Origin: Ancylonema sp.
Lineage: Eukaryota
Length of the DNA stretch: 64,000 nucleotides
NCBI GenBank assembly: GCA_050230475.1
Contig: JBFLGF010000118.1
Location: forward strand, 1 to 64,000
Direction: 5' to 3'
Shown: piece after piece, positions 1 to 64,000 of the stretch
Numbering within the stretch: the first letter of the stretch is position 1
How the letters are laid out: every line of letters begins with the position of its first letter
Notes under the pieces: generated by a model
The model's database searches: none
The model's input: the letters and a program-made list of their open reading frames with translations, nothing else
Told to the model about the DNA's origin: nothing
Position numbers and translations under genes: made by a program

Positions 1-121
1 AAAGTTCTCACATAATGATCCCTCAGATTTTGTTTTCCCCTGGCCTGGGCTTCAGAGTGGCGGGACAACCCATCATCGCCCACTAACATTGCACGTCCAC
101 GCATGTGGCTGAGGCTGAAAT

Positions 122-526
122 TGTTAGTTTTTAGGGGCTGTGAACTTTATATTAGTTTTGTAATTTCGGGAAACTCACCTTTAGTTTTGTCGTTATTCAA
201 CAAATGCCGGCCGTGGTACTTGTTGCAATGATTGTGTCGATAAGTTTGGCCATCTGGCACGAGTGTCGATAAGAATAGGTGATGTGGTAGAATACTCAGA
301 TTTGATTGGTGCTGACCAAGTAATTTCGATATTAGTTAGTCTTTGACTAAGTAGCTTCTTCGATCACACTCGATTGTACAAGGTCTGGTCTTGCACGCAA
401 AATTCTGCAATCAATACTTTCTACCTCAAGCTTGCACTTTTGTCGATGCTTGTAATGACGTGATTCGTGAGAGTTGAAGGGAAGTGTGCTTTCTTCTTGC
501 ATCGATGGCAAAAGAAAGCACTCACA
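122..526 (+). mobile_element. Solo LTR of the Copia family found at 50490-54064
   Basis: TG...CA termini (tgttagttttt...ctcaca), near-perfect 5-bp TSD GAAAT/GATAT, colinear similarity to the reverse complement of 53646-54064 and to 30349-30763. Confidence 0.85.
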
Positions 527-997
527 GATATGCGTAGTGCCGTGGAAAGTTATTGGGAACAGGCATGACTAGTGCATAATCTTCAACTCTTTCCACAATC
601 GTGACCTTTGCAATGCATGAACCCTCTGCATGTGAGCGGTAGAAATGCAGTGTCCTGATGGACGTTATAAAAAACACACAAAGAGATGTGGTCAATACGA
701 ATTTATTCGGCCTACCACGTAAGGAGACGACATCCACACACATGGGCCAATACAGGCTACACATCCGATCAGTGTGAAACAAAATGGTTTCCCTTGAATC
801 CAGTGTCCGGATAGACCAAAAAACATCGCAAAAAGAACCACAAAATTGGAGAAAGTAAAAATAAAAAGTGTACATTTTAGAGCGCGAACAACCTTTCCTA
901 CAAAGAATTTTGATATCCACCTCACAACTACGTGTTGAGTGTCCGACCGAAAGTGAATATAACTAGTCCACCTAAAACGTTGCCTTTCATCCAAAGT

Positions 998-1164
998 TGG
1001 GCGCGCACATGTGCGCGGCTTAGTGCACATGTTTGAAATTTTGGCGAAGTTAAAAGTCGCCGCTCATGGTCGTGAGTATTTTGAGTCTTTGTTATCTTGA
1101 GTTATTTTTCCTAGTTGAGCGCACATGTTCTGCACATGTGCGCGATTTTAGTTGTGCGCGCCCA
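998..1164. mobile_element. Small MITE-like inverted-repeat element
   Basis: 12-bp inverted ends tgggcgcgcaca/tgtgcgcgccca and internal gcacatg repeats; no TSD seen. Confidence 0.4.
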
Positions 1165-2725
1165 TTATGCTTTCATCGATGAGTCAATCTTGCCCGTTTT
1201 ACATAACGCACTAGTATTTTTATGCACTTGCTTACAATTGTACCTCTTCCACCAATATCTAGTGCGTTGTAAAGAGTTTGACAAGAGTAGGAACAAACCC
1301 TTGCCAAGTCTAGACGGTCGCACCACGTTAACCATTGGAGCTCACATCTCCTTCATACATGAGCGTATACTAGCATAGATTTCGAGTCAAAATATAGGCT
1401 AGTTCCTACTCCTATCTATATCATTGGAAGGCAGTCATTGAATCCCAACATCGTATCCGTTGTGTGAGGAGAGTGACTAGTCCGTAGTGGTGACTTGAGG
1501 GCTTCGTTCACAAACTCGTCATGTGTAAGTATTTTACTCATCCGACATCTCCGGTGATTTTGCGATTGAACCAATAAAATACACAATTAAACAACCATTA
1601 CACACAACTTCTTTTGTCGGAATTAAATAGCATGCAAATCCGCATATAAGTACAATAGAAATTGCGGCGCTCAGTCTTCGTCTTCAAGCTGAGGACCCTT
1701 CCTAGAACGTGTTGTCCCTAAGTCATTTGTTAATAGTACTTCCTTTTTGGTAACAATGAGCGGACCACATGTCCGTGTCATTAAATATAATACGGCCAGC
1801 TATTGCTCACTTATGCTAGTAGACGTCATTCACGCTTTTACGAGCTCATCATACACACTCAATTATGCATCAACGTGTAACACGTCATAATTATGGAGGT
1901 GAACACGCGCTACCCCACTTAAACGCGTATAACGCACACTTGCGCCCCATCACAATTCATTGATTTGACGCCTCCAAATATCTAAAATAAAATTACAGAC
2001 AACAATGAGGCCAAACCTTAAATAACCGTAAATAAAAAGGTTTTTCGAAAATCATGTCAAAAGAAAACTCATATGGAAAACTCACTCTCTAGGCACAAGT
2101 ATACCCTTTACATAAGAACATGCGCTAGAGGAGCACTATCTTATAGGCACAATGCGCCGCACTCATGCTGGTAGAGATCGTTAGGAAGAAATTGACTTAT
2201 TAGCGTATTTTATAACTTAGTCGATTTTTGTTGTTATAAAATATTTGCAACAAGTTAACGTGATATCCGATTTTTTTAAATATCCAAGACATCAAGAAAA
2301 TTATGTATAGCAATTCTCAACAGTTAATTCCACGTATGCTAGCTTGTTGATCAAAGTGATTGATTTTAGAGCGAGCCGAGTCGGCTAGTCAAAATAGTCA
2401 GTCAGTGAAATTAGCTCATCTGTCGCACGTGCTTGTAGAATATCGTAGATGATATAACATTATATGCAGTCTAATTAATAATAATGCGCTAGTTGTCATG
2501 AGCGAAAACTGTGTTAAATCTTAATCCCTACCGTTTCCTACCGCTCCCTACCGTGTCCCTACCGATTTCTCTACTGCCTACCGCCGCCCTAACCCCAACC
2601 GATGCCCAGCCGGACTGAATCCAAAATCGGTAGGAAGCGGTGGGGGGAGAATACCGTGGTAGAAACCCCCTACCGCGAGCCAAAAATGCGGTGTCACCAA
2701 CTCTTGGGCCAAGAATGTTGTATAC

Positions 2726-3098
2726 CATAGATGGGTCTTTGAAGTGCGCGTCCCGCACGTGTTTCGCACGCGTGCCGCACGCGTGCGCAAATCTCGCGCA
2801 CGGTGCTGACCCATAGGCGTTAAAATTATGATATTATTACCCGGGGGGGGGGGGGGTACTTCCTACACCCCAGGGGTGCCGGGATGTTTCCAAATTCATG
2901 AAATGTGTTTGGTGAACCGGTTACAACGCGGCAGTATTCAATTTAGGCCTAAGACGTTATATCGAACTACTTACAATGCAAAATGGTCAGTACTCACTAC
3001 TTCGTCAAATTTCGAAAGTCGATTACGGAAATTGTCCCGGCGCGGCACGCGCGCCGCACGCGTGCGCAAATCTTGCGCACGGTGCTGACCCATCTATG
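2726..3098. mobile_element. hAT-like MITE
   Basis: TIR catagatgggtc/gacccatctatg; flanks ttgtatac/gtgtacac (6/8 TSD match); internal direct repeat gccgcacgcgtgcgcaaatc...gcacggtgctgacccat. Confidence 0.65.
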
Positions 3099-3105
3099 GT
3101 GTACA

Positions 3106-3871
3106 CCGTACCGGCCAGGTTTATAGCCCCACCGAGTCGAAAAAATATTTGGTTTACGGTAGCCCCACCCCTTAGCCCCAGCCCCGTACCAAGTATTTTT
3201 TAGGCCCCTCTTTTTAGCCCCACCCCATTTCTGGCAATTATTTTCGTTGCCCCAGCAAAGATAAGGCCCCACCCCAGAGTACTTCCATGGCGCACGCACG
3301 TCCTCCCGCCGCCACGCTCGCTGGGCTGAGACCCTGGCTGCCTACGATTTCACTATCGTCTACAGGAAAGGGGAGACTTACGGGAAGCCTGATGCTCTCT
3401 CCCGCCGTTCCGACTACTAGCCAGACCTGATCCCCGAGCTTAACTAATGTAAAAAAATCCGCCCGATTTCCGGTTATCACCCAGAATCTGACGTGTTAAT
3501 TAATAACCTGTCTTAAATCATAATATTTTCCGGTCCCGACAGTATTAACAGGTTTAACTGTATTAAATAAATACTTAAAAACCTCTCGTATCAGCTGTTA
3601 TCCCGTAATATGAGCCCCTCCCGACAAATATCTGGGCTCCAGGCTTGAGGGAGCTCCCGTCTCCGGGCGGCAGCCCGCTGCCCGGCTCGTAGGCTTACCG
3701 GCTAAAGCCCCAAGGCGGGAAAAATGAATTTTGGATAATGCCCCAGGCCGAAATATTGGCTGAATGTACCGGTACTTAAGGCCCCAATTTACATTTTTTT
3801 GAATTAATTTCCTTGCCCCGCCCCAGAAGTTTGATAATTATTTTCGGAGGCTGTAAACCTGGCCGGTACGG
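3106..3871. mobile_element. Tc1/mariner-type non-autonomous element (CCGTA...TACGG ends)
   Basis: About 25-bp TIR ccgtaccggccaggtttatagcc / ggctgtaaacctggccggtacgg, TA on the right flank. Confidence 0.75.
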
Positions 3872-4014
3872 TAGTATGAATTTTTAAGATTTACCCCGAA
3901 TTATATTTTTAGCCTTAATACTTATCGGCGGAATTTTAGGGCCTACAAATCCAACCCTAAGATAAAAGTACCCACGGGATTTGACGGATATGCCACTACG
4001 CATGTGCTCGCGGC

Positions 4015-4593
4015 ATGTCAAGTCCTGGATCTTCTGCTGATTCCGAAGAGCATCACTCCTTATCCGGAAAGTTCGTGAAGCACTCTGCTGCTGGAGTAAT
4101 CGAAAAAGCAATCAGTATTGCGGACCAAAACTTTCGTAACGCAGTAGTTTCAAAGTTTTTTCCTGCCGAAAGCCCCCCATATATTGAGCGATCAGAGGGG
4201 CAGGTTCTGAACACCGAAGATTCTAATGCTGTTGAAAAAGAGTTCTGTGCCTCAACTACCCCCGATCGACCAAGGTCAGCACCTTTTTTAGGAATATATG
4301 GCTAGTCAAGATGTCTGGGCAATTGTTGAGCCATGAAGCATCTTTCACTCCTTGTTGCACAGCTGTATAGGCAGTACTCTATATTTTTTTCGTATAGATT
4401 CATATCCCCCCTGCTCACCAGGGACTCGTACAGTGGCTGTTGTTGCATAAATGATGGTATATAAAGGCTCGTTGTTTTTAGTCCAACCAGTCGCCATTGT
4501 CTTCTCTAGTACACAAGTAACGTGCTTGGTCTTTTGAAGTCAAAGTATTACTTGTACAACGTGATGTACTGTTTCGCTTTGTTTTTTCGTGTG

Positions 4594-4669
<76 letters not shown>

Positions 4670-5927
4670 TTTGATTAACTTAAATGAAAAATGTCAAGAC
4701 GAGTACATACGTCAAAACGCGGCATCCTATTTCAAAGCGCACATATAATAGAAGAGACGGAGACACATCAATATCATGGCATGAAGTGTCTAGACACCTT
4801 CTGTTTTATAGAATTAAGTAATTATGGAATCACGAAAGCAAAAAAACTGAGAAATTATGGAATGATAACACTATGGAGTCATAAATTATGGAGATTATGG
4901 AATTTGGAATCATGAGAAATATGGACTTCCGGACCTACGAAGTTGTACAAAAATAGAGACATGGAGTGAGAAAACTCACATCACTGTTCTGGCTCCACCA
5001 TTTCCTAAACCACTCCCAGCTCCCCTCAGTGTGACGCCGACGGATGGTGGCACCAAACCGGCGAGCAGGTGGTGGGAAACCTCCCAGAAGTTTCCAGGAC
5101 CGACCTCGCCAGTCCCTTACTAGGTGAGCTGCTCCCTTCCCAGATCTCTAGCCTTACAAACTGGAAACAAATTCAAGGGCTTCCTCGTGGTCACCCAGGA
5201 CATGTAGGCACGATAGCTCACTTCTGTTGTTCATAGAAGCTTTGTATCATGACAATATTAGCTTCCCCAACACCATTAGTTCCTTTATCGTCCTTCGGAT
5301 GCAGAAGTAGAAGAAGCAGACGTCAGAGCTGTGGGACGCACGCGGGCACGGAGAAAACACCTGAAGCACAAGAAGCTCAAGCACACAGTGGCTGCGCTAA
5401 GAGACCGGTTTCCAGAAGCTTCTGGGGGAGGTGTACCTGGGCCACCAGCTGATGTCATTCGTGGCGAACCTACCTCCCACCAGCCCAACCCTGCGCCAGC
5501 TGTCGCTGCCTCTGCCCCTGCTCCGACTTCTGGTGTCGGGGAACAGGTCTTTCACTCTGTCCCAGGAGTGGACGAGAGGGAGACGGAGGCCTGTGATTCG
5601 CTCGTCAGTAGGGGGATGCATTTGATTGGCCCCACCTTTCCCTCGGCCGAGTATGCTGCAAAGCTGGGGGTGGTAAGCCTGAGGTGTACATCTGCCCACG
5701 ACACTGATGAAAGAGGCGGGATGGAATGGTGCAAAGGTAAAGAAGCACCAGGAGTGGCCAGAGGAGAGGTACCACAGAATGAACCCTCCGTCCCTTGGGG
5801 GGACCCAGGCGCTAGAGATGGAGGGGTAGGAGGATCGGGGGGGAAAGGGCAGAGGGAAGGGAAGGAAAGTAAGGTGAAGGTGAGGAGGGAGGCAAAGCGG
5901 AAGGCTGTGGACGGGCAGGGCCAGTAA
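4015..5927 (+). CDS. Hypothetical 3-exon orphan protein (about 328 aa); exons 4015-4274, 5020-5123, 5305-5927
   Basis: GT-AG sites with compatible phases give one open frame (987 nt); telo-box-like aaccctaa just upstream (~3953); no recognisable domain. Confidence 0.4.
4596..4666. repeat. (TG)n microsatellite
   Basis: Direct reading. Confidence 0.97.
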
Positions 5928-6737
5928 GCATACGACTTTGGGAGAGGGGACCTACTTTTTGGACGGAAGTCAACCGGTTGATTGACCTGCTGGTGGTGGT
6001 ACTCAGCTATCGTATTTCTCCACGTGCTTTTTATTTGATGACCATGTGATTTCGTACACGACCTATCGCTTCCCGTTTGTTGGCCGGTCCAGGACTATGT
6101 AGTGGTGGTTCTACATTGTGTGCTTGTGTATGAGGGTTCCATTTCAGGAGTGGGGGAACACATTGCGAGTTGTGTTGGAACTCTACTCGTTTCCCTCAGA
6201 AAAAAATTCTCCACTCGATGGTGTGCACCGTGTGCAAACTCTCTATCTTGCAATGATGTTATCTTGGTTGTGTGGCGCAGATCTCGCGGAAGTGCCGTCA
6301 CATTCACGTACAACCCAGCGACGACGTACTTGGTGCAATCAAAACATGGCTAGGGACGACTTGGGGACATTCACCTTGGCCTATCTTCCAGGAAGTGGAC
6401 ACCTTGTATCTTTTTATGGTCTCGCATTTCACGATATGGGAGGCCTTCGCATGTCACATGGAAGGTGGCCTGTTATGTTACTCACGTTTTAGGGTGGATG
6501 TTGTAGTCTCACATTCTAGAGTCATCAAGGGTCAAGGGTCAAGGGTCGTTCTAATGGAAAGTAAATCGTTTGGAGGGCATGCGTAGGTCATGGAGACAAG
6601 ATGGCGAACACGATCAAGCTAGTGCACGATCAAGCTCCGACAATGACTTCAACAATGCATGTAAGGTATACAAGTCATTTATTTGACATTGAGTATCAAG
6701 CAACGACCAAAAACGGATTCCTCCTATATTATTTACG

Positions 6738-6814
6738 AGGTGTAGGTGTAGGTGTAGGTGTAGGTGTAGGTGTAGGTGTAGGTGTAGGTGTAGGTGTAGG
6801 TGTAGGTGTAGGTG
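6738..6814. repeat. (GGTGTA)n microsatellite
   Basis: Direct reading; it creates a spurious (GV)n ORF. Confidence 0.97.
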
Positions 6815-9126
6815 TTGGACTATTAAACTGTTGCAATGTTCAAAGACTTGAATACTACTATGACACGGTATACATGATAACCCTCAAACAATTATGAGAA
6901 GGGCAGGCCGGGTCAAGTTCAACATATCATTTTTTGTGTGATGTGGGTCTTTCCATAATGTGTGTCATGAGACAATAAATATACTTCAGATGTTTGGGAA
7001 ATTTTATATTGGGTGCGCGGGTGGGCCGTATGGTGGTTTATTAGCTAAATTTTAAAACATTTTTGAAAACCGAGGTCATTATGTATGGCCACAACGGTAC
7101 TGTCTGCTAACCATTATCATGCATCGTATCGCTCCTGAATTCATGCAGGATGTTGCATACACAAAAATGTTAGGCAAATTGACCTACTCGAAGATTTTAA
7201 ACATACCATGCCCCTAACACAAATCCAAGCATATTACAAGCCCCACATCTCCCCATGTTGAAAGTGTCTATAGATAATCACACCGGATTGATCACACTAT
7301 TTTCCCACTTTTCATACTGTCTACATCTAGAACTTACCAATGCCTAGTTGCGTCAATTGCTCCACATTCCCTATATCAATATTGAAAGAAAATTACACCA
7401 CACTAGTTCCACTGTTACAAATGAATGTACAAGTTGAGTACTATCCTTCCAACTCCACAAAATCATCATGATGGACGGACGAATGTCCCCCTCCAACACG
7501 CTTAACATAACAAGTAACAATACACGAAACATGTCTTCATCGCTAAGTTCCAAAAATCCGATGTCCGAAACCTGACACATATATTGAAGTAAATCGACAA
7601 ATATTAGATCCCCCCTCCATGCAAACCTCCCCCCCCCCCCTCACCCCCCCCCTACTCCACCGAAGTCGTTTGTGTGTTTTTCACACACACGGACCCAAAG
7701 AAGGGTTCCTCCCACCCTCCCCCCCACCTTTCTTCTGCGTTCACCAATGATGTCCACAATTGCCGCCAAATGGGTTGTCCGCATCATACTTGAACCTACA
7801 CCAACTAGGTGAATATTATTTCTTATCCATTAAAAAACAAAGGGTTCGGCGTACGTCTGTAACACTGCATGAGGGCCTCTCAAACCATCCCTGTGCTGCT
7901 TCACCCCGCATGAAAACTGGTCCATCCGGATTCTGTGAAGCTCCACTCGTAACAATCTGTCTCCCCCCTCCTCTCCTCCCCTCCGTGCGTCCTTTCCCCA
8001 ACCTCTGGCACCCTCCACCCTCATCCCTGGAAGGTAAGCACCACCTGCTTCCCCTTCCCAACCTCCCCCGCATTCACTCCCAATTGCCACCCGCACAGTG
8101 CAGGGGCGGCACAGATGGATCTGGTCACTGCTGCTGGCGCCGAACTCGATTCTGAACGATTCTGACGCCTGCCCTCCGGGTCAAGGCACCAGTCTGGGCC
8201 TCCTTTCGGTCCACGGTCTGTGATGAGGATAGGTTAGCGGTAGCAGTGAGCTTGGAGCGCTTGGGCTCATTGCCCTCACTATTTCTTGGCAGTGGCCTTT
8301 TTGTGGCGGGGGGAGGACGGTTTTGCAGGTGGCACAGAGTGCGGCGGGGCTGAGGAGAAAACGGATGGGGATGGCGGAGGGGGGAAAGAGATGAGAAAGG
8401 GGAGGGAAGGAGAAGCAGAAGGAGAGGGAGAGAAGTTTGTTCTATTTCTATGGAAGGAGAAGAGAGAGTTTTATCGGTTGTACTTTTTGGTGTAGAACGG
8501 CTAGTGAGTACCACTGAGGTCAAGGTTGACTTCTTTGTAGGACAGATGGTTAAGTATTATTGGAGTATTTGCGGGTTTAAAAACAGCAAGTAACAATGTA
8601 AGTGAAAACAAAATGGTTTTAAGTCTGGATGTATCATAACGAAATTATGGAGAAAAACTGAGCAGTTCGTCAATCTGATGCCCCACAGAGTCAGGGCACC
8701 TTCTCAGAAGCAGGAAGGAAAATATGTTCAGTTGTAGCAGGGGTGGCAATGCTACCCACCCTGCTTCCTGTCAACTTCTATGACACACCTCCCAGATATG
8801 TACCCAGCAAACATTCTTGACCGATCAAGGAAGAAATAATGGTGAACAAGTAAAACCAGCTATGAACTGCTACAACCCAAATACAGAATAAACAACTTCT
8901 GAGATACCACACGAATCCGGAATGAGTGATCATGCCGTGGTTCCCAGAAGCACGAGTAGGGGTACAAAGAGACGAAAGGTCATGAAATATGGCTCCACTA
9001 CACCTGCCTAAATCAAAGACGCAGACAGTGGACGTGGGGAGCAGACAGACATGTGACCCGTACACAAAAGGACCTCAAACCAGTGCCCTTGAACACCTGC
9101 ATTCTACTGATTGCAACATGGATGCT

Positions 9127-10953
9127 TCATTCCAACCCGCCCATGCCCCTTCTGACGCCAGCTTCTGAGGCACTGGCGCTGCTGGCCAGGCCCCATCCCT
9201 GGCAATTCCACGTCAAGCCATGGCAGAGCCAAGAGCAGAGTGCAGCCACAAAAGGGGGCCTCCCACACAGGAAGTTACAACAGGATGCAGCTTTTCTACT
9301 GATGCGGCTGTCAAAGACTAGGCTACCTTGACCAAAACCCGAGTCGCATAACAAAGGAGGTTGTGTCCATCACCACCTTTTCCATGTCTACTCGATGTCT
9401 TACCATTTTCAAAACATTTATGTGCTGTCACTTAGGCTTCTCACCTGATCAGATTTGCACATGTTTGAGATTTTGTTCGAAGAATACTCGTCCAACCTCC
9501 AGTCTGTGACCTTCTCTTCCGTTCCTTCTGTGTAAAACCTGTATGTGGTGACCACAGCCTCTTGCTGCACGTATTTTTCCTGGGAGTCAACGACAACGGA
9601 GGGGTGGCCAATGGCTCTCCAAGAACCACCCGCTGCAAAGCGGACAGGGAGTGCGCCCATGGCGGAATGGAAGGAATGGATTCGTTCGACCGACTTCGGT
9701 GCGGAGGTGACAAAAAAGAAGTTGTCCGAAAGTGGCATCGGCATGTTGCCAGAAGAAACTGGCATGTCTGCACGATTGGCGACTCAAATAGCAGCCATCA
9801 GCCATCAGCGTATCAGCTTTGCTACAGAAGAGGTTTAAGGCGAATGAAACAGGTCGAGGGGGTTTAAAACCTTTCGACCTTGTGTTGACATGGTTTTCTG
9901 TTCTTCCAGGACGCTATTCCTAAACCCCAGTAAGCATTTTCTAATTAGAGCCAGAAGAACACTGTCGCCAACATTGCAACATTTCCAGTTTGATGCTTGT
10001 TAACATGTTTTTCCGGCACAAAGGCACAGTGTACCATGCCTGACTTCACAGCTATTGAAGCCCAGAAGAATTATGATGTGTTTCAAACGTATCCAGACTG
10101 TGCAGTAATTTCGCTCCTACCGCGCCAAATCTGGAGTGCTTACAAACAGGGAATAAAAGTCATGGTGTATGTTTATGGAACACAAATGGTAAAACAAGTT
10201 GTTGCTTCGGATAACAGGCTGCACCCCACCACTGAACAAACAACAATTCGGACAGAAGGGCTTGCATAACAGTCTGCAGGTGAACTGTCGAGTGATGCTT
10301 AGGTTGCATAATGTAAGTCCACATAAACAAATATTTACTTCTGATTTCCAGTGTTGCCTCCATACAAACGACTCAGACACCACCAATTTCCGTTGAATAA
10401 CAAGAATAAGTCACTCCATTTGTTCATTCGTTTCTTCTGTTCTCGTTTTAGTTTTTTTTTTGTCTCGAACACTGGCTTTTAAAAATCACTGGCCGGCTGT
10501 CCTTCCACCTGTCGAGCAGCACTCTGAAGCCCGCACGGTGCGCATAATAAAACGATAGTTAACACACCTGACAGCTGCACCGGATGATAGAGAAAAATGT
10601 CGTCGACATGGCAGACTGGGGCAGCGATGTTGGGGCAACCCTGAAGCACTTTGGGCAGCAGATGGTATGCAAGCTCGCGGGGTAATGGCTGAAATCGGAA
10701 CCCCGGGGGTAGACACGAGGCTGACGATCCAAGACTGCAACGGCATACTGCCAAACTGCAGAAACACAAGAACAACATTAGACATAAATCAAATTATAGA
10801 CGTCGGGATTTCACTGGGACTCAGAACCAGAAAGGTAATGCTAATGCGGAAACCACATTATGTAACAAAAAATGAACAGCGCAACGAAAAAAAGAGCGGT
10901 CGTGCAATTAAAACAACTCACCATGTCAGAGGACACGTCGTATGAAACTCCAT
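9127..10953 (-). CDS. NAC-domain protein with an N-terminus copied from the neighbouring PHD gene; exons 10953-10922, 10755-10568, 9767-9445, tentative last exon 9198-9127
   Basis: LPPGFRFQP..EL..HLLPKV and DIFLYHPVQL (NAC subdomains A/B); NFFFVT, GGSWRAIG, TYRFY..G....TDWRLDEYS (C/D). A phase-1 intron follows subdomain B and a phase-0 intron follows D, as in typical plant NAC genes. Frame is open across the junctions; the 3' end is uncertain. Confidence 0.75.
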
Positions 10954-11228
10954 GCGGCCTTACGAGACTCGCTTGTTGGACGACCTTAAGATAGCGAGGG
11001 AAAGCGGACTTACAAAACTATTAGGATATAAAGCCATTATTCAGCAACCTTGAAGCGCCTAATTGACGACGAATTTCCTTGATCTGGAAATAATTGAGGG
11101 CATTTGAAACACCAGAGGTGTTACTTGGAACCTCAGCTCCACGGAATGTCAGTCCATCGCTGAAATTCCCCCTGGATTTTCTCCCCGGAAGGACCTGCCA
11201 CCTGCTTCCTAGATCTGGGGATCGGCAA
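10716..11228 (-). repeat. 513-bp inverted duplicate of 14193-14705
   Basis: Base-by-base reverse-complement match (roughly 90% by eye) covering leader, ATG exon, intron 1 and the first 40 nt of exon 2. Confidence 0.95.
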
Positions 11229-11410
11229 TAGGGATGGGATGCAACCCCAAACCCCTTCGGGTTGCGTAATGTTGTTTTTTTCGCAACCCCACGCAACCCC
11301 ACCCAACCCCACGTAACCCCAAGTAGCAACACGCAACCCCAAAAAGCAAAACGCAACCCCGAAAAGCAGCACGCAACACCAAAAAACCAAAAAAAAAAGG
11401 GTTTTCACCC
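11229..11410 (+). mobile_element. Single hAT-like terminus with gcaacccc subterminal repeats
   Basis: Begins TAGGGATG (Ac/Ds-like TIR start), followed by multiple (c)gcaacccc motifs; partner end not found. Confidence 0.55.
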
Positions 11411-11944
11411 CCAAATGATGCAATGCGAGTTTGGAAACAAATTTATAATACATGTAGTGCGAGTTGAGCGTTCTTATTAGTAACACACTGCACATGAGAA
11501 AGATACAATCATTGGAAGGTAGTTCGATAACCTCACTGTAAACATAACTTGTATTACTTTTGCATGTCGATTTTTTATGCCTTTGAAGTCTATTTTCGGC
11601 TTTGATTGAATAATTAGTTTTTTTTACTTGAAAGTGTCATCATCCATAACGAGCGTTTGTATAATTTCCCATTATCTTTATTCAAACCTTTTGAATCGTT
11701 CAACTCGTGTTACTCCGTATACGTGTTGCTCCGCAACAACAATTCCCATTTCTTCACTATTTTGAGAGATTGAATAGCAGTCGGTCGTTCGTTACATATA
11801 ACCTTGTATTGTAAAGTTAACGTACTGATTCAAAATGTTATCATTTCATGGGAGTGTCACACCATTGCAACACTGGAATATAACGACAAAAAATAAGCAA
11901 TACTTGGGGCCATTGTGTGAGTTATGTTTTTAGGTGGTGTGAGA

Positions 11945-12887
11945 CATAGTTGCACGAACCGAATTTTTTATTTTTTTTTGGAACCGGTTCCGAGATGGAA
12001 CCGTTTCGGAACCGTGTCGGAACCGGACGAACCGGGTGAGTTTAAGGGTTTTACCCCTTCCCGTGGTATAACATTTTCACCTTCCCAAAAAACATACGCG
12101 GGGAAATTTATACCGTTGTACATGTTCATGTTGGTGACTCCACGTCCCTTTCGGACGCTAAAATTGTTGAATATTTCATCGGGGAAATATGGCGTGGCCA
12201 TTGCAAGTTTTAATTTGCTTTCTTTCGCGCCATGGTAGGACGTGGTGCAATTTCATTGGCCGAAAACACCACTAGACCTTCCACTTAGGCACACACATCT
12301 CGCTTTGGAGAAGCAAGAGATGTGGAAGGTAGAGGAGAATAGTAAAAATGTAAAATTAGTGTTAGGGCTTTGGGAGCACGATTTGAGAGAGAAAATACAT
12401 GGAAGGTTGAAGAAAATTTCAGATGCCATTAGATTACGGGTAAAAATATATTCTCGCAACATTTTCACATGAAAGTATAACACGGAAATGGGAATGAGTA
12501 AGATATGCAACGGAGATGAGCATAGTAATTCATGAAAAAGGTATAGCCATTTCATTTTACTACTTGTACATGAATAGAAACACAATTTGCGAAGAAACGA
12601 GCAAAACATACAAATGCACCAAAAAACATCAGGTTGTATTCATGCAGAAAACCATTTTGAGTTTTTTTACAATGGACATCATTTGTTTGATATTTTTGTT
12701 GGATAGAGCATGACGAGCTACACAAAATAAAAATGTTTCTCAATATTTCCCGTGCCATGTAACCCTTCAAACTGACATCTAAGTAAAAAAACCCTAAATC
12801 ATCCAGTTCCGAACCACGGCCACTTTTTTCGGAACCGGTTCCATCTAAGATCCGGTTCGGAAACGGTTCGGAGTTCGTGCAACTATG
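11945..12887. mobile_element. hAT MITE, complete
   Basis: Perfect 15-bp TIR catagttgcacgaac/gttcgtgcaactatg, perfect 8-bp TSD GTGTGAGA, gaaccg subterminal repeats. Confidence 0.93.
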
Positions 12888-13099
12888 GTGTGAGAGATTG
12901 CACGTAGATGTTTAGCAACGAACATTACAGGTATTGGATTCGGACTGACACATTTAACAAATTTATTGTAATACATACCAAAATTGTCATAAATAAAAGT
13001 GCCGCAGTCAGAACTCGAAACGTAAACGATGACTAGTCTGGAATCATAAATGTTCTACCACCCTATGGATACTCATGTATAACAAGGTTCTACTATCAA

Positions 13100-13666
13100 C
13101 TATCCCAGATTGTAGGCAAGGAGGTCAGGAATGCTAATGGACGGCATCTTCAAGTCGCGAAAGAGGGACTCAGGAGTGACTTTCGTTGAGCGAGTCGGTA
13201 CATCCTCATCTTCATCACACTCTTCACTCCAACCCCGGGCTTTGTACAAAGCCCCGGGCATTGTTAGCTTTTTTGTTTGTTTTGCCGCCGCCACTAGGAC
13301 GCTGTACGAAGTGTACCCCCCACTTGACCAAAACGTGTACAATCTGGCTGCAGACCTTTTCTCCCACAAAAAATACCGTTGGGGAACTAGATCTACGTGA
13401 CCAGAGCCTGAATCAGAGCTCTCTGGAGCTCTACCTCCGCTACTTTCGTACTCTATCATCATGCTTCGTAACGATACAAGTTTCTTGTGATCGTCATCAT
13501 CACGCACCGAGTTGGCAATTGTCGTTCGATGCACAAGGTCGTCGGCCGCCGGGGGAGAGAAATAACTTTCGGAGCTATGCACATCTTCAGAAGTCAACCT
13601 CGGAGTGACGAATGACACAGAAAGGCAGTCATGTCGGGAGGGTTCATACATAGAAGGAAGAACCAT
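13100..13666 (-). CDS. Intronless ORF of about 188 aa, unknown function
   Basis: Open frame with non-repetitive protein-like composition, divergent from the PHD gene; no motif recognised. Confidence 0.3.
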   Translation of the reverse strand: MVLPSMYEPSRHDCLSVSFVTPRLTSEDVHSSESYFSPPAADDLVHRTTIANSVRDDDDHKKLVSLRSMMIEYESSGGRAPESSDSGSGHVDLVPQRYFLWEKRSAARLYTFWSSGGYTSYSVLVAAAKQTKKLTMPGALYKARGWSEECDEDEDVPTRSTKVTPESLFRDLKMPSISIPDLLAYNLG

Positions 13667-14468
13667 CACCAAGGAGATTAAAGATATGACTCATGCCCCA
13701 ATTGCCGCGCTTGACCAAACCGCCATTCTAAGACCTCCATGTGATTTAGATTGATTCCTCCACACCATTCCCACCTCCGCCACATTGGGCCTAGAATCCC
13801 TGTCAACGAGCCTACGTACTAGCAATAATTATTAGAAGGAGCTCAAATCCATGGTCATAGAATCCATTAGAATCCATGGTCATTAGAATTGGTCAGAGGT
13901 GTGAAGACGAGCGAATAACCCGTTATTATGGTAATATGTGGAGAATAATCGCTTCAGGCCCACACATAATAAACGATGGTTGAAAAAAAAAACCGAGACT
14001 AACGAACGGAGAGAAACGCGGATAAAAGCTGGCGTGCAGAAGCCGTGGAAAGTCCACTGGTACGGCCGCTGGCGCATTTTCGCCCGGAGCGAGCGTCCTC
14101 GCCCGGACCGGACAGCCTACAACTGCGTAGACTTCCTACCCGCCCCGCCGCCCCAAATCTTGGACCGTGCCTGCGCTCATGCACTCAGGCGCTTGCCGAT
14201 CCCCCGAACTAGGAAGCAGATGGCCGGTCCTTCCGGGGGAGAAAATTCAGGGGAAATTTCAGCTATGGACTGACATTCCGTGGAGCTAAGGTTCCAAGTA
14301 ACACCTCTGGTGTTTCAAGAGGCTTCAATTATTTCCAAATTCAGGAAATTCGGCGTCAATTAGGCGCTTCAAGGTTGCTGAATAACGGCTTTATATCCTA
14401 ATAGTTTTGTAAGTCCGCTTTCCGGCGCTATCTTAAGTTCGTCCAACAAGCGAGTCTCGTAAAGCCTC

Positions 14469-17400
14469 ATGGAGTTTCATACGGCGTGTCCTCTGACATG
14501 GTGAGTTGTTCTAATTGCACGACCGTTCTTTTTTTCTTCGCGCTGTTCATTTTTTGTTACATAATGTGGTTTCCGCATTAACATTGACTTTTCAGTTCTG
14601 AGTCCTAGTGAAATCCCGACGTCTATATATTTTTTATGTCTAATGTTGTTCTTGTGTCTCTGCAGTTTGGCAGTATGCCGTTGCAGTCTTGGATCGTCAG
14701 CCTCGCCTCTGTTTCTTTCAGCAAAGCCGGCTGCCACCAAAGTCAGCTTCTGGGAGACTCCTTCTGCGCACCTTCGCTTTCTCACCGACTTCTGCTATAA
14801 TTCAAAAGCGCTTCTCTACGACTCCCCGACTTTGGAGGTTTTGGTACCCAAGCTGCAGGTGGAGCAACGTCGGATCAAACGTCCGGTGGCAGGTAACACT
14901 TTATTTCCTGATGGGGAAAAGGACCGAGCTCGAAGATTTGGGATGTGCACATATGAGGTGGAAGTTGGGACATTGGATTGACATATGGATTGAATCAGGG
15001 TCGTTCATTTCAGAGCAACCTCTTGGGACACTAGACATCGAGCTGAATGTTCGCTAGCTTTTCAGCTCTCTCTCTCTCTCGCACTCCCTCTCTCTCTCTC
15101 TCGCTCTCCCTCTCCGTCTCTCCCTCTCTCCCTCTCCCTCTCCCTCGCCCTCTCCCTCTCCCTGTCCCTCTCCCTCGCCCTCGCCCTCTCCCTCTCCTCG
15201 CCTTCTCCCTCTCCCTCTCCCTCTCCCTCTCCATCTCCCTCTTCCTCTTCCTCTCCCTCTCCCTCTCCCTCTCCCTCTCCCTCTCCCTCTCCCTCTCCCA
15301 CTCCCTCTCCCTCTCCTTTAATCACACATGGAGTCCCCAGGAAAAGGAATCATCTCACATCCCTAATGTCTAACCTGCTTCTGTCCGTTCAGCTACCAAG
15401 CCGCCGCCCGCTCCTCTCCGCCCTCCACCTGCTGCAGACGCGCCCCTTGTACCCCCGCCAGCAACCACTGCAAAGAGGACGCCACCTGGCAAGAAGCCAG
15501 CCTCTCGCCTAAAGCTGACACCTGTCCTCAAGGAGCCAGAAGTAGAGAAGGCCCTGGACCCTGCCCCCAAAGCCCCAAAAGCCCCAAAACCCCCGAAGGC
15601 CCTCAAAGCCCCCAAACTCATCAAGGCCCCCACCAATGAGGTTGCTGTCAAGGACAAGGATGTGCATCAGGAGGTGCCAGCTGGCGAAAAACAGGCTACA
15701 AAAGCGCTAGGTGGATTGCTACACGCTACAGAAGCGCCAGGTGGGCCAGCGAAGGCAGATGTGGTCAAGGTCCGTGAGGAGGTGCCAGCTGGCACTGGGG
15801 AGTCGGAGAAGCCAACCATCAAAATAAAGCTGAAAAAGTTGGCAGGGGCAGCCAAGGGGGGTGGGAAGGGGAGTGGCGGGGGGAGGGGGGTGGAGCAGAA
15901 TGAGGATTCTCTGCCTAAAGTTGCCAAAGTGGCAAAAGTGGCACAAGAGGCAAAGGTAGACCATGTGGCAAAAGTCGAGAAGGTGGTGGTGGCAGAACCC
16001 ACGAAAGCAGTGGTGAGATTGTGGTGCCGTGAGAGAGTACAAACGAGTGATCCAGGGTTGTTTGTAATGGGGACCCTAACGGTACACAACAATATGAGAG
16101 GAATTGTAGGATTGATCCACTCTACTTTAGTCTACCCCCCCAAGGTCACCTGGTAGACAGTATGAGAGGAACAATGGAAAGGGAGAATGAGGACAGAACG
16201 GATCAGATGTTGATTTGGGGGACGATACGATCGTAACCTTGTCCTTGAAAGGAATGTGGTTGCTGGAGGAGGGGGTGGTCGTTTCTTTCCATTGGGAGTG
16301 CGTATGCCCACACTTCTGACCGCGCTTATTTTTTTCTTTCCAGGAGGTTTCCTGTGGCCTGTGTGAGAGGGGGGAGGCAAAGGGAAGCGCGAACTCGCAT
16401 GGTCGCATGAAGAGCTGCCCCAAGTGCGAACGACGGTTCCATGCTTCCTGTTTTGCCACGTGGGCAGGGAACAGGGGTGAGGGAGGGAGGGAGGGGGGTG
16501 GATGGAAAGGGAGGAGGGGGTTGTAAGGGAGTTTTTGACGTTGGGGCTTGACGGAGCACGAGAAAGAACCTGGAGATGGAAGGCAAAGAGACCGAAATGG
16601 AGTATGAGCTCTGTTTTTTTATAGACTCGAGTGGCATGATCGTGAGGTGAACGAGGGGTGGGGTTGGGGTTTGCTGTCCTGTTCAGATGCCTTTGAGATG
16701 GACCACTGGGTGTGCGCCACCTGTCGCTCTTGCCAGAAGTGTGGCGATCCTGGATCGGACTCCTCCTCCTTGTTCTGCAAGCGATGCGACGTGATGATGC
16801 ACTGCCACTGCACACAGCCGCCACTCAAAGTAAGGAAGGAGGAGGGACAAGGAGGGAGGAGGGGGAGGTGGGGATGGATGAATGAAAGTGCCTGGGGGTG
16901 GGGTTGGGGTTGGGGTTGGTGAAGGTTCCGCCGAAGGGCCCCTTTCTGTGCAGCAGCCACACGCAGTGTCAGAGCTGTCTCAGTCTAGTGCCGGGGAGTG
17001 GGACGTCATCCAGGTAGCTATAACTTTTTATTTTTTATTTTTTATTTTTTATAATAAACATTATATAACAAAAATAACCCCTTAGACTGCTGTATCGTTA
17101 CAATCCCCTGTGTCCCTGTATCGAGGTCCTCAGGTGGTTCCTTTCCTACTCCCTCTGCGACGCCTGCGGCCGTCTGTTTGTGAAGCACAACTTCTGCCCC
17201 ATCTGCCTCAAGGTGTACCGCGACACGGAGCCCTCCCCCATGGTCTGCTGCGACTCATGCCAGAAGTGGGTGCACACCGCCTGCGATGACATCAGCGATG
17301 ACATGTACGAGCAGTTTCAGGTGGAGCACACCAGGGCCTACATGTGCGCAGCCTGCAGGGGGACGGCCTACAAGGTAGGAACGGGACACGTGGGAAGTGC

Positions 17401-19503
17401 ACTAGGAAGCCTGGCTCTCGACCTGGACCCGAATCTGAACCCTGGTCTGTGGTCTGTGGTCTGTGGTCTGTGGTGGGGCAGGTGAAGGATTTGACGGACG
17501 CGACGCGTGAGCTTTGGAAGAGGAGAGAGGAGAGGGAGGGGCGGCCACCCCTGAGGCCGGTACTGGAAGAAGAGCAGGAGGAGGAGGAGGGGGGGGAGGT
17601 GGGGAAGAGGTTGGAAGGGAAGGAGGAGGTTGAGGGGGGGGAGGGGAGGAAGGAGAAGACGAAAAAGAAGAAGATGAAGAAGAGGGGTCAGGTAGGGGAA
17701 GGTATGAGAGCAGGGCTGGAAGCTTCTGGGAAGACGCAGGAGGCTGCGGTGGGGGGGGAAGGGGCGAAAGGGGTGAAGAGAAAGAAGGGGGAGGTGGAGG
17801 TGGAGGAGGAGGGGGATGGGGAGGGGGGGGCGCTGGAGTTACAGAGGAAGGGACCTGGAAGGCCCAAAAAGGAAAGGAGGGAGAAAGGGGCGGAGGGGGA
17901 GAAGGAAGAAATGGTGAAGGGGAAGAGAGAGGATGGGGAGGGGGCGGTTGCAGTTCCGACTGAGGAAGGGGAAGAGAGAGTGGGAGGAGGGGGGGGTGGG
18001 GGTGGGGTTGGGATGAAGATGAAGATAAAGTCGTTGCTGCCCCTCGGGGTCGTTCAGAAGAAGAGGAGTGACAAGGGAGCGAGGAGGGGAGAGAAGAGAA
18101 GGGAGGACAGGGACGCAGAAGGGGAGGGGGTGGGGACAGAACAGGGGGGGGGGGGTGGCGGGGAGGTTCGTGTGGGAATCTTCGGGGGGAAAGGGAAGAG
18201 GAGCGTGAAGACGAAGGGGTTGAAAAGGAAGAGGGGAACAGAGGAAGGAGCAGCAAAGGGTGGGGGGGGGGAGGAGCCCAAGGGGGAAGGTGGGGGAAGT
18301 GGTCCAGCTGCAGGGGATGGGGAGGGGGAGGGTGGTGTGGGGGTGGAGGGAGACATGGAGGACAGTCCCGCGGACTTGAAGTACCCGGGAGCAAAGAGGG
18401 GGAGGAAGAAGAAGAGGGGGAGGGGGAGAACGGTGTGGGAGGGGGGGGCAGACATTGTTGGGCAAGTGGAGGGGGCGGTGGGGGGGGCAGAGGAGCAGGC
18501 GGAGGGTGGGGAGGCGGAGAGGGGGAGCCAGCCTGAGGGCCTCACAAAGGAAGTTGGAGGAGATGCGAGGAGTGGGGGAGAGGGAGATGGGGGGGAGGGA
18601 AGACGGGTGAGGAAGCCGAACATCCTTTTGAAAGACATGGACACCTCTGTGGGAAGAAGAGCGAAGCAGATATCGCGCGAGGTGATGGCGCTGTTCCAGG
18701 ATGTGAAGGACGGGGCACAGGCACAGGCAGAGGCAGGGGACGGGGCGGGGGAGGGGGGGTCACAGGGGGGATCCAATCCTTCTCGAGGAGAAGGGGAGAG
18801 GGGAGGCACCAGACAGGGGAGGAGGTTGGGTGGGGTGGGAGGGGGGGGGGGAGATGAGGTGGCCGAGGGGAGGGGGGTGGCAGTTACAGGGGCACGCTCC
18901 AAACAAAAGAAGGGGGGGAAGGAGGAGGAGGCGGTGGAAGGGGGGGGAGGGCAGGGGAGTCCGGCGAAGGACGCGTTGAGCCGTCTGGGACGGAAAGCGT
19001 TGAAGAAAAGGGTGGAAGTGTATTGGGAGGACGATGACAAGTGGTGAGAAGCACCGCCTCACTCAAAGCACTGTCGTGGATCTTGGGGGACGTGGAAAAG
19101 AGGGACGAGGGCCTTCAGTAGCCGGTCATAAACAATTTCCCAAAGTGGGCCATGGTTGGTCGATGACGATGGGAGAGATGGGACAACTTGTGATGAGGGT
19201 GGGAGGGTTGCGATGTATGATGGACATGCGTCTCTTCTCACAGTAGATGGCACCTATGGAGAGAGGAGAGATCGGAGTTGAGAGACACGTTAGATATGGC
19301 AAAGTAACGGTGGACATCTGATGGCTATGACTTGACTAATTTGGTAGGTGTGGTTCCTTCCTTTTGAATGCAGGTATACGGGCACGGTGGTCGATGTGGT
19401 ACCTTCGAAAAGTCGATATGTCGTTTTGTATGATGATGGGGAGCAAGAAGTGCTCAAATTTGGGCAAGAGAAAGTCAGGCTTCTACTCAGGGGAAGGCTC
19501 TGA
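14469..19503 (+). CDS. PHD-finger protein with C-terminal Tudor-like domain (Arabidopsis At3g08020-like); exons 14469-14500, 14666-14892, 15393-16012, 16344-16476, 16687-16829, 16925-17013, 17134-17374, 17482-19043, 19374-19503
   Basis: N-terminus MEFHTACPLTCLAVCRCSLG; tandem PHD fingers (FCKRCDVMMHCHCTQPP; CDACGRLFVKHNFCPICLKVYRD..MVCCDSCQKWVH); terminal KRVEVYWEDDDKWYTGTV...VLYDDGE; all splice phases compatible. Confidence 0.92.
15065..15317. repeat. (CT)n/(CTCTCC)n polypyrimidine repeat in intron 2 of the PHD gene
   Basis: Direct reading. Confidence 0.95.
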
Positions 19504-19738
19504 CGTTGTTCGGTTTAATCGCTAGCTGCCAGTTTTCCAAATGCCGCTCTGCATTGTTTTTTGGGCTTGTCGTGTTGCGTAAATACATAGGAAGGGGGAA
19601 AGGGGTTGAAATCCAGTCGACAACTATAGAGCTAGCTAGCTTTGTATGCGAGTTGCCAAACAAATGGAGTAGTTAGAAGTGTACATCAATTGTCCGACGC
19701 GTCTGAATTTAAAATTGTTTTATTGACCATTCAGAGTA

Positions 19739-20717
19739 CCGTAGTGGCCATACATAATGACCAAAAACGAATTAATTTGGGCAAGAAACCACCACTTGAC
19801 CCAACCCGCGCACCCAATATACAATTTTCCAAAATCCTGAAGACCATAGTTGCACCAATACGTGGCTGCCGTTTGCATACGGCCGTTTGCATACGGCCCA
19901 TACATGATCCTTGCCGTATGTAGTTTTCCCTACGGCTAGTTTTTTATATATAATTATAATTCTTGTGCTGAAAATTTTCGGTACACATTTTCCAATCCGA
20001 AAATTATGCTGAGTCAATTTTTTTAAAATTTTAATGGTTAATTATATCCATCCATTATATTTGAAGTTATTTTAACAAATCAATATATCTTCAATGTTCT
20101 GAGAAATGATGATAAATGAAATTTCTTATCTCAAACTCCGCCTCCTTTTCATTTCATATTCCATCTACTTTATTCCATTTTTATTATCCAGTGCTCTCTG
20201 CTTGGTGTGAGAGGAAATAAATCAATTTGGTTCAACATTAAATACGAATATTAAGTAAGTACCTATACTCGCCTTCAAGTATATATCCAAACCCCATACG
20301 AATAGCATGGTAGCATAGGTATATGAAAATGCCGATCTAAGAGACACAGTTCGCCGCTGACTCGTTGACATACGCCTACGCCTATACTTTTAATATAGGC
20401 ACAAAGCTTAGGTGTGCCACGTACGGTTACGGGTTGATCAGTTTTTGAACATCCATATCCGTGAAATTAAATTTTCAATATGAAAATTTTGCCCGAACGT
20501 ATGTAGTCGAATGGAAGCGCCACGTATGGCTGGCAAAAGTATGGCATACGGCGTATGTAGTTTTTTTGCCGTATGGGTGCAACTATGCTAAAGCTGATTA
20601 TTATTCGGTGACCCACATTATAGAATGACCTACTTTATTTGAAATTTGAGTTCTTTAATTTGACCCGACCCACCCTTTTCATAATTATTTGAGGGTCATT
20701 ATGTGTGGCCAGTACGG
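19739..20717. mobile_element. Tc1/mariner-type MITE (CCGTA ends) carrying a nested hAT-like element
   Basis: TIR ccgtagtggccatacataatgacc / ggtcattatgtgtggccagtacgg flanked by TA; partial inverted copy at ~7005-7098. Confidence 0.8.
19845..20587. mobile_element. hAT-like MITE (CATAGTTGCAC TIR), nested
   Basis: TIR catagttgcacc/ggtgcaactatg; catacg/cgtatg subterminal repeats; degenerate TSD ctgaagac/ctaaagct. Confidence 0.75.
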
Positions 20718-22139
20718 TAATTAAACTGCAAGCGTGCCATACCCATTGACGTTTGCTTTCAACTCACTCTTCCCCTCTCACACAATATTATACTACAAGC
20801 ATAACATATTTCACGCAATGATTGTGCTGTTGTGAACTTTTTTTCAAAGTCTTCTCTGTTGAGCAATGTATTTGCGATGCACACTTCACTTTTCTTTCAA
20901 ACGAATGATGTTCGATAAAATTCCGATCTGTAGTAGATAAGTAAGTTATGGTCTAAAGGTCATGAACATTCAACATGAAGTGTTTTCTATTAATGAACGT
21001 GATTTGCTCACACGGGCGTTGATGCGTGCTCCTATTGGTTGGGGCGTGGAGCACACCGGGTTGCGTTGCGCACGTTGGTCATCAATATGAACTCATGTCG
21101 TGTGGAAAGGCTACAACTCCCGTCCCCCCCTCCCAAAGTACCCGCGATGCACCTAGGAACATCTTTGCGGCGCGAATAACAGCTCCAACGAGATTTATTT
21201 AGACAAAGATTCCTCGCCCGTTTCGCTTAGGTTGGTGAAACGATTCCGGTTTGCCCCATCCGGTGTCCCCTCTTTTGTACAACTCAAAATGAATACGTGT
21301 ATAAGTTACAAATTAGTCGCACCGTATAGAATCGAGGGGAAATGTTCAACCATCTATCGCACGATGGCACCGATTGATTTGTAAGCATATTATTCATGGC
21401 GTTTCTGAGTTTGAACCGGATGTCCGGTTCCCAGCCCTTATTGAACCTTTCTCACACACACTTTAAATGAGCTCACTTGTTTGAATGACATCACTATCAG
21501 GCACATCCAACATACAAACGAGACGATAAGGGACTGGATGTTAGAGCCTTAATGACATCAAACAACTGGTGCAACGTTTGTGGGGCCATCCACACGTCCA
21601 AGTGATTGAATCGAACAAAAAACACTCTGCCGAACCTAGAAACATAATATACTTTGAGACTTTATGAGAGCCGTGGGTGGCACCGATCAAGCGCATGTCC
21701 AAGGCAACTACCCCAGAGGTCTCAACTCCGCAATGTGAAAAAGATACGAGGCGTTGGGTTGGTTAGGTGAGCAACCATAAAGCATCACTCCATCGCCTCT
21801 TTGCGTGACAACTACGAGGGTACCTTGTGTCATGTGGCTACAACATAAGTCTACAACATACAGATATACATGCTCACGGACATCATGTATTCGTGATACA
21901 TGTTCAAACGTGAGGTGTACATCACCTTGAATGTCATAACGCATTTATGCAGTTTGCACCTTGTCTCTTGAAGGAACCAAATGCATTTGTCACTGGTCAT
22001 TTTTAGGAGTTTCAAATAGGCACTACAGCTGGATCCCGGACGACCTTGTTCGGTGGATTGGTCCCGCATTTGTCGGTACACATGTCGTCCCGGACATGTT
22101 CGGAAAATTATCAGTCGACTGTATATTCTCGACTGTATA

Positions 22140-22570
22140 TTCTCTTTCAAATCGAGCTCTCAAAGCTCCAACACGAATTTTATAATTACACTCCTCTCCT
22201 CAACCTTCCACATCCCTTTCTCCTCCGACGCCGGATGAGTGTGTTAGAGTGGAAGGTCGGGTGGTGTTTTCGGCCAATGAAATTGCACCACGTCGTGCCA
22301 TGACGCGAAAGAAAGCAAATTAAACCTTGCAATGGCCTCGCCATATTTTCCCGATGAAATGTATAACAGTTTCAGCGTTTGAAAGTGACGTGGAGTCACC
22401 GACATGAACATGTGCAACAATATATTGTCCCCGCGTACGTTTTTGGGGAGGGAAAATATGTTATACCGCGGAAGGAGGAAACCCCTAAAAATCATCCGGT
22501 TCGCCCGGTTCCGAAACAGTTCCATCTCGGATCCGGTTCCCAAAAAAAAAAAACGGTTCGTGCAACTGTG
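22140..22570 (-). mobile_element. Truncated inverted copy of the 11945-12887 hAT MITE
   Basis: Reverse-complement similarity to ~11945-12390, ending ggttcgtgcaactgtg. Confidence 0.8.
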
Positions 22571-23683
22571 GGGTGGGGCATCTGGAATAGTTTTAGACGA
22601 ACTTCGGATCTTTTTGTCCAATATTCGGTTTTACGTCCAATCCCGTGTCTGATGACTTATCAACCAGCTATCGACAAAGACTTCAGCCCTGGTAATCAAT
22701 TAATAGATTGCCATGGTAATTGTATGCGTTATCGTGTACCCAGTTTTTTTTTCCAGTGCAATACATACACACATACCGTGTTCGGCAAAGACAACGATGC
22801 GTTGTCAAATGAAGTATCATGCTGATGAAAAAACATCACCGAAGATCTAGCATATAGTCTTAGGTGTTACAGGTGAGGTGAACAATTTTGAATTATGCGC
22901 TAACGCATTCTTCAGGAAGTCGAGCATGACTTGTACTACATCCACAAGTAGCGTACACTAATAAGTCCATTGATATTGAAGTTAAGGATGTTGTACTGTT
23001 GCAATAGTTTCATTTCGATGTCTGATCAACTTCCGGAACTATATGCACGCAATGCAATGTCCGTTTTCTCCTTGGAAGCACATGCCCACATATTGACGGT
23101 GAAACAACTTGCAACTTGCGAAAATAACTACCAATCACTAGGCCACATTTCCTTTCAACGTCTTTTGCTATCAACACAAATGGATACTCAATAACGAGCA
23201 CAAGCCACCCTCGTACGGTAAAGTGCATTGAGTCAAACGAGATTCCAAGTAATTTACACCAGTCCAAACATCTTACTAATGTTTGCTTGAGCAATGACGA
23301 AGCAAATATATATACAAAATGACAAAAAAAAAAAAAAAAACGTACCAATTTCAAAAATCCCACAACTATCCACCTTCGGGTAGTGTAGACATGTAGGGTT
23401 AGGACAAAGCAATCAATAAACCATCATCACGATCATTAAGTCTATATAAGCAAGCTGCTCGTTGAAGGCAAGCCACCACCCCGTCGCTTCCAAAAAGAAT
23501 ATAGGTTGAACAACATGAAACCGCAGGGGGCACGACGCGTGCGCTTTGAAGACCCACAATCTCATAATGTAGTTTCACCCTCCCAAACGATGCCTTCCCC
23601 CCTTCTCTCCCTCCGTCCTCTTTCTCCACTTTTTGCGTTTTCACTCCACCCCCCCCCCGTATCACTCTCGCCCCCATCGTCTG

Positions 23684-26600
23684 CTAGACCCTTCCTGCGG
23701 CCGTTGCCATCTCTTCCTTGTCTCCTTTCCGTCCATCTTCGCCTTGCATGAGCCTCGGCTTCATCCCCACATTGTTTTGGAGCCAAACGCACGAGTCGTG
23801 GTACCCATCCTCAAACAGAGCATCCAACACGTCATCACTGGCCGGCTCCAAGGCCCATGAAAACAACTGAGGAGAGGGAGGGGAAAAAGGGATAAGGGAC
23901 CCAGGATGAGTTAGTCCTAACTACTTTTATGAACGTCTACTTTGAATTGTAACGGCCTCATCGCAGAATGCAGGTGCAGATGCAGAACTGTGAGTGGGTT
24001 GGTACCCAAACTAACCACCATCAACGCAAGGCTGCATTCATGTTCATGAGACCGCTTCTTGTCCACTTCCCGCAACCATCCCGTGCTGTGTTGCCACTGT
24101 AGGTGTAAAACCTATACCCACAATGAGGGTTGACTGCAAATGTGCCCCTTTCAGCCTGAAGTCTTCTTCCCCCTCCCTACCTCTCTCATTGATGCCCTCC
24201 CCACCGGGTTGAGATCCGGACTGATCCCCTTGGTACCCAACCCCATGGCAGAGAACGGGAAGGCGCAAACGCGGACCTGAAAGAGACGGAAACGGAGACG
24301 GATACGGAAACGGATACGGATACGGATACGGATACGGATACGGATACGGGTGAATCCGAAGTGGACGGGGAGCGGTTGCCCATTGGCAAAGGAGGCAGGC
24401 GGTAGGTAGGAAACATGAGAAACCCGAGATGTGGACCAGATTCATTGCAGGCGCGGCCTGGGAATGAAGCGCGAGTGAGTTGCCAATCATGGCAGAGTGG
24501 TCAGCTTTGAGGGGGTGCATTTGGATTTCCGTACCGTTTCTTCACTGGCCGTCGGGGGCATGAAGAGCGATATCCCCCCATCGATACAGTAGCGGTCTCG
24601 GAACCAGGTCATGGGGGCAGGGGCGAGGTAGCTGAGACAAGGAAGGGAATCCCTTTAATGTCAATCACTTGTACAGCTTGGCCATTCAAAGAGTGCCACC
24701 TGAAATAAATATATAGGAACAACTTTGCCCATCGAAGACTTTGCGGAGGGCTCTGAAATCGATGGCAAAAACTGGCAAAACTAATCATGCTCTCAGAAAT
24801 TTTCTTCTCTGTTCCTCTCCTACATCGTGAGGTAGTGAGGGGGGTGTAGTTGTTGGGTTCCCACCTTCCCCCCTTCCCCCCTTCCCCCCTTACCCGGGTA
24901 TGAATGAGGATGTGATGAGTGCATTGATGAGGTCCTCCTTGGAATGAAACGATTCCACCAGCAAACCGCGAGGGGATTGGAACACACACGTCACGGCCAC
25001 TGGACACACAGAGACACAGAAAGAGGACAGGGGGCAATGAGCCGAGTGCCATGGGGGAACATGCACAAGGGGGGGACGCTGCCCCATGGTGCCCCATGGT
25101 GCCCCATGGTGCTGCACGAATACATGAACAGCAGTAACAACGATCTCCTTTCCCCCCTCCACACCACCCCAAGACTCCACTCCGTGACCAAGTCACCACT
25201 GCCCCCCCTCCCCCTCACCTCGGATTCTTCCACTAGCTCGGATGTGCGCATCGTCCGGCAAAAAGTCCACCAAAAACTTCCTCAACACCGACTGAACCCA
25301 ACACACACCATGGATCATGGATCATGGATCATGGATCATGGATCATGGATCATGGATCATGGATGATGATACACAGTCAGACTGACCACAACTCATCTGT
25401 GTTGTCTCTTCTAGACCACCCAAAAGAAACCTATTTGCCTCTGTTGCTTACCCCTAATCGGAATGCCGTCCCCTTCTCCCTACAGTCCCTTGCCAGCCTC
25501 TTGGTGGCTTCTAGTGCGGATCTCATGCTCACCCCCGACGCCACCGCCGCGCAAACAATGGCGCCCGCGGTGGAACCCGCCCGGGGGGTGGTTTCCTGCA
25601 CAACGGGGGGGGGGGGGGCAGGAGGAGGGTAGAATGAGGAGTCAGGAGGGGTATGCGTATGTGTATGGTAAAAATGTAGGTACGAATACACACATAATAG
25701 ACAGTGATGATTACATGTACACATTAATACACATTAACATGAACATGCATGCATGCATACATGCATGTATGTACGCCACACACAAAGAGACATACAATTC
25801 ACAGACATCCTTGTATCTACACAGGACAACAGATTCGTGTATGCATGAAGGCGCAAAATCTCGATTAAATGACTACCAACGGACCCCAAACAGGAAAAAA
25901 GGCTATAAACGTAAGAAAGAAAATGGTCGAAACCAAAAGTTTATGTACCAAATTAGAGGTGATTTATTCCGTGAAGTGAGATTCGACACCATCCACAACT
26001 GTTACCCGTTACACGTGTGGGTACAAGGTTCTCATTCCACCCCAATGAAAACCGCAACACACTCCCCACTTAGACATAAGAAATGGCCTTAGGTCGTATA
26101 CCCACGTGTGGGGGGAGGTACGATTTGAAAACAATGGCCCAACATCTCTATAGACGAATGAGTCTCGACTCTCTCTGTTGGGAATACCAGCATCGCATGC
26201 CGTATGACTATTCTCCTTGTTTCCTTTTTTGTCCCAATGGCACATCCAATGTGCGATCAAGGTACTTTGAGGGGGAAGTGGGAGAAGTAATTCGTTGTGA
26301 GTTGAAGATACTGCCAGTGCCACGACTAGAAATGTGGTTGTTCTGTTCTATTCAGAGGATGCACTACACGATGACTTAGACTCTCACTATACGCTTTGTT
26401 ATGAGACAAGAAATATGATCGAGGGCAAATAATGGCAAAAGATTGTATTTACTTTCTTGTAGACTGGTTTGATCGTGTCAGAAAACTGATACGATTCACG
26501 ACAACGATCTCCTGTTCCAATTTTACAACCTCGAAAAGAGAATACTGAAAGTATTTTGACCTGAATAGAGGAGCTCTTTCCAGATATGTAGGCATAGTTA

Positions 26601-27786
26601 TTTAATCTTGCTTCCACACATATACACATACTTGCATTATTATACACATGCAAACATATTCACGTACATATTTACATACATACCGTATGCCTGTATCCCC
26701 GTGTAAGTCACCCCCACCCCCCCCACGCAATGTTCAATTATAGTGCCCCTCTCCTTCGATTGGAGAGGCCCTTCTAAGGATGATACGCAAGAACCATCCG
26801 TAAACTTCAAACTGGAGATGCCACCCGAGCAGCACCTGTCCACCTAGCCCTACCCGGATATAGCCGTGATCCAGCAGGCACTGACATACGCCGAGGTGGT
26901 AGGGGAAGAGAAGGCCAGCAGCAGAGAAACTGAACCCCGGAGTGGTAACCGCTCCCCGCCCCGCATCCGCATCCTCTTGCCGCTGCTCCCATAGAACAGC
27001 GGGGTTCAAATCGTCATCCACTGACGTCATCCCCTCCTCTAATTCGGCCGCCGCAGCCTCCTTGCTCCGGTCAACCAGATCTTCCACCGTCGATTCCTCA
27101 AGGGGGTCGATAACCGCCCCGGACTCGCCTCTGGGTCCCCAACTAAGTCTCTGACGAAAATTTTCGAGGAAAGATTTGGCGGTGTTGATGTCGATCTGGG
27201 CGGCCAATTGGGTGACGGGCAGCGCTTGAATGCCAGAAAAGAGACGGGACCCGATGGTGTTTTTCAACAGCCACCAATCCGACACCAGGACGGAGTAATT
27301 CACTAACAAAGAGATGATGGGCGCACTTGAGGTGGCCTGCCTCTCGTTCATTTCTCCCCTCGATCCACCCTCCGACTTTCGATCTGATGACTCACCATCA
27401 TAACCCTCGGGTCCGACAGCTTCCTCAAGCCGTCTCTCTTCCCACCCTTGCCTTCCTGGGGCGACAGCTGGCAGCAGCCTATTTTCTTGCCGCTTTGTAT
27501 CTAGAAGGAAAGATGTCCATCTACGAAGTGGATCTGCGCCAAAAGTTGATCCCGAGGAGCAGCACCCAGAGCTCCCGGAGACACAATCTGTTTCAGTTGA
27601 GGCGTGCCTGCGCTTTCGTCCCGAAGAGATGGAGTCCGTAGCAAGCACACGCATATTCTTTGAAAACAAGAGGCAGCTGGCACAGGAAATACGCAATACG
27701 TTTTGGATTGGGATGGAGGCAGATTTATTTCGGGGACTTGAAACATTTGGTGCCAAGGTATTGACACCTGCAGCTACGACTTCCAT
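23684..27786 (-). CDS. Patatin-like phospholipase domain protein; exons 27786-26854, 25595-25452, 25291-25219, 24999-24894, 24631-24535, 24276-24181, 23866-23684
   Basis: GFSFSAAGLLFPYHLGV oxyanion motif, ETTPRAGSTAGA, LITSSFIPGY and CIDGG motifs; phase-compatible GT-AG introns; start codon less certain. Confidence 0.9.
24286..24348. repeat. (CGGATA)n intronic microsatellite
   Basis: Direct reading. Confidence 0.9.
25308..25364. repeat. (CATGGAT)n intronic heptamer repeat
   Basis: Direct reading. Confidence 0.92.
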
Positions 27787-28308
27787 CAGATTTCACGAGG
27801 AGTTACAGCCAGCCCACTTGATGTTCTGTGAAGCAGCGAGTGTAGCAGAAGGTCTTTTTCAGAATGAAACTTTCAGCATTCGCTCAGACACTAACAAAAC
27901 ATTACGCCCACGGTGCTCTCCTCACTGACAAATTTTGCACAGGTATTCGTGGAGAGTACCGTGTCAAGTCTTTACAAATGTAGGAAAGGCTACATGTCAT
28001 GGTTTTACAGCTACCAAAGTTCTATGGAGTCTTCGTCGCAAGTATCTGGCGCCTGCCGAGTGGACGCTTGGAAACCGTCCACGCCACGCCACGCGTCAAG
28101 CGCAGCAAAACTTTACTCCGACGCGTGAGGTTCCAACCCACGCCCAGGTATCCAGCCGTTATCCCGCCGCCCGACCCGCGGCTGGGACGGTCGGTCGGTT
28201 GAACCGCTGCTAGACCAGACAACGACCGACGGTTTGGAAGAAACCTGAAAAATGCATTTATTTCGTGGCCTCTCATGAATCGTAAGGTAACATTGCATCT
28301 ATCAAGGC

Positions 28309-29530
28309 TAGGGTGGGCACCCGCCGTCCAGCCGTCGGTCGGCCGACCACTGACCGCCGGTCGGCCAGCCGCCATTTCACCAGACCTCCTTCCGCCCGGG
28401 TTTCCGCCACCCAGCCGCAATTGCGCCGTCCGACCGTCCGACCGCCACCCGCCGTCCGACCGCGCCCCAACCGCCTTCGCCGCCGCCGGCGCGGGCCAGA
28501 ATCGCGGGCGGGTGGCCGTCGGAACGGTCGGGTGACGTTCGAAGGCGGACGGACGCGGTCGGGGCGGTCGGATTTCGGTTGGATGAGCCTTGAGGAGGTT
28601 AGCATGGACTGAAGAAGTTTGTTTTGTGTGCTTTCTTTTTTTCAAATATACTCTCTCATTCCTTTGGTTACACGTTCGGATCAACTTTTTGTGCCCATTG
28701 TAGTTGGAAGGCGGTGATGTGCAATATTAAAATCAATATTTCTCTAAACAATGGTCGGATTTCCAACGTTTTGCCTCCTAAGGTGCCATCGTTGCCATTT
28801 TTTATGAGTGCTCATCATAACGCCGTGAAAAACGGAAAACGGAAAAAGATGTTGGCTACACGCACACCAAACTGTTTACTTTCACCATCTTGTGAACTGC
28901 AAGTTGTAGTCCATAACACTTATGGACAAAAAGTCGTGGGTAAAAATAAATATGTATGCCGCGATGATTCCACGAAGAGTGCCGTCAATAATTTCTTTGT
29001 AACTACATTATTTATGTAAACCGGTTCCAAATGCCAACCGGTTCAAAATAATATATGTTTCAAATGAAAACATCATGATGATTCGCAATACACGGGATCA
29101 AAAACCAGCATCCACAATTGTGAAAAACCGAGAGTGTACAATACTCGTACGAACTATGCGTAGCTACCATGAATATATTCAGTGTTCCAGTGTGTTTTAA
29201 GAAACGCCTCGTGTTTTTCGTTTTTTTTTTTTTTTTGCAAGCATAGCTCTAGCATAGCTCGTTGTTAGTTTTTCTACAAGAAAAAGAAAACGGATGACAA
29301 AAAAACCCCAACAATTGCCCAACGAATTCTTTCTCATGTTTTCTTGGCACTATTCCTGATTTTTTTCTGCCGTCCAACCGTTCCGACCGCCGTGCAACCG
29401 CCGTCCGACCGCCAACCGCCGGTCAGACCGGTCGGACGGTTGGACAACGGTTTCATGATTGGACGGAAGTCTTGTAAAAATGCGGTTGGCCAAGCGGCGG
29501 TTGGCAGTTGGCGGTTAGGTGCCCACCTTA
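28309..29530. mobile_element. hAT-like non-autonomous element
   Basis: TIR tagggtgggcacc / ggtgcccacctta; ccgtccgaccg subterminal repeats at both ends; AT-rich core; no TSD match. Confidence 0.65.
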
Positions 29531-30348
29531 TTGACGAAAGATGGCTCCGAGCTCCGAGCCCGGAGGGCAAGCAAACTCCATCCCCGGACAAGGGGGTTGA
29601 CAAGGCTGGGCAGGGCTGGGTGGGGCTGGGTGAGGACGAAATCAAATAAATTGGGGTAATATACTGATAAAGATAGGTGAAAGCCAAGTATAGTCACCAC
29701 GTGTAGACTCTCATAAACAAAAAGGTGTTCACAAGAGGTACTTGTTTAGGGTTTTTTTCGAGTATGGTACATGGCGTGGAAGAAAAATATAACGGCACCA
29801 CCCTTATTCAACTATCTACTCCACCCCCATTTTGTCGCGTGGTTCTTATCTTGCTATCGTGGATCCTATGCCCACCATGGCACCTATTTCCGTTGTAGAC
29901 TTGCAAAACGTTCTAATTTGTTGCCTCAACGGGCCAGATTGTGCCATAGCCACAATGGCCAAATAAATAACAAATTTGGGAGCCTCCTCTTGCGCCCATT
30001 TCGACCACTATTACACCGTTTATCGGCTAGCGTACCTTCCATGGCCAGATGGGGCTGGATAGGGTCGGAAGGGGCTACACGGAGCTCGCCAACACTCAAA
30101 TGAAATGGGGTTGCAATTATCTCCACGTCTTTGACGTACGAGCAAGCATAACGTGAACACCATAATTGACACCTCCCGCTAGATCCGGCCCGAATTTCGT
30201 CGGGTATATATATCAATACGGGCGAAATCGGAGTCCGGAATGCCCCGCCCAACGTTACATCATCCCGTATGAGTTTAGTTTTGTTCATATCAAGGTTGCA
30301 AATTCACGTCAAACCGAACCAAACCCCTTCGGTAGGGCACGAGGAAGC

Positions 30349-30918
30349 TGGTAGTGTTTAGGGGCTGTGAACTTTTGTTGTTACATTGATTTGTCCGATC
30401 TGTTCGCTGTAGTTTGAGTTTTGTCTTCATTCAGCAAATGCCGGCCGAACTTGTAAGTGATGATTGTGTCGACAAGTTCTGGCGAGTCAGCATAAGTGTC
30501 GATAAGTTTTCGTCGATGTGGCATAATGCTTAGCTGTGATTGGTGTCGACTCAGATAGTTTCGATATGTTGACTTAGACGTTTTGTCGATTACACACAAC
30601 TGTACTAAGAGTGGACTTGCACGCAAGATCCTGTAATCAGACTTTCTATCTCAAGCTTGCACTTTTGTTGTGTTAATGCTTGTAATGTCGTGATCGATTG
30701 ACTCATAAGTTGATTGAGAGTTGAACATTATTCTTGCAAAGATGGCATAAGAAAGTTCTCACAGTGTTATAAAAGCAAGTTACTACATCCTGCATGGAAA
30801 GAAAGTTCCTTTTCAAGCATGGCGATCTAAGGCCTCAATGATCCTTGACGATGCTGACTGTCTTGAGATTTGTAAGGGCACAAAGGTGGCACCAGAAGAA
30901 GTGGTTGCTAGGTATGAT
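30349..30918 (+). mobile_element. Decayed Copia 5' fragment: LTR (30349-30763), eroded PBS and gag start
   Basis: LTR similar to 122-526; translation ..FQAWRSKASMILDDADCLEICKGT..EVVARYD matches the Gag N-terminus near 53667. Confidence 0.88.
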
Positions 30919-31671
30919 CGGAAAATCGACAGACATTCTAAGTTGTTACGATTGCTCGATTTTACACTCAGAAAATATGCCACGTATTATTTTCGAGTCT
31001 ACCAACGTTATTTGATTTTTCAAATCATTGATTCTAACTTGGTAAGTGAATACAGTCGCTACATCAAATTGTCACTACATTTAATATATTGAATTTAGTT
31101 TGAGTTGGTTACACCGGGTACCTTGCTAGAGGGCTCATGTATAAGAATCGAGGGTTTTCTACTTCGCGATCTCCATTGGCATGCCATGGCTGCCACGATT
31201 ATGAGGAAGGAGAAATATGAGGGAATAATTTATCATATCAAAGAACACAAGTACGCGTCTCTGAACATAGGAAAAGCAAACAAAATTATGTAGTACGACA
31301 AAATTCCAGCAAAATATTATCTCCCTACCTCGTTCCTCCCGCATTCTCATAGCCCAATTGCAGCCGAACCACCGCCCGGGTTGAGCCTTCTACCGCCCGG
31401 ATGGGCCGACCGTTACCGCTCGGTGCCACGTTACCCTTGTGCGAGCGGTTGCGAAAGGGCATCCGCCGTCCATCCGCGGGTGGAGGACCCCCACACGTCG
31501 CTGTATGTAACAAGTAATCGGTGTATGGATTCTGTGGAGGCTGGTTTACTGAACTGACCATCAGTAAAAGCTACCCACTAACGTCGCCACTGGAATTTCA
31601 TGAAGGCACCCCGCGTGCCAGTACTCCCTTCGCTGCTAATCTACCGTCAGGGTCAATAATATTTGCCTTCG

Positions 31672-34383
31672 ATGTTCGGGGGCCTCTATGGGGACCTTCC
31701 AGCTCCATCCGCTGCTGCAGGCCCTGGAGAGGAATCCAAGTACGCGGACAATGCGCAATCCGGAACAGCATCTGCAGCTGCAGGGTGGTCAGCCAGTAAG
31801 ATGGCGCCACCTACTGTTCGGAAAAATTCCCTTTTCGCTGCACCTTCCTCCGTGTTGCGAAACCAAGGCACCCCTGCAGCCCCTAGAGTGCGACCGCCCC
31901 CTGTTCCCTCCCCATCCTCCCGTGTGGTAGCCTCGCTGTCCAATTCCCGGTGGTCGGCACCCGAAGCCTCGCCCGTTGAAATGAGCCCATCTGTCCCCAC
32001 TCCATCCTCAGCAGCCAACCTGTCTACCCCGTCCGCATCTGACTCTGCCCCATACCACTCCCCAGCCCTCGTAGTGTCTCCCATGCCACCTCAGCATCCG
32101 TCTCCAGCTCAGCCCGCGCTGGTAGGTGCCAGCTCAGCAGTGGTGGATGAATACGATCCCGGGCGACCCAATGATTACGAGGAGTACCGTCAAGAGAGGC
32201 GGAAGAAGAAAGCAGAGGAGGAGATGCGGAGGCATCTCGAGAGGAGAAGGAGGGAGGAAGAGGAGAGGGAGAGGGATCGGGAGCAGGCGAGAGAGCCTGA
32301 GCAGGTGCTTTGAGCACAATGATTCTGGTTCCACCTCGTCTTACTTCTCGTACTGCAGAAACTCACATCTTGTCCTGCCAACCTAACCCCACCTTCCTTC
32401 CCTTTATTCACCCTACCCTAAGGTGTAGCTTTCGATAACAATTTTGACACCGAGAGGGGAAGTCTTCACTCGTACTGTTACTCATTGCATACGCATATAA
32501 GGACAATGTGCTTCAAAAACGATGAGCCAGCAACTGACAGGTGGCAGGGTGTCTTCTTGTTGCCAGGTGGCAGCTGAGGTGGACGGCAGAGGAATGAGCG
32601 GCGAGGACGCGTACAGACGGAGGGGTATGATGGGGGCAGGGAGGGGAGGAGGCGGTCGTGGAGGGGGTGGGGGGGGTGAGGCCTTCGGAAACAGCCCTGC
32701 ACAACCACAGAGGTCGCCGTCGCCTCCCAGGTGACCGTCCGTACATACCGTCCGTACTGTCCGTAGGGATCATCTGATCTTGACCGTTTGTACCCAGGGA
32801 TCGTAGAATTTTTGAATCGCGTGGAGGAGGCATGAAGGGATGAATGGGTGGCACAGGCATGCTGGAGCTGTGGCTGGATAATACCAATGTAAAAATTGAA
32901 GCTGTGTGAAAATATAAGGCCGGATGTCGACGTGCCACATGTCTGCCAGCTGGCGTTGCCAGCCACGTGTCAGGTGGAGAATTGGGCATGTGCATCCGTG
33001 TGGTAAAGTGTGTATGGGTGTCTGTGCGGGTGGGGGGGGGGGGGGATTCCAGGGACGGGTTTCTGCAGGGCAAGCCCGCAGGCGGGATGGGGATTGGGCC
33101 AGGGGGGCAGATGACAGCGGCAGAAAGGATGATGGCGAAAATGGGGTGGAAGGCCGGGCAGGGCCTGGGGAAGTCAGAGCAAGGAATCACCACCCCCCTC
33201 ATGGCGCGGAAGACAGACAAACGTGCGGGGGTTATTGTGAACGCAACCCCATTGGAGAAGGCGGGGGGGAAGGCGAAGGGGGCGCCCATTAATGGACCCC
33301 CCACGAGGGTGGTGCTGCTGAGGAATATGGTGGGGGGGGGGGGAGGGGAGGTGGAGGGGGGGGAGCGGGGGTGGGGATTGAAGCTATGGGGTTGGTTCAG
33401 GTTGCAGGGGGAGGGGGAGGGAGGGTGGTCATTATCTTCATGCCGTTCAACTAGGTTTTCCTTTGACTTAGAATCTCTTCTTTCAACGGTTGTTGTTGTT
33501 GTTATCTATTTTGTTGTAGTTGTATTTGCATTTTTTTTTTCTTGTTTTTTTTTTTTTTAAACCCCCCCTTTTTTTGTCATTGTATGTTGCTAGTGATTTC
33601 AGTTGAGTGTGGAATCCGACTCGGGATGCTTGAAATGGGTTTGAGAAAATGTGAATGTTTGATGAAGGAGAGATGTGGTGGGGGAGGTAGTTGTGGAGAT
33701 TGTGTGGTTGTGATGAGGGGATGGTTCTCATCGGATACATCGCCTCAGATGGGGGAAGGTGTTAGAGACTTGAGGTGTATCGGAAAGTTTAGATCTAAGT
33801 GGAGGGTTATAATCCGAGGTTGCCCCATGGGAGGCGTCACAGAAGGGTAAACGAAGCAACGGTTTTTAAGTTTCCCCTTGAGCAGTTCATGTAGAGAGAT
33901 GACGTTCTTGAAGGACCCATAGGGTGGACAATGGAGAGTATGTACTATTTGTACGATTGTACAAATGGTGGCCGATGTTGGGCGGTGGTTTGTCGGACGG
34001 GTTGCGGGTAATAACTTCGATACTGACTCCGATAATAAGTTCTAATCCCCAAATTGATTTTGTGGGTCTTTTATGTGCAGGTTGGGCCGGGAGAGGTGGA
34101 CGATGAGTTGGAGGCGGAGATCGCGGGCGAGTGTGGGAAGTACGGAAAAGTGACGCGAGTTCTTATATTCGAAATCACCGAAGAAGGATACTCACCGAGC
34201 GAAGCTGTTCGCATCTTTGTGCAATTCGATAGGTCGGAGTCGTCCACAAAGGCGCTTGTGGATTTAGACGGAAGGTTTTTTGGAGGCCGGGTTGTGAGGG
34301 CAAGCTTTTATGATGAATCTAGATTTGATAGAAATGAATTGGCGCCGGCGCCCGGTGAAGTGCCATCCACGGGAGTCGCTTAG
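31672..34383 (+). CDS. DRT111: Splicing factor 45 (RBM17)/DRT111: SF45 motif, G-patch, UHM/RRM; exons 31672-32304, 32567-32730, 33053-33329, 34081-34383
   Basis: MFGGLYGDLPAP, DEYDPGRPNDYEEY, MSGEDAYRRR, G-patch AERMMAKMGWKAGQGLGKSEQGITTPL, TRVVLLRNMVGPGEVD...GRFFGGRVV. Confidence 0.95.
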
Positions 34384-34954
34384 GTCCCTTGTATTGTTCT
34401 GGATCCCAACCTTTGAAGTGGTGTGCACTTAATCCAAGTGAAGCCGTTGGTGGTCCTATCTAAATACTTAGAAGGATGAGTATGTGTTTAGTGGGATCAG
34501 GTTGACAAGAGAGTAATGTCGAGAACCATTCACCTCGTTTGGTGAATTTGGATCATAGGGAGGAGGCTTTGCACTAATAATCACGCTTAATCTTTACAAT
34601 AAATTGTTGGAGTACGGTAATCACACTCAACAACCGTCTCCTTATAAATTCAAACGCATGGTTTCGAGAGCATGTATGGCATCGCTAGGTCAGACATGCT
34701 TGGAGGAGTTGGCCATTGCGATCGGATCCGATTTTTGTCATGTATAATGGGATGTCGATCGGTATCACGCACCTTGAAGATTTTACGGCACATGGTTTAA
34801 TTTTCTTGTAATCTTCTACCTAGAGACTGTATAAATGAGCATGATCTTGGGTATTGAGGTAGTTAAAATTGAATAAGCATATTCAGTATGACCACTTCAA
34901 AGAATAATCTCTTAACTTATGTCAAAACTTGCATAGTTGTTTACATAAATACTC

Positions 34955-35430
34955 ACTTACCCCCCCCCTTGCTAGGTTTAGAGAAATGCACGAAATCCGT
35001 ACGTTTTCATACATAATTGTATTCATTTGTACATTTGTATATATCTCCCAAGTTGTGGGTAGTTACAATGAATTTCATTGTAACTACCGGGCATTTCATT
35101 GAATGAAATGCCCGACTTGACAAAATAGGGGCCGGGCAGTAGTAGGCGGGTGGGACGAGTGCCTTCCACGTGCACATACAACGTTTAAATCAATGTTCCC
35201 AATATCTCCTAGGGTGTGGGGAGAATTACTAGGGAAGAAAATTGCATGGAAGTGGGCACACTCCAAAATAAGGGCCGTGCAACCTATATAGCGGGCATTA
35301 TAAGCTCGAAAAAGAGTGTAAACGGATTTTAAACAAGATGCTGGCTCGTTTCCCGTCGTAGGCACATGGGGACGGGTTTCAGAACCATTGGAACCGGAAT
35401 TGTCTGAGGGAATAACCTTTCGCAATGATT
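34955..35430 (+). repeat. Diverged dispersed repeat related to 62670-63255
   Basis: Shared blocks taggcggg..acgagtgcc..ccacgt, atctcccaagttgtgg, gtttcccgtcgtaggca and gaataacct. Confidence 0.6.
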
Positions 35431-36464
35431 AATCCTCCACTTCGACAATGTTCTTCTCGACAGGTAATACTGAAAGTGCAAAAGTAACTAGTAGTATAGT
35501 GCGTGGAATGTTTCCTACAACCTTGGTCTGTCGATCGCTTGCCGATTGCAACCCCGAGCATACTATAAAAAGGGTCAAGCAGATACCTGACGATTGGAAT
35601 ACTAACTACGAAATAAGGGACAAACGAGTTGCGCATTAAAGGTAGTACGCACATCAATGTATACACGAAACAACAAGCTCGTTCAACCTTTCTAATACTA
35701 TCAAAAGTATCATAGGTACGGAAGTTACTCGTGTACTCACTTATAATACACGAATGTTTTGTGTTGCCGAAAACAATACATCACCTTCGGTTTTAATTGG
35801 CGTGCATCGTAGGCGAGCCAAACTCATGATTATACAACTAAACCTATGGAAGAAGATGTTGATTCATGTGGTTCATTGGATAGACCGCATTGGTACCCAT
35901 CATAGTTGGACCCGATATGCCCCCAAATTGGTTAATGAATGCCCTTATATTGTGTATAGACCTTTATTTCTCGCATACATCGAAATATGGGACTCGAAAA
36001 AAATACAGGATCCATAAATAAAAAAATAACATCGATGCAAATGATGAAAAGTATGGGTGCAAATTAATACTCAACGTTTCTTACATGCAACTCAGGGTCC
36101 AATCGTGTTGATATTAGTATGTGTGTCCGTTTGTTATGCTATATTGAAAGTTGTTGCTGACAATCTTGTAATCTATTCCAAATCACGAAAATGTACACAA
36201 GGATTTGGATGAATCTCGTTTGTTGGAATGTATTAGAATTACCAGACTCACAACACCTAGTAACTTGCGAATGTACCACGACATACCCGATGTTTGATAA
36301 CACAGGTACCTTAAATTTGCAAAGATCGCTTCTCGACCCGCTAGATAGCAGGATCGATTACATGCTATCGCTTGAACTAAAAATTGGCATGACAAGTTTG
36401 CACAACATTGTAAGACGAAGCCCTAACTACACCACTAGACTAATTTTAGTTACTGATTGCTTTT

Positions 36465-36970
36465 GCCGCGTACGTTCCATCCAGTGATGCACTGGAACGG
36501 CAAAAATACTTGCAAACGCAGTATTGCAAACGTGTACATACGGAGTACGTGCGTACGGCGAAAGTTGCAAACGGCGCTTGCAAAACGTTTGCGTTTGCAA
36601 ATGTTTTGTAAACGTTCGAATTTGTAAACGTTTTGCAAACGTCCGCAGCGTATGTCTTTGCTTTTCTTGTATTTCATTTTTGGAAACTGAAGTACGAAAG
36701 TTTGTTATACTCGTCATCATTGGTTCATGACGTTCACCATTGAAACGTGAACAATATTTTGCGAAACTTCCAAAAAGTATTAAAAAAAACCTACACGCAA
36801 ACATTTGCAATCGCAAACGTTTGCAACCTTACAATCCATACACGTTTGCTGCATTTCACGGACGTATTTTAAACGTTTGCAATCGCAAACGTATGCGTCC
36901 GTATAGTCCGTACATGTTTGCCGCATTTCTCGGACGTATTCCGGACGTTTGCGAGCAAATCCGTATTCGC
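36465..36970. repeat. Cluster of tgcaaacg/cgtttgca motifs, probably DNA-transposon subterminal repeats
   Basis: Motif repeated many times in both orientations; termini not identified. Confidence 0.5.
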
Positions 36971-37676
36971 CACGGACGGCAGATTGCTCTCGGCCCTGTT
37001 TGAAAAACGTGCCGTATGAAATACGGGCCCCGTCCCGGTCCATCACTAGTTCCACCCAAGTACAATTTTTCTCTTCTACTATATTTAACACGATTTCCAA
37101 ATCACTTCATAATTGCAAATAATTCATTGTGGTATGAACTTTCTCTTTTTTTGGTCGGGTCTCTTCGCCTCCTCCAAAATATGTACTCTCTACTCGATCT
37201 AGATTTGACTCTATGGTAGGGAATGTCTCATTTGAGTTTACAATTGATTTTGTTTTTCGATTGCTGCTACGTGAGTACTCACATACTTTCGTTTTGCACT
37301 ACGCCAAACGACCTATACAAATGGTCTATCACGGATTGAGCTCTACAAAGATTCTCTTAAATGTGCTCATTTCAAAAACAAAAGCTCTGTGGTCTTTTGT
37401 GTTTTTTTTGGTGCTAAATTGCTTCATATCATATTTCATACTCACTGCCAAACTAGTCAACATCCCCATGAACCAAAAATATGTGTCACCTTTAGAAAGA
37501 ACAATACACAAATTGTCCCCCCTATATTCTCCAAGTAGCTGTCATCGACGTGCGCTTCTTTATATTTTGGGGACATGAGGCCCTCTGGTGTGTCCCTCAT
37601 CCAAAACATAAAGACTACATTTTTGGAGCCGTTTACATTACAAGCCAGGATCAGGCAAGCACAACGTCCAACTTGG

Positions 37677-38964
37677 TCAACGTCCAACTTTCGTTAGTAA
37701 TGCCTTGAGTTCCCTTTCCATCTTGAACAACAACACCTAAGAAACAGAAGGGCACGAGTTTGTATTCAATTCGGTCTCCTACAAAAACATACTACGTACT
37801 TGAGACAAGGGCAAGAACTTGGAATGACGCAGATGCATAGGATGCGTTGATGCATGGCACACTTGGAGTTCAGAGTGGGAAACAACAGAGGAAAGGAAAC
37901 AATAAGGAAATGGTGTAAGATCATTTGAGGATCTCGTGGGGTCCACCTTGCATGTTCGATGATGGCTTACCTGCCTCCCAAACGGAACGATGAGATTGTA
38001 GTGTGCAACCTTCTTGTTAACCTCCATCAATTCCTCTTCCAACCGTGTCTCCATCCTCTGCCAACTTTCTCTTCGAGGATCGTTGTTGTTTTCACGATCG
38101 TAGGCGACCTCAAGTCCTCTTCTCCAGCGTCGGATCTGGAAACGGATGTCTTTATTCAGCTCCACCCAGTCAGGTGCAAACCCACTCCTCTTCAGCCACC
38201 GGTAGGCCATCTCGTCAGCAGGATCATTGTGAGGATGTGTTTGCTCTGGCAAGGGTTTGCCAATTCCGTGGAGCTTCCCAAAGTCTCCTTCTCGAAAGGA
38301 CTGCTGCACGCGCTGTTCGACAACACTCGCGATATCAGCCTCAGATCTGCCAGAATTGCAATATCACGCGCATGAAAGGGATGACTTCTGGGTATATTTA
38401 AGGAGTACTTCTATCCAGATAACATCATTGGGATGAATTCTGATAGTGTCGGTTTTAGTAGACGGTGCAAGGTCAATTTGCCAGACGACATTGGGATACT
38501 CACATACATGAATCAAGGTGCTGTTGCTCATATCTATTATGATTCAGGTCATCAACTCTTTGAGACCAATTCCCAATCAAGGGTTCCTCCCTAAATTGAT
38601 GAAACGTAAAATAGTGGGTAAAGTTTACATGCATCTTGTGATTAGCTAATCACCTGACAGCGTCAGAATCTATCGCAAGTGTTTGTTTCTTCTGCTGCTG
38701 GAGCTTCCGGGCAGCCCGTAACTTCCGTAGGGCATTCAGCACGGTCCAGCCTTCCGTACTTCGTTCGGCTTCGATTCCGTCTTCCAACCCGGAGGAGGCC
38801 TGAGCAGCGAATTCAGATCCACCAGATGTCGAGCCGGTGCTATAATTACCAAGTAGTAGGCGACGCAGTGGAGTCTTCTCAGAACTGGCCAAGTTCTCTG
38901 TCATAACAGGAACCGTACGAAGAAATTTGTGCAGATGAGAGGGCCAGAACTGCGATCGTGCCAT
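37677..38964 (-). CDS. DUF1992/DNAJC28-conserved-domain protein; exons 38964-38654, 38346-37971, 37736-37677
   Basis: VVEQRVQQSFREGDFGKLHGIGKPL...RWLKRSGFAPDWVELNKDIR...NKKVAHYNLIVPFGRQ; phases compatible; N-terminus resembles an organellar targeting peptide. Confidence 0.85.
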
Positions 38965-39626
38965 TAAGAACGCAAGTAATACGGGGATCTCGACCTATCA
39001 AAAGAGGTGTTGGTAAGAAAATTAACGATAGGAGCAGAACTCCAATGTCAGACTGAGCGTTGCCACGAACGATAGAGGACTGATTCCAGTCACAGTCACA
39101 TCACATGAAGTGACGAAGGGGAGTAATGACACAACCAACATTCGCCATCATTGCTTTCGACAGGAGAAGTGCTTTTCTCTCCTCGTTGCACTTCAGTCCT
39201 TCCTCCTTGTCTCTAAGCGTCTTTCACCGTTCCTGAGAAGACAGACTGCAGAAACCAGGGCGTATCGAGCCATGAATCCCGTTCCGCACAACATGCATTC
39301 CGTTTCGCGCGCGAAAAATACTTACCGCCCGGGCGGTAAAACTAACCGGTATGCCCACTTGCCTCGATTGTCCGAGAGCATCTCCGGGCACCGGGTATTG
39401 AAGAAAGCAAAACGGACGCGGATTCAGTGAACGGCTGAATCCTCCACACAGTATACAACGAGAGTATTTGTATACAGCGACTGCTTGTGTCGCCGTCCCT
39501 TCCAACAGCCCTGCTCTGCGTCTGCCCTGTGTGTCCTCTAGATTTCGACCCTATTGGCTTAGTTCTGTACATTTTGTGTTCAGTTATCCAGGTCGGACGA
39601 CCAATATGGAATTTTGTTTGAGTCCG

Positions 39627-44041
<4,415 letters not shown>

Positions 44042-46722
44042 CGTGGATTTTTTTGCGAGTGAATGTGGGGGAGAGAAGGGAGAGTTGATGGTAACGAAAG
44101 TATGATAGTTGGTTGGAGGATGTGACTTATGTCGCAGTGTCGTTTGTGATGGCACGTATTCAACCGGATTTCGAAGTCGATGATCTATCTAGTTCGAAAG
44201 ATGGGTGTCACGAGAAGCAATAAGTAGTTGATGATTGTCAGCCAAAATTACGAGTCGGAAGAAACCCCACATCTATATGGGGAGGGTTGTACTTTCAAAG
44301 AGGAAGTAAAGACCGATTTTGTTTGTCGCGGGGAGGGTAGACTACAACCACTGGCTTATTTCGCCTTCCATGTAGGTTACATCATGCAAGTGTAGCTAAA
44401 TTTGCATGGCCCATACTCATGTTTCGTTATCTCTGGGTTTGTGAACTTGATTCGAGGGTCATGCAACGAAATGTTGTATTTGCCATGACTTCCCTTGGAG
44501 GCATATCAGACAATTATGCAATCGCATCACACGAGGGTTGTTGTGGTCGTACAACTCCTTTGGTAAGATGACATGGGGACTCCGGGATTTTATTTTTGTT
44601 GTGTGTGGGGTTCCGCTACACAAACAGAAATGTCGTTACGCTATCATGGGTCGCTTGTCGTATATGTAAAAATAACGCAAAATGCCATGTACCCAAACAC
44701 AATTTTGGCAGTGTGCAAGTATCACGCGTTCGTGGTGTCTGAATATGGTTTTATTTCGTGCACAAAGTCACTTGCTTGCATTGCAACAACAATGCCTCCA
44801 TGTATTGAGAGGATCGGTAATGGATGCTCGAATGAGGCGAATCCATGGTTGGTCCATGGTCACCCAATCCTCTTATTCCAATTGGAACTTTATTGGGCTC
44901 GATCTGCATCAAAATTGGATCGGAATGTTTTTTAAACGAAAATGGGCCAACAAATATTGTCTTCAATGTGATCAATTTGAGTACTTAAATATACCGTAAT
45001 GTGCGCTCTCAGGTCATCGAGTTTTTTAATAAAAGAATCCGTTCATCAATAAGTTTAAGCGTTGATTGCGGGCATCTGAAAAGAATGTGAATATTTGAAG
45101 GATGTATTGAGGGTATTCGAAGCTTATACCCTGTGATCCGCAACCAAATTATTCGACCCTGAATCTACCGCATACGGGTATTACGGGATCCCAAGTCGTA
45201 CGCCATACCGTAGAAACTCAACAAAATAATTATCTTCAATCTAATATCTTGGCTAATACAACAAAACATGCTAACATAACCACTTTACTTAGGTTTTTAT
45301 GAGAAAATAGCATCTTGTGTAAAATAGCATCTTGTCTAAAATTTGATGTATTTTCCTTCCCGTCAATATGAATGAAGAGAAGTCGACCATATTTTCCTCT
45401 GCGGTTCTTTTGGTGGGTGTGCGTTCGTGGTTGACGTTTCTTTTTGTGTACCGTGATGAGGGAGGCAAGTACAACGTACATCCGCGGGGTAGCCCCGGCG
45501 GTGTACTATTTGAAGAGGGAAAGACGCTCCTCAAACCAAATTTACAAAAATGATTTCATGTTTTTCACCTGCACCCGTTTCAGCGCTAGCCTCCCCTCTC
45601 CATCCTCAGCGATCAACATACTGCAACTGACGCACCGCTTCGAAGATCGGCCCTTGTTGCAGCCAAGACAGTGGAGTAGAGACCCGTTCGAGACGTAGAC
45701 CGGAGGGTGTTCTATGATCCAGTCCTCTCATCTCCTATCCCCATTCCTGCAGATGTGTCGGAAGAAGACCAAGAGCGTTTGGGAGAGCCACTAGCGTGAC
45801 AACCACTTCTAGTCCCTGTAGAGCCAGTCCGGATACCAGTGTGAGCACCTCTGAGAGGTCCTGAGCGAGGCCCCGACTACGGTCGGTCAGGTACAACTCT
45901 CAAGATGCCTCTAAGCTTTCAAAAGAGGGAGTTTAACGATTTGGAACCAGGTACGACTTTAGAGAACGAACCCTCTGCAGATGTGTTACCAATTGAACCG
46001 AGCATGCATGCATTAAGTAGAGTTGCAGGTCGGGCAAAGGCAACAAAAGTAGTAGCAAGTCAAGTCAAGAGATCTGTAAAATCGGTAGGGAAGTGTTAGG
46101 CACGTCGAGTGTAGCGAGTCCCCTAGCTGGAGACTCTCAGACACACGAGGTGGCTAACCTTGCCTGTGTCAACACTTAGACATATTTGGCACGAAGCAGC
46201 CATCCATCCTGGGGTCAGGGTTTGGCTCTTCTCCCAAGTATATTATTTGAGGGAAAAGAAGGGACAAAACACAAAACAGGAGAGACAACTGCCAGAAGCA
46301 GTTTGAGCTCGGGGAGAACAGTAAAGCGGTCCCTCTGGGTCCAAGGCCAATTTCCGTTTTTATCTGAAAAAGGGGCGTGGGCAGTGTCTAACCAGCCATG
46401 CGTCAGGATGACCCAGGACCACTTGGCACAAAGCACTAATCCATCTTGGGACCACGGCTTGGCTCTTCTCCCACGCAAGGTACTTGAGGGAGAAAAAGGT
46501 GAGACAGTTATTCAACTGCAGCACAAACTGAGCTCAAGTAGTACAGGACGGTTGGGACCTTGGGCCTCGGAGCAGCTTGTATATATGCCAGGCAAGAAAA
46601 CGACATTAGTAGCACCAAGATTTAGCGGGGATGAAGTAGATGAAGATGCTATGTTTGTATAAGATATTCAGGCTCCTAGACAAGAGTGGTACCAACAGTT
46701 TGTCCAGGCTCCAGGGTCCAAC

Positions 46723-47181
46723 TTGTCATACTTGAGTAGTGCTCTGGCCCATAACTTGTTGCTCGATCCCAGCTTTGCAATTCCAGGTCCCCCTCCTCTG
46801 CGCGACATCGTCATGTGGAAGCACACCACCATTCCCAATTTAGCTGGCGTTTTCACCATCGAAGGCCATGCACCACAAGGGGAGTGCGTCTTGGAATCAG
46901 GTGCGAGCTTCGTCATGATAGGTAAGAGGGTGGCAGATTCATTGGGTCTGCATGCAAAGGATTTGGATGAAGGGATCACTTATACGGTTGCCTCGAGTGC
47001 TTCTCCTAAGTGTAGGGGGGTGACCAAAAAGAAACTTGCTATCTGCCTACTCCCAGGCACTCCATATCAGGTCACAACACATCTGCATGTACTGGTAGAC
47101 AATGCTACCTCGTATGATATATTGGTGGGTGCTCATCTCGTCAATCGTGAAATTGTCCTGATCAACTACCGAGACTCTTAG
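46723..47181 (+). pseudogene. Retroviral-type aspartic protease
   Basis: CVLESGASFVMI (D[ST]GA motif with D->E), flap-like TYTVAS, and YDILVG. Confidence 0.75.
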
Positions 47182-47991
47182 TGGAAGGTAGAACTAAAGT
47201 GGGCAACTACGGGAAAACGCAAAGTGCGTTTGACCATTGACCATTGACCATTGACCTTTATGTGACTCCAGCGCAGCTGAGAGAGAAGAAGAATGCAAGA
47301 TTGCAAGGCTATGTGGGAGGACCGTCCGACTACTTCCCCAACGCGACCCCAGGGCAAGTGAAAGCGTTGCCGCACCCGGCATACCAGTGGCACGCACGTG
47401 AGGAGGAAGAAGAACGCGCCCGATAAGAGGAGTGGGCTTGCAATGCCCATGATATCCTTACCACCTGGCTGCTTGCATCTCCTGCTTTGCATCTGCACAA
47501 TATGCGGTTAGCAGAGTTAAAGGAACATTTCGAGCTCATCAGGATGCATGTGGTCAATTTACGCAACTAGACAATGCAGAATAGTATAGGCATCCGAGAG
47601 GGCCCAAAGTCTTTCATTTGGACTCACAAATAGCGTGTCTTGCGTACAACCCTTCCTTTTTACGAACAGTTGCAGAGGGACATCGCCATCAAAGAAGCCG
47701 AGGCTGAGGACGAACGCCGGGCTCGTGGCATCATCCTTCCTGCAACACCACCACCAGTGATCCACCTGTCAGAGTTTTAGCAGGAAATGACACGCCTGGA
47801 CCAACAATCTGCGATACGTCGCACCTTTCAACGCACTCAGGCCCAGAGGGAGGTGATCGTGAACCTGGACCGCACCCGTCGCAGAGCCCTTGCACAGCCC
47901 CTACTGCTCCTCTCCCACCCACATTGGACAAGAGTGTGATCATGTGGAGCCCATCGACACAACTGTCCGTCGCCAGCCAGCTCACCAGCAA

Positions 47992-48729
47992 GGCGTTCAC
48001 ATCTTCGAAGTTTGTGGCGGTGTGGGCTGCCCCAAGTTGATGGAGGCCATGGGAGCAGGTGTTGCGGTCAGACAGTACACCTATGTGGATATTGGCCGCA
48101 ACGAGCATGTCGTGGTTCGCGCTTTCCTCGCCAAGGTTCACCTGCAGTATCCTCACCTCTTGCCCCAATCAGCGATTCAAGGGTTTGACTCTCGCCTTGA
48201 TCAAAATGTATATCGCATCTCTGCTACTGACATGGTCAACCTCACTGCCCGCCATGGTTTTATTGACATGTTTGGATGTGGCTTTCCTTGCCAACCATAC
48301 AACAATGCTGGTAGGGGTAGAGGTAGAAATGACCCGCGACATGGTGTTTTCTTTGAAATGGTCCGTCTGCTCAAGTGAAGTCAACAGGAGCAGGATGGTC
48401 GTCTAGTTCTGTACCTCTTAGAAAATGTGCATATCCGTCAAGATACGCCAGAGGAGGTTAAGGATGGTGATGAACACGTCATGGCTTTACTGAGGCAACC
48501 TAGCATCCGGCTAGATGCATGTTCGGTAGGGGGTCTCAGTCACCGCTCGCGTAGGTACTGGACTAACATGTTGTCTCCTCGGGAGCTCAAGCGTTTTGTT
48601 CCCCCTAACCACCTCTTGGATCCTCTGTCCTCAGCCCTTGAGCTCCACCATGAACTAGCTCCCTACGAATCGACAGACCAGCCCCCTCATCGCCGTGTCA
48701 ACATTCGAGGTCGCCCCCGTCGGGTGCTG
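47992..48729 (+). pseudogene. C5 cytosine DNA methyltransferase domain (DNMT3-like), motifs I-VIII
   Basis: I: IFEVCGGVG; II: YVDI; IV: GFPCQ; V: GRGRGRNDPRHGVFFEMVRLL; VI: LLENV; VIII: LDACSVGGLSHRSRRYWTN. One in-frame TGA at 48376-48378. Confidence 0.9.
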
Positions 48730-50490
48730 TGTTAGACTCGTATGGAATGACGAGTCTAGCTTTTATAAGCAATCTCACACCACAAATAAATGCATATGGA
48801 AATAGGAAGTGCAAGTAAAGATAAGGATAATACATGAATTGATCACGATACTCAATGAGCACTACTTAAGGGTTTAAATACTAGTCTGAAGCTAGGGTCG
48901 GAACCGAACTCGTTGTAAACGAAAATTGAACATACCTCGGTATAAGAACAAGCTGGAAGTTAAGACCTAATAAAGGACTGACTGATGATGAAGTGTAATA
49001 ATCAAAGAAGGGCTTAACAACGTGTAGGAATATTCGGATAGCCATGCCTTATGCTTGCTAGTCCAGTTGTGACCGTTTACTCTAACCGGGCGCCATATTC
49101 CTAGATGTGCTTGTATGCGGTGCCGGGCACGATTGTGTCCGGTCACCTGATCTGTTGTCACGCTTGATGTCGACAGTTAGAGTCGTTATTAGCGGTTGGC
49201 ATGCTTGACGTGTCTTGATTGGTTCGATCTAGTCATGTCAGAGTGTCCGGCATGTGCCGTTGACACATAGATGAGTTGTCACTCAAGGATAGGCCGACGG
49301 TCAATTGTACCGACCGTCGGCAGACAACGATCTGTAAAGCGCATCGGGTATTACCATCCCCGATGCGATCACAATGTAATTAATTCGTTCCACACACGCA
49401 ACTCTTGTCTCGTTGATCATCAGTGATAGAGATCCTTTGCGTACGGTTCGTTTTGTCGCCCACCAAAAATCTCCTGCACGTAATCACTCAAAAGCTTAGA
49501 GGTTATGGGCCCACGTGCGGTCTAGTTTAGACGCCGTGTTGGTTAAGAACTACAAGCTCCCGCGATTCGCTGCGAAGATCTCTTGAACGGTAAATTGTGT
49601 CTGTAAGGGCAAATTTAGCCGTGGTTGTTAAGTACTGCTAGACGTAATTTCGACATTGCGTTGCACGAAATCGAGTTGAGAGCTGCATTGCAGGAATTGC
49701 ACTGAGAGCTAAAGCTGCGTGAGAATTCTCATAAAATCCTACACAATTGTTGCTATAGATGTCGGATAAATCTCAAATTCCGAAGTTTACTGGAGCATAT
49801 TGTACAGGATGGGCCTTCAAGGTCAAGTATGGGTTAGCAGACAAAAAGCTGCATCGTGTGGTCATGGATTGGGACAGCCTGCTGCGGCGGCGTCGTCCAT
49901 ATGTTATTTTGCCATTGACCCCAGACAATGAGCTGCAGTTTACTACTAGGGGGGTCGACGTTGATGTCGAGAGAAGGACCAGGGAGCAGCGGATTTCCTA
50001 GCAGCTGCCACAGCTCGAGAAATGGGACGAGGATAATCTGGCTGCAATGGCGTACATCCAGAAGCATTTGGGTCCCTCGGAGCTGACACACGTCACGGAC
50101 TGCACGACAGTTGCCGGGATGTAGGAGGCACTGAAGACTTTTTATATGGTGCACGGAGCGATCGAGATCGCCAACACCGAGGCGCTGCTGAGCGCTATTA
50201 TTCAGGCGGAGGCTGAAGACCTCAACGTCTACGTGAAGCGGCTGCAGCAGATCCATCAGGACCTGAAGAACCCGGGTGCGCCGGTGACGCCAATGAAGTA
50301 GGCTATTAATTTGCTGAACTCCCTCAACACTCACTACAGCCCCATGGTGTCGACTCTCATGCCATGGTCGGAAATCATCACCGCATCTTTTCACGATTCC
50401 GCACATTGTGAACGCGCTGCTGCGCGACGACGTTCGCAAGGAGCTGAATGAGCGGAAGAGGGGGGCGCTGCCAGGAGGTCACCACGCAAC
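48730..50490 (+). mobile_element. Ty1/Copia 5' part: putative LTR 48730-49500, half-tRNA PBS, decayed gag (49759-~50490)
   Basis: Starts TGTTAG; PBS at 49501; gag IPKFTGAYCTGWAFKVK...AMAYIQKHLG...LNVYVKRLQQIHQDL...LLNSLNTHYSPMV with in-frame stops. Confidence 0.8.
49501..49514 (+). promoter_or_regulatory. Primer-binding site complementary to the anticodon arm of tRNA-iMet
   Basis: GGTTATGGGCCCAC is the reverse complement of GUGGGCCCAUAACC of plant initiator tRNA. Confidence 0.85.
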
Positions 50491-51795
50491 TATGGTAGAG
50501 AAAAGGTCTGATCGTAGTCCTCTCCCTCTACTTGACTGACTCCCTTAGCCACAACTCTTGCTTTGTATTTTTCTACAGAACCATCTGCATTGACATTGAT
50601 CCTGAACACCCACTTTGACTTCACAACTTTCTTCCCCTTCGGCCTTGGCACAAGTCGATAGACCTGGTTTTCTTGCTGCAGCCATTGCAGCTTTCCACTC
50701 AGCTGCTTGCGGGCTGTTAAGAGCTTCCTCAACAATCGTCGGTGTCTTTATCTCACTTTCCAAGTTGGCAACAACAGCAGCAACAAATGTGTTGGGATGC
50801 ATTCCTCTGTTCTCCCTTGCAGATCGACGAATAGGCTCAGGATCATCGATAGAAGTTTCTGGAAAGTTGTCGGTCACGCCAAGAAAAGGAGTAGCATCAT
50901 CTGGATACCATTCTGGACCATCTTCTAGAATCTTCGTCTTCATCGTCTCCACTAGAATTGCTGACAAGTTCTGGAAGATCTGCACTGTGAGGAAGAGGAG
51001 ATCTCGGAAGCTGTGGCAATGGATTCCGACAGCATCAGGGATCTCTTCATCGACAGAATTTGGATCGCCATAGGCAGGTTGCCCACCTCCAGAAATACCC
51101 CCTCCGAGACCAACACTACCCCCCCCTCTTGCTCAGCTGCATCCAGATCTGGCCATGACATTCTTGTTTCTGCAACTGGCTCATGCACTCTTGCCTTCTT
51201 GCCAATTTTCTGACCCCTCCACCAGCTTTGCTTGACAGATTCATCGAAGTCTGCATGACTGACCAGTGCCAACGTTGTGTACTTTGTTCGTTGCAGGATC
51301 CCAGACTCGGTAGCAAGGACTGTCGGGTGTCGGGATTCCTAACACACCAAGCCAAGCCAGCGCACTCATTTTTCCAGCCCGATCTTGTTTCTCCAGTCGC
51401 ACATAAACTTTGCAGCCGAATGATCGAAGATGATCAACCTTTGGAACTTCTCCTGACCACATCTCCTCTGGAGTTTTTGGAAGTCCGCTGACTTGACATC
51501 GATTTCTGAGGTATGAAGCTAAGGAGATTGCTTCTGCCCACAGACCAAGAGGAAGTTGCATGTGCAAAAACATAGAGCGAGCCCTGTTTGCAACGGACGA
51601 TTCATGCGTTCTGTGATTGCATTGCCTTGAGGAGTGTTTGGCGGAGTTGTCTCATGTCTGATGCTTCTGTTTTTTAGCCACTTCTGCAGACCACCATCGA
51701 TAAACTCTCCTCCTCGATCTGATCTCAGATTTTTAACAAGTTTCCTAGCTTGTCTTTCCCAGATTGCGATCCATTGCTTCAGACGAGGAGCTGCA

Positions 51796-53667
51796 TCATC
51801 CTTTGCTGCGAAGTATTTCCACCCAGGATTTTCGGCTGTATTCATCGACGAGCACCATGTTGTACACTCCTCCCCCTATTGATGCTGGATTGAACGGCCC
51901 TGCCAAGTCCACCGACACTCTTCCCACGCAGACTTGTTCTCCCTCACCAGCTTCTCGTCGAGGATGAGGTTTGTCGTGTGCCTTCCCCAGCTTGCACCCT
52001 TCACAGTTTTGCAGAACTCCTGAGATGCCTCCTTCCAGTCCTCGTACAAGATGTTGTCGTGCCACATTTTTGAGCACTCTCTCATTTGCATGCCCAAGTC
52101 TTGTGTGGAGGAGGTTGATTTCGACAGCAGCTACAACAGCTTCCCCTTCAGTAAGTTGCTGATGTCGAACCGGTGTGCAGATTAGAGTTTTTCGACCTGT
52201 CGATGTTTCGTGCAGAGTGCAGACTTGTTGTCCAAATTTGTTGTAAACTATAATGATGCCACCAGCTTTTCCACTGCAAGTGTAAGACCACCCTGCTTCT
52301 CTGGCTTTCTGACCGCTGAACAAATTAATGCGCATCCCAGGAATGTACAAACATTTCTTGAGTGTTACTTCTCCACACTCTCCCTCGGTATTCAGCTCAA
52401 TTGTTCCCCACTGCTTCACTCGCACACTTCCGACCAGATGATGCATGATGACCTCGTGTGGAATGTCTTCGAGGATTTTGAAAAGATTTCTCTGTCCACA
52501 AGAATGGTGACTGGAACCATCGTCGAAAAGGAAATCTTTGTCCGCATCATCATTATCTGCAACATTTCCATCAAAGATTTCAGCGATGATAGCTTCTCCA
52601 TGACCACAGCTGCTTTCCTCCTCATCGATTTCACCAACGTAAGCTGCTTGTCTCCCAGTGCGTACCCCCTTTCTTTGCCTTCGTGGAGCTTCGTTTTTCT
52701 TGTCGAAACACGTGAATTCCACATGACCAATGGCTCCACAATATCTGCATTCGTTCTTGGAGCAGTCTCTGCTGTAGTGACCTGTCTCTCCACAAGTATA
52801 GCAGTGCCCTCCACTTGATCCACTGCCTCCACCTGTGCCTCCACGACCACCTCTGATTCCACGATTATCTGCTGAATACCCCCTGAATGTACCCCTACCT
52901 CCACGATTGATGATACCACCACCTCTGCCTTGGCTTGAAAAAAATTGTTGCGCTGACCACTTAGCATAGTTTGCCTCTACAACTAGTGCCTCAGCATCTT
53001 TGACATCCTTTTCTTTCTTGTCGTCCAGCTCATCCATTCCCATCTGCCTCCAGATCCAGCTGATCCCAGGTGCCTCTTTCTGTCCATAATAAAGCTTCTT
53101 CAACATGCCGTATTTTGTTCTTGACATGCGAGCAAACAATGCCATCACCTGATCTTCTGCGTTGACTGTAAATTTTTGATGTACACACTCTCTGATGATC
53201 GACATAAAAGTATTCTTGATATCTCTGACTGGCATCTTTTCATCGATCTTGAAAGATTTCAGCTTTTCTTTTGCAATCTGTCGAAGTTCTGGAGACACCT
53301 TGTCATACTCCTCTGTCAGATAGTCCCACATCGCCGTTGGATCTCGTTCAAATTGTTCAAGTGATGTAGCGATGTCGTCACTGACAAATTGCATGAGTAG
53401 CATGACTGCCTTCTTTGAACTTTTGCGGAAGCTTCTGACATCAAGTGTATACTGCTCCATTTCTGCTTCATTTGTTGGCCAGTGTTGATCATCATATCTG
53501 GCTGTAACCTCAGGTGGAATAGTCTCTGTTCCTTTGCAGATCTCAAGACACTCAGCATCATCAAGAGTAGCTGAGGCCTTAGATCTCCATGTTTGAAAGG
53601 TAACTTTATCTCCATCCAGAATGCAGTACTGTGCTCTGATACCACTGTGAGTGCTTTCTTCTGCCAT
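51796..53667 (-). CDS. Copia Gag-protease-integrase(N) open frame starting MAEESTHSGIRAQ
   Basis: 623-codon ORF from ATG 53667; ends at a frameshift in the integrase core. Confidence 0.85.
   Translation of the reverse strand: MAEESTHSGIRAQYCILDGDKVTFQTWRSKASATLDDAECLEICKGTETIPPEVTARYDDQHWPTNEAEMEQYTLDVRSFRKSSKKAVMLLMQFVSDDIATSLEQFERDPTAMWDYLTEEYDKVSPELRQIAKEKLKSFKIDEKMPVRDIKNTFMSIIRECVHQKFTVNAEDQVMALFARMSRTKYGMLKKLYYGQKEAPGISWIWRQMGMDELDDKKEKDVKDAEALVVEANYAKWSAQQFFSSQGRGGGIINRGGRGTFRGYSADNRGIRGGRGGTGGGSGSSGGHCYTCGETGHYSRDCSKNECRYCGAIGHVEFTCFDKKNEAPRRQRKGVRTGRQAAYVGEIDEEESSCGHGEAIIAEIFDGNVADNDDADKDFLFDDGSSHHSCGQRNLFKILEDIPHEVIMHHLVGSVRVKQWGTIELNTEGECGEVTLKKCLYIPGMRINLFSGQKAREAGWSYTCSGKAGGIIIVYNKFGQQVCTLHETSTGRKTLICTPVRHQQLTEGEAVVAAVEINLLHTRLGHANERVLKNVARQHLVRGLEGGISGVLQNCEGCKLGKAHDKPHPRREAGEGEQVCVGRVSVDLAGPFNPASIGGGVYNMVLVDEYSRKSWVEILRSKG
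53633..53644 (-). promoter_or_regulatory. Primer-binding site for the 3' end of tRNA-iMet
   Basis: TGGTATCAGAGC, one nt after the LTR-terminal CA. Confidence 0.93.
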
Positions 53668-54491
53668 CGATGCAAGAATAAAGCACAATTCTTCTCTCAG
53701 ACAAATCGACAGATCACGTCATTACAAACGTTGACACAACAAAAGTGCAAGTTTGAAGTAGAAAGTATTGATTCTGATTAAGGAATTCAGCATGCAAGCT
53801 CAGACCTAGTACAGTCGATTGTTGTCTGGTCAACGAATCTGCCGGTATCGAAACTACATCGTCAATTGCCAATCATATCTAAGCATTCTGCCACAACAAC
53901 AAGTTCTTATCGACACTTGTGCCAGATGGCCAAGTAATCATCAAAACAAGGACGTCGGCCTGCAGCCGGCCTGCAGCCGGCCTGCCGCCTGCATTTGCTG
54001 CTGAATAACGACAAAACTAAAGCTAAATTCCCGGTATTGCTAACGATATAACGAAAAACTAACATTTTCCTTGTTGTGTTCTTCACATTATGTCCCATCA
54101 CATATATTTACACCTGTTGGTGTGCGTCTTTTTCTGTTTTTATTTTTTATGCTGGCTCTGGATTGTTCAGAATCCGGGGAACAGATGACTCGACCAAATC
54201 GGTCCTGGACCAAACCGAGACCACACAGTCAACCGTGGAAACCCGTGGAAACCTGTGGAAGAAATATTTGTTTTCCCTGCCCACGTTTTAACCAAAAAAC
54301 TTTCGGATTACTTTTGTAAAATTGTTGTTGTTTGTTGTAATACTTAGTGTGGCTAACCGAGTCCACATCGGGCCAGATTCGGATGGGCAGTAGACCAAAT
54401 AGTCCCGGGTCGGACCCCAAGAATAAAAGGAAGAAAAATAGTTTATTTGATGACAAATTGTTTGACGAGTATATTTTTTTTATTGTATATA

Positions 54492-54762
54492 CCGTACTGG
54501 GCACCGTAGATGATTTCTGTTTTTTCAAAACGAATTAATTTGTCAATGATGTGTGAGAAAGATTCCCGTGATCCGGTAGTTATTATTAATGATTTTTGGC
54601 AATGATTTCTGGTAACCTACATACAAAATTCAAAACAAATCCAAAAGTGGTATTAATATCAATGATTTTTGGTTAATGATTCCGACCTCATAGGTATTAA
54701 TATAAATGATTGATTTCGGGTTTCAATAATTAATTAAAAATCATTTACGGTGCCCAGTACGG
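54492..54762. mobile_element. Tc1/mariner-type MITE
   Basis: 25-bp TIR ccgtactgggcaccgtagatgattt / aaatcatttacggtgcccagtacgg (1 mismatch), TA on both sides, aatgatt internal repeats. Confidence 0.88.
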
Positions 54763-55434
54763 TATAACCTCAGATGATTTTCGCCTTAAGGATCTGAGTC
54801 CAGACCCGGAACGGATCCGGATCGATCGCCAGGTCGGAGGTTCCCTAGTCGAACGAGGACCAACTATGATGCACACCATCTCGTGTGTGCTGACATATGA
54901 CGAAGTGTCTAAGTTTCCACACGAAGTGTCTAAGTGGCTTGTTCTAATCAGGAATACACCTTATCAAATGCAGAAACACAAATGTTCAGATGTAGTCCAA
55001 GCCCTTGGAAGCTTGAATGGCTCTGTTGGACTCCGAATATGGATAGTTTGATTGGCATTGTTCCATTTCGCATCCCGCACATTTGAACTCCAAAGTCACA
55101 TCACTTTACAGAGATGCTTCAGCCTGACTACTCCCTGCCTGCCCAAACCCCTCGGAAATATGTATGGTTACATGACACAGCCAATATACTGAATTGCCCT
55201 GACATATTATGCGAGCTTCGTAGTACCATACAATGTGATTGCATGGAATGGTCTCCCAGAATTGCAGGAAGTTAAGCAGGGGAACACATTTACAGAGTAC
55301 AGACAAAAACAAGAAGACCAAGACCCGTATTCCCAAATTGCAGTAATGTATCGGCACATGACGGGAGCACTTTGTGTGCGAGCTACCTTATACACAGTCT
55401 ATGCCTTGATGTCTAGAGGTCAAATGTCTACCAT

Positions 55435-56282
55435 TTACAACTTGCCCGTGGGGCCAGGGGTGGGGGGGCCCTGGGGACCCTTTTTGATGGGAAGCAAGTC
55501 TTGGCCGGTGGTGGCACCGAAGTAACCAAGAGTCCCAGCACCTCCCAGAACCAAAAACTTCAAGAGAATGCCTCTCTTTGTGAAAGCTCCAGCGAATGTC
55601 TCAAAGAATTTGGACTGCGGGCAGAGTACAAAGGAATGATAGAGCTTAGTGCCTAATCGCTTGATAGACACTATGTTCCTGTTGCAATTTTTGAAGGTAT
55701 TGAGTAACACAGGTACGCGAGGCTCCAAATGGCAACTATTCCGGGACTCTTCGTCGTACAAACTCGAAACGACACAGCTAGCATCCAGATGATGCCCTAA
55801 TCGAATGCTCGTGAGAATACTCATGGGACGCACTTCCGCTTCAATAAGCCATGTCGTAGCGCAGTTGGTAAATTTCCTTATCGTGTGAATGAGGCAGTTC
55901 GGGGAGCCACATAGTGTGGAGTTGAATACAGAGCAACTCCAACGTGAATACCCGAGTCTCTATCAAGGTTAATAACAAATACTTGGGGAGTATCTGGATC
56001 CCTCCCTCACCACTCACTTTGGTATACTGCCCACTATGTGTCTCATACCTGAAGGCCATTGTAGGGTGCGGGTCCGTCCTGACCATACAGGTCCCAAGCA
56101 CCTGTGGTGTTCTTCACATCCTTCAGATCAAAGTAAACGCTTTCATCTCCGTACTTAGCGCGGGGAGCTGCCAGCCGCAGGCTTGATCGCTTGGTTGCCG
56201 GGCAGCTGGTCTTCACGGACACCTTCTGTCCGCAGAAGCTGCTTGCGGCAATAGTAGTAGAGGCAAGAGCAAGGGAAGCCAT
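55435..56282 (-). CDS. psaH: Photosystem I subunit VI (PSI-H) precursor; exons 56282-56049, 55614-55435
   Basis: Transit peptide, then [49 protein letters not shown]...LLPIKKGPQ. Confidence 0.97.
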
Positions 56283-57203
56283 TTGAGTGATGGGCTGTGA
56301 GTATGGACCCTTGAATTCTTGAGATTCAACGAGAAAGGTGCGATGAATATTGCTGTAATCAACTGCGCAGACCCAAAAATTTCACCATCAGAAATTGTCC
56401 CGAGTTTGGGTGCTCCAGGCTGGATAGGGCTGCTGTTGTGTGAACCAATCAGCGTCGAGTCTCCGCGCGCCAAATCCAGTTGCTCCCGATGCTCGATGCT
56501 CGTCCACGTTGGCATTTGTTATGACCGTCCGTTGGCTTCCGCCACGGACGCGGATGGCTACCGCGCGGCTGGCAAAGAGACAATTGTCGGTATACATAGT
56601 ATTGTCGGTATATATAATATGTAGCGGTTGCTTGATAATCCAATTGTCATCACATGTGACAAGTATGTAAACTTGCACTGATGTAGCGGTGGTTTACTGT
56701 GGTTTACTGGCATTTCATACGTACCGCTGAATTCCGACGTGAAACCATGGCGCGTGGTCCAGGTCACTCATACTTAACCATTTAAACCGCGACCGATATG
56801 TCTATTGAGTTTCACACAGAAAATCACCATATGTGTGTGCAAGGTAATTCTCAAATATACAATTTAATTGGTTATTATTTGTGATTAGTACTCCACATAT
56901 CCGATAAGCCGGCTCCTTCTTTTTTCTGTTTTTTTTTACACATACATAAATACTATTTTCGAGGCAGTAGAGCATCTACGACAGCTTTATTGTTCTGGAT
57001 AACGAGAGAAAAAAAGTGTGGATGTGTTACGGTAGGGGCATCCATTAGTGTTATCGAATCCTCTATTGATGTGGAAGTGTGTTATTCTGCTTAAGACGAG
57101 GCTAGAGAAGCCAGAATATAATGATACAGCTCATCAGATGTTTGTGACGTGCTGCGAGGCTTCGTGTCTGAGTTACATTTCTCCGTAGCTGTATCTAGGC
57201 GAA

Positions 57204-60200
57204 ATGGATGCCAAGAGCCGTCCAGCAGTGGTGATTGACAATGGTACAGGGTGAGCACTGCGTCTTCCCACAGCACATGATCAAACACAATCACAGCCGA
57301 TTTCTTGGCAACATCTCGGTTGGTATAGCCTTTCCAGCAAGAAAACAGACACAGAATGCAGAAACCGAAAGACAATGAAAGTGAATGGGTGGGTGTTCTT
57401 CTGTGTAAGTCAGTGCGTTATTGACGTTTCTAGTTGCTTCACCGCCCCTTTTGACCATTGTGGTAGGTTGGCACAATTTCGGTTACATGAATTTCGATTT
57501 TTGTGCAGTTACACGAAGATGGGTTATGCTGGCAACGTGGAGCCATCCTTCATTGTACCTACTGTGGTCGCGCTTAACGAGAATTTCAGCTCCATTAGTT
57601 CGGGACACCAAGGAGGAAGGTCCAGTGCAACAGCTGCAGCCCTTCATAGTGCTGGGGTGATGGCAGATCTAGACTTCTTTATTGGCGAAGAAGCTCTGGC
57701 TGCTGCCCGGCGAGGTTCCTACGTACTAAACAGCCCTATCAAGCATGGACAGGTATGCGTTAGAGGTGGTTTGCTTGAATCGTTACCTGCACTCGTCCCT
57801 GCGCATCAAGTGCTAGATTTGATTGAAAGTGAGCTCATAAAGCTACAGGTTGGAGTCACCTGGCCACCGCATGCAGCACATCCTCTGAACTTTGTGGCCA
57901 TATATAAAACTTGGAGACTTCGTATGGGTGCACTCGGGCCTGATATCAATTGCGCAACAGAAAGATGTTCTCGTTTCTCAGCTAGATGGATGAGTATGTT
58001 TTCGGGGAGCAGGTGGAGAATTGGGATTCGATGGAGAAGTTTTGGCAGCAATGTATTTTCAATTACCTACGATGCGATCCGGAGGACCACTATTTCCTTC
58101 TCACTGAGAGTCCTCTCACCAATCCAGAGAACCGGGAATACACGGCGGAGGTCATGTTTGAAACGTGAGACCTGATCCTTGTTTTCCTTGCCTTGAGAAA
58201 CGTGGCTTCTTCCTGCAATTGCGTGCTCTCTTTGAGTCAGACAGGAACGTTTGTGGGTCAATGCTCAGGAGGCTTGATTAGGGTGAGGTTACCTCCTGCA
58301 GTTTGCTGCTGAATAGTTTGCTGTTGATGGTTACCCACTGCGTGTTACCCAGTTACGCTTTAATGCACGTTGTTACCCGAAACTGAAGTCACCCAATTTA
58401 GCTCATGGGTTGAGAACGAACATGTTCAACGCAGTCAAACATTGTACCAGAAAACCTCAATCACATCACACCCTCGTGCGTCTGCAGGTTCAATGTGGAG
58501 GGTCTGTACATCGCTGTCCAAGCTGTACTCGCCCTTGCTGCCGGTTACACGGCAGACAAGGTATGCAACGTGTGCAATGTTGAACACGTTTGGTTGCGAC
58601 GGTGGGGCTGGGGCCTACAAAGATCTGGGCTGGCGTTTGCAATCACCCTTTATTAGCTTCATTTTGTGTGTGACCGAAAGTGCAACAATAACTTTTTATA
58701 TTAGTTAACATAAATCACAAACATGGTCCTAACTACTTTGAAATCCATAATCACATTATCCTATTTGGTGACTGGCTATATTGTGTTACAACTCCTTAGA
58801 TCCAGTGTCTGTGGTGGTCACGAGACGAGTGATGTCCGTTGGCATCTGACGGCACACACTACTTCCTCGGGAGCTTCCATTACTCTGCATGTTATGCATC
58901 ATCAGAATTAACCAGTACCTCGGAGAGCAGAAAGCTATAAGTTTCTGAGACCTACATCCGAGTAGCAGGGACGGATATCCTACTATCTGTCATCCCCCTT
59001 TAAAGCCTGAAACAATCTTGTACTTCCGGTGACATAAACGGTCAGATCGGTTTCCTCGCTGCAGGCTCCGTTGACGGGTGTCGTGGTCGATGCTGGGGAG
59101 GGTGTGACACATGTCGTCCCTGTGGCCGACGGATACGTGATCGGCAGTTCCATCAAGAGCATTCCCATAGCGGGACGAGACATCACCTCCTTTGTTCAGC
59201 AACTCATGCGGGTGTGTATAATCCCGAGTAGATATGGATATGATTGAAAAGTATGGACTGGGCGCCAACTTTCATGAAGGAAGCTGTGTATGTGACGTGG
59301 ATTTAGACAAATTGCTATTGGCATATGACGGCAAAGCTGCGTTGAAGCTAATTTCACTGACTTCTGTTCATTGTTCAACCCGTACATCCCTAAGAACCAA
59401 ACAGGGCACACGAAAATGCACACAACATGATGCAATCAATGTGATGTCTCATCCTGAGAGGGCGTGACTGGACCGGACCTAATTTGCATAACTGTTGGAC
59501 CCTGGAATGACTTGAGTCTCTCTCTGTCCGAGTTTCCAGTGACACTTACTGACATACTTCACAGCACCATCGCAGGACAGAGGGGAGGCCGTGCCGCCGG
59601 ACTACGCTATGGATGTGGCTCGAAAAGTGAAGGAGACCCATGGGTACACTTGTTCAGACATCGTGAAGGTAAGGCGTCACTTGAACAATCAATCGCGTGG
59701 CTCAGTTTAGTCTGAACGTATGTGCCCACTTAGAGTCCTCAAATACACAAGGTGTCAACAAATCGCCGACGGCTGCTAGGGATTCAGGTGCTATACTTTG
59801 TCGGGGTTTTGGATAAATTTCTAGGCTTAGTGGCCACAGCTAGCTAGTTAGTGGCCATAGAATGTTCTCCTGTCATGCAGAATTACATGAATCTTCTCTC
59901 GCCTGAAATGGAGGTTTTGTTGCGACGTAGAGACTGTCAGATTCACGGTACCTTCTCTACATAAGGAGAAGTCGATTTGATTACAAACTTGTCATGGACT
60001 ATGGTGTGCATTGGGGTGTGACCTCAGGAATACGCAAAGCATGATCAAGAACCTGCAAAATATAGGAAGGTGTGGACGGGCAAACATCACAAAACTGGGG
60101 CTACATACAGCTGTGACATTGGCTACGAACGCTTCCTGGCGCCAGAGGTATGCCACTATCAGTAACAGGTCGTGGTGAGGATGGTCGGGTACTCCTTGTC

Positions 60201-61715
60201 CTCTACTCATAGGCAATGGGCTGGAAAGGTGGCAGGAAAAGCTCACGAATTATAAATTTAAAAGGCATCTATCAAGGTAGCAAATATTACGACGGTGTGT
60301 GTCGCTATGCTGGACTAGTTTGACATGCTGGCCAGCGCGGTCAACAACAGACTGTCTTACCACGGAGGCTTGGAATGAATTAGACGGTCTGAGGAGAGCT
60401 GTCACATGCAACCTCATATATGTTTATCGAGCTTTACGCAGTAGGTTATCATCATGCAACATGAAACGTTCGCAGAGTTGAAAAGCTCCTGTACCTATTG
60501 AAAATGACACACGGGATCTGCTGTTGTATATGTGTCAGATATTCTTCAATCCCGAGATTTACAGCAGCGATTTCACCACTCCCCTGCCTCAAGTCGTGGA
60601 TGACTGTGTACACAGTGCCCCCATTGACACCCGCAGAGCTCTCTACAAGGTACTTACCTTCTCAACCACTCACGCGGCATGAAGTCAATCGTGTGCTTAG
60701 CAGCACACCTGTACCTTGGAGGCCGCCCACTTCACAGATATCACAAGATTTCAGACAACGTGGGAAGAACCTCATTTCTTCCATAGCAGAGGTGCTGACC
60801 TGGTGGTGACAATCTGTGCGTAGAACATTGTGCTCTCGGGCGGGTCAACGTTGTTCAAAGACTTTGGGAGACGTCTGCAGCGCGATATCAAGAAATTGGT
60901 GGATGTTAGAGTGGCTGGTCTGCACAGGGGGCAACAGGAGGCAGGAACCAAGGTGAAGCCACCTGCCAGCCTGTCTCAACACTTTTGTGCGTGCAGTTGA
61001 GCATTGAATCTGAACTGTGCTCTCTGCCGTGACAAAAACTGTAATAGTAGCAGAGCAATAGAGCAATAGAGCAATAGAGCAATAGAGCAATAGAGCAATA
61101 GAGCAATAGAGCAACAGAGCAATAGAACGATAGAGCAATAGAGCAATAGAGCAATAGAGCAACAGAGCAATAGAGCAACAGAACAGGGCATTTGTAGAAT
61201 GCGAAAGCAAACAATGGAAGCAGCTTTGTATGTTCTCTCTCGACCAGCTTACTCCGGACCTTTTCTGAAAATAAGTCGATTGGAAAATTTGTATCGAAGA
61301 GTACAAAGCCGTTCCATTACAGCGCTAGGAAATCATTCATTTATTTGTTTTGACACTCTGGGCTGCAGCAGAATGGAGTGGAAGTGGCGGTGGTGAGTCA
61401 CCCGATGCAGAGATTTGGAGTTTGGTTTGGTGGGTCTGTGCTTGCCTCGACCCCTGACTTTTATACGGTGAGATTTTGAACAAAGGCGTATTGAAACGGG
61501 TGTAGAGAGCCATCAAATCCCTGGAGTCTTATTTTCTGTTTTTTTTTTCTTTTTTTTTCTTTTAATTCTCACGAGTAGATGTCCAATTTTCTAATTTTGT
61601 GTGGTTGAGTGCTTGTTAATATTTTTGTCTGCAGGCATCTCATTCCAAAGCGGACTACTGGGAATACGGCCCAGGAATATGTAGAACCAACCCTGTCTTC
61701 AAAGGAGTGTTGTAA
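57204..61715 (+). CDS. ARP3: Actin-related protein 3; 11 exons (approx. 57204-57250, 57509-57752, 58013-58163, 58488-58560, 59064-59211, 59576-59667, 60028-60147, 60539-60648, 60824-60952, 61368-61467, 61634-61715)
   Basis: [110 protein letters not shown]. Confidence 0.97.
61052..61180. repeat. (AGAGCAAT)n intronic octamer repeat
   Basis: Direct reading. Confidence 0.93.
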
Positions 61716-62669
61716 TGAGTGCAATTAGTCCACCAACTAGTCTCCAGAGTAGCTCGAAGAGGCAAGTGGCCACCGTGGGTGGCAGTTATGGAAACTATAA
61801 TTTTAAGTAGTGTAAAATTTCGAAAGATTGGAATGTAATAGAATAGAATCACCACAAGGCAACAAGCACCGATGATACTATCAATCTTGACTCTAACCTG
61901 CAATTAACAATTAACTTGCTCCAATCGCTCTAGATGTGCAACAATATATAATGTTACGATGTATTGCAGCTACTGCTCAAAGTCAAGCTTCGTTGAGCAA
62001 TAATCCAAACATTTTCTCTCTTGCTCGTGATACCATCTCCTCCGATGTCATCGTCGTACTGCATGAAAGTGGTAGTGTCTGAACGCTTCGTGATGCGCAT
62101 GTCCCGGACGCCTTCAATAGTGGACGTACACCACACGCGTGTGCGAAGTCCCAGCGGATGTCTTGGTATATGTAGGATTTATGGGTTCTTTCTTTTCGTT
62201 CCTCACACCCGGCTAAACCCCGCAAACGTTTTGTGGCTCAAACGTTTTGGGATACCTAAATCAAGTTCTGAGCCTCTCGGTATGGTGTATATAGTAGGTA
62301 GCCCTCCGCGGATAGACACAGATATATCCATCGTCAAGGACGTTTTCTTTATAAAAAAACTACGCGGGGCCGAACGTCACGCACACGCCCGTAAGAGATG
62401 TTGTTTTGGACACGTCCGAAAAGGCTATGGTGTGTCCCCGGAAAAAGTCAACGAGCCCTTTCTAGCATAATGAGCAACAAACACAACATGATTTATGGCC
62501 CTTTGGCGTCCAAGATAGGCTCGATGAGGGGCGGTGCCTTTCTTACCTAAATTTCGGTTCGCAGTCCGGCCAGCCCTATCTCCGACCGGGATCCGTCCTT
62601 TAGTCCAAATTGTCGGACCGGCGATATTAGGGTACTTTCACTTTTCACTTTGAGGTTCCAAGCAGACAA

Positions 62670-63255
62670 TGAAACCTAGCTAAAGGAATATTGTATGATG
62701 GAATTACCTCCCTAAAGGAATAAAAAACCCCGGTCCTGACGTTGGGCGACTGTGATTAATCCAAAGCCTGCATAACTCTCCAAAATAATAAGTACTCCCG
62801 GCCCGCAAACATGTAAAAAAAAATGTACGGAATCCATTCAACTCCGTACATATATACAAGTTTTTACATGTCCGTACAATTGTATATACATCTTCCAATA
62901 TGTGGGAAGTTGCAACTCCACGCGCTACACGCTAAAATTTCGACTGGGCACCATTAGGCGGGAAGTACGAGTGCCCGCCACGTCGAATTTAATGTCAGAA
63001 AATTACGAGTGCCCGCCACGTCAGCTGATTACGTTCGCGGACCTCTAGCATCTCCCAAGTTGTGGAAAATCAAAGTGGAAGTGGCTACACGACACAACAT
63101 ATTGTGGATTCTAAGCTCGATACTAGTTTGTTTCCCGTCGTAGGCAACATAGGATTGGGTTTTAGGACAGTTAGAGCCGAAGATGTCTACTTGAATAACC
63201 TCTCTAGAGGACTATGATATCCGGTCCCGAGAGTATTCCTTTAGACACATTTTAC
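62670..63255. mobile_element. Old MITE-like element related to 34955-35430 and 42123-42292
   Basis: Inverted ctaaaggaata/tattcctttag near the ends; shared internal blocks. Confidence 0.5.
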
Positions 63256-63257
63256 TC

Positions 63258-63365
63258 TAGTTGGTCCCCGAGCCGGCAATTTTGCGAGCCAGCTCGGATC
63301 CGGCTCGCGCGCGACCTGGCTCGGAGCCAGGCTCGCAAAATCCGCGAGCGGAGCGGGACCAACTA
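63258..63365. mobile_element. Miniature inverted-repeat element
   Basis: 11-bp perfect TIR tagttggtccc/gggaccaacta with gagcc/ggctc internal repeats; no TSD. Confidence 0.5.
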
Positions 63366-64000
63366 TGGTCCAAGCATAGTGGCGCGCGTCCGGCACCCAC
63401 GCTTTTGAAGTTCACTAAAACATATGAGGTACGAATGCTTTTTGGCCCGTCTACCGATCTAGCGGGAGATAATGATCCGCAATTGATTTCGAAAATGGTG
63501 GGTCGGGATAATTTGAGATATTTGTTTTGTTGGGGGTAGGTATTGTGTTAAATTCCAATTTTCGCTAAAAAAAAACGTTTCCTACGATCAAGTGGGGTGG
63601 GTCACCACGGTAATTGACTAATTTAATTTTTACTAGGGCCATATATTATCTTACCAATACGGTATGGCCACGCAGCATGCGCAAAATTTGCGCTTTGTCC
63701 GCGCGGCACGCATGCGCGGCACGGGAAACGCAGACTGAGGTTTTTTCTCGCGGAGAAATAAGTCCGGAGAAAACTATATCAGTATTTATTTTGTCTTGTA
63801 CATAAATGTCGAGAGAATTTTATATTCTACAAATCTCCGCCACGATTCGGCCACTCCCTGCCACAAGTAATTTTCCAAGAGAAGCTGTCGGGAGAACAAG
63901 AAATACCAAGATTCGCAAAGTTTGTCCTAGTCTATATCTCGGACACGAGTGGACCAAATCAGTTGGTGCCGGTTCCAGTAACCGCAAGGACCTCGATGCG

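Follow-up and report, generated by a model that had tools for sequence, protein, structure and literature searches.

A transposon-linked insertion splits a NAC gene and brings it the start exon of a neighbouring PHD gene in Ancylonema sp.

A chimeric gene lies in a 64,000-nucleotide window of Ancylonema sp. (GenBank assembly GCA_050230475.1, contig JBFLGF010000118.1, positions 1 to 64,000), the whole stretch of DNA analysed here. Its structure is almost certainly that of a NAC gene whose exon 1 is split by a 2,759-bp insert, made up of a transposon fragment and 513 bp from the 5' end of a PHD gene, which supplies an in-frame start exon (Table 1). The best explanation as a whole, with a probability of about 0.6, is an insertion in which a hAT element end at the PHD promoter was copied during repair of a break, leaving a gene that would be transcribed from the captured leader.

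The initial annotation described an inverted 513-bp copy, and alignment reproduced it exactly: 10716-11228 on the minus strand corresponds to 14193-14705 on the plus strand, with 92.4% identity over 515 columns and differences of 32 substitutions plus gaps. The captured segment consists of 275 bp of leader, the 32-bp ATG exon, the 166-bp intron and 40 bp of exon 2. The annotation took this copy for a local inverted duplication. The inverted copy stands, but a plain duplication does not: the copy is one end of the larger insertion. Because an element terminus lies at the copy's inner end and the native N-terminus of the NAC gene has been severed, the event is better described as a transposon-linked insertion. 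Its limits are given by a contig of a paralogue, which connects 10714 to 13475 with a single letter between them. At the insertion site, 0-1 bp of target was lost and target duplication is absent. The insertion measures 1,808 bp when the nested element and one 8-bp duplication are subtracted. Contig sets X1 and X2 represent one sample, probably the source of the window, and a loose end in X2 past 10714 runs on into native NAC N-terminus sequence.

Table 1. Coordinates of the chimeric gene, the insertion and the donor gene in the window
Feature	Position	Strand	Basis or detail
3' part with several candidate acceptors (9376, 9198, others)	9127-9444	-	paralogue contig aligns 9289-9367
NAC exon 3, subdomains C-D; donor 9445 or read-through to stop 9418-9420	9445-9767	-	Pfam NAM, P0004
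Chimeric exon 2: 40 captured bases, then NAC subdomains A-B (10568-10715)	10568-10755	-	Pfam NAM
Whole insertion into NAC exon 1	10716-13474	-	2,759 bp; empty site in paralogue contig
Captured PHD-gene 5' end (leader, ATG exon, intron 1, 40 bp of exon 2)	10716-11228	-	alignment to 14193-14705
Captured intron 1, GT-AG intact	10756-10921	-	splice-site inspection
Chimeric exon 1, coding part (captured ATG exon)	10922-10953	-	predicted from sequence
Element terminus adjoining captured copy	11229-11239	+	9 of 11 letters as in the Ac/Ds TIR (PMC3260210, excerpt)
High-copy host element, ~1.27 kb without nested element	11229-13450		contig depth
Hairpin, 7-bp stem, subterminal-repeat motif	11241-11265		-8.2 kcal/mol; 12 nt from 11229 end
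Seven 9-bp subterminal repeats	11282-11380	+	within 200 bp of end
Nested non-autonomous element, terminal inverted repeats	11945-12887		8-bp duplication 11937-11944, 12888-12895
Stub, 24 bp, outside family-contig cover	13451-13474		minus strand begins TC
Severed native NAC N-terminus, 64 codons from own ATG, still open	13475-13666	-	homology to P0003
Source region in PHD gene	14193-14705	+	first 8 bp (14193-14200) fit nTnnnnAn
At3g08020-like PHD gene; exons 14469-14500, 14666-14892, 15393 onward	14469-19047	+	PHD fingers near 16730-16830, 17132-17374

The severed native start is homologous to the N-termini of the NAC relatives P0001-P0003, matching P0003 with an E value of 4e-12 and identical final nine residues. 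Paralogue DNA is 88% identical over 13475-13747, and at least one intact NAC paralogue is present in the same sample. An N-terminus that is still open is expected in 38-81% of neutral simulations, and the 124 codons read from the native ATG into the element match no Pfam family. A leader of 60-66 aa of their own is found in five of the six NAC relatives, the sixth being an exon-3 fragment. In metagenome contigs, a search for the NAC alignment gave 146 pattern matches, 0 of them confirmed.

The fusion of PHD to NAC sequence is real and in frame, and both peptide segments, like the lone Cys codon preceding LPPGFRF, are as first reported. Three open exons with intact splice sites are likewise present (GT-AG at 10921/10756 and 10567/9768), but the annotated end at 9127 would be reached only via a putative fourth exon with its acceptor at 9198. 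The three-exon product is 189 aa long and stops at 9418-9420; alternatively, 181 codons run to the donor at 9445, matching the end of the homologue P0004. Exon 2 matches Pfam NAM positions 1-45 (20.7 bits, E 6e-4) and exon 3 matches positions 69-121 (22.6 bits, E 1.5e-4). These matches are colinear on the two exons and each falls below the 27-bit cut-off because the exons were scanned apart; the relatives P0001, P0003 and P0004 score similarly. Exon 2 is 77-81% identical to P0001-P0003 and exon 3 is 53% identical to P0004, with in-frame gaps only. The Atlas score of exon 3 for NAM is 0.91, with 186 features in common. With exon 3 as query, a word-based search found no match, an HMMER search found one real relative among three matches, and a search of solved structures found no NAC match. 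NAC subdomain D usually bears basic residues, which are absent from this exon 3 and from P0004. Judged by its NAM domain along subdomains A-D, the predicted gene qualifies as a NAC (NAM) transcription factor. It shares with typical members (PF02365) the colinear NAM matches on both exons, the LPPG start and close relatives, but it belongs to a strongly diverged subfamily whose intact members also score below the Pfam cut-off, and it carries a foreign Cys/His N-terminus.

The PHD gene was correctly named as donor: the N-terminal motif opens 87 of 120 At3g08020-like homologues and none of the six NAC relatives. PF00628 (PHD) is found above cut-off twice in this gene, whose protein is 63-70% identical to named plant proteins, two of them named like AT3G08020, and to one eukaryote-transcriptome protein; Atlas scores for PHD exon 2 were all below 0.9. 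With PHD fingers and the family's N-terminal His/Cys motif, its predicted product is an At3g08020-like PHD protein. The proposal that the captured 24 aa form a metal-binding tag is unsupported, as the conserved N-terminal module extends to about residue 62 and residues 1-22 and the captured motif have pLDDT values below 50 in a low-confidence fold model, based on 68 sequences, of a PHD homologue (mean 51.7). The core promoter may have escaped capture, since two site-II-like motifs and the GC-rich part of the common intergenic region are situated beyond the captured 275 bp. Coupling of the two genes by dsRNA appears unsupported given the layout, in which both arms are transcribed outwards and would yield RNAs of the same sense. 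Methylation-driven decay of the repeat is likewise unsupported, 2 of the 32 differences between the copies being CpG transitions. In a sample from another study, a PHD contig agrees with the captured copy at four substitutions and two indels and with the present neighbour at two adjacent sites, as expected if another allele served as the template.

The element end beside the captured copy looks hAT-like, of the Ac family. Diverse flanks precede 11229 in 10 X1, 8 X2 and 2 X3 contigs (X3 depth below 3), which marks this position as a true element end. Unique NAC intron DNA has no X3 cover, an absence that carries no weight. The summed contig depth of the host element is ~2e4-8e4, compared with 103-141 in unique DNA. 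The first 8 letters of the terminus, with C or T first, occur six times on both strands of the 64 kb. The flank next to 11229 fits nTnnnnAn, as do 7% of local 8-mers (PMC3260210, PMC8961557, excerpts). The X1/X2 consensus also fits, and a single X1 contig, an X2 subfamily and the X3 consensus fit at one position only (PMC8961557, excerpt). In X1 and X2, the flanks have an 8-bp palindrome, GTT..AAC, as their consensus. The base adjoining the terminus varies: A in the window, one X1 contig and the X2 subfamily, G in X3, and C as the plurality. No second TIR with up to 2 mismatches to the first 12 letters lies nearby, no 8-bp duplication surrounds the copy, and neither the second terminus nor a transposase was seen. 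The element-end pattern had 0 matches in metagenome contigs. The copy is not classed as an intact hAT, since it is a fragment lacking paired TIRs and an 8-bp duplication; the hAT class is one that we infer from these features. A remnant 8-bp nTnnnnAn duplication can be drawn at the NAC site, but its chance rate is high and it was discounted. For the nested element, the empty-site joint is 11936-12887. One 10-mer of the stub at 13451-13474 recurs at 10583-10592, at a distance of 123 bp from the break (null 2.3%).

These features are consistent with a route through a hAT end and break repair, probably in a single accident, which we consider probable overall. A hAT-type end would first have become joined to the PHD promoter by a transposase-made joint at 14193. 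At a distance of 718 bp, a break in exon 1 of the NAC gene would then have been repaired by copying the hAT end and its flank, with synthesis running off a homologue or sister chromatid in which the element occupied that site. Such a template would account for the inverted orientation of the copy, the absence of a second terminus and the 24-bp filler-like stub, and also for a PHD promoter that is clean today, with neither element nor footprint alongside 14193-14705. The second element may have nested later or earlier. Filler from nearby DNA is a mark of repair at transposon breaks (PMC3014980, 10.1101/2020.08.10.245175, excerpts). Against this route, only one terminus is present, with neither a TIR pair nor an 8-bp duplication, and the outer ends carry Helitron marks. 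In addition, the start of an X1 contig implies that 13445-13474 is common to some other sequence, a match that a stub of private filler would leave unexplained.

The Helitron marks suggest a different reading, in which a Helitron starting at 13474 bypassed a 3' end at 11229, or carried a hAT end inside, took up 513 bp of PHD-gene sequence and landed between A and T in NAC exon 1. An A precedes the TC start, a T follows the end and duplication is absent, although the joints can shift by one letter. The outer end is CTCG (3.6% of local positions match CTAG at three of four letters), and a hairpin of -7.0 kcal/mol, in the top 5% of local 50-mers, ends 19 nt before the 10716 end. The hairpin 12 nt from the 11229 end would also fit, though it is built of the subterminal motif, and the plurality C and the A adjoining 11229 can be read as CTAG before T; flank agreement values (0.49) fail to separate the two classes. 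Published excerpts agree with read-through: new Helraiser 3' ends are CTTG, CTAC or AATG before T, capture reaches 11.7% of events, and HelibatN3 carries a promoter, start codon and splice donor (PMC4778049). The Ac-like TIR, the subterminal repeats, the variable base at the terminus and the palindromic flank consensus all argue against a Helitron. In place of an invariant CTRR 3' end, the window has CTA then TT, and the final R is missing from at least four flank readings, although C is the plurality on the plus strand. Family contigs end near 13450, 24 bp short of TC; no family contig covers 13454-13474, and none of the best-supported loose ends, a listing that leaves aside 802 others, lies there. 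Finally, the reading requires a since-vanished element at 14192/14193, where the site lies between C and T, not A and T. Overall, we regard it as a minority reading and rather improbable.

Still less probable is that an inverted duplication independent of any transposon made the fusion and that the element came later, trimming the copy by adjacent deletion. hAT elements produce adjacent deletions ending at their terminus, and such a deletion would also place the terminus at the copy's edge. However, PHD upstream sequence has left no trace on the element's far side, and the other terminus would need a second loss, reaching up to 24 bp from native NAC codons. Misassembly around the inverted repeat and high-copy element is the least probable reading. 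While no single contig spans the region and the fusion contig (60 + 30 letters) is one letter below the bridging rule, the sequence differences between the copies and the presence of both alleles of the duplicate at like depth in X1 (160/135, 176/143) are hard to reconcile with an artefact. Difference-free contigs also cross 11228/11229 (190 + 60 letters, X1), 13474/13475 (55 + 676, X2) and the fusion point (depth 158).

That the chimeric gene is expressed and under selection is a tentative proposal, to which we give slightly less than an even chance; the frame is intact and no captured codon has changed, a weak hint of selection. In tests that were post hoc and individually non-significant, the comparison of coding with non-coding divergence gave 1/72 against 31/438 differences (Fisher P 0.068). 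The sole coding change falls on the neighbour's lineage, leaving 0 against 2.3 expected on the captured lineage (P 0.10). A comparable weight attaches to the reading that the structure is right and the gene dead or silent: a redundant NAC copy was knocked out, and its youth accounts for the open frame and for a joint that is in frame (chance 1 in 3). This would fit the intact paralogue in the same sample, the high-copy repeat as upstream neighbour, and pseudogenisation as the commonest fate of captured sequence (PMC13317346, excerpt). In neutral simulations, 5-42% of runs keep both the frame and the splice sites, the upper values favouring a dead copy; survival falls to 5-16% at the observed indel rate, which, with the unchanged captured codons and the in-frame gaps between exon 3 and P0004, speaks against it.

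Comparisons with known systems draw on excerpts of the cited papers. In the maize P-oo alleles, which arose by reversed-Ac-ends transposition, hAT ends likewise bring together coding and regulatory parts from a pair of linked genes to give a chimeric transcription-factor gene (PMC1592236). There, two paralogues were fused by rearrangement in laboratory stocks; here, the neighbours are unrelated, the source was copied, the donor stays and the acceptor retains its severed start. Ac/fAc Composite Insertions similarly place a local copy of donor flank with the element at a nearby gene, with filler from close by, but have termini at both outer ends (10.1101/2020.08.10.245175), whereas the sole terminus here is internal, facing captured DNA, and the outer ends have neither terminus nor duplication. 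In P1-rw1077 and P1-rr, a truncated Mu-like fragment from one TIR and filler from nearby DNA lie at a repaired break and reshape the gene, as here; enhancer and 3' UTR were altered in that case, whereas here another gene's start exon arrives in frame (PMC3014980). Helitron 3' transduction, as in HelibatN3, shares the order of element then captured promoter region, start codon and splice site, and an A-T target without duplication (PMC4778049). The present case differs in its hAT-TIR-like inner end instead of an invariant CTAG, a DNA joint within an exon, a single copy and a local source. No NAC-PHD chimera was found in the literature searched, most subscription journals lying outside its scope.

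The predicted product would be a divergent NAC protein, at least 181 aa long, in which 24 residues from the PHD gene replace 64 native ones, under the PHD-gene leader; intact NAC paralogues would buffer the loss of the native gene. In its fullest form, the proposal would be that, in a deep-branching streptophyte, a single transposon accident both cost a NAC gene its own start and made good the loss with the leader and start exon of the PHD gene lying head to head with it, taken from another allele, and that the chimera is expressed under PHD-gene control and selected, boldest of all with the hAT end moved by a Helitron-type reaction. We consider this unlikely on present sequence evidence. The locus also carries a caution: a larger transposon insertion may show itself only as a short local inverted duplication at one end. 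Maize laboratory alleles and genome surveys have already yielded chimeric genes made by transposons, but natural cases seldom retain all the parts of their formation. Here, the severed start, element end, filler, donor and intact paralogues are all present, and both route and fate are thus decidable. As it stands, the locus is a good case study rather than a new principle: it preserves well, in nature, a kind of gene birth that is already known.

The initial annotation had attributed the inverted copy of the 5' end of the PHD gene to plain local duplication. This reading fails once contigs from three public sequencing runs are aligned to 8800–14150 and 10600–11290; X1 and X2 derive from one sample, probably the source of the window, and X3 from another study. 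In a 6,814-bp paralogous contig, 10714 is joined to 13475 with one letter between (88% similarity over 13475–13747), and the same joint occurs in an X2 loose end. Translation of 13666–13475 yields a 64-aa leader that aligns with the unnamed NAC homologues P0001–P0003 (E 4e-12), its last nine residues being those found in P0003 directly ahead of the NAC start. Judged from the paralogue joint and this native leader, the copy is part of a single insertion that separates two neighboring codons of NAC exon 1, with no target duplication and at most one base lost. The insertion severed the native NAC start, and a repeat terminus lies within it at 11229. The NAC and PHD genes were formerly head-to-head, with start codons 802 bp apart. 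The severed frame reads on into the element, its element part lacks a Pfam match, and weak phase-2 donors within it could in principle splice to 10755. Misassembly is unlikely: contigs without differences span 11228/11229 and 13474/13475, and both alleles of the duplicate have like depth. The fusion-point contig (depth 158) covers 60 + 30 letters, one below the bridging rule, and the runs offer no check independent of the assembly.

Coordinates of the features in the window
Feature	Position	Strand	Remarks
Captured copy	10716–11228		inverted 513-bp match of the PHD source, 92.4% over 515 columns
PHD source	14193–14705	+	
Captured ATG	10953	−	
Stop of chimeric frame	9418–9420	−	189 aa
Donor ending NAC exon 3	9445	−	181 codons
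Insertion	10716–13474		2,759 bp
Frame from native NAC ATG	13100–13666	−	188 aa, 124 codons in the element
Nested non-autonomous element	11945–12887		terminal inverted repeats, 8-bp duplication
Partial inverted copy of nested element	22134–22570		81%
Another element	19846–20586		same 11-bp terminal repeat start at both ends; 8-bp flanks differ 3/8
Probably decayed retroelement with methyltransferase	46663–48735		aspartyl-protease-like frame, then C5 DNA methylase fragment (Pfam E 2.5e-5 and 3e-7)
Copia-type gag/pol frame	51796–53718	−	640 aa; 79–87% inverted matches at 30490–30885

The position of the copy, the in-frame fusion and the direction of transfer all stand as originally annotated. Of the captured DNA, 275 bp are leader and 32 bp the ATG exon; the rest is a 166-bp intron and 40 bp of the exon after it. 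Assuming donor-like splicing, the frame passes through one Cys codon to LPPGFRF and on through exon 3. A fourth exon beyond the donor at 9445 is likely, because similarity to the NAC homologue P0004 stops at the same DQ/V point. The annotated gene end at 9127 is reachable only via a candidate acceptor at 9198. The two NAC exons give colinear matches to Pfam NAM (positions 1–45 and 69–121), each below the cut-off, and Atlas concurs on NAM identity (score 0.91). The subfamily (window 9445–10715; P0001–P0004, P0007 and P0008) is very divergent, its known members being unnamed proteins from metagenomes and sequencing runs, and a search with exon 3 returned one real relative among 1.84 billion representatives. 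The right-hand gene encodes two PHD fingers over the Pfam cut-off, and the best 120 of its 443 matches comprise At3g08020-like proteins (63–70% identity) and a single unnamed protein (85%). That the PHD gene was the donor follows from the His/Cys motif, which starts 87 of these best 120 matches vs none of the six NAC relatives; five of the six have their own leader of 60–66 aa, the remaining one being a fragment of exon 3. The window comes from a streptophyte. X1 loose ends at 10718 and 10764 belong to a second, diverged PHD paralogue in the same sample, which also holds several NAC paralogues; a duplicated region or genome may account for these.

Position 11229, the first base beyond the captured copy, is a true element terminus: unrelated DNA precedes it in at least 10 X1, 8 X2 and 2 X3 contigs. 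Summed contig depth, which is not copy number, is ~2e4–8e4 from there to ~13450 vs 103–141 in unique DNA. Other copies display the empty site of the nested element. At the terminus, 9/11 letters equal the Ac/Ds TIR (as excerpted from PMC3260210), and seven 9-bp repeats lie within 150 bp. The adjoining 8-mer fits nTnnnnAn, as do 7% of local 8-mers; a portion of PMC8961557 gives this as the target pattern of Ac-family elements. The X1 and X2 flank consensus is an 8-bp GTT..AAC palindrome, and the base beside the terminus varies. These features suggest a hAT end that was linked to the PHD promoter at 14193. Neither a second TIR nor a target duplication was found around the window copy. The insertion is neither an intact hAT nor a canonical Helitron.

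These data favor a route, with a probability of roughly 0.65, in which a hAT element and repair copying acted together. The element end would have been joined to the PHD promoter on a sister chromatid or homologue, and a break in NAC exon 1 would have been mended by repair synthesis running into the element, out at its terminus and across 513 bp of the PHD gene before rejoining the NAC exon. Such one-step copying would explain why the copy is inverted and why only one terminus is present and faces inward, and would also account for the filler and for the lack of a footprint in the PHD promoter. The main rival, a Helitron route, is less probable. The outer ends of the insertion do carry Helitron marks (A/TC, CTCG/T, no duplication), together with a hairpin that ranks among the top 5% for windows nearby, and Helraiser read-through is described in part of PMC4778049 as yielding comparably imperfect ends. 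The plurality C and A beside 11229 can also be read as CTAG/T, and flank agreement values do not decide between hAT and Helitron. However, contigs of the element family end near 13450, short of the outer end, and the final 24 bp resemble repair filler in that a 10-mer of theirs recurs 123 bp away from the break (null 2.3%). Filler from nearby DNA marks repaired transposon breaks, according to extracts of PMC3014980 and 10.1101/2020.08.10.245175. One X1 contig boundary implies that 13445–13474, the 30 bases ending at the outer limit of the insertion, are common to another sequence, which private filler would not predict; this is absent in X2. As regards the repair template, an X3 contig of the PHD gene, whose loose end continues into PHD exon 2, is like the captured copy at four substitutions and two indels, and like the present neighbor at two adjacent sites. 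A second, unassigned X3 contig matches the captured copy at 11 of 18 differing sites and the neighbor at 7, with 1 difference of its own (11 against 1, P 0.006; 7 against 1, P 0.07). The depth of X3 is below 3, and some of the sites cluster. These comparisons hint that the template may have been another PHD allele, in which case the 7.6% copy difference would overstate age.

The chimeric structure parallels the maize P-oo chimeras (PMC1592236) and the products of repair at broken transposon sites; it also has a likeness to promoter capture by HelibatN3 (PMC4778049, in part). Unlike a Composite Insertion, it lacks element termini at its outer ends. The searched literature, which mostly excludes subscription journals, contained no NAC-PHD chimera. 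Methyltransferase-carrying retroelements, the class probably represented in the window, are reported from charophytes (PMC5890265).

Further proposals of the initial annotation fare less well. Putative metal binding by the captured 24 residues is unsupported: in the PHD family the N-terminus is conserved as a module up to ~residue 62, so these residues are a fragment, and a low-confidence model of one homologue gives them pLDDT <50. Coupling by dsRNA is likewise unsupported. Hairpin RNA requires a single transcript across the two arms, the situation of the Ac killer alleles (a section of 10.1101/2020.01.07.897926); here both arms read outwards and give same-sense RNA, and no known promoter transcribes through both. 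The repeat shows little sign of methylation-driven decay: CpG transitions make up 2/32 differences and CpG is not depleted, though the elements lack depletion as well.

Captured DNA usually ends in pseudogenisation, as stated in part of PMC13317346. Differences between captured and source DNA number 1/72 in coding and 31/438 in non-coding positions (P 0.068), although part of the low coding divergence arises because the donor is itself constrained. With X3 as guide, the sole coding change falls on the neighbor's lineage; the expectation for the captured lineage was 2.3 (P 0.10). In neutral simulations, 5–42% of runs keep the start, the frame and the splice sites, depending on the rates used; the severed leader, which is open too, survives in 38–81%. 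X1 holds an intact NAC paralogue and a second PHD paralogue, so loss of this NAC gene would be buffered. The captured leader has a TATA-like word ~78 bp ahead of the ATG, but two site-II-like motifs fall outside it. Taken together, the chance that the chimeric gene is expressed under selection is put at slightly less than even.

Follow-up and report, generated by a model that had tools for sequence, protein, structure and literature searches.

The closest described counterpart of the locus reported here is KnitGypsy-Dnmt3 (Gypsy-DNMT3) of the charophyte alga Klebsormidium nitens, a retrotransposon that carries a Dnmt3-type cytosine methyltransferase (MTase; de Mendoza et al. 2018, PMC5890265). 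In the available text of that paper it is the published green-plant case, known from a single species, and in yeast the enzyme was inactive, giving no methylation, a result that the authors call inconclusive. SymbioDIRS-Dnmt3, which displayed CG activity in yeast, likewise has a DNMT3-type domain in a retroelement polyprotein, but is set apart by its description as a DIRS-class element with a tyrosine recombinase in a dinoflagellate host, reported to be an independent capture (PMC5890265). According to the same text, the retrotransposon enzymes of Symbiodinium are Dnmt3-type (DIRS) or of an orphan lineage (LINE), and its Dnmt5 is encoded by exon-rich host genes. Hence, of two precedents cited in the initial annotation of this DNA, a Dnmt3-type domain in a charophyte retrotransposon is documented, whereas a Dnmt5-type enzyme borne by retrotransposons in Symbiodinium is not what this source describes. 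EpiLTRs and DAM-LTRs are also LTR retrotransposons with DNA methyltransferases; as described in the accessible part of the preprint (bioRxiv 10.64898/2026.05.21.726589), they are distinguished by a DNMT that is sister to DNMT4 and is accompanied by DAM and a chromodomain. These two sources were the only literature on named elements found, and the supplement of PMC5890265 may list more taxa or domain orders; no literature on DNMT3 retrotransposons of Closterium or Sphagnum was found. As transposons are silenced by cytosine methylation, an element with its own de novo methyltransferase poses the question of purpose.

The window (the whole 64-kb stretch of DNA analysed) includes a decayed locus of the published Gypsy-DNMT3 kind (PMC5890265), and the kind itself is largely known already. 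The locus adds a distinct lineage, present in many copies, in another genome. Its MTase is, with high confidence, a retroelement-borne DNMT3-type enzyme, and it is only slightly less certain that this dead and doubly truncated copy belongs to a repeated retroelement family, in which the protease and the DNMT3-like MTase likely formed one polyprotein. The features of the fragment are as follows.

45500..48729, + strand: surviving protease-DNMT retroelement fragment, bounded on the 5' side by a step in contig depth; that edge is approximate and lies somewhere in 45404-45650
46186..46499, + strand: duplication within the coding region that precedes the protease (copies 46186-46262 and 46423-46499)
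46855..47148, + strand: retroelement aspartic protease (Pfam Asp_protease_2, PF13650, E 2.5e-5)
47230..47256, + strand: tandem 7-nt unit (~3.9 copies), where this copy likely has its first frameshift
47257..47900, + strand: protease-to-MTase linker, in another frame
47900..47920, + strand: further frame break or breaks between linker and MTase, placed by alignment with the relative P0009
47986..48729, + strand: DNMT3-like C5-cytosine methyltransferase, motifs I-VIII (Pfam, profile and predicted fold), with a stop at 48376

Like KnitGypsy-Dnmt3 as described in the available text, the family is multi-copy in a green-plant genome and has an intronless, non-permuted DNMT3-type domain in a retroelement ORF. 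Unlike it, the window enzyme falls in a subclade of its own, the linker is about 270 aa long and the copy is dead; the same-ORF reverse transcriptase (RT) and DIRS-like split repeats of KnitGypsy-Dnmt3 were not seen at the window, where both ends of the element are lost. No RT, RNase H, integrase or gag zinc knuckle of the element was found in the 64-kb window, nor was the remainder of the MTase or a Gypsy RT found elsewhere in it, and self-BLAST of the window revealed no terminal repeat (LTR) of the element. DAM and chromodomain are likewise absent from the surviving fragment, most of the element being lost. The family is likely of Ty3/Gypsy type, as judged by the sequences of more distant relatives (about 25-33% identity) rather than by the close clade. 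The 5' region and the linker match no Pfam family; the copies of the pre-protease duplication are 77 nt long, 78% alike and repeated with a period of 237 nt, equal to 79 codons.

The retropepsin noted earlier was recovered by Asp_protease_2 with 25.3 bits (cut-off 24.3), and both LESGAS (46891-46908) and YDILVG are present. The active-site codon at 46894-46896 encodes Glu in the window and Asp in relatives (D[ST]GA). By BLAST, the window protease matched the proteases of six protease-DNMT relatives, and a protease profile built from such relatives matched the window with E 1.4e-16 over five window segments.

The C5-MTase motifs follow the canonical order, as annotated (PF00145, E 5e-8; score 33.2 bits, cut-off 22), with motif I at 48004-48027, the motif II Asp at 48088, the Cys of motif IV (GFPCQ) at 48289-48291, motif VI (ENV) at 48421 and motif VIII at 48541-48561. 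Motifs I, IV (PC), VI (ENV) and VIII (RxR) are present in a predicted fold of Rossmann type. This non-permuted order excludes a DRM identity. With the family profile, DNMT3A scored 88.9 bits, as compared with 49 for DRM2, 47 for HhaI and 13 for DNMT1; DNMT3 was also top with the close-clade profile, DNMT3A/B/C leading. The predicted fold matched DNMT3A (Z 17.3, rmsd 2.7, 196 residues aligned) better than M.HaeIII (Z 13.1). Thus the MTase is closest to DNMT3 by family profile and predicted fold, although the single window sequence taken alone matched HaeIII and HhaI first. The mammalian DNMT3A/B/C catalytic domain, its best match by profile and fold, shares with it the catalytic PC, ENV and RxR, but identity is ~19%, and the window enzyme has an insertion after motif II, no PWWP or ADD domain, and Cys for Phe in motif I, a replacement common to P0009 and others. 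The domain ends at 48729, before the TRD threonine, and a Copia LTR follows from 48730. The proposal that motifs IX/X and RT were lost at this insertion therefore stands for IX/X, which are cut off; the loss of RT is an extrapolation, as the window holds no RT of the element. A relative 88% identical over 42 aa (P0001) runs on through motifs IX/X; alone, P0001 gave no Pfam or PDB match.

The initial annotation described an intronless run in a single frame. The segments starting at 46186, 46723, 47890 and 48427 are indeed in one frame, but that frame is not open: of its 14 stops from 46186 to 48729, 11 fall in 47245-47860, and the coding sequence of the middle ~0.65 kb lies in a different frame (47241-47936) that has four stops as well. 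One continuous reading frame is thus ruled out, and the common frame of the four segments would be the net outcome of about three frameshifts. Diverged sibling contigs (two contig records) are 14 nt shorter across the tandem 7-nt unit, the gap presumably falling at the repeat. P0009 (87% identical) joins the linker and the MTase in one protein, passing from the linker frame at 47859-47900 (79% identical) to the MTase frame at 47920-48165 (78%). An intronless DNMT in a retroelement polyprotein ORF is borne out by the upstream protease, by the colinearity of this sibling protein and of sibling contigs with the window DNA, and by the homologous polyproteins. The TGA at 48376 was confirmed. With its stops, frameshifts, protease Glu and missing motifs IX/X, the copy is dead, as had been stated; it yields nothing functional and, as far as shown, changes nothing in the host.

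Contigs of two sequencing runs, X1 and X2, from one sample of one study that is possibly the window's own source, were aligned to the window. Summed contig depth, which is not equivalent to copy number, was 114.6 (X1) and 12.9 (X2) in 4 of 4 bins up to 45403, and 4772-8911 (X1) and 278-478 (X2) in the nine bins covering 45404-48562. Among the 624 X1 contigs aligned to 46840-48765, 464 were <95% alike to the window, and up to 35 distinct contigs differed from it at one site. Sibling contigs have sense codons at the stop sites 46660, 47424 and 48376, and bridge 46890-47456 and 47282-47886, so that the protease-to-MTase link is tiled, with no single contig spanning both domains. The element is multi-copy, with diverged copies over the whole fragment in the DNA of the same organism, as had been predicted; a single-copy gene or a chance juxtaposition, which was named as the refuting outcome, disagrees with the contig data.

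A phmmer search returned 727 homologues at E<=1e-3, and in 65 of the best 150 of these RT, RNase H or integrase is found in the same chain. Gag-protease-DNMT relatives are Klebsormidium GAQ93235.1 and Closterium GJP34393.1 and CAI7850249.1; the Mesostigma relative is a protease-DNMT protein, and Closterium CAI7855100.1 has the order zfCCHC-protease-DNMT-RT. GAQ93235.1, presumably one of the elements of PMC5890265, matches the window in the MTase (30%, E 9.5e-19) and in the protease (E 0.006). No relatives were detected in scans of viral contigs. A metagenome scan gave 80 of 134 loci; those with the 16 highest profile scores, like the 8 inspected, were prokaryote-type MTases, and none had a retroelement context. 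The relatives place the module far more widely than the literature found reports, and offer more natural intact domains for assay and for comparison of ORF layouts.

The claim that a retroelement-borne C5-MTase is linked to a protease is thus upheld by Pfam, sibling contigs and homologous polyproteins. A chance pairing of a protease fragment with a host MTase pseudogene, to which the frameshifts and the 0.8 kb without a Pfam family between the two domains might point, is highly improbable, as multi-copy depth is continuous across the stretch, sibling contigs and proteins bridge it, and Klebsormidium, Closterium and Mesostigma each have homologues of both domains in a single chain. A variant layout, which is a sub-case of the retroelement polyprotein and not another identity, concerns the place of the enzyme. 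All three close relatives extending as far as motif X terminate 6-9 residues past it, and hence the enzyme may close a gag-protease ORF rather than sit in Pol. In such a gag-protease-DNMT ORF the MTase would come last, would be synthesised in Gag-like amounts and would enter particles; RT and integrase would be encoded by a separate or recoded ORF or, in a non-autonomous element, be missing. Ends within 15 residues of motif X are also found in 2 of 2 members of the Klebsormidium clade, at the same column, as opposed to 3 of 72 in the RT-RNaseH-DNMT-integrase clade. No close-clade protein includes RT, RNase H, integrase or a gag zinc knuckle, and two word-index searches for longer proteins, weak as such searches are, gave no fused close relative (0 relatives among 1621 longer candidates, with 1 among 311 of near length; 0 longer relatives of P0001 among 324 candidates). 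However, the contigs behind the three close proteins are short (674 nt for P0001) or unseen, and the protein ends may be those of contigs or due to decay; moreover, 3 of 9 Closterium relatives continue into RT and only 2 of 9 end early, and the available text of PMC5890265 places DNMT in the Pol ORF. The variant layout is a serious possibility to which we give somewhat less than an even chance.

The initial annotation regarded part of the enzyme as bacterial or phage-like, a view not sustained by the profile and fold comparisons, which rank DNMT3A/B/C first, or by the tree. The tree included 51 phmmer-match rows, chosen as matches of the window and including it, and 16 prokaryotic MTases. The two sets were split at 100/100, and the window lay inside the retroelement clade in its own subclade (support 100/97), whose order relative to Klebsormidium and Closterium the tree does not settle. 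Contig depth, together with this lack of nesting among prokaryotic MTases, rules out bacterial contamination or a recent bacterial or phage transfer. An origin of the MTase in a DNMT3-like enzyme of phages or bacteria instead of in host DNMT3, in an otherwise identical element, is unlikely. Four prokaryotic ORFs (L001, L005, L013 and L029) score 83-87 bits on the family profile (best 86.7, near DNMT3A) and share GFPCQ and RYYWTN, and the Atlas feature matches, obtained with a fragment query, are phage and bacterial PF00145 clusters. However, loci of the L001 type were retrieved by means of the GFPC motif of the query itself, which biases the score, and L001 itself ranks HhaI (80 bits) over DNMT3 (49), whereas alignments show GI.TGL, AHR.R.W.NL and E.ER..G[FY] to be common to the retroelement family and DNMT3; the split in the tree also argues against it. 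Host DNMT3 as the source is not proven, given that the prokaryotic group scores nearly as high and that the tree lacks host DNMT3.

For intact copies of the retroelement, it may be proposed that the protease-MTase polyprotein is packed into the particle, where the protease dimer would cut the MTase free. With SAM, the MTase would then methylate cytosines on the double-stranded cDNA of the element, before or at integration and likely in the CG context, as with DNMT3 and SymbioDIRS-Dnmt3, and new copies would arrive resembling methylated host DNA. Such cDNA self-methylation has in our estimate a little under an even chance of being the role of the MTase. CpG depletion was rejected as a sign of self-methylation, being no stronger in the element (0.63) than in the neighbouring Copia, which has no MTase (0.60).

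A broader and more tentative reading, which we consider somewhat doubtful, is that one ancient DNMT3-type module was passed among green-lineage retroelements and occupies at least four positions: after the protease (window, Klebsormidium, Closterium and Mesostigma), flanked by RNase H and integrase, ahead of the protease and accompanied by a Dam-like domain, and following a LINE RT. Here it would close the gag-protease ORF, so that it would be produced in the amounts of a capsid protein and be packaged, or else it would be carried by non-autonomous elements that have a methyltransferase but no RT. If so, self-methylation would be a widespread, selected retroelement trait and not a single-species curiosity.

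The truncation of the MTase by a Copia LTR at 48730 agrees with the initial annotation. The features downstream of the fragment are as follows.

48730..49500, + strand: 5' LTR of a high-copy Copia, which truncates the MTase (loose contig ends before 48729/48730; joints at 49498)
49762..50400, + strand: decayed gag of the same Copia (PF14223, E 3.1e-14)
50500..54065, - strand: second, nested Copia fragment with gag, zinc knuckle, protease and integrase

Agreement among the loose contig ends at 48729/48730 was 0.44-0.51, which indicates many unrelated flanks. Beyond the nested Copia the DNA is low-copy and does not contain the remainder of the MTase element. The stretch at 49501-49513, after the 5' LTR, resembles a primer-binding site, and the LTR of the nested Copia lies near 53750-54065, its ends being approximate.

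Pfam searches located both domains attributed to the element fragment by the initial annotation, with an Asp_protease_2 match at 46663-47178 (E 2.5e-5, above the cut-off) and a DNA_methylase match at 47863-48732 (E 5e-8, TGA translated as X). The C5-cytosine methyltransferase (MTase) motifs I, II, IV, VI and VIII follow each other in the canonical order reported, and include:

Cys 48289, (+) strand, MTase motif IV
Glu 48421, (+) strand, MTase motif VI
48541-48561, (+) strand, MTase motif VIII

The description of these segments as sharing one frame was misleading, as the frame common to the protease and the MTase contains 14 stops at 46186-48729, and the middle (~47240-47900) is coded in another frame, itself with 4 stops. 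The first frameshift likely lies at a 7-nt tandem (47230-47256), because diverged sibling contigs spanning it are 14 nt shorter, the gap position in these being inferred. In the related protein P0009, the linker frame runs directly into the MTase frame, and further frameshifts in the window copy are therefore placed near 47900-47920. The window protease has Glu at the position of the catalytic Asp in its relatives. This copy is dead.

A phmmer search of 1.84 billion representatives gave 727 matches at E<=1e-3. Among the best 150 of the 727, RT, RNase H or integrase was found in the same chain as the DNMT in 65: in 48 the DNMT follows RT or RNase H, in 6 it precedes RT, and 11 have integrase only. 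The remaining 85 were mostly fragments, together with some gag-protease-DNMT proteins (Klebsormidium nitens GAQ93235.1, Closterium GJP34393.1). Closterium CAI7850249.1 and a Mesostigma protein are of the protease-DNMT type, and Closterium CAI7855100.1 has the order zinc knuckle-protease-DNMT-RT. The window protease matches the proteases of six protease-DNMT relatives, which assigns the two domains to a single type of element; the presence of a protease and a DNMT3-like domain in one element is established. The order RT-RNaseH-DNMT-integrase, often with a C-terminal PHD finger, was seen in Gypsy polyproteins (28 of the best 150 of 727). In six other relatives (P0094, P0115, P0130, P0139, P0107 and P0123), the DNMT adjoins domains that are Dam-like or score as PCIF1_WW; it lies behind a LINE-type endonuclease and RT in P0139, and before the protease of a Gypsy in P0107, where the Dam match is weak. 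These may be elements with two methylases, whose DNMT3-type enzyme sets them apart from EpiLTRs, LTR retrotransposons that carry a DNMT4-sister enzyme.

The bacterial or phage look ascribed to the MTase was not borne out. As a single sequence it gives weak matches to M.HaeIII and M.HhaI (E 0.003-0.007), which explain that impression, but the family profile scored DNMT3A at 88.9 bits, DRM2 at 49, HhaI at 47 and DNMT1 at 13, and a close-clade profile (16 rows) placed DNMT3C/B/A on top. An AlphaFold model (pLDDT 92) was made from the family alignment and is therefore no proof that the window copy folds; this predicted model was closer to DNMT3A (Z 17.3, rmsd 2.7, 196 aligned) than to M.HaeIII (13.1). 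In an IQ-TREE tree of 67 rows, a chosen subset with no host DNMT3 and rough bootstrap values, 51 phmmer-match rows, the window included, were split from 16 prokaryotic MTases (100/100). The window MTase groups with short fragments in a separate subclade (100/97), which lies outside the clade formed by 18 sampled RT-RNaseH-DNMT-integrase proteins (98/89) and has no resolved branching relative to Klebsormidium, Closterium and Mesostigma.

Derivation of the enzyme from a host gene is made less certain by a prokaryotic group that reaches 86.7 bits on the same family profile. That group, however, was fished using the query's own motif, and its member L001 itself prefers HhaI. Each of the loci concerned (L001:1558-2637, L005, L013, L029 and L009, from a metagenome scan) encodes a C5-MTase of prokaryote type whose motif VIII is DNMT3-like. 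These enzymes reach 79-87 bits on the retroelement profile and are candidates for the sister group of DNMT3 among prokaryotes.

The element begins at about 45.5 kb. The summed depth of contigs, which does not equal copy number, rises from 114.6 (run X1) and 12.9 (run X2, same sample) before the element to 4772-8911 and 278-478 within it, through 48562. As 464 of 624 placed X1 contigs are <95% alike to the window, the proposal of a multi-copy element holds. Up to 35 contigs differ at one single site. Where the window copy has stops at 46660, 47424 and 48376, sibling contigs read sense codons, and they tile the protease-to-linker region (46890-47456, 47282-47886). An LTR starts at 48730, where contigs end with unrelated flanks (agreement 0.44-0.51), followed by a Copia gag, itself interrupted by a second Copia (-) and then low-copy DNA, in which no remainder of the MTase element was found within the window. 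The related protein P0001 (88% identical over 42 residues) runs past this break through motifs IX and X. Hence, the Copia insertion cut a formerly complete enzyme, in agreement with the loss of both motifs noted earlier. One X1 contig joins the Copia LTR end (49498) to 45889 in the MTase element, which suggests a second insertion of the same Copia family, at a different site in a sibling copy.

The interpretation as a dead, multi-copy retroelement with a protease-linked MTase, cut by Copia, is retained in part, without its bacterial or phage character. The kind is already published, as KnitGypsy-Dnmt3 of Klebsormidium nitens in the available text of PMC5890265; in the accessible parts of two further sources, streptophyte Gypsy-DNMT3 is cited (bioRxiv 10.64898/2026.05.21.726589) or touched on in passing (PMC12344493). 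The element would work like a Gypsy-DNMT3, and the dead window copy, judged on its protease-MTase fragment, is likely a new member of this kind. In the literature found, of incomplete coverage, there was nothing on DNMT3 retroelements in Closterium or Sphagnum, or on the integrase-PHD layout.

From general retroelement biology, the polyprotein of intact copies would be packaged and the enzyme then released by proteolysis. By analogy with the available text of PMC5890265, the enzyme might methylate CG sites in the element's cDNA, and methylated new copies might pass for host DNA or set insertion-site chromatin. The same text gives CG activity in yeast for the DIRS-borne SymbioDIRS-Dnmt3 and none for KnitGypsy-Dnmt3. 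No imprint of self-methylation was found in the sequence: the observed/expected ratio of CpG is 0.63 in the element versus 0.60 in the adjoining MTase-free Copia. Among proteins reaching motif X, 3/3 close relatives and 2/2 of the Klebsormidium clade end within 15 residues of it, versus 3/72 in the clade with integrase; both forms occur in Closterium (2/9 end, 3/9 continue into RT). A layout departing from the published one, with the DNMT ending the ORF soon after motif X, is possible from these protein ends, which may instead reflect contig ends or decay. That the DNMT is ORF-terminal and packaged, and that one module has been shuffled across green-lineage retroelements, is a tentative idea, which we consider somewhat improbable.

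The first exon of PsaH (56052-56285, (-) strand) matches plant and algal PsaH and the host genes are intron-rich; the host is thus a green plant, perhaps a streptophyte alga. Flanking host genes include an intron-rich aminotransferase gene (40400-44041, (+) strand), presumably resembling LL-diaminopimelate aminotransferase, and what we take to be an ARP3-like actin-related protein (57500-58175, (+) strand). Further diverged fragments (72-73%) of the minus-strand Copia at 50500-54065 lie at 246-527 and 30490-30885. Long inverted repeats (10711-11228 / 14193-14710; 392 nt at 92% and 78 nt at 96%) enclose ~3 kb with a 196-aa frame (13100-13690, (-) strand), and the whole resembles a DNA transposon or a foldback element.
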